The notes below the pieces were generated by a model that did no database searches, was not told where the DNA came from, and saw only the letters and a program-made list of their open reading frames with translations. From Bacillota bacterium (GTDB lineage Bacteria; Bacillota; Dethiobacteria; DTU022), in contig JAAZPQ010000145.1 of the NCBI GenBank assembly GCA_012797175.1, positions 1 to 40,462 on the forward strand: a stretch of DNA of 40,462 nucleotides, written 5' to 3'. Shown here piece after piece: positions 1 to 40,462 of the stretch. How positions within the stretch are numbered: position 1 is the first letter of the stretch; each line of letters begins with the position of its first letter. Both the position numbers and the translations under genes were made by a program.

Positions 1-356
1 GCAATCAGCTGGTCAACCTCTTTTTGAATCTCCAGGCGGTCGTCGTTGGTAAGGGTGTCGTTGGCCGACTGCACCGCCAGCATGCGGATACGCTGCAAGA
101 TATTGTGGCTCTCGGTAAGGGCACCCTCCGCAGTCTGGATCAGCGAGATCCCGTCCTGGGCGTTGCTGATAGCCTGGCCCAGCCCCCGGATCTGGCCCCG
201 CATCTTTTCAGAGATGGCCAGCCCGGCAGCATCATCGGCAGCCCGGTTGATCCGCAGCCCCGAAGAGAGCCTCTCCAGGTTTTTGTTCAACGCATTGTCG
301 GTGCTAACCAGGTTACGGTAGGCATTCAGCGCAGAAAGGTTTTGATTAATCCTCAT
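1..356 (-). CDS. hag: Flagellin, N-terminal part (runs off the window's left edge; missing from the ORF track)
   Basis: Manual translation from ATG at 356: [16 protein letters not shown]...[33 protein letters not shown]...[14 protein letters not shown], the canonical flagellin N-terminus; AGGAGG RBS at about 364-370. Confidence 0.97.
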
Positions 357-383
357 CTTGATATCCTCCTTGATTAGATTATC

Positions 384-397
384 GGGCTTCCCTGCCC
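384..397 (-). promoter_or_regulatory. Putative CsrA-binding hairpin in the flagellin leader
   Basis: Minus strand GGGC-AGGGAA-GCCC: 4-bp stem with an ANGGA loop, just upstream of a GGA-containing SD; same layout as the B. subtilis hag leader. Confidence 0.6.
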
Positions 398-450
398 TGT
401 AAAAACCCGTTGCTTTCAAGCGGCCGCTAAGCACTGGGCTTCTACTACCA

Positions 451-478
451 GTATCGGCATTCTTAAAATATATTTAAG
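451..478 (-). promoter_or_regulatory. Sigma-28 (SigD/FliA) promoter of flagellin
   Basis: Minus strand CTTAAA-N14-GCCGATAC about 95 nt upstream of the start codon. Confidence 0.8.
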
Positions 479-506
479 CATCGCTAAAATAAGATTTGCG
501 GGGCCC

Positions 507-761
507 CTATTTTTTGCCGCCTTCTTCCCCCGTCTCCTCCGCCCCGGGCCGCGTCGGCAGGCGGCTAAGGCTTTCCGCCGAGCTAACCGCCCGCAGGTTC
601 TCTTCGCAGATGGCGAGGTAGATCTCCTGCCGATAGACCGGCAGCTCGCGGGGGGCCTCGATCCCCAGCCGGACCGTATCGCCGTTAACCGAGATTACCC
701 TGACCGTAATCTGATCCCCGATAACGATGCTCTGGCCGGTTTTTCGGGTAAGGACTAACAA
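507..761 (-). CDS. csrA: Carbon storage regulator / translational repressor CsrA
   Basis: MLVLTRKTGQSIVIGDQITVRV...VRLGIEAPRELPVYRQEIY signature; TTG start; next to fliW. Confidence 0.96.
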   Translation of the reverse strand: MLVLTRKTGQSIVIGDQITVRVISVNGDTVRLGIEAPRELPVYRQEIYLAICEENLRAVSSAESLSRLPTRPGAEETGEEGGKK

Positions 762-775
762 TTTGCGGCACCGCC

Positions 776-1249
776 TTAGTCTAATTTATGGTTAAAAATT
801 GATCGGCCGCCGGTCGCGGCCGGGTTCTTCCCGGGGGCCCGGGAAGAGGGGTGAACCAGGGGGACTCTTAACCGGTCGCCGTAGTGGCGAAGATAGAGCT
901 GTTTTCCCAGGCGCGAAGCGGTATTGATGGCCAGCGGAGCGGCCAGGTTAGTGCAGAGCCCCTCCGGCGAGACGCTGACCGTGGTATAGACCAGGAGATC
1001 TTCGCGGCGCTCCAGCGCTAGATCCTGCCGATCAGAATCGGTCAGCGTGCAGCGATAACTTGGAAAGAGGGGGAACGGATCCAGCAGGAGCATCCCTACG
1101 GCGGGCTCATCCTCAGATTGCAGCAGCAAAAAAAAGCGGTTGTCCGGAACCGGCACCACCGTAAAGCGGCGGTAGCGCTCCAGCCCGGGCAGGCCCCAGG
1201 GGAAAAACAGGGCGGGCGGTTCCGGTTTAGAAAGCGGTTCAGGGTTCAT
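776..1249 (-). CDS. fliW: Flagellar assembly factor FliW
   Basis: FPWGLPGLE, LLQS.DEP.VG.LLLDPFPLFPSY and TNLAAPLAIN motifs; sits between flgL and csrA. Confidence 0.9.
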   Translation of the reverse strand: MNPEPLSKPEPPALFFPWGLPGLERYRRFTVVPVPDNRFFLLLQSEDEPAVGMLLLDPFPLFPSYRCTLTDSDRQDLALERREDLLVYTTVSVSPEGLCTNLAAPLAINTASRLGKQLYLRHYGDRLRVPLVHPSSRAPGKNPAATGGRSIFNHKLD

Positions 1250-1285
1250 CTTAAAGCCTCCTTCAGATGCCTAACAAAACTTCTC

Positions 1286-2170
1286 TCAGCGGAGATAGTC
1301 GAGCAGGCTGGGCTGCAGCACCCGGGAAGCGGTCGACAGGGCAGCCCGGTAGGCGTAATCCTCCATGGCATACTCGGTAATAGCCAGGGCCAAGTCGACA
1401 TCCTCGACCTGGGAGAGCATCTCCTTCAGGTGGAGCTCCTCTTCGAAGAGGGTCTCGGCCATCGCTTCGACCCGCTTATAGCGGGCCCCGACCTCTGAAA
1501 GCCGCTCCAGCAGCAGGTCGATCCCTTCGTTGATCCCGGCCAGCGCCGCCCCGCTGAGCGCTTCCTGGTCCCCGGCCACAAGCGCCCGGCGCACCTCTGA
1601 GACCGCCTCCATCAGGCCTGTCCCGGCAAAGGCCCGCTCGCCGCTTAAGTTCATCACTATCTCCTGGTGCGGGCTGATCTCCAGGCGGCGCTCTCCCAAG
1701 TCGCCGTGGTATTCAAGGCCCCCGGCCCCCTCCCGGTAGGGAGGGCTGCCGGTACGGTGGCCCCCAAAGAGATAGAGCCCGTTGTACTCGGTGTTGCCGA
1801 CCCCGACCAGCTGCTCAGACAATTCATCTACCTCTTCAGCGATAGAGCGCAGCTCGGCGTCAGAAAGGACGCCGTTAGCCCCGTAGAGACAGAGATCGCG
1901 CAGGCGCTGGGTCACGGTTAAGCCTTCGGCCAATGCCGCTTCGGTAGCCTGCAGCCAGCCTTTCGCTTCGCTGATATTTAGGCAAAATCGTTCATTTCGG
2001 CTGATCGCATCCCGGTAACGCATTACCCGGTTCGTCCCCACCGGATCCTGGGAGGGACGCTGGAAAGCCTTCCCCGTGGAACACTGCAGCGCGCGCTGCT
2101 CCAGGCGGGCCAGGCTCTGCTGCAGGTTAACATTAACCGATTCGGCGATCATCCGGTGGGTAATCCGCAT
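1286..2170 (-). CDS. flgL: Flagellar hook-associated protein 3
   Basis: MRIT start, STGK.FQRPSQDPVG, YLFGG.RT, C-terminal QPSLLDYLR. Confidence 0.93.
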   Translation of the reverse strand: MRITHRMIAESVNVNLQQSLARLEQRALQCSTGKAFQRPSQDPVGTNRVMRYRDAISRNERFCLNISEAKGWLQATEAALAEGLTVTQRLRDLCLYGANGVLSDAELRSIAEEVDELSEQLVGVGNTEYNGLYLFGGHRTGSPPYREGAGGLEYHGDLGERRLEISPHQEIVMNLSGERAFAGTGLMEAVSEVRRALVAGDQEALSGAALAGINEGIDLLLERLSEVGARYKRVEAMAETLFEEELHLKEMLSQVEDVDLALAITEYAMEDYAYRAALSTASRVLQPSLLDYLR

Positions 2171-2198
2171 CTTGAAAGCCCCCTTCTATGGCAATAAA

Positions 2199-3581
2199 TT
2201 ACAGTTCCCTAAACAAGGTCTCGAGCATGCGGTCAATATAGCCGATAAAGCTGGCCGCCGCCTGCCAGGCATACCCATACTGGATCATATTCAGCGTCTC
2301 TTCGTCGAGATTGACCCCGGTAACCGATTGATGCCGGGACTGCAGCTGGACGGTGGTCTCCTTAAAGGCCTCGGCCATCCGCCGGCTCTCCCGCCCCTCG
2401 ACGCCTAGACTGGAGATTAACCCCCGGTAACCGTCCATCAGCGAAACGCTACCCCCGCCCAGAACATTTTCGCTACTTAAGCGGGCGATCTGCAGCGCAT
2501 TTTTCCCGTTTCCAGGCTCACCGGGGGCGGTAGAGGCGGCGATGGCGGTGATATCATCAAGCACGGCTTCGTCTAACTTGAACTGCAGGGCAGGCGGGAC
2601 GCCGTTATTATCAATCTCTACAAAAAAATTTCGCCCGGTCTCTTCATCCAGGCCGTACCCGGAGCAATGGAGCATGTTCAGCTCTTTTACCAGGCAGGAG
2701 ACGATCTCGTTGAGCTGCTCCTGTAGCCCGGGAATAATCTCATTAACCGCCTCCAGCAGCCCTTTAAGCCGGCCGGAGCGCAGCTCCAGGGGAAGCCCCC
2801 GCGAGCTGACCAGGTTTAATTGGCCTCCTTCGGCCTGTAAGCTAAGAGCGTAGTGCTGCTGGTCCTGGACCAGGAGCCGGCCCCCGGCAAAAATCTCTAC
2901 CGCACCGCTGTTTTTCCGGTAAACCCGGATATCAACCAGCCCGGAAAGCTGCTCCAAGACCAGATCCAGCTGGTCCAGCAGCGCATTGGGGCTCTCGCCA
3001 AGAGCCCCGGCGAAGATAATGTGCTCATTGATCGCCGCGGCCTCCGCGGCCAGCTGGTTGACCTCTTGAACCCGCTTAGCCAGCTCATTTTTCAGCCCAA
3101 CTTGTAAATCGGTCAGCCTTAAGTAGGTATCCTGCACCGCATCGGTAAACGAGATCGCCTGCTCGCGCAGGCTCATCCGCACCGCGGCGCTCTCTGGAGA
3201 GCCGCTGAGCTCCTGCCAGGAATCAAAGAAGTCATTTAAGTAGCCGCTGAGCCCATTCTCCCCGGGCTCCATAAAGATTACCTCCGCCCCCTGGAAGGCC
3301 TCCGCGCGCATCTCCCAGTAAGAAAGGTAGGAACCTGAGCTCATCGCCTGGGTATGGTAAAACTCGCTGCGCACCCGGGTAATAGCGGTAATCTCGACCC
3401 CGTAGCCGGGAACAAGCGAAAGCCCGGTCGTTAGCGCCGGCACCGCCGGGGCCAGCTCTACCCGCTGGCGGCTGTAGCCGGGGGTATTGGCATTGGCCAC
3501 GTTCTGGCCGCTGACGGCCATCCCCATCATTTGGGCCCTGAGCGCGCTTCTTCCTGTTTCGATCGAGCCAAATATGGTCAT
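2199..3581 (-). CDS. flgK: Flagellar hook-associated protein 1
   Basis: GQNVANANTPGYSRQRV; C-terminal SVTGVNLDEE..NMIQY..AWQAAA. Confidence 0.95.
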   Translation of the reverse strand: MTIFGSIETGRSALRAQMMGMAVSGQNVANANTPGYSRQRVELAPAVPALTTGLSLVPGYGVEITAITRVRSEFYHTQAMSSGSYLSYWEMRAEAFQGAEVIFMEPGENGLSGYLNDFFDSWQELSGSPESAAVRMSLREQAISFTDAVQDTYLRLTDLQVGLKNELAKRVQEVNQLAAEAAAINEHIIFAGALGESPNALLDQLDLVLEQLSGLVDIRVYRKNSGAVEIFAGGRLLVQDQQHYALSLQAEGGQLNLVSSRGLPLELRSGRLKGLLEAVNEIIPGLQEQLNEIVSCLVKELNMLHCSGYGLDEETGRNFFVEIDNNGVPPALQFKLDEAVLDDITAIAASTAPGEPGNGKNALQIARLSSENVLGGGSVSLMDGYRGLISSLGVEGRESRRMAEAFKETTVQLQSRHQSVTGVNLDEETLNMIQYGYAWQAAASFIGYIDRMLETLFREL

Positions 3582-3593
3582 TGTTTTTCTCCC

Positions 3594-4070
3594 TTAGCAG
3601 TTTTGATCTAAACCGGGCCGGATACTACCAGCCGGGCTGCAGATCTCTCCGCGGCGGTTATAGGTAGTTTTACCGCCAGGCCAGATATCTTGCCACCCGG
3701 GGATTACAAGAGAGCCGCCCTCAACGAGGCGGCGATTAACCTCTTGCCTGACTTTAACCGCAGAAAGCTTCTCCCGGAGCAATTCATAGCGGGCCAATTT
3801 CAAAGAGCGCCCGGCGTCTTCTTCCTGCCGCTCGATTAGCTCCCGTATCGTTTTCTCCGCCGCCAGCTTCCTCTTCCGCTCAATGAACCGCTCCCCCCGG
3901 CGCAGAATTTCAGCCCTGGCCTCTACTACAGCCTCCAGCCCCGGTAAATCCATGCAGACCAGCTTGCGCTGGAGCTCCTCTTCCAGCCGGTCGAGCGCCT
4001 CCGCTACCTGGAGCCCCTCTTCCAGCAGGTGGTCTAAATCTCTGGCAAGGTCGCCCGGTTGACCGTCCAT
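3594..4070 (-). CDS. flgN: Flagellar export chaperone FlgN (YvyG-like)
   Basis: Helical 158-aa protein between flgM and flgK with EVNRRL and TTYNRRG motifs. Confidence 0.75.
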   Translation of the reverse strand: MDGQPGDLARDLDHLLEEGLQVAEALDRLEEELQRKLVCMDLPGLEAVVEARAEILRRGERFIERKRKLAAEKTIRELIERQEEDAGRSLKLARYELLREKLSAVKVRQEVNRRLVEGGSLVIPGWQDIWPGGKTTYNRRGEICSPAGSIRPGLDQNC

Positions 4071-4382
4071 CTATTTATCTTCTCCCGAAGAGGGCTTTGC
4101 CGCAGAACGCAACATCGCCTCGGCCAGTTTCCGCGGGTCAACCTCGTAAACGCCGCTGTTAATCTCTTCCTCCAGCCTCTTTAACCGCGCCAAATCGGCC
4201 GGCCCGCCCTTCTCTTCCAGGCGCTCCGCTTCCTGCAGGGCAGCCACCAGGTTGGAGAGCTCGCGGCGATCGCTTTGCGCAGCCCGCGGCGGGGCGCCCT
4301 TCTCACCCGGCCGGGGTTGAATCTTCTGTTCAGGCCCACGGAGCCAATTCAGGAGTAATCTGGATAAAGAGTTAACTTCCAT
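4071..4382 (-). CDS. flgM: Anti-sigma-28 factor FlgM
   Basis: C-terminal RL..LEEEINSGVYEVDPRKLAEAML; own sigma-28 promoter; abuts flgN. Confidence 0.85.
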   Translation of the reverse strand: MEVNSLSRLLLNWLRGPEQKIQPRPGEKGAPPRAAQSDRRELSNLVAALQEAERLEEKGGPADLARLKRLEEEINSGVYEVDPRKLAEAMLRSAAKPSSGEDK

Positions 4383-4442
4383 GATTGAAGCGTCACTTCC
4401 TTACAACAGGTATTAGCCTCTTCGTTGGGCCTCTACCTTACT

Positions 4443-4470
4443 TAATCGGCAACAAGAAAAATGTTTTAAG
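4443..4470 (-). promoter_or_regulatory. Sigma-28 promoter upstream of flgM
   Basis: Minus strand CTTAAA-N14-GCCGATTA, same geometry as the flagellin promoter. Confidence 0.75.
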
Positions 4471-4476
4471 GGAGGA

Positions 4477-6282
4477 TTATTTATCCCAGTGGCCAATCCT
4501 GATCTCACCCTCCTGGTCCCGGTAGAGCTTGATATTGCTTAAATCTTTCTTTAGGCAGAGCTCTGCCTTGCCGATCTTTATTCTTGTGTTTTCGTAAACC
4601 CGGCCCAGATAAACCCGGCTCCGGCTAGCGGTTTCAATTAAGCCCTGCGTCTTGGCCAGCCTGGGGATGCCGGCTTCACCGATATAGATATCACCACCGG
4701 CCTTGATGCTCCCCCCCCTGAAGATGCGCTTTATATGAACCTGGCCACCGCAGTTAAAAAAAGAGTTATAGGCGCCGGTCCCGTGAACATAGATATCGCC
4801 GGGGCAGGCCAGGCTGCTGTTCTGGAGATAGTACACCGAAATAGCAGCATCGCCTGGAGCAGCCACTGACCACCGTTCCCGGTTCTGCTCGAGCAGCCCG
4901 GAGAGCTGCTCTAACTTGGCCAGGGTAAGGAGCTGCCCTCCGCCCTGCAGGTAGCGGTGACAGCTTTGCAGGGCGGCCTGGAGAGGCTCGGGCAGCATCC
5001 GGGCCAGCTCCCGGCTTAATCTCAGGGCCTTCTCGCCCTGCTCCGGCAGCTCGGGGAGCTTTTTCTGGATCAGTGATCGCAGCATGATATTTATCTGGGC
5101 CTCCGAATACGAACCCCGCTTCTGCAACTCTCCGACTAGCTCTCGCCCCATGTTTAAAGCCAGGTTAAAATTTTCAGTTAGTTCATCGTAAAGCCGGCTG
5201 AACTCTTCTACCTGGAGGGCCTGCCATCCAGCCCGGGCCTGGCATTTCACACAGTTGTTTTTAAAGATTATGCTCCCCCCGGCGGTTATCTCAGCGCCAA
5301 AGGCATGCCCATCAATCTCAATATCGCGGTCGGCCTTAACCCGCAGCCCCTCTTTAATTCCCCCTTCAATCTTTAAATGACCTTTAAAGTCGATATGGCC
5401 GCTTTTAATATCAACATCGCCCCGGTGGTAATAGATACTATCTACCCGCATTAAAACCCGCTCTCTCCGCCGGTAGTAAACAGGCACCCCGCTGCTTGAG
5501 GCGACCACTTCAGTTTGATCGGCGCTGATTACCACCCCGTATTCGCAGTAGATCTTTGCAGGGTAAACCGGTTCGGGGGAAACCTCTTCACCGGTTACCA
5601 TCAGGCCCGGCTCACCGGGCTGGGGCGGATGGATCCGGGCGATCACCCGGCCCTTTTCTACCTGCGGTATTTCATAACGCCTGAAGTAATCTACCTGCGC
5701 TTCATTTTGGTCATAGCTGACCTGTTGCAAACCTTCTTTAAACAAAAATTCTACATAACCGTTCCGCCCCTGAACCAGAGGCCGCCCTCTCGCAACCACC
5801 TGCCACCGGCCCGGCTCGGAGAGCAGCCCGGGTAAAGCCGACTCATCGAGGCCATAAACTACACCGCTCGCCTGTAGAATATTCCTAATCTCCCCTGGGG
5901 AGAGGTCCGCTGCCGAGCCGGCGCTCTCTTCTGTTTTGTTGGCGGTAATGATCAGCCGGGAGGTAGGCGGATGATCCGGGATCGTATAGCGGATCTCTTG
6001 AGGAGAAAGGTAAACCGCTTCTGCAGCCATCTTGTCTGCAGCTACTTTTACAGCGACCCGGGCCGGCTCTTGCAGGTGAAGAGCTTCAACCTCTACCTTA
6101 TCCCGGGGATAAACCTGGCAGCTGTCCTTAACCTCTTCTCCGTTTACCCGCAAGATTACCCCTTCGCCCGGGACGATCACCGCCCCTTTGCCGGCACTTT
6201 CTTCAGCCGGGCCAGATATAATCACTTCTCCGGAGGAAATCTCTGCCAAGCACTGCTGTTCGCTAATTTTTCCCAGTTCCAT
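4477..6282 (-). CDS. FapA / DUF342 family flagellar assembly protein
   Basis: GVVYGLDE, P..G.NGYVEF, G..VTGEEV.P, GDVDIKSGHIDFKG beta-helix repeats; start reassigned from 6432 to ATG 6282, which has a GGAGG RBS and avoids overlapping the upstream gene. Confidence 0.85.
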   Translation of the reverse strand: MELGKISEQQCLAEISSGEVIISGPAEESAGKGAVIVPGEGVILRVNGEEVKDSCQVYPRDKVEVEALHLQEPARVAVKVAADKMAAEAVYLSPQEIRYTIPDHPPTSRLIITANKTEESAGSAADLSPGEIRNILQASGVVYGLDESALPGLLSEPGRWQVVARGRPLVQGRNGYVEFLFKEGLQQVSYDQNEAQVDYFRRYEIPQVEKGRVIARIHPPQPGEPGLMVTGEEVSPEPVYPAKIYCEYGVVISADQTEVVASSSGVPVYYRRRERVLMRVDSIYYHRGDVDIKSGHIDFKGHLKIEGGIKEGLRVKADRDIEIDGHAFGAEITAGGSIIFKNNCVKCQARAGWQALQVEEFSRLYDELTENFNLALNMGRELVGELQKRGSYSEAQINIMLRSLIQKKLPELPEQGEKALRLSRELARMLPEPLQAALQSCHRYLQGGGQLLTLAKLEQLSGLLEQNRERWSVAAPGDAAISVYYLQNSSLACPGDIYVHGTGAYNSFFNCGGQVHIKRIFRGGSIKAGGDIYIGEAGIPRLAKTQGLIETASRSRVYLGRVYENTRIKIGKAELCLKKDLSNIKLYRDQEGEIRIGHWDK

Positions 6283-6304
6283 TGCTTTTCCTCCTAAAGC
6301 TAGT

Positions 6305-6571
6305 TTATCCATGCCGCGGTTTATCCTGCACCACCTTGATCGCCGCAAAAACCTCGCTGACGACATCCAAACTTTTCTGCATCTCCAGCCAGCCGGTCCG
6401 GCTGTAGGCCTCTCCTTTTCCGGTAACCACATAGTGGTGCGGAAGATTATTTAAAGCCAGGGCCGCAATATCCAGTCGGCATTGAGGACAGTTGCAAAAT
6501 TGATGATCTGCGGCAAGCTCATCAATAGTATTAAAAACCATCTGCTCCACGATATTCTTCAGCTTATACAT
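6305..6571 (-). CDS. comFB: ComFB-family protein
   Basis: LKNIVEQMV...CNCPQCRLDIAALALNNLP.HYVVT...V..V..KPRH; start reassigned from 6613 to ATG 6571. Confidence 0.85.
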   Translation of the reverse strand: MYKLKNIVEQMVFNTIDELAADHQFCNCPQCRLDIAALALNNLPHHYVVTGKGEAYSRTGWLEMQKSLDVVSEVFAAIKVVQDKPRHG

Positions 6572-6620
6572 CCAGGCTCCACTCCCTTCCTTAGTATTCA
6601 GTAATTTTAACAATATTTGA

Positions 6621-7205
6621 TCAACTTAGAAGGTGGTCAAATATTTTTTCAAAGAGAGCCTGCATTTCGGCATAATCAGCTGCCTCGACATCGAAAAGGT
6701 TAAATTCCAGAATCAAATTAACTTTCCCGTAATATCGAGGAAAGATCTGCCCAGCTGCGCTGACCCTGGCAAAAAGATCTCCGGCCTCGACGGGTCCTTC
6801 TGCGGCGCCGGTAACGTTGTACGCCGAAAAGCCGTTCAGGCTACCCGGCGCACAGAGCGAGCACCCTTTGCAAGATTTATCGGAGCTGTAATCGGTGAGG
6901 GAGACAGCCCCGGTGACGCCGGCGAAAGGGGCGTAAAGCAATGTCCCTTCAGGCACGTTAAAGCCGATCAGTAGATAGCCGGATTCCGGGCTTCCCTCCA
7001 GCACGATCCCCTGCCCCCAAAATTGAGGGGTTAAAATATAGGCGTAGTACTCCGGATCATCCGGGGTAGGCCGGGCCGGGCCCGGTAGAACCGGATGATC
7101 TTCTTCCGGTTGGGGTCCGTTTGAGTTACCGTTGGCGCAACCGGCTACGATAAGTGCCAGGGCTGTCAATAACAGCAGAAGAAGCCTGTTTTTATATCTT
7201 CTCAT
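6621..7205 (-). CDS. Lipoprotein of unknown function with a possible degenerate M23/LytM-like fold
   Basis: Basic N-terminus, hydrophobic stretch, lipobox IVAG-C; segments VPEGTLLYAPFAG and GPVEAGDLFARV resemble M23 scaffolds. Confidence 0.6.
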   Translation of the reverse strand: MRRYKNRLLLLLLTALALIVAGCANGNSNGPQPEEDHPVLPGPARPTPDDPEYYAYILTPQFWGQGIVLEGSPESGYLLIGFNVPEGTLLYAPFAGVTGAVSLTDYSSDKSCKGCSLCAPGSLNGFSAYNVTGAAEGPVEAGDLFARVSAAGQIFPRYYGKVNLILEFNLFDVEAADYAEMQALFEKIFDHLLS

Positions 7206-7342
7206 GGGGCAGCCCCCTTCTTAGCAACAGAGTAAAAAGAGTATCAATTGCCACTATTATACCGGATACTGCCAGAGAGCGGTAGCAAAATGGCAATAAA
7301 AGGAGTTGTTCTTTTTTTGAATCGCTTGCGGTTGGCCGTTGG

Positions 7343-7370
7343 CCTGGGGCGGCCCCTGTGCCGCCCCAGG
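7343..7370. terminator. GC-rich hairpin downstream of the aminotransferase-reductase gene
   Basis: CCTGGGGCGGC-ccctgt-GCCGCCCCAGG, 11-bp perfect stem; no adjacent clean U-tract. Confidence 0.45.
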
Positions 7371-7400
7371 TCCTCTAGAAGCAGGTTTTACGTTAGCTCT

Positions 7401-10112
7401 TTATATGGTCTGACGGTTGATTAAACCCCGGCGGGCGGCAAGAAGCTGCCGCCAGCGGGCTTCGCTTAAGGGACGGTCAAAACTGCGCAGGTCGGCCAGC
7501 CTAAAACCGTGGCGGGCGGCCCACCGGCGCGTCTGTAAAATCGATTCCAGGTTGACCCCCGTGGAGCCGAGGCTGAAATGCTCGTAGCGGCGCTCCAGCG
7601 CCAGCATCACGGTTTCAGCCATGCAGGCGTAAGCCAGCCCCGGCGGAAAACCAAAGTCCCAGCCCAGGTCAGGACGCCCGGGCAGCTCGACCACCCCGCC
7701 GTCGATAACCAGCACGTCGGGGCGGGTCTGCTCAACATCTGCGCTGACATTGGGCGGCCTTGAAATATCGCAGACCACCGCCCCCGGCTGGAGATCTTGA
7801 GGCCGGATCAGCTTACTGCGGCTGTTAGTGGCGCTAATGACAATCCCGGCTCGCGGGAGCGCCTCTTGCACAGAGGTAGTGATCTGGATCGGCCCTCCAC
7901 GGCGGGCGGCGGAGCGGGCGAAGGTGATAAAATCATCGAGAGGCGCCTCCGGCGGGGGCAGCTCTTTACAGTCCGCAAGGTAATCACCGATGCTACCGCC
8001 CGGCAGCCGGCAACCAGCCTGCAGCAAACCGGCAAGGTAACGGTAAATCTCTGCGGCAACCCCCAGCATCCGCCGGCTACCGGTGCTTTTATGGTTGCTA
8101 TGCGGATTTCCAACCAGGATCAGCCCGCCCACCGCCTCGGAGAGAAGCAGGGCCATCCCCCTGCCGATCGATCCAGCAGCCCCGATGATCGCCGCAGTGC
8201 TGTACTGCGGCAAGACCTTAATCTTATCACAGGCCGCCTGGACCGCCTCCACCGCCGAGACGACGGTATAGCTATTGCCGGTCGTCAGCGGAACTCCCTC
8301 CTCTTTCAGGTAGAGCCCGCCCCCGGAGGCTACGGCGGTGTAGGCGCCCAGGCCGACAACGCCGGCGCCACCTTCCCGGGCCAGGTTCAGCGCCTGCCGC
8401 AGCTCCTGCTGCGCCTGCGCCCGGGACATTTGCACCAGCTCTCCGGCCGTGCGCGGCACGACGATAAATTCACCGCAAGCGCTCCGGCCATCCTTTGATC
8501 TTATCCTCACCCGGGAGATCACAAAAGGCTGCACCAGGCTGCTCCACTTTTGGGCCAGGATAGCAAGCTCGTCTTCGCTGAATAGTAACAGGCTTTGATC
8601 AAATTGAGGGTAACTCTGCAGATCAAGAGGGTGAACCAGAAAAGCAAAACGGCCCACGTCGCTTGTAGTAGCCGCAGCGCCCACGGCAGCGGCCCCGTTA
8701 TCCGCCCTCTTTAAAAGAGCCGTTTCTGCCGTTCTTGGCGAGCCGGCAGACGGTGCCGGCTCCGGGACTACCGTTTTCTCCATTTCGTCCCCGCGGGGAA
8801 ACTCTTTGGAAACTAAAAATGAAAAGAATTTCGCCGCGTTTGCTTCGTTCAACACGGCCAGCATATCGGCAATGCCCACCAGGATACGGCGGCACTGCGC
8901 AGCGGTAATCGTAAGCGGCGGCTCGATGCGGATAACGCTGCCGCCGTTTAGCGTAGGCGCCACGCGGATCTTCTCCCGGTTCAACAGGTAGGCGGAGACC
9001 GCCGAGGCGAGAAGCTCCTGTTCGGCGGTAACCCCGAGCAGGCTGCCGGCAAAATAGCCCCTATCGACACCGAGCTCCAGGCCGAGCATTAACCCTCTCC
9101 CGCGCACGGCACTAATGATCTGCGGGTATTCCCTGTGCAGGGACTCCAGCCCCTCCTTCAAGAGGGCCCCCTGCTCCCGGGCAGCATGCAGCAGCGCGCC
9201 GCCGTTTGAGGTAAGCTGCTCCAGCACCCGCAGGCCTACCCGGCAGGCGAGGGAATTTCCGGCAAAGGTTGATGAATGCTTCAGGGCAAAATCGGCGTTG
9301 TAAGCGGCGACAGTGCTGAGGCAGGCGCCGATAGGCAACAGGCCGCCTCCTAAGGCCTTGGCCAGCAGCAGCAGATCGGGGGTGACCCCTTCTTCTTCGC
9401 AAGCAAAAAGGTGTCCCGTCCGCCCCAGGCCGGTCTGGATCTCATCCACCACCAGGAGAACCCCGTAGCGCTCGCAGATCTCTTTAGCCCCGGCAAGGTA
9501 GCCGGGCGGCGGGACGACAATTCCGCCTTCGCCCTGGATCGGCTCGACAATGAAAGCAGCATAAGCCTGGGGTGCTTTAGCAAGTTTATCTTCAAGTGCG
9601 TCGAGAACGCCGTATTCAACAAAGTCAAATCCTTCCGCCGGAGCGCCGAAAGGCGCCTGGTAAGCCGGGTTCCCGGTAGCGGAGAGCGCCCCGAGAGTTT
9701 TACCGTGAAAGCTGTTCTCTGCCGCTAAAATCCCTTGGCGCCCCGTGGCCGAGCGGCAGAGCTTCAGCGCCGCCTCCACCGCTTCGGCGCCGCTGTTAGT
9801 AAAGGTAACGTAGCGCAAACCGGGCGGGGCCAGCTCTACCAACCGCCGCGCCAGCTCCCCGGCGGCATCGAGAAATGAAGGCTGGACAAAATTAGGCTCC
9901 CCGGAGTGGCGAAAATCAGCCACGGCCTCCCAGATACTCGCCGGGTTATGCCCGAAAGGCAGCGCCCCGTAAGCGGCAATGCAATCGAGGTAACCATTGC
10001 CGTGGTCATCGTAAAGGTAGCAGCCCTCTCCCCGGACAAAGGTTTTATCCAGAGCCACGTTATGCAGCAGCTCGCCTAAATAAGGATTAAGATACTCAGT
10101 AAATGGATGCAT
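7401..10112 (-). CDS. Class III PLP aminotransferase fused to an acyl-ACP reductase-like domain (TamH-like architecture)
   Basis: N-half: NSGAEAVEAALK, SFHGKT, EPIQGEGG, DEIQTGLGRTG, LAKALGGG (PLP Lys). C-half: FAFLVHP, VGLGAYT, TTGNSYT, IIGAAGSIG Rossmann, DGGVVE, YACMAETVML (AAR catalytic-Cys motif). Start reassigned from 10151 to ATG 10112 (GGGAGG RBS). Confidence 0.85.
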   Translation of the reverse strand: MHPFTEYLNPYLGELLHNVALDKTFVRGEGCYLYDDHGNGYLDCIAAYGALPFGHNPASIWEAVADFRHSGEPNFVQPSFLDAAGELARRLVELAPPGLRYVTFTNSGAEAVEAALKLCRSATGRQGILAAENSFHGKTLGALSATGNPAYQAPFGAPAEGFDFVEYGVLDALEDKLAKAPQAYAAFIVEPIQGEGGIVVPPPGYLAGAKEICERYGVLLVVDEIQTGLGRTGHLFACEEEGVTPDLLLLAKALGGGLLPIGACLSTVAAYNADFALKHSSTFAGNSLACRVGLRVLEQLTSNGGALLHAAREQGALLKEGLESLHREYPQIISAVRGRGLMLGLELGVDRGYFAGSLLGVTAEQELLASAVSAYLLNREKIRVAPTLNGGSVIRIEPPLTITAAQCRRILVGIADMLAVLNEANAAKFFSFLVSKEFPRGDEMEKTVVPEPAPSAGSPRTAETALLKRADNGAAAVGAAATTSDVGRFAFLVHPLDLQSYPQFDQSLLLFSEDELAILAQKWSSLVQPFVISRVRIRSKDGRSACGEFIVVPRTAGELVQMSRAQAQQELRQALNLAREGGAGVVGLGAYTAVASGGGLYLKEEGVPLTTGNSYTVVSAVEAVQAACDKIKVLPQYSTAAIIGAAGSIGRGMALLLSEAVGGLILVGNPHSNHKSTGSRRMLGVAAEIYRYLAGLLQAGCRLPGGSIGDYLADCKELPPPEAPLDDFITFARSAARRGGPIQITTSVQEALPRAGIVISATNSRSKLIRPQDLQPGAVVCDISRPPNVSADVEQTRPDVLVIDGGVVELPGRPDLGWDFGFPPGLAYACMAETVMLALERRYEHFSLGSTGVNLESILQTRRWAARHGFRLADLRSFDRPLSEARWRQLLAARRGLINRQTI

Positions 10113-10162
10113 AGTTTTCCTCCCAGCGCCTGTGCACATTTTTGTGCGCATGTTCTTTCTCC

Positions 10163-10191
10163 ATTCTACCGGATCTCCTGCCCCTTGGCAA
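10163..10191 (-). promoter_or_regulatory. SigA-type promoter of the fusion gene
   Basis: TTGCCA-N17-TAGAAT on the minus strand about 50 nt upstream of ATG 10112. Confidence 0.65.
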
Positions 10192-10193
10192 GA

Positions 10194-10226
10194 GGTGACA
10201 GGGGGACGTTTCTCTTGTCACCTAAA
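10194..10226. repeat. 33-bp palindromic REP-like repeat, copy 1
   Basis: GGTGACAGGGGGACGTTTCTCTTGTCACCTAAA is the exact reverse complement of 23387-23419. Confidence 0.9.
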
Positions 10227-10256
10227 GGAGCTCTGCCAAAACAGGCGGTACGCATT

Positions 10257-10280
10257 CGGGGCGGCGCATGCGCCGCCCCG
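10257..10280. repeat. Perfect 24-bp palindrome
   Basis: CGGGGCGGCGCATGCGCCGCCCCG. Confidence 0.8.
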
Positions 10281-10424
10281 GTAAAATATACCTTCACATC
10301 TTCTTTGAACCAGGCTTAGAAAACCCTGAGCAACCCTTTTTGACCGCCAGCTTTCTTCTTTTAACTTTCAAGATGCAAGGTAGAGCCCCCTCTACGACAC
10401 AGCCGTTCTTCTTTCTAAGCAGAA

Positions 10425-11735
10425 TTAAGCTTTCTTCGGGACAATCACCGAAACAGCATGCCTTTCAGGAACCAGGACCTCTTCGAGAAGGGCCTGGACC
10501 TCGTTTAGGGTGATCTGCTGCAGTATCGCCGGGTAGTTAAACAGGTCGCTGCCGCGAAAGCGGTACGCCAGGTAGTTGTGGGCAATAAATTCTAGAGAGT
10601 TAAAGCGGCGCATGAAGTTGCCCAGCTGGCTGCGCCGGTGGCGCTCGAACTGCTCTTCACCAAGGCCTTCCTGCTTCGCCCTGGCGATGGCTTCCATAAT
10701 CCGCTCGTAGAGCTGGTCCGGATCCCTGGTGCCCCCCCCGATAAGGACATAGCCGTAGCTCGGCTCAGCGGTATAACCGACATCAAAGCGATCGTCGATG
10801 AGCATCTCCTCATAAAGCTCGTTGAAAAGCGGCTCGCTGGGCCCGAACAGGATATCGAGCAAAATCTCCATAGCGCTCTCCCGGCGCAGCAGGGCATCAC
10901 CTTTAAGCTGCGCCACCGCCGGGTCTTTAAAACCGAGATTGAAGAGCGGCTCCGAGACCACCATTTCGCGGGTAGTCCGCTGCCGCAACACTGCCTCCGG
11001 TTCGTCCGGATAGAGCCTGATGATCTCACCAAGCTCTTTATAGTTACGCCGGGCGATATTTTCCTCGACCTGCTGCCAGACCCGGTCCGGATCGAGATCG
11101 CCAACCACGAAAAGGGCCATGTTGCCGGGGTGATAAAAACAGCGATAGCACTGGTAGAGCAGATCGGGAGTGATCTGGGCGATGCTTTCTACCGTGCCGG
11201 CGATATCTTCGCGCACCGGATGGTGCTGATAAAGCGACTGTAGCATATCGAAAAAGATACGCCAGTGGGGGTTATCTTCGTACATACGGATCTCTTGCCC
11301 GATAATCCCCTGCTCTTTGCTCACCGATTCATCTGTAAAATAAGGCTCCTGGACAAAATCGAGCAGCAGCTCGAGGCATTCGGAAAAGTGATCGGTAGTC
11401 GAAAATAGATAGGTGGTATGCGTGAAAGTAGTAAAGGCATTTGAGGAGGCTCCGTAGGCGGCAAAGCGATCAAAAACATTCCCCCGCTCGTCTTCAAAAA
11501 GCTTATGCTCTAGAAAATGAGCTACCCCTTCGGGAACCTTCACCGTCTCGCCGCTCCCCTCTACCCGAAAATGGTTGTCGATCGAGCCGAAGCGGGTTGA
11601 AAAAGCGGCATACTTGCTCTGGTAACCGGCCTTCGGAAGAACATAGAGCAGCATCCCCGGGTAAATTTTGTAGCAGAAGAGGGTCTCCTGCAGCTCGTCA
11701 AATTGGCGCACTGTTTTACTGTTCTTGTCGGACAT
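10425..11735 (-). CDS. ymfH: M16 family zinc peptidase, YmfH-like
   Basis: FGSID, VPEGVAHFLEHKLFE (HXXEH), NAFTTFTHTTYLFS, KEQGIIGQEIRMYED; start reassigned from 11756 to ATG 11735. Confidence 0.9.
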   Translation of the reverse strand: MSDKNSKTVRQFDELQETLFCYKIYPGMLLYVLPKAGYQSKYAAFSTRFGSIDNHFRVEGSGETVKVPEGVAHFLEHKLFEDERGNVFDRFAAYGASSNAFTTFTHTTYLFSTTDHFSECLELLLDFVQEPYFTDESVSKEQGIIGQEIRMYEDNPHWRIFFDMLQSLYQHHPVREDIAGTVESIAQITPDLLYQCYRCFYHPGNMALFVVGDLDPDRVWQQVEENIARRNYKELGEIIRLYPDEPEAVLRQRTTREMVVSEPLFNLGFKDPAVAQLKGDALLRRESAMEILLDILFGPSEPLFNELYEEMLIDDRFDVGYTAEPSYGYVLIGGGTRDPDQLYERIMEAIARAKQEGLGEEQFERHRRSQLGNFMRRFNSLEFIAHNYLAYRFRGSDLFNYPAILQQITLNEVQALLEEVLVPERHAVSVIVPKKA

Positions 11736-13023
11736 CCGGCAACACCCCTTCCTCACCTTGCAGCAGATAGACGGTATCGAGCCCGATCTTCTCTGCTACA
11801 GCTTTAATATCATTTAGGCCGACCTCTTCAAGGGCTCGAATCATCTCGGCCGTGCTGTATTTCTTCCCGCCGACCTCACCGTCGAGATGGCGGTTGATAT
11901 GCTGGTAGGGGTTATCTTCTTGAACGCGAAGCCGGTTGATCAGGCCCCGGCGGCTGTTCTCCAGCTCGAGCTCGCTGATCTGGCCGCGGGCCATCGCCTC
12001 AACCTGGCTCTCGATAATCTCCCGAGCCATCTCATATTTATTTCCCTCTATCCCTGCTGCGATAAGCATGATCCCTTTTTGCTTCTCCAGCCGCGAGTAA
12101 ACGTAGTAAGCCAGGCTGGCCTTCTCGCGAACATTGAGAAAAAGCTTTGAATGCGGAAAGCCCCCCAGTATGCCGTTGTATAGGACCAGGGGAAAGTAAA
12201 GCGGGTCGTCATAGGCGATATTGGTCCGGTAACCGAGGACCAGCTTGGCCTGGCCTACTGGCATCTTTTCTTGAATAAACCTCGCCTCAGCAGGTTCAAC
12301 ATAGACCGCTGTTTCCGGAAGGTTATTTCTCTGCGGCCCACGGCTGAAATAGAGCGTCTCCCGGGCCACCTCCTCCGCCTGCTTCGCATCGAGGTCTCCG
12401 ACGATATAAAGCTCCATCGGGTTCGTGGAAAGAAGCTCACGATAGTAACGCCAGAGAGAAGCAGGGTCAATCTTCTCCAGGTCTTCAATCCGGCCGTATT
12501 TAAACACCCCATACCTCTCTTCGGCACACATCTCTTGCAGGCATCTCTCCACGGCGTAGAGCGCTTTGTCATTAATCAGGCTCCTGATTGTTTTTTCCAG
12601 CTGCTCTTTTTCCTGAACTACGTATTCTTCTTTGAAACCGCCGTTCACCACCAGGGGATCACCGATCACTCCACCGAGGATGGATAAGCCCCGGCGCAAC
12701 ATCTGCTCACCCTCGCCGACATACTTTCCGTGCATCATCTCCAGCGAACAAGAGATCAGGTGGCGCTCCCCCTTCTTATGCACACCTGTGGTTAATTCGG
12801 CACCGTAGAGCTGCTCCAGTTCACGGCGCAACGTCAAGTTGTCGGGGTACTGCCGGCTGCCCCGTTCTAAAACCGAGGGCAGCAACGCGGTGAAAGTGGC
12901 CTTTTCGGCAGCAAGCTCCTGGTGGATAAAGAGGGCCATGCTGATAGTCTTGAATTTTGCCGTCGGGATAATGGTCAGCCGGATCCCGTTCGGCAGTAGC
13001 ATACTAACACTCTCTTGAACCAA
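11716..13023 (-). CDS. ymfF: M16 family inactive peptidase partner, YmfF-like
   Basis: KFKT, YGA.L, NGILGGFPHSKLFLNVREKASLAYY; no HXXEH; overlaps the start of ymfH. Confidence 0.88.
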   Translation of the reverse strand: MVQESVSMLLPNGIRLTIIPTAKFKTISMALFIHQELAAEKATFTALLPSVLERGSRQYPDNLTLRRELEQLYGAELTTGVHKKGERHLISCSLEMMHGKYVGEGEQMLRRGLSILGGVIGDPLVVNGGFKEEYVVQEKEQLEKTIRSLINDKALYAVERCLQEMCAEERYGVFKYGRIEDLEKIDPASLWRYYRELLSTNPMELYIVGDLDAKQAEEVARETLYFSRGPQRNNLPETAVYVEPAEARFIQEKMPVGQAKLVLGYRTNIAYDDPLYFPLVLYNGILGGFPHSKLFLNVREKASLAYYVYSRLEKQKGIMLIAAGIEGNKYEMAREIIESQVEAMARGQISELELENSRRGLINRLRVQEDNPYQHINRHLDGEVGGKKYSTAEMIRALEEVGLNDIKAVAEKIGLDTVYLLQGEEGVLPDVRQEQ

Positions 13024-13079
13024 GTTTGCAAACCTCCTCGTCTAAAACTCTACTGGTTAAGTATTCCATTGAACAGAAG

Positions 13080-15452
13080 TTAATCCTGCCGCTCTTTTTT
13101 CAGATCTAGCCCCCGGAGAAGGTTTTTCTGCATAATCAAGATCAGCGCCGGAGGGACTACATAGAGAAGCAGCGTTGCCGCAGCAACTACCCCGGAATCG
13201 TTTGTCAGCAGGGCGGCGGCGGCACCGGCCAGGGCGGCTCTTACGCCGGTAACCAGGTAAGGCTGCTCCTCCCGCAGCCGCTTCCAGAGGCCGACCGGGT
13301 AAAACGAAAGAACTGCGCAGAGCCCGACCAGGGTGACAAAAGCCCGGCTCCAGATAGAATAGCGTACCAGCCTTAGATTCATCCTCATTTTACGCAAAAC
13401 CGTCTCCCAGAAACCAGCCGGACCGCGTAAGCGGACCATCTCTCCAAAGAGTCCGACATGAGAGGGCAGCAGCCGGGGATGATAGATATTCAACAACCAG
13501 AGCAGCCCTAAGGTGAAGAACAGAAAGAGAGCCACGCTGAACGCTGCCCTCTTCTTACACCCGCTAACCGGCCCGGTGAGCCCGGATAAACCGGCCCACG
13601 ATGCTCCGAAAGCTACCGCCGCCGTCAGGCTTCCGCCAAGGTTGGCTCCAAAATTCGGCGCAGCCAGAACAAATATGATGATACCATAAAAAAGTAAGAT
13701 CGCCCCGCCCAGCAAGAAGGATACCCTTTTTGATCGCAGCCCTCTCTCCGGCAAAGAAGACGGCCCGGTGGCAAAGGCGGCCAGAGAACGCGTCCCCAGT
13801 AAAGCCGACCCGATCAGCACCCCCATGTATTCATTACCAATCCCGTAGTAGCGCGCCCCGCCAACGGTGTCGTAACTGAACAAAGAGAGCTGCTGCAGAG
13901 GGGCCCCGGCCAAGGTATCAACAAGCAGGGCCAGGGCAATAGAGCAGCCGAGCAGGGCCCAGTACAGAAGCTGTTCTCTGTTTGCCAGAGGATGCAGCAG
14001 CACCGCAGGTAGCAGGGCCGCCCCGCCAAGAAGCAGCCCGCTGTGCAGTAGCGAAGGTAGCGGAAAGCGAACCGGACCGGGGAGCAGCAGCAGCACCAGG
14101 GGAATAAGAAGCAGCAGCTCGATCAGCCAGGAGGCCGGTCGCAGGGCTGAACGATTTTTTAGAAGTAGCCCCACCAAGGCGGCCAAAAGTACCACTACCA
14201 GGGCGGCAATATAGCCTTTCAGCAGTGCGGGACGTTGGTCGAAGACCAGTGCGGTCCGGTTATTGAAAAGCTCTAAAAAGGTCAGCGGTTTTTTTTCCGG
14301 GATGATCCTGAAGGAGGCGACCGAGTAAAAAGCAGCCGCACTGTTTCTACTATCAAGTAAAGAGATGATTAGCGAAGCGAGGTCGGTATTCTGGACCAGC
14401 CCCGGGCGGCGGGTAGAGGCGCTGCCGAGCAGCCCGGGCCCGGGGCCGCCGGCGGTAACCAGAAGTAAAGGAGTAAGCTGATCTCCGCCGGTAGGACGGT
14501 TCAACGGCAGAGAGGGTGCCGTCACGAGCAGCAAGCTGTTCTGATCAAGCAGTGGTAATAGTTTCCCGATCAGTAGATCTAGATGTTCCATGGTCAGCTT
14601 GAAAAGCGCTTCCCCTCTTGCCGGGTTCAGCTGCGGCCAGTAATCATCGAGGCGGGTGCTGTCCCCGAATTCGACCAGGTGCAGGCTGGCCGCTTCGATA
14701 TTTGCAGCTACGGTGCCAGCGATCTTATCAATATCTGTCCGCACCCCATAAGGGAAGAGAGGAGCATTTTGCAGCAGATCGGCCCCTACCGCCCCGGCGG
14801 GGACTTCTCCGCCGGAATCCATGGCTATGAGCACTGCGCTGCGGTTTGGTGTAGCCGCGTCGGCGTTACCCCAAACTGCTGCGGTTAAACCTTTCTCTTT
14901 CAGCATCTCCCCTAATAACCCTACTGTAACCGGGTAGGAGAGGGTGCTGTTTTTCTTTTGCAGTGCGGCGGCCTGGAGATGAAAAAGCGCCCCGGCAGGG
15001 TCATTTCCGGTGCAGCGCTTAAAAACTACTTCAGCCTTTTCTCCTTCGATCAGCTCCCCCCTGCCAAAAGCGCTTCTCCCTTCCGGGCCAGCTACCGCCC
15101 GGGCGGCGGTGCCGAGGCTCAGATAGCCGCTCTCGCTACCCGCCTTTCCGCTGCGCACGTTCATCAGGGCCACCGCCTCCTGCTCGAGAAGTTGAGAGAG
15201 GTTCGGCCCCGCCCCGCACAGCAGATCGCTATAAGTAAGCCGGTCCGCCAGCAGCAGAATAACCCGTCTCTCTTCTTCTCCGTTTTCGGCAATGGCAAAA
15301 GGGCGCCACGGCTCCGCCTGATCGCGAATCCACTGTGCGACCATGAAAAGAACTAAGGAGAGCACCACCGCCGCCGCAACCAGGGCGGTTAAAAGCTCTC
15401 TGTTCAGGCGCAGCCCCTTGGAGCCCGGTCCCGGCCTCTCTTTTTGAATCAC
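13080..15452 (-). CDS. Large polytopic membrane protein with an extracytoplasmic alkaline-phosphatase-like domain
   Basis: N-terminal TM segment, soluble domain (LLLADRL, SGYLSLG, STRRPGLVQNTDLA), about 10 C-terminal TM segments containing GGARYYGIGNEYMG and LLTNDSGVVAA; likely GTG start at 15452 overlapping the GT4 stop (ORF track start 15500). Confidence 0.7.
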   Translation of the reverse strand: MIQKERPGPGSKGLRLNRELLTALVAAAVVLSLVLFMVAQWIRDQAEPWRPFAIAENGEEERRVILLLADRLTYSDLLCGAGPNLSQLLEQEAVALMNVRSGKAGSESGYLSLGTAARAVAGPEGRSAFGRGELIEGEKAEVVFKRCTGNDPAGALFHLQAAALQKKNSTLSYPVTVGLLGEMLKEKGLTAAVWGNADAATPNRSAVLIAMDSGGEVPAGAVGADLLQNAPLFPYGVRTDIDKIAGTVAANIEAASLHLVEFGDSTRLDDYWPQLNPARGEALFKLTMEHLDLLIGKLLPLLDQNSLLLVTAPSLPLNRPTGGDQLTPLLLVTAGGPGPGLLGSASTRRPGLVQNTDLASLIISLLDSRNSAAAFYSVASFRIIPEKKPLTFLELFNNRTALVFDQRPALLKGYIAALVVVLLAALVGLLLKNRSALRPASWLIELLLLIPLVLLLLPGPVRFPLPSLLHSGLLLGGAALLPAVLLHPLANREQLLYWALLGCSIALALLVDTLAGAPLQQLSLFSYDTVGGARYYGIGNEYMGVLIGSALLGTRSLAAFATGPSSLPERGLRSKRVSFLLGGAILLFYGIIIFVLAAPNFGANLGGSLTAAVAFGASWAGLSGLTGPVSGCKKRAAFSVALFLFFTLGLLWLLNIYHPRLLPSHVGLFGEMVRLRGPAGFWETVLRKMRMNLRLVRYSIWSRAFVTLVGLCAVLSFYPVGLWKRLREEQPYLVTGVRAALAGAAAALLTNDSGVVAAATLLLYVVPPALILIMQKNLLRGLDLKKERQD

Positions 15453-16645
15453 CGCTTTTCTTTTGCTCCCGAAGAAGTAGCCAGTTCTGAAACCCGGCAC
15501 CGCGAACCGGCAAGCAGCTGCTCGTAAAGGGATGCTGTCCGGGAAAGCATCCGCTCAAGGGTAAATTGAGCCTTGACCCGTTCGCGGCAGGCCCGCCCCA
15601 AGCGGCGGGCCTGCTCCGGATCGCGGGCCAGGGAGGCGATAGCCCGGGCCAAGGCGGCAACGTCGGCTGGTGGAACGAGAAGACCGTGCACGCCGTCAGT
15701 GATCACCTCAGGAATACCGCCGACTCGCGACGCCACCACAGCGCATCCTGAGGCCGCCGCCTCCAGAACGGTAAGCGAAAACCCTTCGGTCAACGAAGGA
15801 AGGACAAAGATATCGATACCGGCCAACCGGCGCGGCAGGTCGGTGCAGTAACCGGAAAATGAAAGTCGGCGGCCCAATCCCAGCTGCCGGGCTAGCTTCT
15901 CCAAGGCGGGACGGCCGGGACCGTCACCGATAATCAGAAAGCGCATCTGCGGAAAAAGTGGCGCCAGAACAGCAGCGGCCTTCACAAAATAGGAGAGCCC
16001 TTTTTGGGGAGCAAAGCGGGCCGCCGTGCCGACAAGTAGTGCATCTTTGCTCTGGCTGCGGGAAAACCTCTCCGCGGCAGCAGTTTCAAACGGTGCCGGA
16101 TCAATGCCGTTATGGATCACGCTGATCTGCTCCTGGAGAATACCCTGGGCGGCAAGTTCATCGGCCAGGGTGTTGGAGACAGCCACATAGTGAGCCCCCG
16201 GCGCCCCCAACAACCTGCCGGCGGCCGGTAGGTATGGAGAGGCCCGGTGGGCCGGGTAATTATGCACTGTGATCAGCACAGGGACCCGGGCCAGGCGTGC
16301 CGCGGGCAATCCGGTCAACGCCGCTTTGAACCCGTGGATATGCAGCAGGTCCGGACGAAGCGTGCGCAATAACCCGTAGAGCTGCCGGAAGGTGAACAGA
16401 TCGCCTACCGGGCTAACCCCCCCGGAGAGAGGCAGGTTGAAGGAAGAGACGGCAGGAAGCCCGGCCAAGAAGGCCGGCTCATTTTCCGGCGGCAACCCCA
16501 GATAGAGAGAGTATTCCCGGCTAAAACGGCTCAGCAATTGCCGCAGATGGGCCTGCATGCCCCCGGAAGCAGGCCGGATTAGGTAAAAGATACCACTTTT
16601 TGCCGCGCAGCCATCCCCTTCGCCCCTCTTCACCTGCAACCGCAC
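15449..16645 (-). CDS. Glycosyltransferase family 4 (GT-B)
   Basis: HIHGFKA, VIHNGID, FVLPSLTEGFSLTVLEAAASG, VASRVGGIPEVITDGVHGLLVPP. Confidence 0.92.
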   Translation of the reverse strand: MRLQVKRGEGDGCAAKSGIFYLIRPASGGMQAHLRQLLSRFSREYSLYLGLPPENEPAFLAGLPAVSSFNLPLSGGVSPVGDLFTFRQLYGLLRTLRPDLLHIHGFKAALTGLPAARLARVPVLITVHNYPAHRASPYLPAAGRLLGAPGAHYVAVSNTLADELAAQGILQEQISVIHNGIDPAPFETAAAERFSRSQSKDALLVGTAARFAPQKGLSYFVKAAAVLAPLFPQMRFLIIGDGPGRPALEKLARQLGLGRRLSFSGYCTDLPRRLAGIDIFVLPSLTEGFSLTVLEAAASGCAVVASRVGGIPEVITDGVHGLLVPPADVAALARAIASLARDPEQARRLGRACRERVKAQFTLERMLSRTASLYEQLLAGSRCRVSELATSSGAKEKR

Positions 16646-16926
16646 CTGCCTTTTTCTTAGACTACCAGTATAGGTTGCCCTTCTGCCAAAGGATCAATTA
16701 AACGACAGCACCTCTTGGCAGGGTAAAAAAATATCTTTACTTCGGCTGGTTGACGCCGGCCCACAGCAGCCTGCGGGAGGTCTCCTCGGGATCGCCGGAT
16801 GAAACTATCGGCGAGATGACCGCGGCGCTTTTTCATTTATTCATTGATCTTGACCCCCTTCTGCTTGGTTATGAAAAATAAATAAGTAGACCCGGGGATC
16901 TCTGAGATATGATCTACGTTTTTAAG

Positions 16927-16955
16927 TTGACTTCACGGCCTGGAGATGTTATCAT
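16927..16955 (+). promoter_or_regulatory. SigA promoter of the tRNA gene
   Basis: TTGACT-N17-TATCAT with an extended TGn motif, 20 nt upstream of the tRNA. Confidence 0.75.
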
Positions 16956-16974
16956 TTCACTTGCAGACAGCTAT

Positions 16975-17049
16975 GCGCCCGTGGTGAAAGGGATATCACG
17001 CAGGCCTCCGGAGCCTGAAGTCGGGGTTCGAATCCCTGCGGGCGCACCA
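16975..17049 (+). tRNA. tRNA-Arg (anticodon CCG)
   Basis: Acceptor GCGCCCG/CGGGCGC plus ACCA; D stem GTGA/TCAC; anticodon arm CAGGC-CTCCGGA-GCCTG; T loop TTCGAAT. Confidence 0.97.
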
Positions 17050-17056
17050 GACGATC

Positions 17057-17088
17057 GGGCAACCCACCGGTAGGGTTGCTTATTTTTT
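17057..17088 (+). terminator. Intrinsic terminator after the tRNA
   Basis: GGCAACCC/GGGTTGCT stem followed by TATTTTTT. Confidence 0.75.
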
Positions 17089-17108
17089 AACTTTTTTTGC
17101 TCTCCCTA

Positions 17109-17137
17109 TTGCCATGCTGAAAGAAACAGAATATGAT
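17109..17137 (+). promoter_or_regulatory. SigA promoter of mgtE, defining a leader of about 135 nt
   Basis: TTGCCA-N17-TATGAT. Confidence 0.65.
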
Positions 17138-17141
17138 CAGA

Positions 17142-17279
17142 TGGGCATACCATGACGACCTGAGAAGGGTGGTGGGGTTATGGAAGCAGAAGACTTTCCC
17201 GATCACGGCCGCTATCAAGTAATCAACTATTTTTTGGCAACCATGCCGCTACAAAACCCTGCCCAGGAGGTCTCTTCTC
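17142..17279 (+). ncRNA. Candidate cis-regulatory leader RNA of mgtE (not M-box)
   Basis: CAUGAC/GUUAUG stem enclosing a CCU-GAGA-AGG GNRA hairpin; GGCA-ACCA-UGCC hairpin; 5' UGGGCA complementary to UGCCCA abutting the SD. Confidence 0.4.
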
Positions 17280-18635
17280 ATGTCCATTCCCGATATCTCT
17301 TTTTTGGAACAGGTCCGTAACGAACTAGGGCCGCAGGGTTCCCCGGAGGCTCTGAATGAGCTGATCGGCGAACTGCCGCCCTATGATTTATCAATTCTGT
17401 TAAACAATCTGACCGATCCCGAACAGCTTCTCCTACTCGCTGCGCTTCCTCCCGAAACAACCGCAGAGACACTGGAGCATTTCGAACCGGTAGAGCAGTA
17501 CCGCTTTCTGGACCACCTGGACCCTGAAATCACGGCCAGCATTCTGAACCTGATGCCGAGCGACGCCATAGTAGAGCTCTTTACGGCGCTACACCCCCGG
17601 CAGACCGAGCAGCTCTTTGCGCTGCTGCGCGAGCCCTTTCAAAGCCAGATCCACGACCAGATGTCTTATCCCGAAAACAGCGCCGGCAGCCTGGCCTCGG
17701 TAGACTATATCGCCGCCCGGCGCTGGTGGACTGCAGAGCAGACCCTCGCCCATATGCGCAAGGTAAAAGCCACGGCAGAGCTCTACAATTATATCTATGT
17801 CCTCGACCACCGGGGAGAACTGGTCGGGGTGCTCTCCCTGCGGCAGCTTATCCTGGCCGATCCGGCCACCCGGCTGGAGGAGATCATGGTAAAAAAGTTA
17901 ATCACCGTGCCAGCCAAGCTCGACCAGGAGCAAGCAGCCCAACTGCTAGCCCGCTACGACCTGATCGCCCTGCCGGTGATCAGCGACAGCGGTAAAATGG
18001 TGGGCATCCTTACGGTCGACGATATCATCGATGTCCTCGAAGAAGAGGCTACCGAAGATATCCACCTGCTCGGCGGGAGCGGCCCGGTGGATACTCCTTA
18101 TTTGAAAACCAGGTTTGTTACTTTTTTCCGCAAGCGGATTGTCTGGCTGCTGCTACTTTTTGTAGCGGAAGCCTTTACCGGAAACATTCTCCGTTATTAC
18201 GAAAGCCTGCTCACCCAGGTCGTAGCTCTCTCTTTTTTCATCCCCCTGCTCATCGACACGGCCGGCAACGCCGGCACCCAGACATCGACCCTGGTGATCC
18301 GGGCGATGTCGGTCGGGGAGATCCGCAGCAGCGACTTTTTGAAGGTAATCTGGCGGGAGATGCGCCTGGGGCTAACCCTGGCCCTGCCCATGGCCGGGGT
18401 TACCTTCCTGTGGGCCATGATGCTGGGCAGCCCGGTTAATTTAAGCCTCACCGTCTCGGCCACGATAATTGTGATCATCACGTTGAGTTCTACTCTCGGA
18501 GCAATCATGCCCATTGTCGGTAAAAAATTAGGCTTCGATCCGGCGGTCTTCTCTTCCCCGATGATCACTACCCTGACCGATGCCGTGGGGCTCTTGATCT
18601 ACTTTCGCTTTGCCCGACTGCTGATGGGGCTATAA
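17280..18635 (+). CDS. mgtE: Magnesium transporter MgtE
   Basis: MgtE N-domain, YPENSAGS, CBS pair, GILTVDDIIDVLEEEATEDI, FFIPLLIDTAGNAGTQ, DPAVFSSPMITTLTDAVG; AGGAGG RBS. Confidence 0.96.
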   Translation: MSIPDISFLEQVRNELGPQGSPEALNELIGELPPYDLSILLNNLTDPEQLLLLAALPPETTAETLEHFEPVEQYRFLDHLDPEITASILNLMPSDAIVELFTALHPRQTEQLFALLREPFQSQIHDQMSYPENSAGSLASVDYIAARRWWTAEQTLAHMRKVKATAELYNYIYVLDHRGELVGVLSLRQLILADPATRLEEIMVKKLITVPAKLDQEQAAQLLARYDLIALPVISDSGKMVGILTVDDIIDVLEEEATEDIHLLGGSGPVDTPYLKTRFVTFFRKRIVWLLLLFVAEAFTGNILRYYESLLTQVVALSFFIPLLIDTAGNAGTQTSTLVIRAMSVGEIRSSDFLKVIWREMRLGLTLALPMAGVTFLWAMMLGSPVNLSLTVSATIIVIITLSSTLGAIMPIVGKKLGFDPAVFSSPMITTLTDAVGLLIYFRFARLLMGL

Positions 18636-18705
18636 CCCGAAAAGCAAAGGAATAAGAGGCCGCCGCCTGCCCCCGGCCCGGCAGCAGTTCATTGGGCCCC
18701 GGCCA

Positions 18706-19086
18706 CTAAAAGATATTTCTAAGCGAGGGCACTTCGGTATCTATAATTCTTTTGGCCTGGCGCATAGCCACGACCAGCTCGACCAGAAGCTCTTCCCGGT
18801 TTTGTAATTCGGCCAGCTTGAGCACCCTGGCCAGCGATTCGTCCAGATGGTCTACCTGGCGGTGATCCATAATCGGGGTCCAGGAAGCATCTGTCCGGGT
18901 CCAGATCTCTTTAAGCTGCTCTGATTCACGCTGCGCCGCGGTCCAATCCCCTTTTTCAGCAGCATGGTGAATCCGGTGCAGGCTATCCTGAAGTTGGCTG
19001 TATAAAGCAGTAGTGTAGAAAAAAAGGGAAAACGCGCCAACAAGAACGATCAGCAGCAAAGTGATGGCTATCCAGACTGTCTTCAT
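18706..19086 (-). CDS. DUF4363 family protein
   Basis: N-terminal TM segment, W...DHRQVDHLD motif; translationally coupled to the DUF421 gene. Confidence 0.75.
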   Translation of the reverse strand: MKTVWIAITLLLIVLVGAFSLFFYTTALYSQLQDSLHRIHHAAEKGDWTAAQRESEQLKEIWTRTDASWTPIMDHRQVDHLDESLARVLKLAELQNREELLVELVVAMRQAKRIIDTEVPSLRNIF

Positions 19087-19769
19087 TGTCTTTTTTTAGT
19101 CTCCTTCCGCTGCACATAGAGCTCCCCCTCGGTATCCAGGCTGGCAAAAAGAACATCTTTAAAATCGTTAATCCCCAGCTTTTTCATCTCATTCTGCAGC
19201 CAGAGCAGATCCAGCTTGGTTTTACCCAGATTCTCATGGTTCACATTGCCATCGACAATTAAAGGGTGGGGAACCCCCTCATAGTTCGTTTCAATCTGCA
19301 GATCGCGAGGTTGGACCGGCCGGCATTGTGACTTGGGGATGATACTGATATCGCCGTTGGTTTCAAAAATGGCAAACTCGACGTCGGTGATATTATGGTA
19401 GCCGCAGATACGCAGCTGCTCGAGCAGATCGTTGATATTCAGGTGCATCTCCCGCAGCTCCGATTCAATGATCTTTCCGTTCTGGATAATGATGCTGGGC
19501 CGCCCGCAGACTACCGAGCGCACCTTCTCGCTTCTCTGGGCGGCATACGAGGTTAATACCTGGAAAGCCACGAGCAAGATGATCGGGATAATGCTGTTAA
19601 AGAGAGGGATAGCGATATCCTCCATGGGGATAGCGGCCAGCGCGGAGACCATAATCAATACGGCCAGCTCATAAGGCTGTAGCTGGCCGATCTGCCGCTT
19701 CCCCATGATCCGCATGGAGACAATTACCAGGACAAAAAGAATCAGCGTCCGAAACATAACCACAAACAT
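19083..19769 (-). CDS. DUF421 (YetF/YrbG-like) membrane protein
   Basis: RIMGKRQIGQLQPYEL, GRPSIIIQNGKI, QLR..G...I.DVEFAIFETNGDISIIPK. Confidence 0.9.
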   Translation of the reverse strand: MFVVMFRTLILFVLVIVSMRIMGKRQIGQLQPYELAVLIMVSALAAIPMEDIAIPLFNSIIPIILLVAFQVLTSYAAQRSEKVRSVVCGRPSIIIQNGKIIESELREMHLNINDLLEQLRICGYHNITDVEFAIFETNGDISIIPKSQCRPVQPRDLQIETNYEGVPHPLIVDGNVNHENLGKTKLDLLWLQNEMKKLGINDFKDVLFASLDTEGELYVQRKETKKRQ

Positions 19770-20037
19770 CTTCTTCGCTCCTTTAATATCTGTATCGCCA
19801 GGCCCAGAACCGCTAAAACAACCGCTACATCTATAGCATAAGAAAAAAGGAGCGCTTCATACCTCTTTAGATAAAAGCTTGCCGCGCCCTACCAGGGCGG
19901 CAGGTAAAGCCTTCAGCTTTTCACCACTTTAGGCAGAATTAAGAAGTTGTTATACCCAGCAGCAGGAGAAGAATTCTAAAGTCGAGAATTAAAACAGGTA
20001 ATGCGCCGATTAATCTGTCTAAGAAAGGAGAGCCGCT

Positions 20038-20562
20038 GTGGCTGATCATAAAATAGAAACCTGTGCCTTCTGCGGTCGGCAAATTTTACCTCGGGAGAGC
20101 CGGGTAGTCTGCAGCAGCTGCAACAGGCTCTACCACATGGTCTGCTGGGGTGAAACCGGCCGCTGCCGGTCTTGCGGGTGTAAAGGAGAACCGGTCTATC
20201 ACCCGGTTGGTGAAACAGAAAGCGAAGAGGCGCCGCCCCCCTCATCTTCACCCTCCCCGGTTCCGGACAATCTGCAGAATCACCTGGCCTGGGCGATCCT
20301 GGCCACGATCTTCTGCTGCATCCCTTTTGGTATTGTGGCCATCGTCTATGCCGCCCAGGTCAACGCCCATCTAGCAGCGGGCAACTATGAAGCAGCTTTA
20401 CAGGCTTCTTCTACAGCCCGAAACTGGTGTTTAGCGGCTACCATAACCGGCTTGCTCCGCCCGCTGCTCTATATCCTATTTATGGGAACATTTTTCATGA
20501 GGTTGTTTCCCCGATATAGGTTTAATGCCTTCTTGGCGGTTCTTCTAACGATTGGCAATTAG
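20038..20562 (+). CDS. Prokaryotic RING-like zinc finger fused to a CD225/dispanin domain
   Basis: CAFC...VVCSSC..LYH..CW...G.C..CGC, then a Pro/Ser linker, then NHLAWAILATIFCCIPFGIVAIVYAAQV...G.YE.A..AS..AR. Confidence 0.8.
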   Translation: MADHKIETCAFCGRQILPRESRVVCSSCNRLYHMVCWGETGRCRSCGCKGEPVYHPVGETESEEAPPPSSSPSPVPDNLQNHLAWAILATIFCCIPFGIVAIVYAAQVNAHLAAGNYEAALQASSTARNWCLAATITGLLRPLLYILFMGTFFMRLFPRYRFNAFLAVLLTIGN

Positions 20563-20565
20563 GCT

Positions 20566-21054
20566 TTGGGAGCGATCTGCTCAAGAAATGACCTGTCAGC
20601 TATGAAACTGTTTTCACTACTCGACCCGGTAAAAGCCGGCCGCAGCGAGAGGCTGCTGGCATTGCTCCTGGTCTCGATAGCCGTAGGAGGGCTATTTTAT
20701 TTTTGGAGCTATGATCCGGCCTCTCCCCTGGTACAGGTGCCCCCCTGCCCCTTCCGGACGCTGACCGGGCTTTACTGCCCGGGATGCGGCAGCCGCAGCG
20801 CCCTAATCCAGCTAGCCCACGGCAACCTTTATGCCGCCTGGCGTTTAAATCCGCTGCTGATCCTCTTTTTGCCGGCGGCGGGCCTTTTTCTGCTCTCCCA
20901 GGTAAGAATCCTCTTGACCGGGCGCTCTCTCCCCCGCCTTTTTCTGCATCCCACCCTGGCCTGGGCTATTTTTTACCTAATCTTGGCCTACTGGATCTTT
21001 CGCAATATTCCCCTCTACCCTTTTAACCTGTTACAACCCACCATTGTAAATTGA
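20566..21054 (+). CDS. DUF2752 membrane protein
   Basis: CPFRTLTGLYCPGCG.RSA...L.HG....A...NP; true start may be ATG 20602. Confidence 0.8.
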   Translation: MGAICSRNDLSAMKLFSLLDPVKAGRSERLLALLLVSIAVGGLFYFWSYDPASPLVQVPPCPFRTLTGLYCPGCGSRSALIQLAHGNLYAAWRLNPLLILFLPAAGLFLLSQVRILLTGRSLPRLFLHPTLAWAIFYLILAYWIFRNIPLYPFNLLQPTIVN

Positions 21055-21104
21055 ACTTTCTTTACCCGCCACAACGCCCTGCAGATCTACAAGGGCGCTC
21101 CCGG

Positions 21105-21869
21105 TTAACACTGCCAAGCATCTTCAAAAAGATGCAGCTGAAGCGGCAAGAGAACTTTAAACGCCTCGGCCAGCTCAAAACCCCTTCCGACGGCATGCTC
21201 GCGTGCCTTCGCCGTAAGGTAAGCACCAACCATCTCCAGGTTATCGGGGCTAAACTGGCTCTCATGTTTTTTTAACGCGGCCAGCTTTAAGGCCCAGGTG
21301 TCGGTGACATCGATAAAGGTGTTTGGACGCGAGGTGGCATAGAAAGCCACCGCCTGCGGAGCGTGCGGGGCCAAGCCTTCAGCAAGATGCTGCGGGCAGG
21401 CATGCGGGTAACCGCTCAGCAGAACCGCCTCCGCCGCGGCCAGGCCGCTGGTCCGGTGATCAGAATGAGCCTCGTAGGGCAGCCAGGGATCCATCACCAT
21501 GAGCAGATCCGGGCGGACCCGCCGCACCGCCTCGATAATCTTTTCACGCACCGCGGACAGCTGCAGATTCCCACCATCCGGGAAATCAAGCCAGATCATC
21601 CCTGTTACCCCAAGCAGAAGAGCAGCTTCTTCTCCTTCGCGGCGGCGAATACGCACCAGCTCACCTGGTTCGAGCGAAGGATCTTGCGTGCCCACACCGC
21701 CGTCGGTTACGGTCAGGTAAACCACTCTGGCACCGGCCTGGACCAGCCTAGCCACTGTGGCGCCGGCACCGATCTCCCCATCATCAGGATGCGCCTGCAC
21801 GCAGAGAACCCGGCGCATTGACAGGAGATCCGGAACCGGGAACAGCTCTTTAACCTGGATTCGGGGCAT
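21105..21869 (-). CDS. PIG-L / LmbE family zinc de-N-acetylase
   Basis: AHPDD, VTDGG.G, RRREGEEAA..LG, HSDH, WALKLAALKKHESQ. Confidence 0.9.
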   Translation of the reverse strand: MPRIQVKELFPVPDLLSMRRVLCVQAHPDDGEIGAGATVARLVQAGARVVYLTVTDGGVGTQDPSLEPGELVRIRRREGEEAALLLGVTGMIWLDFPDGGNLQLSAVREKIIEAVRRVRPDLLMVMDPWLPYEAHSDHRTSGLAAAEAVLLSGYPHACPQHLAEGLAPHAPQAVAFYATSRPNTFIDVTDTWALKLAALKKHESQFSPDNLEMVGAYLTAKAREHAVGRGFELAEAFKVLLPLQLHLFEDAWQC

Positions 21870-21909
21870 CCTTTTGTCCGCTCCTTTCCAGGGAAACCAC
21901 CTCTTTCAT

Positions 21910-23214
21910 TTAGGCAGTGATGGTAAAATGCTGCTCCTGGAACTGTGGCTGGCCTTCATAGCGTGCCGCCAGGGAGGCCCGGTATTGCACATAGTCGTCA
22001 AAATCAGCGTTGATTCCGTGCTCGTTCAAGATACGGACAATATCCTCTGTCCGCGGCGGGCAACCCTTAATCGGCACCGCTTCGTTGATCAGAGGATTGT
22101 CGCGGTTTGCCCGGATGATACAGTTGCCAAAAAGAAAAGTCTTCGCAAAGCCGCCCTTTGAACGGGCCACCTTCCCGGTGAGAAATTCGATATTGCCAAA
22201 CGGCTCCCCGGTATAGGCGCCGAGAAGTAAAATCAGGAGCATATTGTTTAAAAACGAGCATCCCGAGCAGATTGTATCGTCGTACTTGGGATAGTAAATC
22301 CCGCTGATACCCATTCTGCCGAAGGCGGTCGGGCCAGAATTATCTTCAAGCCAGCCCCAATCCCACCTTAACGGCATAACATGGTCAGACAGCTTTTCAC
22401 CCTTGATCTCGACATTGCTTCCATCCAGGGGCAGATCATGCCGGCGGGCATGTTCGGCCAGGTGCCCGATTTCGTCCGGTCTCATCCCCAGGAGCATCGT
22501 CCCGGTAACATCGGCAGCAAACATATCCCGTGATGCGATCAGAAGATCGGCACGGTGGGCGGTCCCGTTGACCGCCGGGCCGCGATCGAGAGCGTAGATC
22601 CCGTCGATCAGGGTCAGCGCCGGGGCCAGCTTCTCCCCAATACGCTGGATAAACCGGTCCAGAGGGATCTCCGGATGATGGCAGAAAACCTTGGAGCGTC
22701 GGGCCAGGCATCCCTTCAGGTTTTTGAAACCAAGAGTAACCTTTGTCGAATTATGCGTTTTCAGAACCGGCAGGTTGATTATAAAGTCTGCCTCCAGCAC
22801 CGGAGCAGCGATACTCAGCGAAAAGCCGTCGAACTCGATTTTTTCATAAGGCCCCCGGTTAAGATCACACAACTTTACACCATACTTTTTTTCCAGGTAC
22901 GGATAGCCCATCCCCCGGTAAGCCGCCATAGTCCCCGAGTTTATATCCTTGTCTTCAGTCGTCGCCTCGGCAATGGTAATATCGCTGCAGCCGTGCTCCT
23001 TGAGCAGCTTGACCATCTCTTCGACTACCACCGCCGTGGTAATCACCCCGAACTTGGGATAGGGCAGAGCTTCGTCCCACATCACCAGGTTGGGCTTCAA
23101 CAGCACCTTCTTTTCCGGGGTCAGCTCTTTAAACCCATCGCACTTCTCTACGGCCCGGCGGATATTTGCCCGCTGATCGGCAAACTTAACCAGGCTCACC
23201 TTTGTCAACTCCAT
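21910..23214 (-). CDS. DUF362 domain protein with a C-terminal Cys-rich (probable Fe-S) domain
   Basis: VLLKPNLV, INLPVLKTH, TLGFKNLKGC, LTLIDGI; C-terminal CSGC, LFGNC, KGCPP. Confidence 0.75.
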   Translation of the reverse strand: MELTKVSLVKFADQRANIRRAVEKCDGFKELTPEKKVLLKPNLVMWDEALPYPKFGVITTAVVVEEMVKLLKEHGCSDITIAEATTEDKDINSGTMAAYRGMGYPYLEKKYGVKLCDLNRGPYEKIEFDGFSLSIAAPVLEADFIINLPVLKTHNSTKVTLGFKNLKGCLARRSKVFCHHPEIPLDRFIQRIGEKLAPALTLIDGIYALDRGPAVNGTAHRADLLIASRDMFAADVTGTMLLGMRPDEIGHLAEHARRHDLPLDGSNVEIKGEKLSDHVMPLRWDWGWLEDNSGPTAFGRMGISGIYYPKYDDTICSGCSFLNNMLLILLLGAYTGEPFGNIEFLTGKVARSKGGFAKTFLFGNCIIRANRDNPLINEAVPIKGCPPRTEDIVRILNEHGINADFDDYVQYRASLAARYEGQPQFQEQHFTITA

Positions 23215-23340
23215 CGACAGGCAGCCTCCTTTTCCAAAATATTAAGAAATGTTCTTATTCCCTGATTGAATTTTAACAGCTTCGAGAAAGTTGTTCAACT
23301 GGGATGAGCTTCCAACCCCCACCCTTAAGCAAAATCTAGG

Positions 23341-23375
23341 AAAAAAGCTAGCTGAAAAGCACCTCAGCTAGCTTT
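23341..23375 (-). terminator. Intrinsic terminator downstream of ade
   Basis: AAAGCTAGCTGA/TCAGCTAGCTTT stem with a T-tract on the minus strand. Confidence 0.7.
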
Positions 23376-23386
23376 AAAGTAATCCG

Positions 23387-23429
23387 TTTAGGTGACAAGA
23401 GAAACGTCCCCCTGTCACCCCCTGTCACC
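23387..23429. repeat. 33-bp REP-like repeat, copy 2, with a 10-bp tandem duplication of one arm
   Basis: TTTAGGTGACAAGAGAAACGTCCCCCTGTCACC followed by CCCTGTCACC; overlaps the ade stop codon. Confidence 0.9.
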
Positions 23430-25140
23430 CCTCGAAGAGGCCGCGATCTGTAATTTTCAGGTGCGGAACTACCGGTAGGGCCAGGAAGGAGAGTGTTAAA
23501 AAAGGCTGAGGCGGAGCCGCTCCAAGGGCCTGTGCGGCGGCAGTGACCCTCGCAAGGGCCGCAGCTACCTTGGCGGCGGGCTCTGGGGAGATTAAACCGG
23601 CCACCGGCAGGGGCAGCAGGGCAGAGACTTCTGCCCTGCCGTCAGCCACGGCAAAGCCGCCCCCGGCCCGGGCCAAGGCATTTACCGCTGCCGCCATGGC
23701 CGCCTCTTCAACCCCGGCCACGATAATATTATGCGAATCGTGCGCCACGCTTGAAGCGATCGCTCCCTGTTGTATCCCCAGCCCCCGGAGCAGCCCTTTT
23801 GCTATCCGCCCGCTCCGCCGGTGCCGCTCAACCACGGCAATTTTAATGATATCGCGCTGCGGGTCCGCCTGCACGGCCCCGTTCTCATCGCGCCTCGGTT
23901 CAAGTAGCAGCTTTTCGGTGATAATCTGCTCCGGGATGATCCCGATGACCGGAACAACCCCGGGCCCGGCCTTAAAGATAAAGTCTTCCGCCTGCAGCGG
24001 GCGCAGCAAACGGACAGTCTGAAGATGATCTTCCTCCGGCGGATAAGAGGCTATTTCGGTAGCCAGGGCTCCCTCCCGGGCCACTACCCGCCCATCCTTA
24101 ATCACCAGCCGGGCATTAAAGTTCTGCAGATCATCGACCACCACCAGGTTGGCCCGGTAACCGGGCGCCACCGCCCCATAGCCGGTCAGCCCGTAATGCA
24201 ACGCCGGGTTAAGCGTAGCCATCTGCACCGCGGCAACCGGATCACAACCCTGCCCCACCGCCCGGCGTAAAATCTCATCGATGTGGCCCGCAGAGAGAAG
24301 CTCTCCCGCCTCCTTATCGTCAGAACCGAACATAAACCAACGGCTGCCGGCTGCCTCTACGGCAGGCAGAAGAGCAGACAGGTTGCGGGCAGCAGAACCT
24401 TCGCGGATAATCACCCTCATCCCGTGGCTAACCTTCTCCAGGGCCTCGGCCGCGCTGACACATTCGTGGTCCGTGGAGATACCCGCAGTAAGGTAGGCCT
24501 GCAGGTCCGGCCCGCCCATCCCTGGCAAGTGCCCGTCAACCGGCTTGCCCCGCCGCCGCGCCGCGGCAATTTTCGCCGCCACCGCCTTATCGCCGTGAAT
24601 CACCCCCGAAAAGTTCATCATTTCGGCCAGGCCTACCATGCGCGGGTGGTCCAGCAGCCGCTCCACCTGCCCCGGTGTAATCTCACCCCCGGTGGTCTCC
24701 ATCTCTGTCGCCGGAACACAGGAGGGCACCGTAAAATAAAAATCGAGAGGTAGGTTTTCCGACGCTTTGAGCATAAAGGTAATCCCCGCCTCTCCGAGAA
24801 CATTGGCGATCTCGTGGGGGTCGGCGATAACCGACGTGGTTCCATGGGGCAGCACCGCTGCAGCGAATTGCGCCGGTAAAAGCAGGGTGCTTTCAAGATG
24901 GATATGAGCATCGATGAACCCCGGGATAATACAGCTCCCGGCCAGGTCGATAACCTCCTCCCCCGCGGGATAACCCGATCCGATCGCCGCAATCGTCCCG
25001 CCCTTAATCAACAGGTCGGCCTCATTAATTTCCCGGGTAAAGAGGTTGACCACCTTGCCCCCCCGGAGCATCAACGAGGCTGGCCTGACGCCCCGGGCAA
25101 CCTCACTTACCGCTTTTAGCTCTTCGGCAAACATAAGCAA
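23425..25140 (-). CDS. ade: Adenine deaminase
   Basis: PGFIDAHIHLES, HGTT..IADPHEIANVLG, GLAEMMNF, DGH.PG, TDHEC, REGSAARNL, SDDK, SSVAHDSHN, PFLTLSFLALPVVP.LKITDRGL. Confidence 0.95.
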   Translation of the reverse strand: MLMFAEELKAVSEVARGVRPASLMLRGGKVVNLFTREINEADLLIKGGTIAAIGSGYPAGEEVIDLAGSCIIPGFIDAHIHLESTLLLPAQFAAAVLPHGTTSVIADPHEIANVLGEAGITFMLKASENLPLDFYFTVPSCVPATEMETTGGEITPGQVERLLDHPRMVGLAEMMNFSGVIHGDKAVAAKIAAARRRGKPVDGHLPGMGGPDLQAYLTAGISTDHECVSAAEALEKVSHGMRVIIREGSAARNLSALLPAVEAAGSRWFMFGSDDKEAGELLSAGHIDEILRRAVGQGCDPVAAVQMATLNPALHYGLTGYGAVAPGYRANLVVVDDLQNFNARLVIKDGRVVAREGALATEIASYPPEEDHLQTVRLLRPLQAEDFIFKAGPGVVPVIGIIPEQIITEKLLLEPRRDENGAVQADPQRDIIKIAVVERHRRSGRIAKGLLRGLGIQQGAIASSVAHDSHNIIVAGVEEAAMAAAVNALARAGGGFAVADGRAEVSALLPLPVAGLISPEPAAKVAAALARVTAAAQALGAAPPQPFLTLSFLALPVVPHLKITDRGLFEG

Positions 25141-25257
25141 AACACATCCTTAGAGATATTGCTAAGCCTCGTGGAACGCCTCCCCTGAAGCAGGAACCCC
25201 TTCTCCCATTAGCGAATAAAGTTTAAGTCAAAAGTCAACCTCTACCTGTGGAGGCAA

Positions 25258-25758
25258 ATGGAGGCGAAACCGATGCCCTTAACCGCTAAAGAGATCATGA
25301 CTACAGATGTGATCAGCATTAATAAGAAGCAAACCCTTCAAGAAGCAGCCTCTCTCATGGCTGAACATGGTATTAGTGGTCTTCCGGTTACCGACGCCGA
25401 AGGCGTGCTTATCGGCATTATCTCAAACACAGATATTATTGACTATGCCCACAAAGTAAATGTTGTCCCGCTGTTCGACCTTTCTGGATGGGTCTCTCCT
25501 CATACCGAAATTAAAGACCTGGCCTCGATACGGCGGGGAATCGATCTCCTGGCCAAAACAACGGTTGGCCAGCTCATGAAAAAAAAGGTTTACACCGCTC
25601 GCGAAGATACCGGGCTGTTTGAGCTCGCCAGGTTAATGAGCCGGCGCCAGGTCAACCGTGTTCCGATCGTCGACCGGGAAAACAAGCTTATCGGCATCGT
25701 TACCCGCAACGACCTGGTTCAAAATATCGCCCGGTCGAACGACTCTATTAAACCATAA
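25258..25758 (+). CDS. Tandem CBS-domain protein
   Basis: AKEIMTTDVI, ISGLPV.D..G.LIGIIS..D, V.RVPIVD....LIGIVTR.DL. Confidence 0.88.
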   Translation: MEAKPMPLTAKEIMTTDVISINKKQTLQEAASLMAEHGISGLPVTDAEGVLIGIISNTDIIDYAHKVNVVPLFDLSGWVSPHTEIKDLASIRRGIDLLAKTTVGQLMKKKVYTAREDTGLFELARLMSRRQVNRVPIVDRENKLIGIVTRNDLVQNIARSNDSIKP

Positions 25759-25927
25759 ATCGGGCCCTATTGAAAGAGACCCGGTTCGAACGGGCAGTTA
25801 ACCGCGGTTACTTTTATATTAATTACCTTACACGGTTAACCGCCCCTTAACGGGCATAAGATATTCATACTGGGTAAAGATTAATAATTGCTCACTGAAG
25901 GCAAGATAAGTTTCTACCGGCAGCGGA

Positions 25928-27400
25928 ATGATAAATAAATTTATTAAAAAGGAGATTTGGGGATTGTCCAAGGCAAACCAGCCCCCCCCGGCCGGGGCCC
26001 TCCGGGCAGGCTGGCTCAACCGCAGCGCCATCGTCCTGGGTAAAATGCTCATTGGCGCCACCCGCCTGCTTAAACAGGGCGGCACGACCCTGCCTGGAAG
26101 GGCCGCCCTCAAAATTTCACCGCAGCTGACCTCTTACCTGGCCGGGCAGCTGCCTGCAGGGACGATCGTCATTACCGGAACTAACGGTAAAACGACCACC
26201 GCCGCATTGCTGGCGGCGGTCTTTAAACAGGATGGCTGGCGCTGCGTGCATAACGAAGCCGGCTCCAACCTGGACTGGGGAATCGCCTCAACCCTGATTG
26301 AGGCCAGCACCTGGAAAGCGGAACTGCCCGCAGAGATCGCTGTTCTGGAGATCGATGAAGGTGCCTTTCCAGCAATGAGCGTAAGCCTGCAGCCTCGCGC
26401 CGCCGTAGTTACTAATATTTTTCGGGACCAGTTAGACCGCTTCGGCGGAGTCGAACAGGTCCAGTCGGCGATTCAAAGAGGCGTGCAAGCCCTGCCTCCC
26501 GAAGCGTTAGTTTTCTTAAATGCCGATGACCCCCTGGTCGCCGCTATCGACGGGGGCTCCCGGGAAACTTTTTACTACGGCCTGGAGCTACCCCCTTCCG
26601 CGATTAGCGGACTATCTCCGGCAGAAAAGCCAGAAGTGGCCTGTCCCCGCTGCCGCCGGGAGCTACTTTATACCCACATCTATTTTGCCCACCTGGGCCG
26701 TTACCGCTGCCCTTCCTGTGGTTTTCACCGGCCCGAGCCCATCTTCAAGCTGCGCCAGCTTGAGCTCTCTTCCGAAGAAGGCACCGCTATAAAGATGAGC
26801 CTGCGCGGTAGCCCGCTCCGGGCAACGCTGCCCCTACCCGGAATCTACAATCTTTACAATGCCCTGGCCGCGGCGGCCGCCGCTTCAGCTTTCGGCCTTT
26901 CGGGTGCAGCGGTCCAGGAGGCCCTTGGCAATGCCGCTCCGCCCTCCGGCAGGATGGAGCGCCGCCGCATCGCCTCCAGAGAACTGCTTATCGCCCTGAT
27001 TAAAAACCCGGCCGGAGCAAACCAGGTGCTGCAGACCCTGCTCCAAGAAAAACAAGAGCGGCAGATCCACCTTCTTATCGCGATCAATGATCATCCTGCC
27101 GACGGCACCGATATCTCGTGGCTCTGGGAAACAGATTTTGAACAGTTGGCCGCGGCCCGCGCGCAGATCGGCAGTATAACCATCTCCGGAACCAGGGCCC
27201 CGGAGACAGCCCGGCGGCTTGAAGAAGCTGGGCTCTCTCCGGACAGGATGACCGTGGAACCGGCGCTGCCGCGGGCCCTGCGGCAGGCTCTCCTCTCCAC
27301 CGCACCTGGTGAAAAATTAATTGTTCTGCCCAATTATACAGCCATGCGGCAGCTACAGCGAAATCTTGACCGGATCATGGCTGAACCGTCGTCTCAGTAG
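25928..27400 (+). CDS. murT: MurT-like Mur ligase with DUF1727 domain (lipid II isoglutaminyl synthase subunit)
   Basis: GGTTLPG, ITGTNGKTTT, TNIFRDQLDRFG, CPRC...C.SCG zinc ribbon, GIYNLYNALAA, KNPAG, NDHPADGTDISWLW, LPNYTAM. Confidence 0.88.
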   Translation: MINKFIKKEIWGLSKANQPPPAGALRAGWLNRSAIVLGKMLIGATRLLKQGGTTLPGRAALKISPQLTSYLAGQLPAGTIVITGTNGKTTTAALLAAVFKQDGWRCVHNEAGSNLDWGIASTLIEASTWKAELPAEIAVLEIDEGAFPAMSVSLQPRAAVVTNIFRDQLDRFGGVEQVQSAIQRGVQALPPEALVFLNADDPLVAAIDGGSRETFYYGLELPPSAISGLSPAEKPEVACPRCRRELLYTHIYFAHLGRYRCPSCGFHRPEPIFKLRQLELSSEEGTAIKMSLRGSPLRATLPLPGIYNLYNALAAAAAASAFGLSGAAVQEALGNAAPPSGRMERRRIASRELLIALIKNPAGANQVLQTLLQEKQERQIHLLIAINDHPADGTDISWLWETDFEQLAAARAQIGSITISGTRAPETARRLEEAGLSPDRMTVEPALPRALRQALLSTAPGEKLIVLPNYTAMRQLQRNLDRIMAEPSSQ

Positions 27401-27568
27401 CCATCTAATTCCATCAAGTTACTAACTTTTTGATTAAGCAGTAAGGGTGCCCCCATCTAAATTTCGATGACTAATAAGACATTTTTATTTTTTATGCAGG
27501 AATTATATCACAATTCGCGAATGTTTCTTGAGTATCTCCTTTTGTTAGATTAACCTTAAAGAAGGAAG

Positions 27569-28354
27569 GTGAAGAAAGTGAATAAAGATCAAGCCATGGT
27601 GCTGGCACGTTTGCATCTGGGGGCAATCCTTCCCCTTCTTGAGGATATAGCAGCCTACGATGACCCTACTCGCAAAGCAATCGCCAATTGGGATTTTCCC
27701 CTCCAGTTCCGCCTTGCCGGTGGTGAACCGGCAACTACCCTGGTATTTGAAAAGGGATCTGTCACGGCACACCGCGGTAAATTTAAGGGCTACCCCCCCG
27801 CCCTGACTTTTAAAGACGCCTCCTTCCTAAACGAAGTTTTCCAGGGCAAGACAGAAAAAAACCCCACACCGAACCTGCCGGGCATCTTCAAAGCCAAGCA
27901 ACTGCTGCAAGTTGACGAAGTCTTGGGACGACTTGAATACTATTTAAAACCGGAACCAGAGCTACTGGCCAACCCCGATACATTTGCTTTCTGTGTCCGG
28001 ATAACCCTTTATGCTACTGCTTTCGGGATAAAAGAAGTCGGAGAGCATGACCTTGAAGTGCGCCCTATTGCCCTGGATCTGCCTGACGGTACCGTCGAGA
28101 TGCGGGTGGCGGATGGCCCCGCAGCCCATCTTATAGTTAAAAAAGGCAATTTCGAACCCTGGCGCGGACCGGCCCAAAAACCTAATGCCATTCTTGAGTT
28201 CAACAATCTGCAGACAGCCTGGGATACCTTCCAGGGTAATCTTGATACCTTTGCCGCTATCGGCAACGGTAAAATAAAGCTGCGTGGGTTTATCCCCCTT
28301 ATCGAAGGGATCAACCCGCTTATGGACCGATTGGCCTATTACCTCTCCGATTAG
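27569..28354 (+). CDS. Tandem SCP2-like (lipid-binding fold) protein A
   Basis: Two repeats of the SCP2 pattern (QFRLAGGEP.TTLVFEKG...; VEMRVADGPAAHL.VKKG...); C-terminal G.LDTFAAIGNGKIKLRG. Confidence 0.65.
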   Translation: MKKVNKDQAMVLARLHLGAILPLLEDIAAYDDPTRKAIANWDFPLQFRLAGGEPATTLVFEKGSVTAHRGKFKGYPPALTFKDASFLNEVFQGKTEKNPTPNLPGIFKAKQLLQVDEVLGRLEYYLKPEPELLANPDTFAFCVRITLYATAFGIKEVGEHDLEVRPIALDLPDGTVEMRVADGPAAHLIVKKGNFEPWRGPAQKPNAILEFNNLQTAWDTFQGNLDTFAAIGNGKIKLRGFIPLIEGINPLMDRLAYYLSD

Positions 28355-28382
28355 AAAATAGAATTGGAGGAGGAGCAATACG

Positions 28383-29633
28383 ATGAGCAAAGTTACCGAG
28401 AAACTCTACAGTTTTGATAAATCAATGGCGCTTTTTGCCCGGGCCGCCGAGGTCATCCCCGGAGGAATTTACGGGCACTTTTCACCGACACTAACTGTTC
28501 CCGGTTCATTCCCCTACTATACAGCAGAAGCTAACGGCTGCCGTTACACCGACGTGGACGGCAACGAGTTTATTGACTATATCTGCGGTTACGGACCGAT
28601 GGTCATCGGCTACCGGAACAAAGCGATCGACGAAGCCGCTGCGGCTCAGCAGGCCCTGGCTGACTGCACCAACCACCCCGGCGAGGTGATGGTGAAGCTG
28701 GCCGAGCGCCTGATAGAGCTGATCCCCACTGCCGACTGGGCTTTTTTTGGCAAAAACGGCGGCGATATGACCACCTATGCCACCCTGGTAGCGCGGGCTT
28801 ATACCAACCGTAAAAAGATCATCATGGTGCGCGGCCATTACCACGGCGTGGCTCCCTGGTGCACAGGGCTTGGTTTCGGGGGGATCACCCCTGAAGATCA
28901 TATACACATTCTCCAGGTCAACTGGAACGATCTGGACGGGTTTGAGAAGCTGGTTCGGCAATACCGGGGCGAGATCGCCGGCTTTATCGCTCAACCGTAC
29001 CACCATATCAATTTTGGAGACCAGGTCATGCCGGCTCCCGGTTACTGGGAAGGGATTGAGCGAATCTGCCGCGAAGAAGGCATTGTCCTCATTCTAGACG
29101 ATGTCCGTGCCGGTTTTCGCCTCAGCATGAAGGGATCCGGCGATTACTTCGGCTTCAAGCCCGACCTGAGCTGTTATTGCAAAGCGATAGCCAACGGCTA
29201 CCCGATCTCAGCCTGCGTCGGACGCAAGGAGCTGATGAATGCCGCTTCGAAGGTCTTCTTTACCGGCTCCTTCTGGACCGCCCAGGTGGCAATGGCCGCC
29301 TCTCTGGCCACCTTGCAAGAGCTGGAAAAAACCAACGCTATTGAGAAAATGAAAGAAAGCGGAACCTTGCTTATGGATGGGCTTAAAGAGCTGGGCAACC
29401 GCTACGGCCTCGAGGTGACCACATCCGGTCCGCCGGCGATCCCGTTTATGCGTTTTACCGAAGATCATGATTTTTACTGGCAACAGGTCTTCTGCTCTGA
29501 AGTAACCAGGCGGGGTTCTTTCTTCCACCCCCATCACAACTGGTTTATCTCGGCGGCTCATGAAAAGGAGGATATCGAGGAGACTCTTAATCATGCTGAA
29601 GCGGCCATAAAGGTACTGAAAAAGAAGATTTAG
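28383..29633 (+). CDS. Class III PLP aminotransferase, GSA-aminomutase-like but not HemL
   Basis: DVDGNEFIDY, GHYHG, LILDDVRAGFR, CKAIANGYPI; IPGGIYGHFSP replaces the HemL GGVNSPVRAF motif. Confidence 0.85.
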   Translation: MSKVTEKLYSFDKSMALFARAAEVIPGGIYGHFSPTLTVPGSFPYYTAEANGCRYTDVDGNEFIDYICGYGPMVIGYRNKAIDEAAAAQQALADCTNHPGEVMVKLAERLIELIPTADWAFFGKNGGDMTTYATLVARAYTNRKKIIMVRGHYHGVAPWCTGLGFGGITPEDHIHILQVNWNDLDGFEKLVRQYRGEIAGFIAQPYHHINFGDQVMPAPGYWEGIERICREEGIVLILDDVRAGFRLSMKGSGDYFGFKPDLSCYCKAIANGYPISACVGRKELMNAASKVFFTGSFWTAQVAMAASLATLQELEKTNAIEKMKESGTLLMDGLKELGNRYGLEVTTSGPPAIPFMRFTEDHDFYWQQVFCSEVTRRGSFFHPHHNWFISAAHEKEDIEETLNHAEAAIKVLKKKI

Positions 29634-29675
29634 CGCCAGGGATGTTTATAAACTAAGTAAGGAGGTAAAAACCAT

Positions 29676-30518
29676 ATGCCGTTAACCGAACAGGAGATAG
29701 CCTTTTTAAAGGAGAAGGCCTGGTTAATCAGGCGCAACACTGTTAAAACCATGCTGTGGGCCGGCGGCGGCCACGCCGGGGGAGGCCTTAGCCAAACCGA
29801 CATCCTGGTTGCACTCTACTACCACTATTTGAAAATAGATCCCAAAAACCCGGATTGGGAAGACCGCGACCGGGTCATCTTGAGCAAGGGTCATGGCGGG
29901 ATCGGCTTCGCCCCCATTCTAGGGGATCTCGGGTATTTTGACGAAGAGATGCTCAAGGAATTCAACCATACCGGTTCTCCCTTCGGGATGCACCTCGATA
30001 TGCGCCAGGTCCCCGGGGTCGATGCTTCGACCGGTTCTCTCGGGCACGGCCTGCCCATCGCCGTAGGGATGGCCCTGGGGGCGCGCCTGAAGAAGAAATC
30101 CTGGCGGGTCTACTGTATCATCGGCGACGGAGAATGCCACGAAGGCTCGATCTGGGAAGCAGCCATGAGCGCCGCCCATTACAAGGTAGATAACCTTACC
30201 GCATTCATTGACCGCAACAAGCACTGCATTGACGGTCCCACTGAGAACATAATGAGCCTGGAGCCGCTGAAAGAGAAGTGGATTAGCTTCGGCTGGCATG
30301 CTCTCGAGATCGACGGCCATGACTTTGCCGAAATTGGCAACGCCATTGAAGAAGCTTTACAAACCTCCGGTCGCCCGACCGTGATTATCGCCCACACGAT
30401 CAAGGGGAAAGGCGTCGACTACATGGAAGATGACCCGGCCTGGCATTACGGCGGGATCGACTCGGACGGATTAGAAAAAGCCTTAGAATCAATCGACCGG
30501 ATGTACGGTAAGGCGTAG
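29676..30518 (+). CDS. Split transketolase, N-terminal (ThDP-binding) subunit
   Basis: GHAGG, DRVILSKGH, STGSLGHG, GDGECHEGSIWEA...DRN, AHTIKGKGV. Confidence 0.92.
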   Translation: MPLTEQEIAFLKEKAWLIRRNTVKTMLWAGGGHAGGGLSQTDILVALYYHYLKIDPKNPDWEDRDRVILSKGHGGIGFAPILGDLGYFDEEMLKEFNHTGSPFGMHLDMRQVPGVDASTGSLGHGLPIAVGMALGARLKKKSWRVYCIIGDGECHEGSIWEAAMSAAHYKVDNLTAFIDRNKHCIDGPTENIMSLEPLKEKWISFGWHALEIDGHDFAEIGNAIEEALQTSGRPTVIIAHTIKGKGVDYMEDDPAWHYGGIDSDGLEKALESIDRMYGKA

Positions 30519-30550
30519 GCCTACCACACCGCTGAAAGGAGGAGCTTAAC

Positions 30551-31558
30551 TTGAGTACAGGTTTAACCTATCATACTTACGATACAGACCATATGACCCC
30601 GGCAGAAATCTATGGGCATGTCCTTGCCGAGCTCGGTGAGGAGAGAGAAGATATTGTCGGCCTGACCGCCGACCTGGCCAAGTCCACCAAGATCGGCAAG
30701 TTCGGCAACAAATTTCCCGAGCGCTTCTTTAACGTAGGCATCGCCGAGCAGAATCTCTTCGGGATGGCTGCAGGCCTGGCCCTGGCTGGATTTACCCCCT
30801 TTGTCTCTACTTTCGCCGTCTTTGCTTCGCTGCGGGCGGGGGAGCAGGTGCGCACAGACATCTGCTACATGAAGCTCAACTGCAAGATCATCGCCACCCA
30901 CTCGGGGATCTCTTTCGGCCAGGCGGGCTCAACGCACCACTGCAACGAAGACCTGGGAGTAATGCGAACCTTCCCCAATATGACGGTAATCGCCCCCGCC
31001 GACGGCTACGAGACCGCCAACGCGGTGATCGCCAGCCTTGATCGTCCCGGCCCGGTCTATATCCGGATTGGGCGCGGCTTTGAGCAGACCGTTTACGAAA
31101 GCGCAGATTACGGCTTTGAAATTGGCAAGGCGGTGACGATGCATGAAGGATCGGATATCACCGTAATGGCCATCGGACCCTGTGTTTTGCATGCTCTGGA
31201 GGCGGCAAAACGGCTGAAAGAGCAAGATATCTCGGTACGGGTCTTAAACATGCACACAATCAAACCGATTGATAAAGAAGCGGTTTTCGCCGCGGTCAAC
31301 GACACGCGTAAGATCATTACCGTGGAGCCGCATAACATTTACGGCGGCCTGGGGACCGCCGTGGCCGAGACCATCACCGAAGGCGGCAAGTCTTGCGCGC
31401 TCAAGCGCCTGGGGCTACAAGATGAGTTTGCCATTGTCGGCTACACCGATGACCTTTACAGCTACTACAAGCTTGATGATAACGGGATCATGGAGGCCGT
31501 TAGCGATATGCTCGGCCTCGAAGTAGAAGAAGATGAAGACTGGGAGGACGAGATTTAA
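30551..31558 (+). CDS. Split transketolase, C-terminal (pyrimidine-binding) subunit
   Basis: ADLAKST, FFNVGIAEQN, FAVFASLRAGEQVR, GPVYIRIGR, NMHTIKPID; TTG start with AGGAGG RBS. Confidence 0.92.
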   Translation: MSTGLTYHTYDTDHMTPAEIYGHVLAELGEEREDIVGLTADLAKSTKIGKFGNKFPERFFNVGIAEQNLFGMAAGLALAGFTPFVSTFAVFASLRAGEQVRTDICYMKLNCKIIATHSGISFGQAGSTHHCNEDLGVMRTFPNMTVIAPADGYETANAVIASLDRPGPVYIRIGRGFEQTVYESADYGFEIGKAVTMHEGSDITVMAIGPCVLHALEAAKRLKEQDISVRVLNMHTIKPIDKEAVFAAVNDTRKIITVEPHNIYGGLGTAVAETITEGGKSCALKRLGLQDEFAIVGYTDDLYSYYKLDDNGIMEAVSDMLGLEVEEDEDWEDEI

Positions 31559-31577
31559 GAAAGGAGGCCGACTCTGT

Positions 31578-32351
31578 ATGCCCGATCAAGAAAGACTGAC
31601 GGCTATTCTGCTGATGCGAGCGGCTCTCCCGCTGACCAAGACGCTGCTGGAGGAGAAGCCGGAGCTGGCTCGCAAATACGCCGGCTGGAACCGGGTAATC
31701 CAGTTCCAGGTAAAAGACGATCCCGAGCTGGCCTGTCACCTGCAGTTCGTTGATGGAAAGCTGGACTACGTTGTCGGCAGGCACCCTTCGCCGCATATCG
31801 ATTTTGTCTTTAAAACACCGGCTGACTTTGTCGCCCTGATGTCTGGCAAGTTTGCCCTGCCCAAAATCCGGGGAGCCATAAGACATTTCGGAACCCTGGT
31901 TAAATTTCTACCGCTGCTGCTCGGCCTGACCTTGCTTTTACCCTCCAAGTTGCCAAAAGAACCGGAAGAGCGGGCCCTAAAGGTAAAGATGCTGCTTTAT
32001 TTTACGTCGGTAGCGCTCTCTCTACTCAATAAGTACGGCCATGAAGGGATGCAAGAGTTTACCCGGGATATGCCCGACCGGATCTTTCAATGGTCAGTGC
32101 AATCGGGTGAACCGGCAGCCTACTTGCGCATCAAGAAAGGGCGGACCAAGGCCGGTAAAGGCATTTACGGCCGGCGTCGTCCCTTTGCTCATATGATCTT
32201 CTCCTCGATCGATGCTGCTTTTCTGGTGCTTACCGGCCAGATTGACAACAATGAGGCTATGCGGGACGGTCTGCTGGTCGTTGACGGTTCACCGGAGCAT
32301 GCAAAGGATATCTCCACGATCATGAAAAATATCGAATCGATGATCGCCTGA
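31578..32351 (+). CDS. Tandem SCP2-like protein B (distant paralog of 27569..28354)
   Basis: Same two-domain layout (IQFQVKDDP..ACHLQFVDG...; FQWSVQSGEPAAYLRIKKG...GQID...AMRDGLLVVDG); start reassigned from 31533 to ATG 31578 after AAGGAGG. Confidence 0.65.
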   Translation: MPDQERLTAILLMRAALPLTKTLLEEKPELARKYAGWNRVIQFQVKDDPELACHLQFVDGKLDYVVGRHPSPHIDFVFKTPADFVALMSGKFALPKIRGAIRHFGTLVKFLPLLLGLTLLLPSKLPKEPEERALKVKMLLYFTSVALSLLNKYGHEGMQEFTRDMPDRIFQWSVQSGEPAAYLRIKKGRTKAGKGIYGRRRPFAHMIFSSIDAAFLVLTGQIDNNEAMRDGLLVVDGSPEHAKDISTIMKNIESMIA

Positions 32352-32402
32352 ATTAAGTTATCAACGCGGGGGTATCTCCAATCCCCGCACCTTCATTCTC
32401 GC

Positions 32403-32446
32403 AAATAGGGGTGGGAAGTTAAAAACAGCTTCCCACTCATCTATTT
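32403..32446 (+). terminator. Long hairpin at the end of the SCP2/transketolase operon
   Basis: AAATAG-GGGTGGGAAGT...GCTTCCCACTC-CTATTT bulged stem between convergent genes. Confidence 0.5.
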
Positions 32447-32489
32447 CGGCCCGCCGCAAAAAGAAAAGCCCGGGAGCTCTTTCTTATTT

Positions 32490-32552
32490 CCCCTCCCTTG
32501 AGGGGGCTCTGGGCTTAGGGTAGGGGCGAGGGGCAAGGTTCCCCTCGCCCCT
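32490..32552. repeat. G/C-run palindromic repeat cluster
   Basis: CCCCTCCCTTGAGGGGG (32490-32506) followed by AGGGGCGAGGGG-N7-CCCCTCGCCCCT (32522-32552); related to 38767-38803. Confidence 0.6.
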
Positions 32553-32587
32553 GCACCAAAATTTAGAAGGCCATCTCTCGCGGGCGC

Positions 32588-33499
32588 TTAATCACGGTAA
32601 TCGATGACCGCTTCTTCTTTTAACCTCATAATTAACTCTTGGATCAGCAGCGGAATCTTTTCGTCTTTGAGAGCCTCTTTGACTTCTTCGGCGACCTCTT
32701 CGTAGGTCACTTTTCGGCCTTCCTTGTGCTCGAGCGTCTCGATGACATGATAACCATGAATGGTTTTCACCGGCTCGCTCCTCTCGCCGACCGCCAGGGC
32801 AAAGGCTGCATCTTCAAACTCCTTGACCATTTCACCGCGGGGGAAGAAGCCGAGATCGCCGCCCTGCTCCTTTGAACCGGAGTCCTGAGAATGCTTTTTG
32901 GCCAGTTCGGCGAAGTCTTCACCTTTATCCAGGCGGGAGAGCATCTCCAGGGCCTCTTTCTCGGTTTCGACCAAGATATGGCGCGCCTTAACCTCTTCAG
33001 GTATGTCAAAAGCTCCGGGGTTTTCGTCAAAATATTCCCGGGCTTCTTCATCGCTGATCTCCAGGTCGGCGCTGACAATCTTTTCCGCTATAAGACTGAC
33101 CCGGGTATTTTCCCGGAACAGCTCTACCGAGTAACCTTGCTGCTCCAGGTAGGAGCTGAACTGCTCTTTATCGCCCAGAAAGTACTCTTCAACAATTTTG
33201 TCGATTTCGGCATCGATCTCTTCGTCGCTGACCGTGATGCCCAATTTTTTACCTTCTTGTAAAACCAACCGCTCGACGATGAGGTTATCAAGAACATCCC
33301 TGCCCCCTTGCATATAGAGGGCTGTATAAAGTTGATCGCGAGTAATCTTCTCCCCGTTCACTACAGCCACCGCCGGGTTATGCTGCAAAAAGATGATCAC
33401 CGCTGCCGCTCCCACGATTACCAGGACCAATACCAACAGGATAATTCTCTGCGGTTTTAGAAAATTGCCCACCCCTTTTTGCTCTTCCATTTCGCTCAT
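32588..33499 (-). CDS. Parvulin-type peptidyl-prolyl isomerase (PrsA/YacD-like foldase)
   Basis: [34 protein letters not shown]...[32 protein letters not shown]; TM anchor without a lipobox Cys. Confidence 0.9.
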
Positions 33500-33551
33500 T
33501 TAAGAACCTCTCTTCTATTCTAATAAGTTACTTGTCCAACCCTACCGTTAA

Positions 33552-33579
33552 ATTATAACACGACTAAAAGTGCCGTCAA
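33552..33579 (-). promoter_or_regulatory. SigA promoter of the foldase gene
   Basis: TTGACG-N16-TATAAT with an extended TGn motif. Confidence 0.6.
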
Positions 33580-33644
33580 CCAGTATGAAATACCAAGTGT
33601 TAACCTTCCAGAAGATGCTGACTTAGAGCAGGAGCCGGCTTTTT

Positions 33645-34517
33645 TCAAGGGATAATTTTGTTCAGCGGAAACTCCACGATCCCCTCGGCCCCGGCCTCTT
33701 TCAGTTCATAAACCAGGTCACGGACAGTTTTCTCTTCCACGACGCTCTCTACCGCCACCCAGCAATCTTCACTGAGGGTGGAGACGGTCGGCTGGCGCAA
33801 AGCAGGCAACTTGGCGATAACCCGCTCGAGATTATCGCGGTGCACGTTCATCTTCAGCATCACCTTCTGCTCCGCCAGCAACGCCCCTTTCAGCAGGGTC
33901 ACCATATGCTCCACTTTTTTCTTCTTCCAGGGATCACTCCAGCTGGCCGCATTCATGATCACCCGCGGCGTAGAGACTAATATGGTCTCAATTTCACGCA
34001 GGTTATTTGCTTTTAAGGAGCGCCCCGTTTCAGTAAGCTCGGCAATGGCATCGGCCAGAAGAGGGGGCTTCACCTCGGTGGCCCCCCAGGAGAAGAGCAC
34101 CGTTGCAGAAACCCCTTTACTCTGCAGGTATCGCCTGGTGGTCTCGACCAGCTCGGTGGCCACCCGCTTTCCCTCCAGGTCGGTGACCGCATTAATTTCT
34201 GAATCACGGGGCACCGCCAAAACCAGGCGCACCGGCCGCAACCCCCGCTTCGAGAAAGCAAGTTCGGCCACCTCTTCTACCTCGACCCCGGTTTCAACGA
34301 TCCAGTCTTTGCCGGTAAGCCCGACATCGAGAACCTGCGCGGCGACATACTTGGGGATCTCCTGGGCGCGGATAAGCACGCATTCGATCTCTTCATCATC
34401 AATGTGCGGGTAGTACGAACGCTCGCCGATATTGATATTGTAGCCTGCTTTTTTAAAGATCTCCATAGTCGATTCCTGTAGGCTTCCCGCGGGAAGCCCC
34501 AATTTAAGCCTCTTCAA
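33645..34517 (-). CDS. hisG: ATP phosphoribosyltransferase, long form
   Basis: LKLGLPAGSLQ, IRAQEIPKYV, D.GLTGKDW, SWGATEVKP, ELTETGRSL..N.L, C-terminal regulatory domain LP....PTVS.L; start reassigned from 34661 to TTG 34517. Confidence 0.93.
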   Translation of the reverse strand: MKRLKLGLPAGSLQESTMEIFKKAGYNINIGERSYYPHIDDEEIECVLIRAQEIPKYVAAQVLDVGLTGKDWIVETGVEVEEVAELAFSKRGLRPVRLVLAVPRDSEINAVTDLEGKRVATELVETTRRYLQSKGVSATVLFSWGATEVKPPLLADAIAELTETGRSLKANNLREIETILVSTPRVIMNAASWSDPWKKKKVEHMVTLLKGALLAEQKVMLKMNVHRDNLERVIAKLPALRQPTVSTLSEDCWVAVESVVEEKTVRDLVYELKEAGAEGIVEFPLNKIIP

Positions 34518-34560
34518 CCGTATTCTTCCCTTCTTTAATGTCCTGTGAATAGTTGAATTT

Positions 34561-34589
34561 AAGCTATCATCTTTGGAAGTTGCTGTCAA
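34561..34589 (-). promoter_or_regulatory. SigA-like promoter of hisG
   Basis: TTGACA-N17-TAGCTT about 45 nt upstream of TTG 34517. Confidence 0.55.
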
Positions 34590-34745
34590 CAGCTTTCTGG
34601 CCAAAATGGTCGAAATTAGAGCGGTTGCCGGTCGAATTTTGTTTACTCTTTCTGACAACACCGGCTACATCTCGCTCGACCAGGGCATCGGGGCGCCGCT
34701 CGGAGCCGGTTGTTCTACAAGAAATAGGGAGACCGAAAAAGCTAT

Positions 34746-34780
34746 GAAAAGCCGTAGGGCAAAGGCGGTCACCCTACGGC
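34746..34780 (-). terminator. Intrinsic terminator downstream of adh
   Basis: GCCGTAGGG/CCCTACGGC stem followed by TTTTC on the minus strand. Confidence 0.6.
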
Positions 34781-34806
34781 GTAAAAAACCTGCTTAAATA
34801 TTTACC

Positions 34807-34822
34807 GGGGACAGCTGTCCCC
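34807..34822. repeat. Perfect 16-bp palindrome just downstream of the adh stop
   Basis: GGGGACAGCTGTCCCC. Confidence 0.7.
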
Positions 34823-34840
34823 TGCCTGAAACTTCCCTGG

Positions 34841-35896
34841 CTAGATTATAACTACAGGTTTAATTAAATCTTTCGGCTTGTCCTTCATTAGCAACAAGGC
34901 GTCTTTAATATTATCAAATCCATCGAAGGTATGGGTCACCAGCTTGCTTAAGTCGATCCTTTTAGCCATTACCAGGTCAATAAGTCTTTCCATTCTAACC
35001 CTGCCCCCGGGGGTTAACCCCCCGATGATCTTTTTATGAGCCATCCCCGAACCCCAATCTAACCGCGGGATGGGGATCACATCGCCTTCGCCGTAATAGT
35101 TAACATTGGATACGGTTCCGCCCGGCTTGACAATTTTAACTGCAGTCTTAAGAATATCTACATTCGCACCGGCAATAATGACCACGTCTACCCCTTCGCC
35201 GCCGGTTAGTTCAAGAATCTGTTCGTCGATCGGACCTTCTTTATAGTTAATAATATTGGTCGCCCCGTAAAATTTTGCCGCTTCGACACAAGCCGGCCTG
35301 CTCCCGACAGCAAACAGCTTGCCCGCTCCACGTAACTTGGCCCCGGCAACAGCCATTAACCCAACAGGACCGATACCGATAACGGCAACAGAATAGCCCA
35401 ATCCGATATCGGCCAGCTCGGCGCCATGAAAACCTGTCGTCATCATATCGGTAATCATAACAGCTTCCTCTAATGAAACCTCTTCCGGAAGATACGCCAG
35501 GTTCATATCGGCATCATTAACATGGAATAATTCCGCAAACACGCCATCCTTAAAGTTTGAAAACTTCCAACCGGCCAGCATGCCGTTAGAGTGCATGGGG
35601 AAGCCTCGCTGCACCTCTTTCGAGCGCCAATCAGGGGTTATCGCAGGGACAACAACCCTGTCACCCGGCTTAAAATCTTTAACTTCTTTGCCGACCTCCA
35701 CTACTTCACCCACGGCTTCATGCCCAAGAATCATCTTGTCCCGCTCACCGATAGCACCCTCAAAAGCGGTATGGATATCAGATGTACATGGCGCTACAGC
35801 CAGCGGTTTAACAATGGCGTCATACGGCCCCGGTGTGGGAGCATCCTTTTCAATCCAATCAACCTCACCAATTTTAATCATTGCAAAAGCTTTCAT
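34841..35896 (-). CDS. adh: NADP-dependent secondary (isopropanol) alcohol dehydrogenase, TbADH/CbADH family
   Basis: Colinear with TbADH as recalled: PCTSD (C37), GHE (H59), DMMTTGFHG (D150), GIGPVG, GSR NADP motif, MKDKPKDLIKPVV. Confidence 0.95.
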   Translation of the reverse strand: MKAFAMIKIGEVDWIEKDAPTPGPYDAIVKPLAVAPCTSDIHTAFEGAIGERDKMILGHEAVGEVVEVGKEVKDFKPGDRVVVPAITPDWRSKEVQRGFPMHSNGMLAGWKFSNFKDGVFAELFHVNDADMNLAYLPEEVSLEEAVMITDMMTTGFHGAELADIGLGYSVAVIGIGPVGLMAVAGAKLRGAGKLFAVGSRPACVEAAKFYGATNIINYKEGPIDEQILELTGGEGVDVVIIAGANVDILKTAVKIVKPGGTVSNVNYYGEGDVIPIPRLDWGSGMAHKKIIGGLTPGGRVRMERLIDLVMAKRIDLSKLVTHTFDGFDNIKDALLLMKDKPKDLIKPVVII

Positions 35897-35942
35897 TTAC
35901 ATAACCTCCCACAATGTAATATTTGTTACGCATTTCAAACAA

Positions 35943-35971
35943 AACTTATCATAATTATTTTTCTATGTCAA
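35943..35971 (-). promoter_or_regulatory. SigA promoter of adh
   Basis: TTGACA-N17-TAAGTT with a TGn motif in an AT-rich intergenic region. Confidence 0.6.
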
Positions 35972-36153
35972 CAGTCTTAACTGATTTTTTATTATTTTCG
36001 ATAAAATAGAAATACACAAATGCCCGCCAAATATGCACTACCCGGTTCATGAGCCTGGCCAAGCCCGGCCCAAATGGTGCAGGAATCAGGCTACCTGAAG
36101 GCGAATAGTTTTTAATGTAGTGAATTTTCAGCTAAACAAAGGAGGTCCAGCCT

Positions 36154-37494
36154 ATGTCCGCCAGTGAAATGAGGCGGGCCAAGCGTCACCTGGAAACCAC
36201 CCGCAAGATGAAAGATCTGCTGCCGCGTTTTTTTATGCGCACATTCGAAAGGCGCTTCAGCAACGAGCCGCTGGCCTGGTGCATGGTCGGGGTGCCGCCC
36301 GAGCTGCTGAAAGCTTTTGACCTGCTCTGGGAATGGCCCGAAAACTTCGGCACTCTCTGCGCCAGCCGCCAGGTCGCTCCCCAATTTATCAAAACAGCCG
36401 AAGGAGACGGCTACTCCCCGGAGCTCTGCACCTATGTCACCAACACCCTGGGCTATTGCAAGCTCTGGACAGAATCAGGAGAGCCGCCCGCAGAATCACC
36501 GATGCCCGGCGGGATGGGAAACCCGACCATGCTTTTAGGCTCGGGTTTTATCTGTGAACCGCGTTACAAGTGGTTCCAGACGGTCGCCACCCGCTTTGTC
36601 GATTGCCCCGTCTATAGCAGCGATCCCTTGGCCCCGCCCTGGGATGTCGATCCGCACGACCCCCGCATCGCCAACCATTACAAGGAGCTGCTTCGTGAAG
36701 ACCTGCACGGGCAGGTCGAGTTTTTAGAGCGCCATACCGGAAGAAAACTAGACCCGGGCCGGCTGCGCGAAATATTGACTCTTTCGCACAAGGCCCTGGC
36801 TTACTGGCGGGATACCCTGGCCCTGCGCCAGGCCATCCCCTGCCCGATGGGCTCTACCGACTACTTCTCGGCGATCATCCCGCAGTTGTACATGGTCGGT
36901 GAAGAGGAGGCGGTTGATTTTTACCGGGAGTTCTACCACGAGGTCAAAGACCGGGTTGACCGGAAGATCGGCATTGTCGAAGAAGAAAAATACCGCCTGA
37001 TCTGGTTCGGGCTGCCGCCCTGGTTTAACCTGGGATTTTTTAATTACCTGGAATCGCTCGGGGCAGTCTTTGCTATTGAATCAACTTACAATGTCGGGGA
37101 CTGGTTTGAGGTTGAGATAAACGATCCGCTAGAGGCCATTGTCGAACGGACCTGGCAGCGCGCGGTTAAAATGCACGATTACGGGGCCGAGGCCATGCCG
37201 GAGCTGTGTAACCCCGCCGTCTTTGGTGGTTTCGTTGGCAGCCGCATGCTCGAAGAGGTCGTCGAGCAGTACCACCTCGATGGAGCGGTGATGCACCTGA
37301 CCCGCTCGTGTCGCGCCGTCTCTTTCGGCGAGGTTCATACCAAAAATCGCCTGGCCGAAATGGGGGTACCTTCATTAATTTTTGAAAGCGACATGGCCGA
37401 TCCCCGCCTCTGGTCTGATGCCCAGATTAAGACAAGGGTCCACGCCTTTATCGAGACCCTGGCCGGTCGCGATCCTGGCGGCAGCCAGGGTTGA
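36154..37494 (+). CDS. 2-hydroxyacyl-CoA dehydratase / class I benzoyl-CoA reductase family subunit (alpha-like)
   Basis: PENFG..CA, AE..GYS.ELCTY, CEPRYKWF, LR..IPCPM, DGAVMH..RSCRA.SFG, P.LIFESDM.DPR. Confidence 0.85.
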   Translation: MSASEMRRAKRHLETTRKMKDLLPRFFMRTFERRFSNEPLAWCMVGVPPELLKAFDLLWEWPENFGTLCASRQVAPQFIKTAEGDGYSPELCTYVTNTLGYCKLWTESGEPPAESPMPGGMGNPTMLLGSGFICEPRYKWFQTVATRFVDCPVYSSDPLAPPWDVDPHDPRIANHYKELLREDLHGQVEFLERHTGRKLDPGRLREILTLSHKALAYWRDTLALRQAIPCPMGSTDYFSAIIPQLYMVGEEEAVDFYREFYHEVKDRVDRKIGIVEEEKYRLIWFGLPPWFNLGFFNYLESLGAVFAIESTYNVGDWFEVEINDPLEAIVERTWQRAVKMHDYGAEAMPELCNPAVFGGFVGSRMLEEVVEQYHLDGAVMHLTRSCRAVSFGEVHTKNRLAEMGVPSLIFESDMADPRLWSDAQIKTRVHAFIETLAGRDPGGSQG

Positions 37495-37548
37495 AATTAA
37501 GCGGTGCCCGTCCCGCAGCCATATTCTACAGTAAGGAGAGATTAAAGA

Positions 37549-38682
37549 ATGCATAACTTGTCTGGACTGGCCCGCGCGGCTGCGATAGCCTCGCAACCGG
37601 AGGCGCGGGTTTCTGAACTGCGACAGGAAAGCGGCCGGCCGATTATCGGCTACCTCTGCTGTTTTGCCCCGCCCGAGATTATTAGCGCAGCCGGAGCAAT
37701 ACCCTACCGGATTACCGGCCGGCCCGGCGAACCGACTGCTGAAGCCGATGCCTACCTGGAGCCATACGGCTGCAGCTACGTCCGCAATGTTTTCACGCAG
37801 GCCCTCAAAGGGCGGCTTGATTTTCTGGACGGCCTGGTCATCTCGCACAGCTGCGACCTGGTCCAGCGTCTTTACGGAATCTGGACCTATTACCACCCCT
37901 TCCCCTATTCGCGTCTTTTCAACGTCCCCCACCAGGTTACCCCCTGGGCGGAGCGCTTTTTTAAACGCGAGCTGGGCTTTTTTAAGGAAAGCCTGGAGCA
38001 GTTTACCGGGCAGGCGGTTACAGCAGAGAAGCTCCGCGAAGAAATCGACCTGGCCAACCGTAACCGCGCCTTAATCCGCGAGCTCTACCAGCTCCGGCTT
38101 AAAAACCCCCCGCTGATCAAAGGTAGCGAGATGCTCAGCCTTCTGCTGGCCGGCGGATGGCTCCCCGCGGAGGAGTTTAACACGCTTCTAAACGAGGCCC
38201 TGGAGGAAGTCGAAGCGAGGTCTCCGGAAGGGACGCCGCGCCCCCGGATCTTGGTCTGGGGAAGCCTGCTCGACAATATCGCCTTTTACCGGATGATCGA
38301 AGAGGCCGGCGGCGAGGTTGCCGCCGACGACACCTGCATCGGCTTCCGGCTTTTTGAAAAGGATATCCCCGCGACAGGCGATCCCGATGAAGGGCTGAAG
38401 GAACATTACTTTGTCAACTTCCAGTGCCCGCGCACCGACCGCGGCCCGGGCACCGGGCGTTTTGATTACCTGCTGGAGCGGGCCCGCGAATATAACGTTG
38501 ACGGAGTGATTAGCTATATTATCTCTTTCTGTGACCCCCATAAGTTTGATTACCCGGACTTAAGGGATTACCTGAAGGAAGCTGATTTTCCGATGCTGCT
38601 GATCGATGACAACTACAGTTTTACTCCTGCCGGAACAATTCAGACCAGGCTGCAGGCCTTCATCGAGCTTCTGGCCCGTTAA
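37549..38682 (+). CDS. 2-hydroxyacyl-CoA dehydratase / benzoyl-CoA reductase family subunit (beta-like)
   Basis: GYLCCFAPPEII.AAG, CSYVR, SHSCD, DDTCIG, DGVI.....FCDPH.FDYP, TRLQAF.E. Confidence 0.85.
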   Translation: MHNLSGLARAAAIASQPEARVSELRQESGRPIIGYLCCFAPPEIISAAGAIPYRITGRPGEPTAEADAYLEPYGCSYVRNVFTQALKGRLDFLDGLVISHSCDLVQRLYGIWTYYHPFPYSRLFNVPHQVTPWAERFFKRELGFFKESLEQFTGQAVTAEKLREEIDLANRNRALIRELYQLRLKNPPLIKGSEMLSLLLAGGWLPAEEFNTLLNEALEEVEARSPEGTPRPRILVWGSLLDNIAFYRMIEEAGGEVAADDTCIGFRLFEKDIPATGDPDEGLKEHYFVNFQCPRTDRGPGTGRFDYLLERAREYNVDGVISYIISFCDPHKFDYPDLRDYLKEADFPMLLIDDNYSFTPAGTIQTRLQAFIELLAR

Positions 38683-38766
38683 AAGCATCCCCATCAGCAC
38701 CCCGCCAGCCTTCTACCCCCCTCGAATACCGCCTGAAACCGGCCCCGGGTTCCCGCTTAAGTTTCT

Positions 38767-38803
38767 CCCTCCCCCCTTAAGGGGGGAGGGCTGGGGTAGG
38801 GGT
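38767..38803. repeat. G/C-run palindromic repeat
   Basis: Perfect 24-bp palindrome CCCTCCCCCCTTAAGGGGGGAGGG followed by CTGGGGTAGGGGT. Confidence 0.7.
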
Positions 38804-39034
38804 GAAAAGCCCCGAGCATGGGCCCCCAGCCCCTCTCTTTTGGGAGAAAGGGCCCGGCTTTAAGTAAAGAAAAGAAGACGCTAAGCGGAGCCGTAGCTTA
38901 CGCAAAAGGAGAAATTTTTAGCCAGGCCGCCCCTTGTCACCTAAGCGTAGTTATGAGAAAATGAAAACATTAAACCTAAAAGAAAGCAGCCTGCTTCTTA
39001 AGACATAATTCATAGAAAAGGGGTGTGATCGGTA

Positions 39035-40273
39035 ATGGCGCTAATCGTCCAGAAATTTGGCGGCAGCTCTCTGGCAACCCCAGAACATATCCGCCGCGTT
39101 GCGAAAATCATTGCCGAAACTAAAAAAAATAATCACCGGGTTGTCGTCGTGGTTTCGGCAATGAGCGGCGAAACAGACCGCCTGCTAAACCTGGCCCACG
39201 AGACGGCAACGATGCCCCAAGAGCGCGAGCTTGATGCCCTTCTCGCTACCGGGGAGCAGGTTAGCGCCGCCCTGGTAGCCATCGCTCTTAAAAGCATGAA
39301 GATCACCGCCCGTTCTTACCTGGGCCTGCAGCTGCCGCTGCTGACAGACAAGCAGCATACCCGGGCACGCATTATCAAGCTTTCTACCGAAGAGCTTAAA
39401 AAAACCCTGGAGCAGGATATCGTCCCGGTAGTCGCTGGCTTTCAAGGCGTTAACTCTAACGGTGATATCACCACCCTCGGCCGGGGAGGCTCCGACACCT
39501 CGGCGGTAGCCCTGGCCGCGGCGCTGCAGGCCGATCTCTGCGAGATTCATAGCGACGTTGACGGGGTTTATACCGCCGACCCGGCAATCTGCCCGCGGGC
39601 CCGCCATCTAGGCCAGCTCACCTACGGGGAGATGCTGGAGATGGCCGATATGGGGGCCAAGATATTGCAAATCCGTTCCGTGGAGCTGGCCCGTAAATTT
39701 AAGGTTCCCCTGCTGATCAAATCATCTTTTGGCAGTGATAAGTGCACCTGGATCGTGGAGGAGGAAAAAAGAGATATGGAAAGCGCAGTCATCAGCGGAA
39801 TCATTTTAAGCCATAACGAGGCTAAACTATCCGTTATCCGGGTCCCCGACCGCCCTGGTGTCGCCTACCAGATTCTATCCCCACTGGCGGACGCCTCTAT
39901 CAATGTGGATATGATTATTCAGAACGCGAGCATCGATGGGTATACCGACTTTACCTTTACCGTACCCAAGACCGACCTCTCCAAAACCCGGGAGCTGGTC
40001 GAAAAGGTCCTGCCGAAGATCGGTGCCCGGGAGCTCTGTACAGACGACGGCATCGTCAAGATCTCCGCTGTCGGGCTAGGGATAAAAAACTGCCCCGGTG
40101 TCGCCGCCCGGATGTTCCAGGCGCTGGCCAATGAAGGGATCAATATTCAGATGATTAGCACTTCTGACATCCGCCTCTCCTGTGTTGTCGAGGCCAAATA
40201 CGGGGAGCTGGCGGTGCGGGTGCTGCACGATGTTTTTGGCCTGGAAAAAAACAATAGTTTTAACCCGGCGTAG
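39035..40273 (+). CDS. lysC: Aspartate kinase (alpha), two ACT domains
   Basis: QKFGGSS, VVVVSAM, GFQG, TTLGRGGSDTSAV, DVDGVYTADP, GAKILQIRSV, ACT domains. Confidence 0.95.
   Translation: MALIVQKFGGSSLATPEHIRRVAKIIAETKKNNHRVVVVVSAMSGETDRLLNLAHETATMPQERELDALLATGEQVSAALVAIALKSMKITARSYLGLQLPLLTDKQHTRARIIKLSTEELKKTLEQDIVPVVAGFQGVNSNGDITTLGRGGSDTSAVALAAALQADLCEIHSDVDGVYTADPAICPRARHLGQLTYGEMLEMADMGAKILQIRSVELARKFKVPLLIKSSFGSDKCTWIVEEEKRDMESAVISGIILSHNEAKLSVIRVPDRPGVAYQILSPLADASINVDMIIQNASIDGYTDFTFTVPKTDLSKTRELVEKVLPKIGARELCTDDGIVKISAVGLGIKNCPGVAARMFQALANEGINIQMISTSDIRLSCVVEAKYGELAVRVLHDVFGLEKNNSFNPA
39776..40273 (+). CDS. Aspartate kinase beta subunit from an internal in-frame start
   Basis: ATG at codon 248 (MESAVISG) preceded by GGAGGAGG at 39757-39764, at the kinase/ACT boundary. 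Confidence 0.65.
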   Translation: MESAVISGIILSHNEAKLSVIRVPDRPGVAYQILSPLADASINVDMIIQNASIDGYTDFTFTVPKTDLSKTRELVEKVLPKIGARELCTDDGIVKISAVGLGIKNCPGVAARMFQALANEGINIQMISTSDIRLSCVVEAKYGELAVRVLHDVFGLEKNNSFNPA

Positions 40274-40285
40274 TGCAAAAGAGCT

Positions 40286-40462
40286 TCACTTATCCCCAGG
40301 GCCGCTGCTGTTTTCAGCAAGCGCCCGGCGAATATCTTTGGAGAGGCAGAAGAGGCCCTCGTGTGTCTCTCCGTCGTAAAATCGCAGCTGGCGGGCAACC
40401 CCGGTCAGGCGGCGATCAACCTCTTCGCGGTCAAGTGCCAGGGGGTCCTGGTGGTCCGAGGC
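40286..40462 (-). CDS. speE: Polyamine aminopropyltransferase (spermidine synthase), C-terminal fragment; not in the ORF track
   Basis: Manual translation ASDHQDPLALDREEVDRRLTGVARQLRFYDGETHEGLFCLSKDIRRAL...*, matching the AS...DP...LRFY...H..LF.L C-terminus of SpeE. Confidence 0.75.
   Translation of the reverse strand, partial: ASDHQDPLALDREEVDRRLTGVARQLRFYDGETHEGLFCLSKDIRRALAENSSGPGDK

Follow-up and report, generated by a model that had tools for sequence, protein, structure and literature searches.

The window, a stretch of 40,462 nucleotides from a Bacillota bacterium, encodes a fusion of a class III aminotransferase and a thioester reductase of the acyl-ACP reductase (AAR) family. The design of this protein is already known from TamH, PigE and the Bacillota versions of 2024; what is new here is a conserved operator that the fusion shares with a widespread operon encoding an HTH protein and a protein that we call c17. 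Since the HTH operon is preceded by the same palindrome, the two loci make up a small regulon (HTH, c17 and an AAR-like paralogue) in which the fusion forms the second transcription unit. With regard to the chemistry, we lean towards a TamH-like bifunctional enzyme that converts a fatty acyl thioester to a primary amine under the control of this HTH-repressor regulon.

An operator shared by the fusion and the HTH-c17 operon

The reading frame of the fusion is open over 916 aa (7401..10151, minus strand). We assigned the start codon to the ATG at 10112, which gives the 903 aa of the first-pass annotation, because a GGGAGG lies 6 nt 5' of it and the block 'GGGAGG...ATGCATCCAT' around the start is kept in five relatives; the ATG further upstream falls within the operator and shows no conservation. 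The gene had been described as having its own promoter, and this agrees with the sequence: a hairpin closes the upstream operon and is followed by a sigma-70-type promoter (Table 1). The hairpin was missed by a terminator scan that relies on a T-run. No riboswitch or leader RNA 5' of the fusion was matched in Rfam at the gathering threshold, and a weak sucC-like match (E 0.13) overlies the terminator hairpin. When the upstream regions of six relatives were aligned, conservation was confined to the -35, the -10, the operator, the Shine-Dalgarno sequence and the start.

Table 1. Features of the fusion gene and its upstream region (positions in the window)
Feature	Position	Strand	Remarks
Fusion gene (P0001)	7401..10112	-	903 aa + stop; class III aminotransferase, linker, AAR-family thioester reductase
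AAR-family thioester reductase domain, residues 484-903	7404..8663	-	HMMER against PDB, TIGR04058, invariant motifs
Predicted catalytic Cys830	7623-7625	-	aligned with AAR Cys294
GAAGSIG, residues 644-650	8163-8183	-	invariant in homologues
TTGNSYT, residues 610-616	8265-8285	-	invariant in homologues
Interdomain linker, residues 437-483	8664..8804	-	Ala/Pro/Gly-rich; length varies among homologues; pLDDT <50
Aminotransferase class III domain, residues 25-417	8862..10040	-	Pfam Aminotran_3, E 3e-87
PLP Lys252	9357-9359	-	invariant, within 'LLAKALGGG'
Shine-Dalgarno GGGAGG	10119..10124	-	6 nt before ATG 10112
Operator-like palindrome TGCGCACAAAAATGTGCACA	10131..10150	-	20 bp; consensus TGTGCACA-N4-TGTGCACA; between -10 and Shine-Dalgarno
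Sigma-70-type promoter TTGCCA-17 nt-TAGAAT	10163..10191	-	-35/-10 conserved in 6 relatives, flanks not
GC-rich hairpin CGGGGCGGCG-CATG-CGCCGCCCCG	10257..10280	-	ends upstream M16-peptidase operon; read directly from sequence

The operator-like site of the fusion has one mismatch to the consensus, scores 29 bits and is the top match in the whole genome. The other strong copy lies on a different contig (C77), 5' of an operon of HTH, c17 and AAR-like genes, and these two are the strongest sites in 1.94 Mb; a scan of the reversed genome gave 0 matches. As candidates for a wider regulon, four weaker PWM matches (C45, C101, C92 and C223) and two pattern matches (C129 and C27) were rejected, all of them being intragenic. 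The genome-wide scan found no lipid gene with an operator, and the FASII cluster has no site.

Of 69 species, about 40 retain the palindrome 5' of the fusion or of the operon that contains it. All sites with at most two mismatches in these 69 loci (1.04 Mb) are located upstream of the fusion or fusion operon (41/41). The scan was extended to 25 further genomes, mostly assembled into one or a few contigs; 17 of them carry the site at the HTH-c17 operon or the fusion, and the additional sites examined in three genomes (G116, G124 and G165) fall within genes. In one genus (G132/G261), operator sites are also found before glyA, before a BioF/Kbl-family gene with a Zn-ADH and before fhs, which points to amino-acid or C1 metabolism and not obviously to lipids. 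A literature search on the motif TGTGCACA returned nothing relevant. The fusion is probably repressed by the small HTH protein encoded on contig C77, acting at the putative operator at 10131-10150.

The genes around the fusion encode M16 peptidases, a lipoprotein, ComFB, FapA and flagellar proteins, and this neighbourhood is not conserved between lineages. The upstream M16-peptidase pair is found at 18 of 76 loci, beside housekeeping genes such as proS; we read it as lineage synteny and rejected it as a functional partner. There is no bipyrrole (tam/pig/red) cluster, and the window contains no AMP-binding gene, ACP, PKS/NRPS or pyrrole-pathway gene, in line with the earlier description. The genome search that the first-pass annotation had asked for extended this to a TamA-like ANL-ACP, of which none was found in the assembly (1.94 Mb, 94.7% complete): none of the 15 acyl-CoA-ligase-type (AMP-binding) genes is fused to a PP-binding carrier, and the single PP-binding domain is AcpP, encoded in the plsX-fabD-fabG-acpP-fabF (FASII) cluster. 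The gene is thus stand-alone in having no TamA-like partner, but it is not an orphan, as it shares the two-locus regulon with HTH, c17 and the AAR-like paralogue.

Two catalytic domains and their characterised relatives

The architecture that had been proposed from the sequence, a transaminase followed by an AAR-type thioester reductase as in TamH, was borne out in each of its parts, with all catalytic motifs present. The class III PLP domain is intact, and the Ala/Pro linker is gapped in the alignment and modelled as disordered. K252, TTGNSYT, GAAGSIG and C830 are invariant in 19 homologues with 55-84% identity.

The closest solved folds of the aminotransferase domain are YgjG and the aminotransferase domain of PigE (36-38% identity). 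YgjG/PatA (4UOX) is the closest at 36% and shares the 'NSFHGK(S/T)LGALSAT' block; unlike the window fusion, it has no reductase domain. The PatA equivalog models NF008570 and TIGR03372 scored far below their cut-offs (318 versus 612 and 297 versus 659). As in PatA/YgjG, the domain carries an 'FHGKT' motif (K138). Its Lys, where ArgD and GabT have the Arg of 'HGRT', presumably suits amine substrates without a carboxylate, which argues against amine products bearing one.

For the reductase domain, HMMER searches against the PDB gave the N-terminal reductase domain of PigE (4PPM, E 3e-29) and Synechococcus AAR (6JZQ/6JZU, E 1e-13, AAR residues 32-188 and 209-336). The 'YACMAE' of the fusion aligns with 'FACFAE' of AAR, which places Cys830 at AAR Cys294. 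The model TIGR04058 matched with E 9e-19 and 68 bits, below the equivalog cut-off of 449.7; by this measure, the domain is a homologue of the long-chain AAR and not an orthologue. Tyr247 in the acyl tunnel of AAR is replaced by Arg/Lys785 in the fusion clade (Arg in the window protein) and by Leu in PigE. A Foldseek search with the full-length model returned only aminotransferases among its top 50 matches and not the AAR fold, and the reductase fold thus rests on sequence evidence. The fusion is a real two-domain enzyme, expected to convert a thioester-activated, probably fatty, acid to a primary amine.

The best-characterised enzyme of the same order is PtTamH from the tambjamine YP1 pathway of Pseudoalteromonas tunicata, which has a class III PLP transaminase, a linker and an AAR-type thioester reductase with GxxGxxG and a catalytic Cys (C887), and proceeds from thioester via aldehyde to primary amine (PMC9594044). 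TamH uses a C12 acyl-ACP bound to TamA and did not accept free C12-CoA (PMC9594044). However, it needs the dedicated ANL-ACP TamA and belongs to a 19-gene pigment cluster, and the window fusion has neither. The published identity of TamH to Bacillota fusions is 28-32% (PMC10829540), and we likened it to the window protein by description.

The first-pass annotation did not recognise the proposed product from anaerobic Bacillota. The enzyme design itself is not new: TamH and PigE are characterised, and in 2024 Prout, Hailes & Ward cloned TfFusion, TmFusion and TsFusion from Thermincola ferriacetica and Thermaerobacter spp. and assayed them as transaminases, with activity (PMC10829540). These stand-alone fusions of about 870-950 aa with a mapped Cys and NADP motif resemble the window protein by their published description and most likely belong to the same family. 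They transaminate linear aliphatic aldehydes with L-Glu as the preferred donor, and constructs truncated to the transaminase match the full-length proteins in activity; the study demonstrates no reductase activity (PMC10829540). They were studied as biocatalysts, whereas the role in the cell and the regulation lie outside that study.

PigE of the prodigiosin MAP branch in Serratia combines the same two modules and is the best sequence match for both (38% identity for the aminotransferase); a thioester is reduced and the product transaminated (PMC8341465). In contrast to the fusion, its order is reductase then transaminase (4PPM) and its substrate is the 3-acetyloctanoyl thioester of the pigment pathway (PMC8341465). 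The PigE model NF053554 is the best NCBIfam match to the fusion (541.5 bits, below the cut-off of 850), and the match falls into three pieces because the domain order is inverted. Cyanobacterial AAR, which follows a ping-pong acyl-enzyme mechanism, is homologous over nearly the whole reductase domain, including the equivalent of Cys294, the Rossmann motif and TTGN (6JZQ/6JZU; PMC7089970). It is a stand-alone protein that passes its aldehyde to ADO, whereas the fusion also lacks the Fr-IV loop with Met279. ADO is O2-dependent and is not expected in an anaerobe.

Replacement of a c17-associated reductase

Of the 301 genomes of the phylum that were surveyed, 227 contain c17 and 199 contain an AAR-like domain. 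The fusion occurs in 30 of the 301 (about 10%), and 26 of these 30 have no separate AAR-like gene. Stand-alone AAR-like copies have the fusion-type motifs AYACMAET, GATGSIG and TTGN; where the fusion co-occurs they are degenerate, and the copy in this genome has Trp in place of the catalytic Cys. In a tree of fusion domains, the stand-alone AAR-like group, SeAAR and PigE, the reductase domains of the fusions group together (SH-aLRT 96), split from the stand-alone group by that branch and far from SeAAR and PigE, both distant outgroups. Across the phylum, the fusion usually takes the place of the Cys-bearing stand-alone reductase that normally follows c17.

The c17 family is annotated as 'quinate 5-dehydrogenase', which we judge to be a misnomer, and it has no close solved fold. 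Sequence and profile searches of c17 against the PDB, Pfam and NCBIfam were all empty. Its model is confident (pLDDT 92), with PDB matches to generic two-lobed Rossmann-like folds (TM 0.3-0.4). We rejected c17 as a Cys-less AAR paralogue, as hhalign gave a probability of 0.4%. At one locus, a gene resembling P5C reductase follows c17.

Substrate and direction of the reaction

Members of the family turned up in at least 584 stretches of species genomes, and the best 80 matches are mostly from Bacillota, with the closest relatives labelled Syntrophomonadaceae. Cultured relatives with the fusion include Thermincola ferriacetica, Sporotomaculum syntrophicum, Thermohalobacter berrensis and Symbiobacterium thermophilum. 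Two clade members (L070 and L058, 42-53% identity) combine AMP-binding, PP-binding, aminotransferase and AAR domains in one polypeptide, and further relatives lie directly after a FAAL (L072) or directly after PKS modules (L066 and L067). These FAAL-ACP- and PKS-linked relatives come from outside the Bacillota within the same clade, and carrier-bound fatty acyl substrates are therefore favoured. FAAL-ACP-linked members mostly retain Arg at 785 (L058 has Gln).

We infer the substrate, direction, cofactor, repressor and final product as follows. The AAR-family domain would accept a thioester whose acyl group, most likely a fatty chain of medium or long length, is carried by the housekeeping AcpP or by CoA; it would move this group to Cys830 and, at the expense of NAD(P)H, reduce it to the aldehyde. 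The PatA/PigE-like PLP domain (Lys252) would then transaminate the aldehyde to the primary amine, with L-Glu as the probable donor. Transcription would start at the fusion's own promoter, near 10156, with the HTH protein of C77 bound to the palindrome as repressor. Formation of fatty amines from primary acyl-ACP or acyl-CoA had already been proposed, and the TamH architecture, the missing TamA-like partner and the FAAL-ACP/PKS-linked relatives make a fatty acyl group from the AcpP or CoA pools the most economical reading; substrate and amine are the inferred part of this proposal. Several points count against this reading: no fatty amines are known from these bacteria, reductase activity of the Bacillota clade was not demonstrated (PMC10829540), TamH rejects C12-CoA (PMC9594044), lipid genes in this genome lack the operator, the extra sites in G132/G261 belong to glyA, BioF/Kbl and fhs, and AAR Tyr247 is replaced by Arg/Lys785.

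The last two observations would fit an unlikely alternative, in which the same chemistry acts on a small or polar acyl group, as thioester or acyl-phosphate, from amino-acid-type metabolism and yields a diamine, an amino alcohol or an omega-amino compound. The aminotransferase is closest to putrescine (YgjG/PatA) and acetylornithine/ornithine aminotransferases, position 785 is conserved as Arg/Lys where AAR has its tunnel Tyr and PigE a Leu, the G132/G261 genes include a glyA/thrE-like and a BioF/Kbl-family gene with Zn-ADH besides fhs, and the P5C-reductase-like gene after c17 counts with these. Beta-alanine from a malonyl thioester, an ArgC/ArgD-like acyl-phosphate route and an aminoacyl-tRNA substrate were considered as further hypothetical variants. 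The polar substrate is opposed by the Lys of 'FHGKT', by the preference of Bacillota homologues for linear aliphatic aldehydes in vitro (PMC10829540), by the clade members fused to FAAL-ACP or PKS and by the C8-C18 acyl chains that all characterised AAR-family enzymes use. Arg785 loses weight as a pointer to a polar substrate, since most of the FAAL-ACP- or PKS-linked members examined still have it. Both half-reactions are reversible in principle, and a syntroph that degrades fatty acids might run them inducibly from an alkylamine or polyamine via the aldehyde to acyl-CoA for beta-oxidation. The Syntrophomonadaceae labels, the 15 acyl-CoA-ligase-type genes and the dedicated operator would suit such a function. 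We nevertheless consider this quite improbable: the FAAL-ACP/PKS fusions fix the biosynthetic direction in their part of the clade, the reductase that the fusion replaces occurs nearly throughout the phylum and is not limited to organisms that degrade fatty acids, and no amine transporter or beta-oxidation gene adjoins it.

That only the aminotransferase functions, with the C-terminal domain a structural or regulatory relic, could explain the activity of the truncated constructs and the undemonstrated reductase step (PMC10829540). However, the reductase motifs, including Cys830, are invariant across the homologues, and it is these very motifs that have gone in truly degenerate paralogues such as P0122, which have long branches in the tree, so that we give a relic very little credence. 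We can hardly credit at all a tailoring role within a cluster for pigments or alkaloids of the tambjamine, prodiginine or koreenceine type. The PigE model match and the TamH architecture recall such a role, whereas the window has no PKS, NRPS, ANL-ACP or pyrrole genes, the genome has one carrier protein, the neighbourhood varies between lineages, and PigE scores below its cut-off, has the reversed order and is a distant outgroup.

The preferred reading, amine formation from a fatty acyl thioester, can be taken further, although we consider the extended version rather unlikely. The fusion would then serve as the output step in an ancient and so far unrecognised core pathway that belongs to anaerobic Bacillota and consists of the HTH repressor on TGTGCACA-N4-TGTGCACA, the near-universal c17 and an AAR-type reductase, and it would not be a natural-product enzyme. 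This pathway would turn housekeeping acyl-ACP or acyl-CoA into fatty aldehydes and, in about 10% of lineages with this one among them, go on to primary amines of long chain length in free form or to a membrane lipid derived from such an amine. If true, the latter would be a lipid class undescribed in these bacteria.

For biocatalysis, the fusion design is attractive as it would lead from a fatty acid to the fatty amine within a single protein. The point of interest here is the physiology, as the enzyme has no dedicated carrier and is widespread in anaerobic Bacillota. The operator provides a simple experimental handle on the regulon and ties the fusion to an HTH/c17/AAR-like operon found in about three quarters of the phylum sample. 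The substrate, once known, would give a function to the large mis-annotated 'quinate 5-dehydrogenase' family, and possibly reveal the long-sought acyl-thioester reductase activity of clostridia and a new class of amine lipids or signals.

Domain architecture and known enzymes of this design

The first-pass annotation had placed the fusion gene at 7401-10112, and ATG 10112 (903 aa) is upheld as the functional start. GGGAGG is located 6 nt upstream, and aligning the upstream regions from five close relatives shows the context 'GGGAGG...ATGCATCCAT' to be conserved, whereas the alternative ATG at 10151, which lies within the conserved operator, is not preserved as a start codon in these sequences. 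The nearest solved folds to the N-terminal domain are the putrescine aminotransferase YgjG and the aminotransferase domain of the prodigiosin enzyme PigE (36-38% identity). For residues ~484-903, the matches are the reductase domain at the N terminus of PigE (4PPM, E 3e-29) and residues 32-188 and 209-336 of the acyl-ACP reductase (AAR) of Synechococcus (6JZQ/6JZU, E 1e-13); the fusion also matches TIGR04058 (E 9e-19). As 'YACMAE' of the fusion aligns with 'FACFAE' of AAR, Cys830 is the counterpart of the catalytic AAR Cys294. Among 19 homologues (55-84% identity), no variation is seen at the PLP lysine K252, TTGNSYT, GAAGSIG or C830. The annotation's intact class III PLP domain, linker and AAR motifs are borne out by these matches and invariant residues. 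It had also reported no adenylation enzyme, ACP or tam/pig pyrrole genes, and our analysis of the window likewise found neither an adenylation enzyme or carrier protein nor any gene for PKS/NRPS or the pyrrole pathway. The initial sequence observation is confirmed in every respect.

Coordinates of the fusion, its upstream elements and further features
Feature	Location	Strand	Remark
Fusion ORF	7401..10151	-	open reading frame of 916 aa
Class-III aminotransferase domain	residues 25-417 of fusion		Pfam E 3e-87
Ala/Pro/Gly linker	residues 437-483 of fusion		length varies among homologues; modelled as disordered
Operator TGCGCACAAAAATGTGCACA	10131-10150	-	near-palindromic; between -10 box and SD
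-10 box TAGAAT of fusion	10163-10168	-
Inverted repeat AGGTGACA-N15-TGTCACCT	10192-10222	-	immediately 5' of the fusion's -35 box
806-aa ORF and GT4 glycosyltransferase	13080-16645	-	overlapping
Same-strand run	25928-32351	+	unusual mix of genes
Two HGD-D family genes	36154-38682	+	neighbouring; followed by aspartokinase
HTH-c17-AAR-like operon	contig C77 (L091) 2812-5412	-	outside window, own genome
Aminotransferase paralogue	C103:8255-9403	-	own genome; one in-frame TGA
Pyrroline-5-carboxylate-reductase-like gene	L094 7027-7839		Bacillota metagenome contig

The design is already known, even in its Bacillota version, from published work on TamH, PigE and Bacillota fusions. TamH, with an architecture like that of the fusion, converts TamA-bound C12-acyl-ACP to an amine and refuses free C12-CoA (PMC9594044). 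PigE has the same two modules, but in the inverse order (PMC8341465). Stand-alone fusions were cloned from Thermaerobacter marianensis, T. subterraneus and Thermincola ferriacetica (Prout, Hailes & Ward 2024, PMC10829540); the AAR Cys and NADP motif were mapped, and the enzymes transaminate linear aliphatic and aromatic aldehydes and prefer L-Glu. That study demonstrated transaminase but not reductase activity, and the natural substrate and physiological role of the Bacillota fusions are not in published work. The sequence marks the fusion as a true TamH-like transaminase-thioester reductase. Orthology to TamH, PigE and AAR is rejected, since the fusion misses all equivalog cut-offs and has neither a TamA partner nor a place in a pigment cluster.

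Distribution and replacement of the stand-alone reductase

Relatives of the fusion are encoded in at least 584 stretches (one-genome-per-species contigs). Among the matches listed, the closest (74-77% identity) are in uncultured Syntrophomonadaceae or 'Bacillota' MAGs; other carriers are Dethiobacteria, Halanaerobiales, Symbiobacteriaceae, Peptococcaceae, Limnochordia, Sporotomaculum and Thermohalobacter, and relatives with 42-53% identity occur in Rhodococcus, myxobacteria, Planctomycetes, Acidobacteria and others. Neighbouring genes differ from lineage to lineage. A pair of M16 peptidases upstream of the fusion recurs in 18 of 76 loci, alongside housekeeping genes such as proS, a pattern that we read as lineage synteny.

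Further features of the genome were observed (Table). Directly upstream of the M16 pair, an ORF without a Pfam match and a glycosyltransferase gene are apparently translationally coupled. The same-strand run includes a MurT-like Mur ligase, a 261-aa protein without a Pfam match, a split transketolase (N and C halves), an SCP2 lipid-transfer-domain protein and another class-III aminotransferase, which has 416 aa and shares 28% identity with the aminotransferase domain of the fusion. The HGD-D genes are of the 2-hydroxyacyl-CoA dehydratase or benzoyl-CoA reductase type. The class-III aminotransferase paralogue on C103 (41% identity to the aminotransferase domain of the fusion) adjoins two acyl-CoA-ligase-type genes and may represent a pseudogene, a selenoprotein or an error of assembly.

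We surveyed 301 genomes drawn evenly from the phylum. The c17 family is present in 227 and an AAR-like domain in 199; about 170 genomes encode a stand-alone AAR-like gene (360-400 aa), which adjoins c17 wherever the positions of both are comparable. The stand-alone genes have an active-site signature common to the fusion (AYACMAET, GATGSIG, TTGN). The fusion is found in 30 genomes, 26 of them without any separate AAR-like gene found, and 29 contain c17. In genomes that also have the fusion, the c17-adjacent copy is degenerate: P0122, the 354-aa AAR-like paralogue of the window's own genome, has Trp in place of Cys and has lost the TTGN and Rossmann (GxxGxxG) motifs, and the Cys is likewise missing from the copy in another genome (G294). 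A quick ML tree, whose topology is provisional, unites the reductase domains of the fusions in one clade, set apart from the stand-alone group by its branch (SH-aLRT 96); the degenerate copies are long branches nested beside stand-alone genes of the window's own family, and SeAAR and the PigE N-domain fall far away as outgroups. The fusion substitutes for the near-universal stand-alone reductase.

P0122 is encoded in an operon flanked by dusB and greA-lysS, together with a small HTH protein (P0124) and the c17 protein (P0123, 299 aa). The latter is labelled 'quinate 5-dehydrogenase' at NCBI and belongs to no family in Pfam or NCBIfam. Its model is confident (pLDDT 92), structural matches are generic Rossmann-like only (TM 0.3-0.4), and profile comparison with the AAR-like family shows no similarity. 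In L094, HTH-c17 is followed by a pyrroline-5-carboxylate-reductase-like rather than an AAR-like gene, and in L093 no gene is inserted at this position.

Substrate and proposed role

The fusion most likely converts an acyl thioester via an aldehyde to a primary amine: the reductase domain would produce the aldehyde, which the transaminase domain would aminate. The thioester is probably fatty. Two single polypeptides, L070 (Pyrinomonadaceae MAG, 2151 aa) and L058 (Anaerolineae MAG, 1556 aa), combine AMP-binding (FAAL-like), PP-binding, class-III aminotransferase and AAR-like reductase domains; each would cover the whole route from fatty acid to amine by itself. L072 lies directly 3' of a FAAL gene, L067 comes after a FAAL-ACP-KS-AT-ACP module and L066 after a DH-ER-KR-ACP module. 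These links of clade members to FAAL, ACP and PKS suggest a carrier-bound fatty or polyketide acyl substrate. The in vitro preference of Bacillota transaminase domains for linear aliphatic aldehydes (PMC10829540) is in line with this. Three observations count against a fatty substrate or are neutral. No operator was found at lipid genes in the window's genome. The acyl-tunnel residue Tyr247 of AAR (PMC7089970) corresponds to Arg/Lys785 in the fusion clade, although FAAL-ACP-linked members mostly keep the Arg, with Gln in L058. The aminotransferase has a Lys in 'FHGKT', where ArgD/GabT-type enzymes have a carboxylate-binding Arg; the Lys presumably fits amines without a carboxylate. A genome search for a TamA-like partner, proposed as a check, found none. 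The only carrier is AcpP, within a plsX-fabD-fabG-acpP-fabF cluster, and there are 15 acyl-CoA-ligase-type genes; thus, the acyl source is likely acyl-AcpP or acyl-CoA.

A conserved operator

Upstream of the fusion, conservation among six aligned relatives is confined to the -35, -10, operator, SD and start codon. The inverted repeat has no conserved counterpart in the five closest relatives. A copy of the operator motif, TGCATACAAATATGTGCACA, is located just past the -10 box of the C77 operon. In a scan of the 1.94 Mb genome with a PWM made from related sites, the fusion site (29.0 bits) and the C77 site (21.7 bits) were the two best; beyond these there were only four weaker matches, all intragenic, and the reversed-genome control gave zero matches. 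Across 69 related loci (1.04 Mb, ≤2 mismatches), all 41 sites lie upstream of the fusion: 26 within about 100 nt of the start, 14 further upstream and one adjoining a mis-called start. Where distant sites were inspected, the site precedes an HTH gene in an operon of HTH, c17 and fusion (Symbiobacteriaceae, Peptococcaceae, Sporotomaculum and others).

A further 25 genomes, most in one or a few contigs, mostly have one or two sites each. In 17 genomes an operator accompanies the HTH-c17 operon or the fusion, five have other or unplaced sites only and three have none. One genus (G132:C1, which comprises L136-L138, and G261:C1) has c17 and lacks the AAR-like gene. Its extra intergenic operators precede glyA with a ThrE-like exporter gene, a BioF/Kbl-family PLP acyltransferase with a Zn-dependent dehydrogenase, and a hotdog-fold protein with fhs (formate-THF ligase); two sites keep a spacing of ~2.16 kb in both species.

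The HTH protein encoded on C77 probably represses the fusion, and would do so via the operator shared with its own operon. The part of interest is this link: the conserved operator wires the fusion into a putative c17/AAR-like pathway.

Follow-up and report, generated by a model that had tools for sequence, protein, structure and literature searches.

In Bacillota, the M-box riboswitch is the usual explanation for Mg2+ import. The mgtE locus studied here, carried by a 40,462-nt stretch of DNA from a Bacillota bacterium (contig JAAZPQ010000145.1, the window), raises the question of what may control this gene where that riboswitch is missing. The M-box model (RF00380) gave no match in positions 16850–17400, either at the gathering score or at E≤10, and no M-box was found in a whole-genome search, in which the B. 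subtilis and L. lactis controls did score. M-boxes were present in only 2 of the 73 genomes of the family, both on contigs other than that of mgtE. A scan with all 4227 Rfam 15 models, including that of the enterobacterial mgtA leader (Mg_sensor), run at the gathering score and then relaxed to E≤10, scored only the tRNA gene upstream. A preliminary description of this DNA, made from the sequence alone, had reported the lack of an M-box and had proposed a search against Rfam; the first statement held even at E≤10, and the search placed the leader in no known family.

All the features described below lie on the + strand. The regulated gene, mgtE (17280–18635), encodes a Mg2+ channel recognized by its Pfam MgtE_N, CBS and MgtE domains and by its orthologues. 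It is preceded by a tRNA-Arg(CCG) gene (16975–17049; ARAGORN, Rfam and alignment), which provides upstream context only and the synteny of which with mgtE is kept in most relatives. An intrinsic terminator with a 9-bp stem and a T run (17057–17090), supported by a terminator call and by a compensated hairpin conserved in the alignment, divides the tRNA gene from the mgtE transcription unit. This terminator, upstream of the promoter, is the sole terminator-like site in positions 16600–17400, and the mgtE leader itself has none. The sigma-70-like promoter previously placed at 17109–17137 was confirmed: the −35 (TTGCCA, 17109–17114) and −10 (TATGAT, 17132–17137) hexamers, with a 17-nt spacer, match the consensus at 10 of 12 positions, and both are conserved (TTGCCA/TTGCTA/TTGTCA and TATGAT/TATACT) in nearly every one of the 22 relatives shown. 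Its position predicts a transcription start at about 17144 and a leader of about 136 nt, in agreement with the earlier estimate of about 135 nt.

This leader had been described as a candidate riboswitch or attenuator, with four stems capable of forming mutually exclusive folds. The complementary words are present where they had been placed, but the hairpins are not kept in relatives: across eight orthologous leaders the four stems were paired in 62% of cells, a level no different from that of column shuffles (183/500). The GGG:CCC core of the UGGGCA/UGCCCA pairing and the middle pair of the CCU/AGG hairpin are unique to the window, the GGCA-ACCA-UGCC hairpin and the mini-ORF AUG-ACG-ACC-UGA fall in non-conserved sequence, and the mutually exclusive folds are peculiar to the window, their stems not being conserved among orthologous leaders. 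Single-sequence folding was not informative, with z values of −0.59 and +0.59; for the minimum free energy of the leader against dinucleotide shuffles, z was −0.59, with 48 of 200 shuffles folding equally well. Two blocks thought to be familiar from other leaders (CUGAGAAGGG and GAAGCAGAAGA) are indeed conserved, but only within the family and for reasons other than those proposed. The outline of a conserved non-M-box leader, the 5′ part of which pairs with the mgtE ribosome-binding region, was correct; the kind of element and the pairing partners are different.

A novel riboswitch for a metal or metabolite, or an attenuator working through a terminator, would account for a conserved, structured leader standing in the place of the M-box in a genome and a family in which M-boxes are missing or confined to two members. 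It is nevertheless very unlikely, because the stems on which it was based are not conserved, the leader contains no terminator, and the consensus fold obtained with RNAalifold consists of a closing helix only, without the multi-helix junction and invariant unpaired nucleotides of a conserved aptamer core. The interior, from the start of a small upstream ORF (uORF) to the start of mgtE, ranges from 79 to 127 nt, varies in both length and sequence and displays a 3-nt periodicity; the variable stretch of about 65 nt within the closing helix has the signature of protein-coding sequence. The mgtE leader is, on these grounds, not a riboswitch.

The closing helix is a long-range structure in two parts. 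In helix 1, the 5′ strand ACCUGAGAAGGG (17158–17169) pairs with the spacer between the mgtE Shine-Dalgarno (SD) sequence and AUG and with the start codon itself, the 3′ strand being CUCUUCUCAUGU (17272–17283, including the AUG at 17280–17282; alignment, duplex and covariation). In helix 2, the 5′ strand GUGGGGUUAUGG (17172–17183; alignment, duplex and covariation) includes the uORF start codon, and the 3′ strand (C-UACA..ACCCUGC, 17249–17262; alignment and covariation) lies just 5′ of the mgtE SD. Both start codons are therefore paired, and the mgtE SD (AGGAGG, 17265–17270) is looped out between the helices and stays unpaired in each of the 22 leader duplexes. Pairing was observed in 92% of cells, versus 40–57% when the partners were slid. 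Two-sided changes occurred in 27 cells, versus 9.6±3.1 in shuffles (0/500), eight pairs covaried, and about 10 independent compensatory events were counted on the MgtE tree. The alignment-free duplex energy ranged from −27.5 to −37.9 kcal/mol in the 22 leaders, versus shuffled means of −13 to −25, and the helix was part of the unconstrained minimum-free-energy fold of every one of them. RNAalifold on the gappy model-fitted alignment recovered helix 1 alone, the support for helix 2 coming from the other alignment, the covariation count and the alignment-free duplex. The ribosome-binding region of the transporter gene is thus sequestered, its AUG and spacer lying in the covarying helix 1. No alternative helix opposing this closed form was found in the conserved fold of the 22 leaders, by RNAalifold or in the minimum-free-energy folds.

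The covariance model built on the leader (R1) matched exactly once in each of 22 genomes out of the 73 in the family, in every case immediately 5′ of the orthologous mgtE, and every complete orthologous mgtE of the family is preceded by one copy; leader and gene are thus linked one to one. No match was obtained in 42 genomes from the other families of the order. A genome-wide search with the DNA pattern GGWGGTGGNNNTRTGGANNNNGANGA returned mostly noise, but contributed two further orthologous loci (L281 and L296), and a metagenome scan with MgtE yielded almost no close relatives, with identities of only 53% and 68%. The RNA encoded upstream of a paralogous mgtE is 6S RNA according to Rfam, which ruled out its identification as SRP RNA. 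The 13 closest sequences have 77–86% MgtE identity to the protein of the window, as would be expected if a functionless leader had been conserved by chance through recent common ancestry. This explanation is barely credible: nine genera retain the element, with MgtE identities as low as 56%, even as its interior and flanking sequence diverge, and the compensatory changes arose repeatedly and independently.

The part of the leader that the preliminary description missed is the uORF, with its conserved start; the mini-ORF proposed in its stead is not conserved. In the window, the uORF has 46 codons (MEAEDFPDHGRY..., 17180–17320; ORF, alignment and periodicity), of which only codons 1–9 are conserved, and crosses the mgtE SD and AUG in the +2 frame to stop 41 nt inside mgtE. 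Among the 22 leaders, which represent 13 leader lengths, it is always open from a conserved SD and GUG/AUG through the mgtE AUG and never in the mgtE frame, with a length of 40–81 codons and a stop 28–143 nt inside mgtE. Its extended SD in the window, AGAAGGGUGGUG (17163–17174), reads AGAAGGGAGGUG in most relatives, overlaps 7 of 11 nt of the helix 1 strand and can pair with 12 nt of the 16S rRNA 3′ end (GGAUCACCUCCUUUCU, verified in the family genome G020 with a 16-nt pattern and Rfam). The energy of the SD:anti-SD duplex is −16.5 kcal/mol in the window and −20.0 kcal/mol on average in the family, versus −12.7 kcal/mol for the mgtE SD. The conserved N-terminus follows the pattern M-[E/D]-x-[E/D]-[D/E]-hydrophobic-P. 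N-termini have been considered to destabilize the ribosome if at least four of the six residues after the methionine are D, E or P (bioRxiv 10.1101/2021.02.02.429294); the residues EAEDFP of the window contain four such residues, and 19 of the 22 leaders reach this number at residues 2–7 (21 of 22 if the first 11 residues are considered). The coding signature of the uORF is clear, and its translation in vivo is probable.

An alternative reading is that the helix acts by itself, as a mask of the start site or a stabilizer of the 5′ end, perhaps with a sensitivity of its own to Mg2+ or temperature, the uORF being incidental to an SD-like purine tract. The helix is the best-supported feature of the leader, Mg2+ generally stabilizes RNA helices, and masking by a ribosome in silico opened the site just partly (see below). 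We nonetheless consider this reading unlikely, given the constraints on the uORF as coding sequence. Column entropy in codons 2–7 was 0.51, 0.27 and 1.39 bits at codon positions 1, 2 and 3, respectively, and the N-terminal indels are in-frame multiples of 3. Across the variable interior, the uORF frame is open in 22/22 leaders, whereas the other two are open in just 10/21 and 4/21. In addition, the helix does not include the conserved block GAAGCAGAAGAU..CC. Purifying selection on the N-terminus and the constant adjacency of the ORF to mgtE would also suit a trans-acting small protein, such as a modulator of MgtE comparable to MgtR, MgtS and MgtU, which act on MgtA, MgtB and MgtC. A product of this kind is highly improbable, however, because conservation is limited to about nine residues and the remainder, whose sequence is set by its overlap with the mgtE SD and coding region, varies in total length from 40 to 81 amino acids and shifts frame relative to mgtE; the peptide also has no family match in Pfam or NCBIfam.

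The reading that we favor, with a probability of about 0.7, is that the mgtE leader is a ribosome-coupled translational switch operated through a leader peptide. The mRNA would begin just 5′ of a purine-rich arm that also holds the start codon of the uORF and its very strong ribosome-binding site. About 70–100 nt later, a pyrimidine-rich 3′ arm would emerge and pair with the 5′ arm in the two helices, burying the start codons of both mgtE and the uORF together with the spacer between the mgtE SD and AUG, and leaving only the mgtE SD in an internal loop. As the arms pair and bury the start sites, the default mRNA would be self-closed and mgtE poorly translated. A ribosome bound to the 5′ arm through the 12-nt SD:anti-SD duplex would compete, possibly co-transcriptionally, with the 3′ arm for the same nucleotides, and one translating the entire uORF would have to cross and unzip the mgtE start region. 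The behavior of ribosomes on the uORF would therefore set the accessibility of the mgtE start. The sensor would be the sole conserved part of the peptide, the acidic and proline-containing motif at its extreme N-terminus. In MgtL and MgtQ, comparable N-termini destabilize or pause the ribosome in low Mg2+.

Mg2+ as the sensed signal is suggested by the nature of the regulated gene and by analogy only, and the direction of the response may be envisaged in two ways. Preferably, ribosomes would linger or abort at codons 2–7 in low Mg2+, tethered to the extended SD, such that the 5′ arm stayed occupied, no traffic passed over the mgtE start and mgtE was translated; in high Mg2+, they would read through and cover the mgtE start, and the helix would re-form behind them. 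With the opposite wiring, read-through would unzip the helix and activate mgtE, and arrest at high Mg2+ would repress it. In silico, masking of the 5′ arm from −18 opened the mgtE start region partially (unpaired, from 0.29 to 0.44; AUG, from 0.13 to 0.34), and masking of an elongating footprint at −2 to +33 did not open the mgtE start; thermodynamics alone therefore gives no support to the step in which the site is opened by a stalled ribosome. Further observations count against the switch: the uORF of the window is preceded by a weaker SD (GGGUGGUG) and does not have the second proline of its relatives, the searches revealed no helix that would oppose the closed form, the fold of the window with the 5′ tail included is not better than those of shuffles, and the motif lies elsewhere in the leaders of another family, as follows.

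Recurrence of the design speaks for the switch: with a different sequence, it precedes about 50 of 79 Lachnospiraceae mgtE genes and is also found before mgtE in Erysipelotrichaceae. In these leaders, a strong SD (GAAAGGWGGUGG) precedes a uORF that carries a motif of the D-x-P-x-P type and stops 16–89 nt inside mgtE. An inner helix joins the spacer between the uORF SD and AUG to sequence 5′ of the mgtE SD, and an outer helix covers the mgtE SD or spacer. The leaders differ from the family of the window in that the mgtE SD is paired rather than looped out, and the motif lies at codons 9–16 rather than 2–7, which in Lachnospiraceae places it too far from the 5′ arm to allow masking with the same geometry. 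The R1 model did not detect these leaders at E≤1, and no homology is therefore claimed. We tentatively suggest, as a possibility that we hold to be somewhat doubtful, that the leader of the window represents a single lineage within a large, hitherto undescribed class of Mg2+ sensors that work through the ribosome, and in which an acidic/proline nascent peptide would report cytoplasmic Mg2+ inside the ribosome and gate a self-closing mgtE mRNA; the motifs D/E-D/E-x-P here, S-D-N-P-L-P-x-R in Lachnospiraceae and D-N-D-V-P-E-P in Erysipelotrichaceae may be read in this way. In many anaerobic Bacillota, sensors of this class would stand in for the M-box, and their origin would be separate from that of MgtL and MgtQ in enterobacteria.

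If a leader-peptide device does act on mgtE, ribosome-based sensing would extend beyond enterobacterial MgtL and MgtQ to distant anaerobes, where it would act on another transporter family through an RNA of simpler design, with two arms. At about 140 nt and with clear mutational predictions, the element opens a direct route to asking whether Mg2+ sensing is a general property of acidic/proline nascent chains. It also carries a warning for annotation, as “structured leaders” may conceal coding uORFs. Searches of the literature for a uORF or leader peptide of mgtE returned only MgtL, MgtQ, the uORF of a Mycobacterium M-box and a Thioalkalivibrio “mgtE motif”; leader-peptide control of mgtE, probably as a ribosome-based control of Mg2+ uptake, thus appears to be undescribed in the searchable literature.

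Leader-peptide translational control is the most likely mechanism here, with MgtL and MgtQ of Salmonella as its closest known counterparts. At the D/E/P motif of MgtL, ribosomes abort in low Mg2+ and the leader RNA switches (bioRxiv 10.1101/2021.02.02.429294). Like MgtL, in the mgtA leader of Salmonella and E. coli, the element described here is a leader ORF of a Mg2+ importer gene, in this case overlapping mgtE, with D, E and P residues right after the methionine (EPDP in MgtL; EAEDFP, DADDYPSP and NSDDIPRP here). The two nevertheless differ in host and gene (an enterobacterial P-type ATPase gene versus an MgtE channel gene of anaerobic Bacillota), in sequence and covariance-model similarity, of which there is none (no Rfam match), in uORF extent (40–81 codons here, overlapping the start of the main gene) and in output, which is Rho-dependent termination for MgtL and apparently translational masking of the start site here. 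No alternative stem-loops of the MgtL type are conserved in the 22 leaders, the conserved helix covering the start sites instead. In working principle, the nearest known system appears to be mgtQ, an 8-codon ORF between mgtC and mgtB of Salmonella, the translation of which, through acidic destabilizing residues, frees the ribosome-binding site (RBS) of the Mg2+ transporter gene from an inhibitory stem-loop (PMC8092293). The leader described here would likewise have an acidic uORF controlling the sequestered RBS of a Mg2+ transporter gene. However, mgtQ uses three regions with alternative pairings (1:2 versus 2:3), whereas only two arms were found here, with no conserved helix in the interior to form a three-region switch. 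Furthermore, mgtQ lies between two genes of an operon and stops short of the RBS, whereas the uORF here reads through the mgtE start and its own ribosome site is the anti-RBS.

The M-box (ykoK, RF00380) occupies the same position in mgtE leaders of Bacillota and presumably performs the same Mg2+-dependent task, but as a protein-free metal-binding aptamer with a terminator, both of which are absent here. In ermC, MifM-yidC2 and SecM-secA, a local hairpin just 3′ of the stall site is disrupted. These systems resemble the proposed switch in that the ribosome on a leader ORF decides the exposure of a downstream, base-paired ribosome-binding site; here, by contrast, a helix with a range of about 100 nt closes the whole leader, and the initiation region of the leader ORF is itself one of its strands.

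The gene for a complete MgtE channel (17280-18635; MgtE_N, CBS and MgtE domains) lies downstream of a tRNA-Arg(CCG) gene (16975-17049) and its terminator (17057-17081, followed by a T run). A sigma-70-like promoter, TTGCCA-17-TATGAT, was found beyond the terminator at 17109-17137, with both hexamers, -35 and -10, kept among related genomes; the promoter and roughly 135-nt leader proposed in the preliminary description are therefore real, the transcription start being a predicted one. The arrangement of tRNA gene, terminator and promoter (16975-17137) is conserved as a block in the genus to which the window belongs and in one sister genus, and the terminator stem displays compensatory substitutions among relatives. 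No Rfam family matched the leader, even at E ≤ 10, and no M-box was found across the window's whole genome in a search in which control genomes did score, consistent with the original view of a non-M-box leader. M-boxes were present in just two of the 73 genomes compared from the window's family (L333 in G073 and L334 in G016), and never on mgtE-bearing contigs; the next long ORF after the G016 M-box, 440 nt downstream, encodes a beta-lactamase-family protein.

The complementary words that had suggested a Mg2+ riboswitch or attenuator are present in the sequence, but the stems are not conserved and the leader folds no better than its dinucleotide shuffles (z = -0.59, or +0.59 with flanks). Across eight aligned orthologous leaders, 62% of the cells in the four proposed stems were paired, and column shuffles did as well (183/500). 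The GGG:CCC core of the UGGGCA/UGCCCA pairing was unique to the window among the leaders aligned, and both the mini-ORF AUGACGACCUGA and the GGCA-ACCA-UGCC hairpin were situated in non-conserved sequence.

A covariance model of the leader (R1), built from eight, later ten, orthologous leaders obtained by DNA search and protein-anchored search, matched 22 of the 73 family genomes, exactly once each, in nine of 23 genera, with no match in 42 genomes from other families of the same order. An orthologous mgtE lay directly downstream of all 22 matches (MgtE protein identity 56-100%), and a second MgtE paralogue, present throughout the family (33-39% identity), was without the element; the leader is strictly linked to one mgtE orthologue. 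In the window's genome (G000), this second paralogue (L415; contig C176:5400-7200, minus strand, positions 1489-1671), 38% identical to MgtE of the window, immediately follows the 6S RNA gene and the terminator of that gene, and has a plain short leader with no uORF. Genome G036 contains a tandem mgtE pair (contig C195:41503-44472; proteins 64% and 61% identical to that of the window), with the leader on the first copy only.

The most conserved leader block, GAGAAGGGAGGUGGGGCUGUGGAAGCAGAAGAU, corresponds to a strong SD followed, after 7 nt, by GUG; the window, in which this upstream ORF (17180-17320) begins with AUG at 17180, is the sole AUG case among the 22 leaders. The uORF frame was open across the variable interior, the mgtE SD and the mgtE AUG in 22/22 leaders of 13 different lengths, whereas the other two frames were open over the same stretch in just 10/21 and 4/21. 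It was never the mgtE frame, and it always ended 28-143 nt within mgtE, such that translation of the predicted uORF would necessarily traverse the mgtE start. Column entropies for codons 2-7 (0.51, 0.27 and 1.39 bits for codon positions 1, 2 and 3) displayed classic coding periodicity, and the three indels in this stretch were each a multiple of three. The predicted peptide is conserved as M-[E/D]-x-[E/D]-[D/E]-hydrophobic-P-x-[P/S] (MEAEDFPD in the window), with D, E or P at four or more of residues 2-7 in 19/22 leaders; past about residue 9, conservation was limited to that dictated by the overlapping mgtE start region. Searches of Pfam and NCBIfam gave no match to the peptide. These sequence patterns argue strongly for a coding uORF within the leader.

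The first alignment, folded with RNAalifold, gave pairing between the 5' block and the start region of mgtE. The predicted structure comprises helix 1 (17158-17169:17272-17283), the 3' strand of which includes the mgtE AUG, and helix 2 (17172-17183:17249-17262), the 5' strand of which includes the uORF AUG, with the mgtE SD (17265-17270) looped out between them. In an alignment of 22 sequences fitted to R1, and tested against shuffles and slid partners, 92% of helix cells were paired (40-57% with partners slid by 1-3 columns), and two-sided changes were recorded in 27 cells versus 9.6 ± 3.1 in shuffles (0/500), with eight covarying pairs. As this alignment was model-fitted, the helix was rechecked alignment-free: all leaders gave an arm:arm duplex between -27.5 and -37.9 kcal/mol (shuffled means -13 to -25), and the helix was present in the unconstrained minimum-free-energy fold of 22/22 leaders. 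About ten independent compensatory events, several with G-U intermediates, were placed on the MgtE tree. Consensus and single-leader folding identified no third or fourth pairing segment in the leader. The covarying helix is predicted to bury the start codons of both the uORF and mgtE. The window's AUG entails the loss of one helix 2 pair (17180 with 17252).

The 5' arm, AGAAGGGAGGUG, can also pair over 12 nt with the 16S 3' end, GGAUCACCUCCUUUCU, which was verified in a leader-carrying family genome. The predicted SD:anti-SD duplex had a mean of -20.0 kcal/mol for the uORF, versus -12.7 for mgtE's own SD, and shared 7/11 nucleotides of the helix 1 strand, such that the 30S subunit and the 3' arm would compete for the same bases. 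The window's uORF SD has U in place of A (GGGUGGUG), weakening the duplex to -16.5 kcal/mol.

A wider scan for SD-led uORFs overlapping the mgtE start took in 142 diverse mgtE loci; 38 had such a uORF versus about 20 expected from shuffles, and a D-x-P-x-P type motif, judged by eye, was common to about 30 of the 38. A second set, from Lachnospiraceae, had a start-overlapping uORF at 53/79 mgtE loci, about 50 of which displayed GAAAGGWGGUGGUUUUU-AUG followed by ...S-x-D-N-P-L-P-x-R, these GAAAGGWGGUGG-led uORFs ending 16-89 nt within mgtE (leaders L335-L414, L040, L095 and L103; for example, about 90 nt upstream of mgtE in L335, from Butyrivibrio sp. JL13D10, NZ_CP172573.1). RNAalifold independently recovered an inner helix, GUGGUUUUU:AAAAACCAC (5/8 pairs covary), whose AAAAACCAC strand lies 5' of the mgtE SD and is paired with the spacer between the SD and AUG of the uORF; an outer helix lies over the mgtE SD. 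Erysipelotrichaceae leaders (L076, L085, L107, L151 and L161), in which mgtE is downstream of rpsO, followed the same logic: MFYxDNDVPEP uORFs overlap the mgtE start, and base-pairing joins the spacer GUGAUUGU to ACAAUUAU at that start, with a compensatory insertion matched on both strands in L076 (AUUUGU/ACAAAU). Rfam gave no match for the leaders of twenty uORF-type loci from the wider scan. R1 did not detect the Lachnospiraceae or Erysipelotrichaceae leaders, which are therefore treated as having the same design as that of the window and not as demonstrable homologues. Four Oscillospiraceae mgtE loci (L047, L053, L054 and L064) had a common sequence, ...GAGAACG...GUGCCUUGU..., about 30-100 nt upstream of mgtE, with no M-box, other Rfam match or uORF of the kind described above; it may be another uncharacterised mgtE leader.

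These features suggest that the mRNA would be self-closed unless the uORF is engaged by ribosomes, the accessibility of the mgtE start probably being set by how the acidic, proline-containing N-terminus is translated. By analogy, we favour a wiring in which ribosomes would linger on the 5' arm at low Mg2+, leaving the mgtE site free; thermodynamic masking tests of this arrangement were supportive only in part, and the reverse, in which read-through of the uORF would unzip the helix and activate mgtE, is possible. What the leader senses, and in which direction mgtE responds, are both inferred. Precedents for such ribosome-based control are provided by Salmonella uORFs: the N-terminal EPDP of MgtL causes ribosomes to abort at low Mg2+, inducing mgtA, and the acidic codons of MgtQ promote mgtB translation through release of a sequestered RBS. 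The searchable literature, which covers MgtL, MgtQ, the mgtCBR leader ORFs, a Mycobacterium M-box-controlled uORF and a Thioalkalivibrio-only "mgtE motif", describes no uORF-plus-helix mgtE leader in Bacillota. The working principle is known, but not the leader family, its two-arm design or its host group.

Follow-up and report, generated by a model that had tools for sequence, protein, structure and literature searches.

The window, a stretch of 40,462 nucleotides from contig JAAZPQ010000145.1 of a Bacillota bacterium, carries five open reading frames on the + strand in one operon, with intergenic gaps of 28, 42, 32 and 19 nt:

27401..27568, + strand: 5′ intergenic region, AT-rich, with an AGGAAGG ribosome-binding site at its 3′ end
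27569..28354, + strand: SCP2a, predicted tandem double-SCP2 carrier protein (261 aa)
28383..29633, + strand: FumI-type class-III (omega) aminotransferase (416 aa)
29676..30518, + strand: transketolase N-terminal (PP domain) subunit, TKn (280 aa)
30551..31558, + strand: transketolase C-terminal (Pyr + C domain) subunit, TKc (335 aa, TTG start)
31578..32351, + strand: SCP2b, predicted tandem double-SCP2 carrier protein (257 aa)
32409..32438, + strand: terminator-like hairpin closing the operon (12-pair stem with 6 GC pairs, weak T-tract)

These coordinates bear out an earlier note on this DNA, which had described five co-oriented genes with short gaps and a closing hairpin; the hairpin begins 57 nt past the final stop codon. 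SCP2a more probably starts at GTG 27578, giving a protein of 258 aa that matches database cluster P0001, and SCP2b starts at the ATG preceded by AGGAGG (31578), not at the start of its open reading frame (31533). The promoter was not located, because the upstream region (27401..27568) has no Rfam family match and no consensus sigma-70 site passing the scan. The neighbours of the operon are murT, a CBS-domain gene, prsA and hisG. As the earlier note had it, none of the five genes encodes a sugar kinase, an isomerase, or a PTS or ABC component, and the cassette and its neighbours in this genome include no gene for a regulator, a transporter or aldehyde oxidation. Split transketolases likewise occur within the specialised operons for apiose (AptAB) and sulfoquinovose (SqwGH). 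There, kinases, isomerases and transporters are encoded alongside and the substrates are polar sugars, whereas such partner genes are missing here and from ~15 related loci.

The aminotransferase has the class-III fold (PF00202, Aminotran_3, 145 bits) with its PLP lysine, and FumI is closer to it than any other characterised enzyme. Its best PDB match is 6HBS, the aminopentol aminotransferase FumI of Sphingopyxis sp. MTA144 (6HBS/6HBV; 337.6 bits, 41% identity over 394 residues with only two gaps), as against 186 bits for the best structure of glutamate-1-semialdehyde aminomutase (GSAM). The two proteins share an N-terminal VIPGG(I/M)YGH motif and a lysine motif, CK/GK-x-(I/F)ANGYPIS, and form one tree clade that lacks GSAM (support 100/99). 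The GSAM substrate motif PGGVNSPVR reads PGGIYGHFSP, as in FumI, scores lie far below the curated HemL cut-offs (NF000818, 240.8 against 398; TIGR00713, 234 against 527), and tblastn with Hakubella HemA, HemB and HemC found none of hemA, hemB and hemC in this 94.7%-complete genome. The cut-offs, the lost motif and the missing hem genes rule out HemL, in keeping with the expectation that this is no plain GSA aminomutase. The substrate of FumI, hydrolysed fumonisin B1 (2-amino-3,5,10,14,15-pentol-icosane), is a long-chain 2-amino-3-hydroxy lipid resembling sphinganine; the enzyme deaminates it with pyruvate to the 2-ketone, at a Km of 1.1 uM (PMC3136697). A long-chain lipid of the same 2-amino-3-hydroxy type may be the substrate here as well, although 41% identity to FumI is not enough to settle the matter. 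FumI itself is encoded in a fumonisin-catabolic cluster of an aerobic alphaproteobacterium, together with the carboxylesterase fumD and the tricarballylate-utilisation genes fumE-G (PMC3136697), and the FumI literature examined reports no transketolase or SCP2 partner.

TKn matches PF00456 (Transketolase_N, 154 bits) and TKc matches PF02779 (Transket_pyr) and PF02780 (Transketolase_C), all three well above cut-off. The closest solved structures are the subunits of the C. hydrogenoformans split transketolase (6YAK for TKn, 6YAJ for TKc; ~268-271 bits per subunit), which has the same two-subunit PP / Pyr+C architecture, ThDP motif and catalytic histidines. The alignments show the transketolase motifs GGGHAGG, LSKGHG, FGMHLD, GDGE..DRN, AWHYGG and STHH; the ThDP/metal motif GDG...N and the catalytic and donor-binding histidines (E. 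coli H26, H66, H100, H261 and H473) are kept, as are the histidines that bind the donor C1-OH. In 14 cassette orthologues of TKn, which keep the GH, KGH, MH, GDG..N and WH motifs, FNH or FNQ stands in place of the canonical FR(K/Q), making the equivalent of E. coli Arg91 an Asn. All 12 TKc orthologues have G[QTP]AG[ST]THH where canonical enzymes have GEDGxxHQ, and MT[PS][AKT]EIYG where they have ATRxxxG, so that the equivalents of Asp469 and Arg358 are Ala and Ala/Pro; those of S385, H461, H473 and R520 are kept. The canonical sugar-phosphate site is incomplete, having lost the D469/R91 salt bridge and R358 and retained S385, H461 and R520. The cassette differs at these three positions from the C. 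hydrogenoformans enzyme, E. coli TktA and human TKT, and also from the canonical full-length housekeeping transketolase encoded elsewhere in this genome (contig C138), which retains the residues. As judged from sequence, the substrate pocket is de-polarised, and the earlier view that this enzyme departs from the standard phospho-sugar type fits well with the substitutions. In E. coli transketolase, S385 and R520 bind phosphate, and replacement of D469 opens the pocket to non-natural hydrophobic acceptors; among the D469/R520/S385 variants, D469 was mutated by engineers for the acceptance of non-hydroxylated, hydrophobic aldehydes (PMC5073344). The natural cassette enzyme is substituted at that same position, and its genes are linked to aminotransferase and SCP2 genes, not to pentose-phosphate or sugar-catabolic genes.

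The outermost genes encode paralogues with 25% identity across their full length. SCP2b scores above the Pfam SCP2 cut-off (PF02036; 36.6 against 21.3 bits) and SCP2a below it (17.3 bits). The AF2 model of SCP2a (pLDDT 93.6) has two SCP2-type alpha/beta units, and that of SCP2b (pLDDT 90.6) has the same topology. Foldseek matched SCP2a solely to SCP2, SCP2L, alkylsulfatase C-domain and UbiJ structures, and SCP2b to SCP2 folds only; the top matches of both are SCP2-type domains, with target-normalised TM-scores of ~0.6-0.67. Structure prediction and Foldseek together confirm the SCP2 fold of SCP2a in spite of its sub-threshold Pfam score, and the models agree with the earlier note that both flanking proteins are SCP2 proteins, here each a tandem pair. 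Both are, from their fold, predicted lipid carriers; the central helix of SCP2b is strongly hydrophobic (FLPLLLGLTLLLP). SCP2a lies directly upstream of the aminotransferase in all seven distant loci examined (29-46% identity) and belongs to a family that numbers 663 representatives when clustered at 50% identity, almost all of them 250-270 aa long. SCP2b is always downstream of TKc in cassette loci. We infer that SCP2a is the partner of the aminotransferase and SCP2b that of the transketolase.

The five genes occur in identical order in at least 10 other genomes, spanning several genera and families and a different phylum-level lineage, a conservation far beyond chance. The gene set is thus kept together, as the earlier note had anticipated, and the cassette recurs with changing flanks: murT/prsA here, pntAB/coaE elsewhere, and in Candidatus Hakubella a hemA-hemC-hemD-hemB cluster without hemL. 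Besides Ca. Hakubella, the cassette was found in Syntrophomonadaceae and other Bacillota. The Ca. Hakubella carrier comes from a serpentinising spring, and deep-subsurface MAGs also have the cassette. None of the ~15 loci has a kinase, isomerase, phosphatase or sugar transporter, nor a linked N-acyltransferase, ceramide synthase or head-group gene. The cassette is rare in the phylum (6/401 genomes) and is an accessory insertion at a conserved murT-prsA junction that is empty in two relatives (G006 and G012). It consists of two sub-modules with separate histories, SCP2a-aminotransferase and transketolase-SCP2b. The former occurs across phyla without the latter, and its aminotransferases are 55-60% identical to one another across phyla, closer than any is to FumI. 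At one such locus (L054) the pair follows genes for a type I PKS and an alpha-oxoamine synthase at a distance of 5-6 nt, and opposite lie an SDR (best match 3-ketodihydrosphingosine reductase), a GT1 and a CDP-alcohol phosphatidyltransferase; in Verrucomicrobia the pair is found inside lipid and glycolipid biosynthetic-looking clusters.

The most likely role of the cassette is the interconversion of sphingosine-like amino-diol lipids with fatty aldehydes, along an undescribed route; no described pathway like it was found in the literature. The proposed transketolase-transaminase cascade on lipophilic substrates is supported by every computational test able to refute it. This cascade is favoured by the placement with FumI, the stripped transketolase pocket, the tandem SCP2 folds and the constancy of the five genes amid changing flanks, and the PKS/alpha-oxoamine synthase setting at L054 adds an independent lipid context. 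Engineered transketolase-transaminase cascades follow the same logic, from an aldehyde and a C2 ketol donor to a 1,3-dihydroxyketone and then an aminodiol, but they are laboratory constructs acting on short aldehydes, whereas this is a natural operon with dedicated predicted lipid carriers. The serine palmitoyltransferase/KDS reductase and S1P-lyase routes share the same presumed end compounds (long-chain 2-amino-1,3-diol and fatty aldehyde); they use PLP Claisen condensation or retro-aldol cleavage of a phosphorylated base, where the cassette would use ThDP-dependent cleavage or formation of the C2-C3 ketol bond together with transamination.

Our tentative reading, which we would put at a little under an even chance, is that the five genes together form a self-contained metabolic cassette, built of two enzyme-plus-carrier sub-modules, that degrades a long-chain 2-amino-1,3-diol. 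SCP2a would hold the amino-diol (a sphingoid-base-like lipid or a 1-deoxy analogue) and present it to the aminotransferase; there a 2-oxo acid (pyruvate, by analogy with FumI) would receive the lipid's C2 amino group, leaving a 1,3-dihydroxy-2-ketone, effectively a ‘lipid ketose’. The split transketolase, its acceptor pocket lacking the binders of sugar hydroxyls and phosphate, would then cleave the C2-C3 bond via thiamine diphosphate; the fatty aldehyde would pass to SCP2b, and the C1-C2 glycolaldehyde unit would be retained, to be passed on to an aldose as acceptor. Each step would be reversible in principle, and the earlier note had allowed for either direction. In this fatty-acid-oxidising Syntrophomonadaceae bacterium the degradative direction seems somewhat more likely than the biosynthetic one, and we lean towards it because FumI is itself catabolic, because no N-acyltransferase or head-group gene accompanies the ~15 loci, and because the cassette is a rare accessory insertion. 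Several points count against degradation. Without Asp469, Arg91 and Arg358 the enzyme should also bind less well the sugar phosphate that a degradative transketolase needs as acceptor in its second half-reaction, the missing regulator, transporter and aldehyde-oxidising genes are not what one expects of a catabolic operon, carriers in the subsurface and serpentinite springs should meet few exogenous sphingolipids, and elsewhere the SCP2a-aminotransferase pair sits in biosynthetic-looking clusters. Canonical transketolase, moreover, handles 3S ketols, and D-erythro-sphinganine, by stereochemical reasoning, would give a 3R ketol.

The same chemistry run in the biosynthetic direction is the strongest alternative, although we consider it rather unlikely: the transketolase would extend a fatty aldehyde by a C2 ketol unit, and the 1,3-dihydroxy-2-ketone so formed would be aminated by the aminotransferase, yielding a sphingoid-type base without serine palmitoyltransferase. 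A tblastn search of the genome found neither an alpha-oxoamine synthase nor an Spt homologue, so that a sphingoid base, if made, would have to arise in some other way. The setting of the cassette among housekeeping genes with no regulator or transporter, its spring and deep-subsurface carriers, and the Verrucomicrobia and L054 clusters all agree with biosynthesis, and the lost sugar-binding residues would matter less if hydroxypyruvate were the C2 donor. Yet in ~15 loci nothing that encodes a ceramide synthase, N-acyltransferase, kinase or head-group transferase goes with the cassette, a reductase that would form fatty aldehydes is likewise not linked, the distribution is patchy and accessory with the site empty in relatives, and the nearest characterised enzyme is degradative. 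A more specific proposal, to which we give a distinctly low probability, is a closed two-enzyme cycle that makes such a base without serine palmitoyltransferase. The aminotransferase would use L-serine as amino donor, and the resulting hydroxypyruvate would be the irreversible C2 donor of the transketolase, for a net conversion of L-serine and fatty aldehyde into a long-chain 2-amino-1,3-diol and CO2. If true, the cycle would explain why two enzymes and two carriers travel together through many genomic contexts, and how the transketolase could afford losing its sugar-phosphate-binding residues. Should the transketolase keep the canonical 3S selectivity and the aminotransferase the preference of FumI for 2S,3S, the product of the cycle would be threo (safingol-like) and not D-erythro-sphinganine.

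It is improbable that the substrate is instead a small polar amino-polyol or amino-ketose (e.g. serinol or an amino-sugar alcohol), with the SCP2-like proteins as scaffolds or chaperones and not lipid carriers. Polyols fall within the range of both class-III transaminases and transketolases, the phosphate-site equivalents R520, S385 and H461 are retained, and lipid binding by the SCP2 proteins is a prediction from the fold; but the pocket changes lower polarity and do not raise it, the genes for sugar handling (kinase, isomerase, phosphatase, transporter) are missing from every locus, the aminotransferase clade includes a lipid-amine enzyme, the SCP2a-aminotransferase pair occurs in a PKS/alpha-oxoamine synthase context, and soluble substrates would hardly account for two dedicated proteins of tandem SCP2 fold, one of them with a hydrophobic central helix. 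Chance adjacency of two housekeeping functions, HemL and a split transketolase of the pentose-phosphate pathway, is very improbable: databases label many homologues of the aminotransferase ‘glutamate-1-semialdehyde 2,1-aminomutase’ and the Ca. Hakubella cassette adjoins hem genes that lack hemL, but the HemL models and the FumI-like motif say otherwise, the aminotransferase is kept in a genome without hemA, hemB and hemC, a separate canonical transketolase is present, and the five-gene linkage is strict across lineages.

The earlier note had described five co-oriented, closely spaced genes closed by a hairpin. The open reading frames (ORFs) confirm this layout, with gaps of 28, 42, 32 and 19 nt and a 12-pair hairpin at 32409-32438, 3' of the SCP2b stop:

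27569-28354, + strand: SCP2a, a tandem-SCP2 protein and putative carrier (ORF; Pfam SCP2 match below threshold)
28383-29633, + strand: AT, a class-III aminotransferase (ORF; Pfam Aminotran_3)
29676-30518, + strand: TKn, a split transketolase subunit (ORF; Pfam Transketolase_N)
30551-31558, + strand: TKc, the other transketolase subunit (ORF; Pfam Transket_pyr and Transketolase_C)
31578-32351, + strand: SCP2b, a second tandem-SCP2 protein and putative carrier (ORF; Pfam SCP2)

The SCP2b start was set at the ATG behind an AGGAGG, replacing an ORF start at 31533, and that of SCP2a is more probably the GTG at 27578, which matches a 258-aa database cluster. As had been noticed, the operon holds no sugar kinase, isomerase, PTS or ABC transporter gene. 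For a regulatory leader, Rfam gave no match and a promoter scan nothing convincing. The neighbours are housekeeping genes, namely adenine deaminase-like, CBS and murT upstream and prsA, hisG, Zn-ADH and HGD-D subunits downstream. The last are two adjacent HGD-D family genes (36154-38682, + strand; 2-hydroxyacyl-CoA dehydratase/benzoyl-CoA-reductase-type subunits), whose synteny with hisG is kept in related genomes. Elsewhere in the window, an 806-aa ORF with no Pfam match at E <= 1e-5 (13080-15500, - strand) adjoins a GT4 glycosyltransferase and two M16 peptidase-like genes. The source genome is a 1.94-Mb MAG, 94.7% complete, and its nearest public relatives are MAGs that come from anaerobic digesters and carry the label Syntrophomonadaceae or Bacillota.

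That the gene set is kept together was borne out by tblastn and ORF clustering over ~22 loci, in which the order SCP2a-AT-TKn-TKc-SCP2b is common to several genera and families and recurs in Dethiobacteria-related MAGs and Candidatus Hakubella thermalkaliphila. The flanks change from locus to locus (murT/prsA in the window genome, pntAB/icd/coaE elsewhere, a hemA-hemC-hemD-hemB cluster in Hakubella), so the five genes form a self-contained unit. Since murT and prsA are adjacent in two cassette-free genomes of the same family (G006 and G012), the cassette is an accessory insertion; neither same-genus G001, whose contig stops at murT, nor G002, whose murT match lies ~400 bases from a contig end, counts as an absence. 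Of 61 related genomes, 11 carry an SCP2a homologue, and an SCP2b relative occurs in only 6 of 401 genomes sampled evenly across the phylum. An in-frame TAG in the SCP2a reading frame of two relatives (G040 and G042) most likely lies upstream of the SCP2a start, because the called ORF at one locus, L021, is intact (284 aa). The Hakubella tetrapyrrole cluster (L024:3788-9337), divergent to the cassette, comprises hemB, cobA-hemD, hemC, hemA and a sirohaem-synthase-like NAD domain, with no hemL within it.

The aminotransferase is something other than a plain glutamate-1-semialdehyde 2,1-aminomutase (GSAM, HemL), the activity that the earlier note had set against its own proposal. It falls below every curated HemL cut-off (240.8 against 398), and its best solved relative is FumI, the hydrolysed fumonisin B1 aminotransferase (PDB 6HBS; 337.6 bits, 41% identity over 394 residues), the best GSAM scoring 186 bits. 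FumI and AT share a VIPGG(I/M)YGH motif where GSAM has PGGVNSPVR, and a maximum-likelihood tree unites FumI with all SCP2a-linked aminotransferases in one clade (support 100/99), with GSAM and the remaining class-III enzymes of the window genome falling outside it. The hemL-less cluster beside the Hakubella cassette had prompted a HemL identity, which we reject for the window genome because hemA, hemB and hemC were not found in this 94.7% complete MAG, so that a HemL role is not available there, and because the HemL motif and scores fail. The substrate of FumI, hydrolysed fumonisin B1, is a 2-amino-3-hydroxy long-chain polyol, which the enzyme turns into the 2-ketone with pyruvate as preferred acceptor and a Km of 1.1 uM (PMC3136697). 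The AT family is large, with 3449 matches at E <= 1e-40. Other class-III enzymes encoded in the same genome include a 916-aa protein in the window (7401-10151, - strand) with an N-terminal aminotransferase domain (PF00202, 293 bits) and ~480 C-terminal residues without a Pfam match, and, outside it (contig C225:3080-6758), a 492-aa GSAM-like aminotransferase that forms a separate, uncharacterised unit with a TetR regulator and a 414-aa protein, with a 536-aa gene upstream.

The cassette is built of two parts. Against same-genus G004, the window proteins are 75% (SCP2a) and 83% (AT) identical, but 47% (TKn), 62% (TKc) and only 30% (SCP2b) in the other half, whereas against distant Hakubella the pattern is the opposite (59%, 69%, 72.5%, 80% and 73.5%, in the same order), so SCP2a-AT and TKn-TKc-SCP2b have separate histories. 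The loci of G003 and G004 (L014 and L015) carry a very different TKn-TKc-SCP2b version from that of the window beside a 75-83% identical SCP2a-AT half, which suggests that, within the genus, one sub-module was replaced through recombination or transfer. Seven distant loci were examined, from Verrucomicrobium sp. GAS474, a Brocadia-labelled MAG, Lernaella and metagenome contigs. At every one, the gene directly upstream of AT encodes a protein of 253-260 aa, a full-length SCP2a homologue of 29-46% identity, and no transketolase was found at any of the seven. Because the pair is conserved there without transketolase, we infer that SCP2a partners the aminotransferase and that SCP2b goes with the transketolase.

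At two loci elsewhere, the surroundings of the pair look lipid-related. At one metagenome locus (L054:1-12933, JGI metagenome 3300079576), it lies 5-6 nt downstream of genes for a type I PKS of the fully reducing kind, with AT-DH-ER-KR-ACP domains seen, and for an alpha-oxoamine synthase (BioF/Spt family). Four genes on the opposite strand encode an SDR, a 216-aa protein without annotation, a GT1 and a CDP-alcohol phosphatidyltransferase. The best NCBIfam match of this SDR is 3-ketodihydrosphingosine reductase, under the cut-off, and in Verrucomicrobium sp. GAS474 the pair stands among glycosyltransferases, a KS, an ACP-dehydratase and a similar SDR; both SDR assignments are weak, as generic SDR models score nearly as high. 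Read from gene content, these contexts are independent evidence for a probable sphingoid-type substrate. The L054 contig as a whole is a sphingolipid-like biosynthetic cluster followed by polysaccharide-export genes. Its FumI-type transaminase sits alongside a synthase that already installs the amine.

SCP2a and SCP2b are full-length paralogues (25% identity). AlphaFold models from orthologue alignments (pLDDT 93.6 and 90.6, respectively) each contain two consecutive SCP2-type alpha/beta units, and Foldseek searches of the PDB returned only SCP2, MFE-2 SCP2L, alkylsulfatase C-domain and UbiJ structures for both. SCP2b differs from SCP2a in having a strongly hydrophobic central helix, FLPLLLGLTLLLP, which may serve to dock the protein on a membrane. 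When 1.84 billion representatives were searched with a profile, 663 family members came up at E <= 1e-3, of which 412 at E <= 1e-10, and nearly all are of 250-270 aa; a word-based search with SCP2a had found only 49 proteins, badly underestimating the family, and the profile search and the neighbours of AT homologues corrected the count. Neither Pfam nor NCBIfam has a model specific for it.

The nearest structures to TKn and TKc are the two chains of the split transketolase of Carboxydothermus hydrogenoformans. In an alignment of 12-14 cassette orthologues with that enzyme, human TKT and housekeeping transketolases from the same genomes, the cassette enzymes keep the ThDP motif and every catalytic and donor-binding histidine, as well as the equivalents of Ser385, His461 and Arg520 of the E. 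coli enzyme. In every cassette enzyme aligned, GEDGxxHQ has become G[QTP]AG[ST]THH (Asp469 to Ala), FR(K/Q) has become FN(H/Q) (Arg91, the salt-bridge partner of Asp469, to Asn) and ATR has become TPA/TSK (Arg358 lost). In yeast, the equivalent of Asp469, Asp477, binds the 2-hydroxyl of the acceptor. In E. coli transketolase, Asp469 is directed into the active site and paired with Arg91, its replacement makes room for non-natural hydrophobic acceptors, and Ser385 and Arg520 touch the substrate phosphate (PMC5073344). With the ThDP motif and histidines kept but Asp469, Arg91 and Arg358 replaced, the cassette enzyme is, as judged from the alignment, a true transketolase-fold ThDP enzyme predicted to lack the canonical sugar-phosphate site.

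From the family placement and the pocket changes, we propose that AT would interconvert an amino-diol lipid and a 2-keto-1,3-diol, that the transketolase would interconvert the latter and a fatty aldehyde plus ThDP-bound glycolaldehyde, and that the SCP2 carriers would shuttle the hydrophobic species. Canonical transketolases yield 3S ketols and fumonisin is 2S,3S, which suggests that the aminodiol would be threo, not erythro.

Our best reading, tentative and a little short of an even call, is that the cassette runs degradatively: FumI is catabolic, no acyltransferase or head-group gene accompanies the cassette in ~15 loci, the cassette is patchily distributed, as an accessory element, and the host family oxidises fatty acids. 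Against this, neither a regulator nor a transporter nor an aldehyde oxidiser goes with the cassette, the pair is found in biosynthetic contexts elsewhere, the cassette is present in subsurface autotroph-like organisms, and the residues lost are exactly those that a degradative transketolase would need for a sugar-phosphate acceptor; even so, we regard synthesis as rather unlikely. A closed variant, in which serine as amino donor would give hydroxypyruvate, the transketolase donor (net serine + aldehyde to aminodiol + CO2), agrees with the strict two-enzyme content of the cassette but is improbable.

A partial literature search found no described pathway with this gene set and no transketolase acting on sphingoid lipids. 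If the proposed pathway is true, it would be the first natural one with a transketolase working on lipid, and the first by which a sphingoid-type base is made or broken down with neither serine palmitoyltransferase nor S1P lyase. It would also fill a gap in how lipids are turned over anaerobically in digesters, guts and the subsurface, give a function to a pan-phylum carrier family (663 representative clusters) and to thousands of aminotransferases now mislabelled HemL, and offer enzymes, already evolved in nature, for making chiral amino-diols and for detoxifying mycotoxins that are sphinganine analogues.

A link between the cassette and a single-domain SCP2 (187 aa) was considered and is unsupported, the overlap among the 61 relatives (5 of 11 against ~16 of 50) being no better than background. 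In the window's own genome, this protein is encoded outside the window, on contig C224:1395-4019, beside an iron-type alcohol dehydrogenase and a 4Fe-4S protein, and in Hakubella a 62%-identical homologue adjoins an aldehyde:ferredoxin oxidoreductase (AOR) directly beside the cassette (L024:14975-17573).
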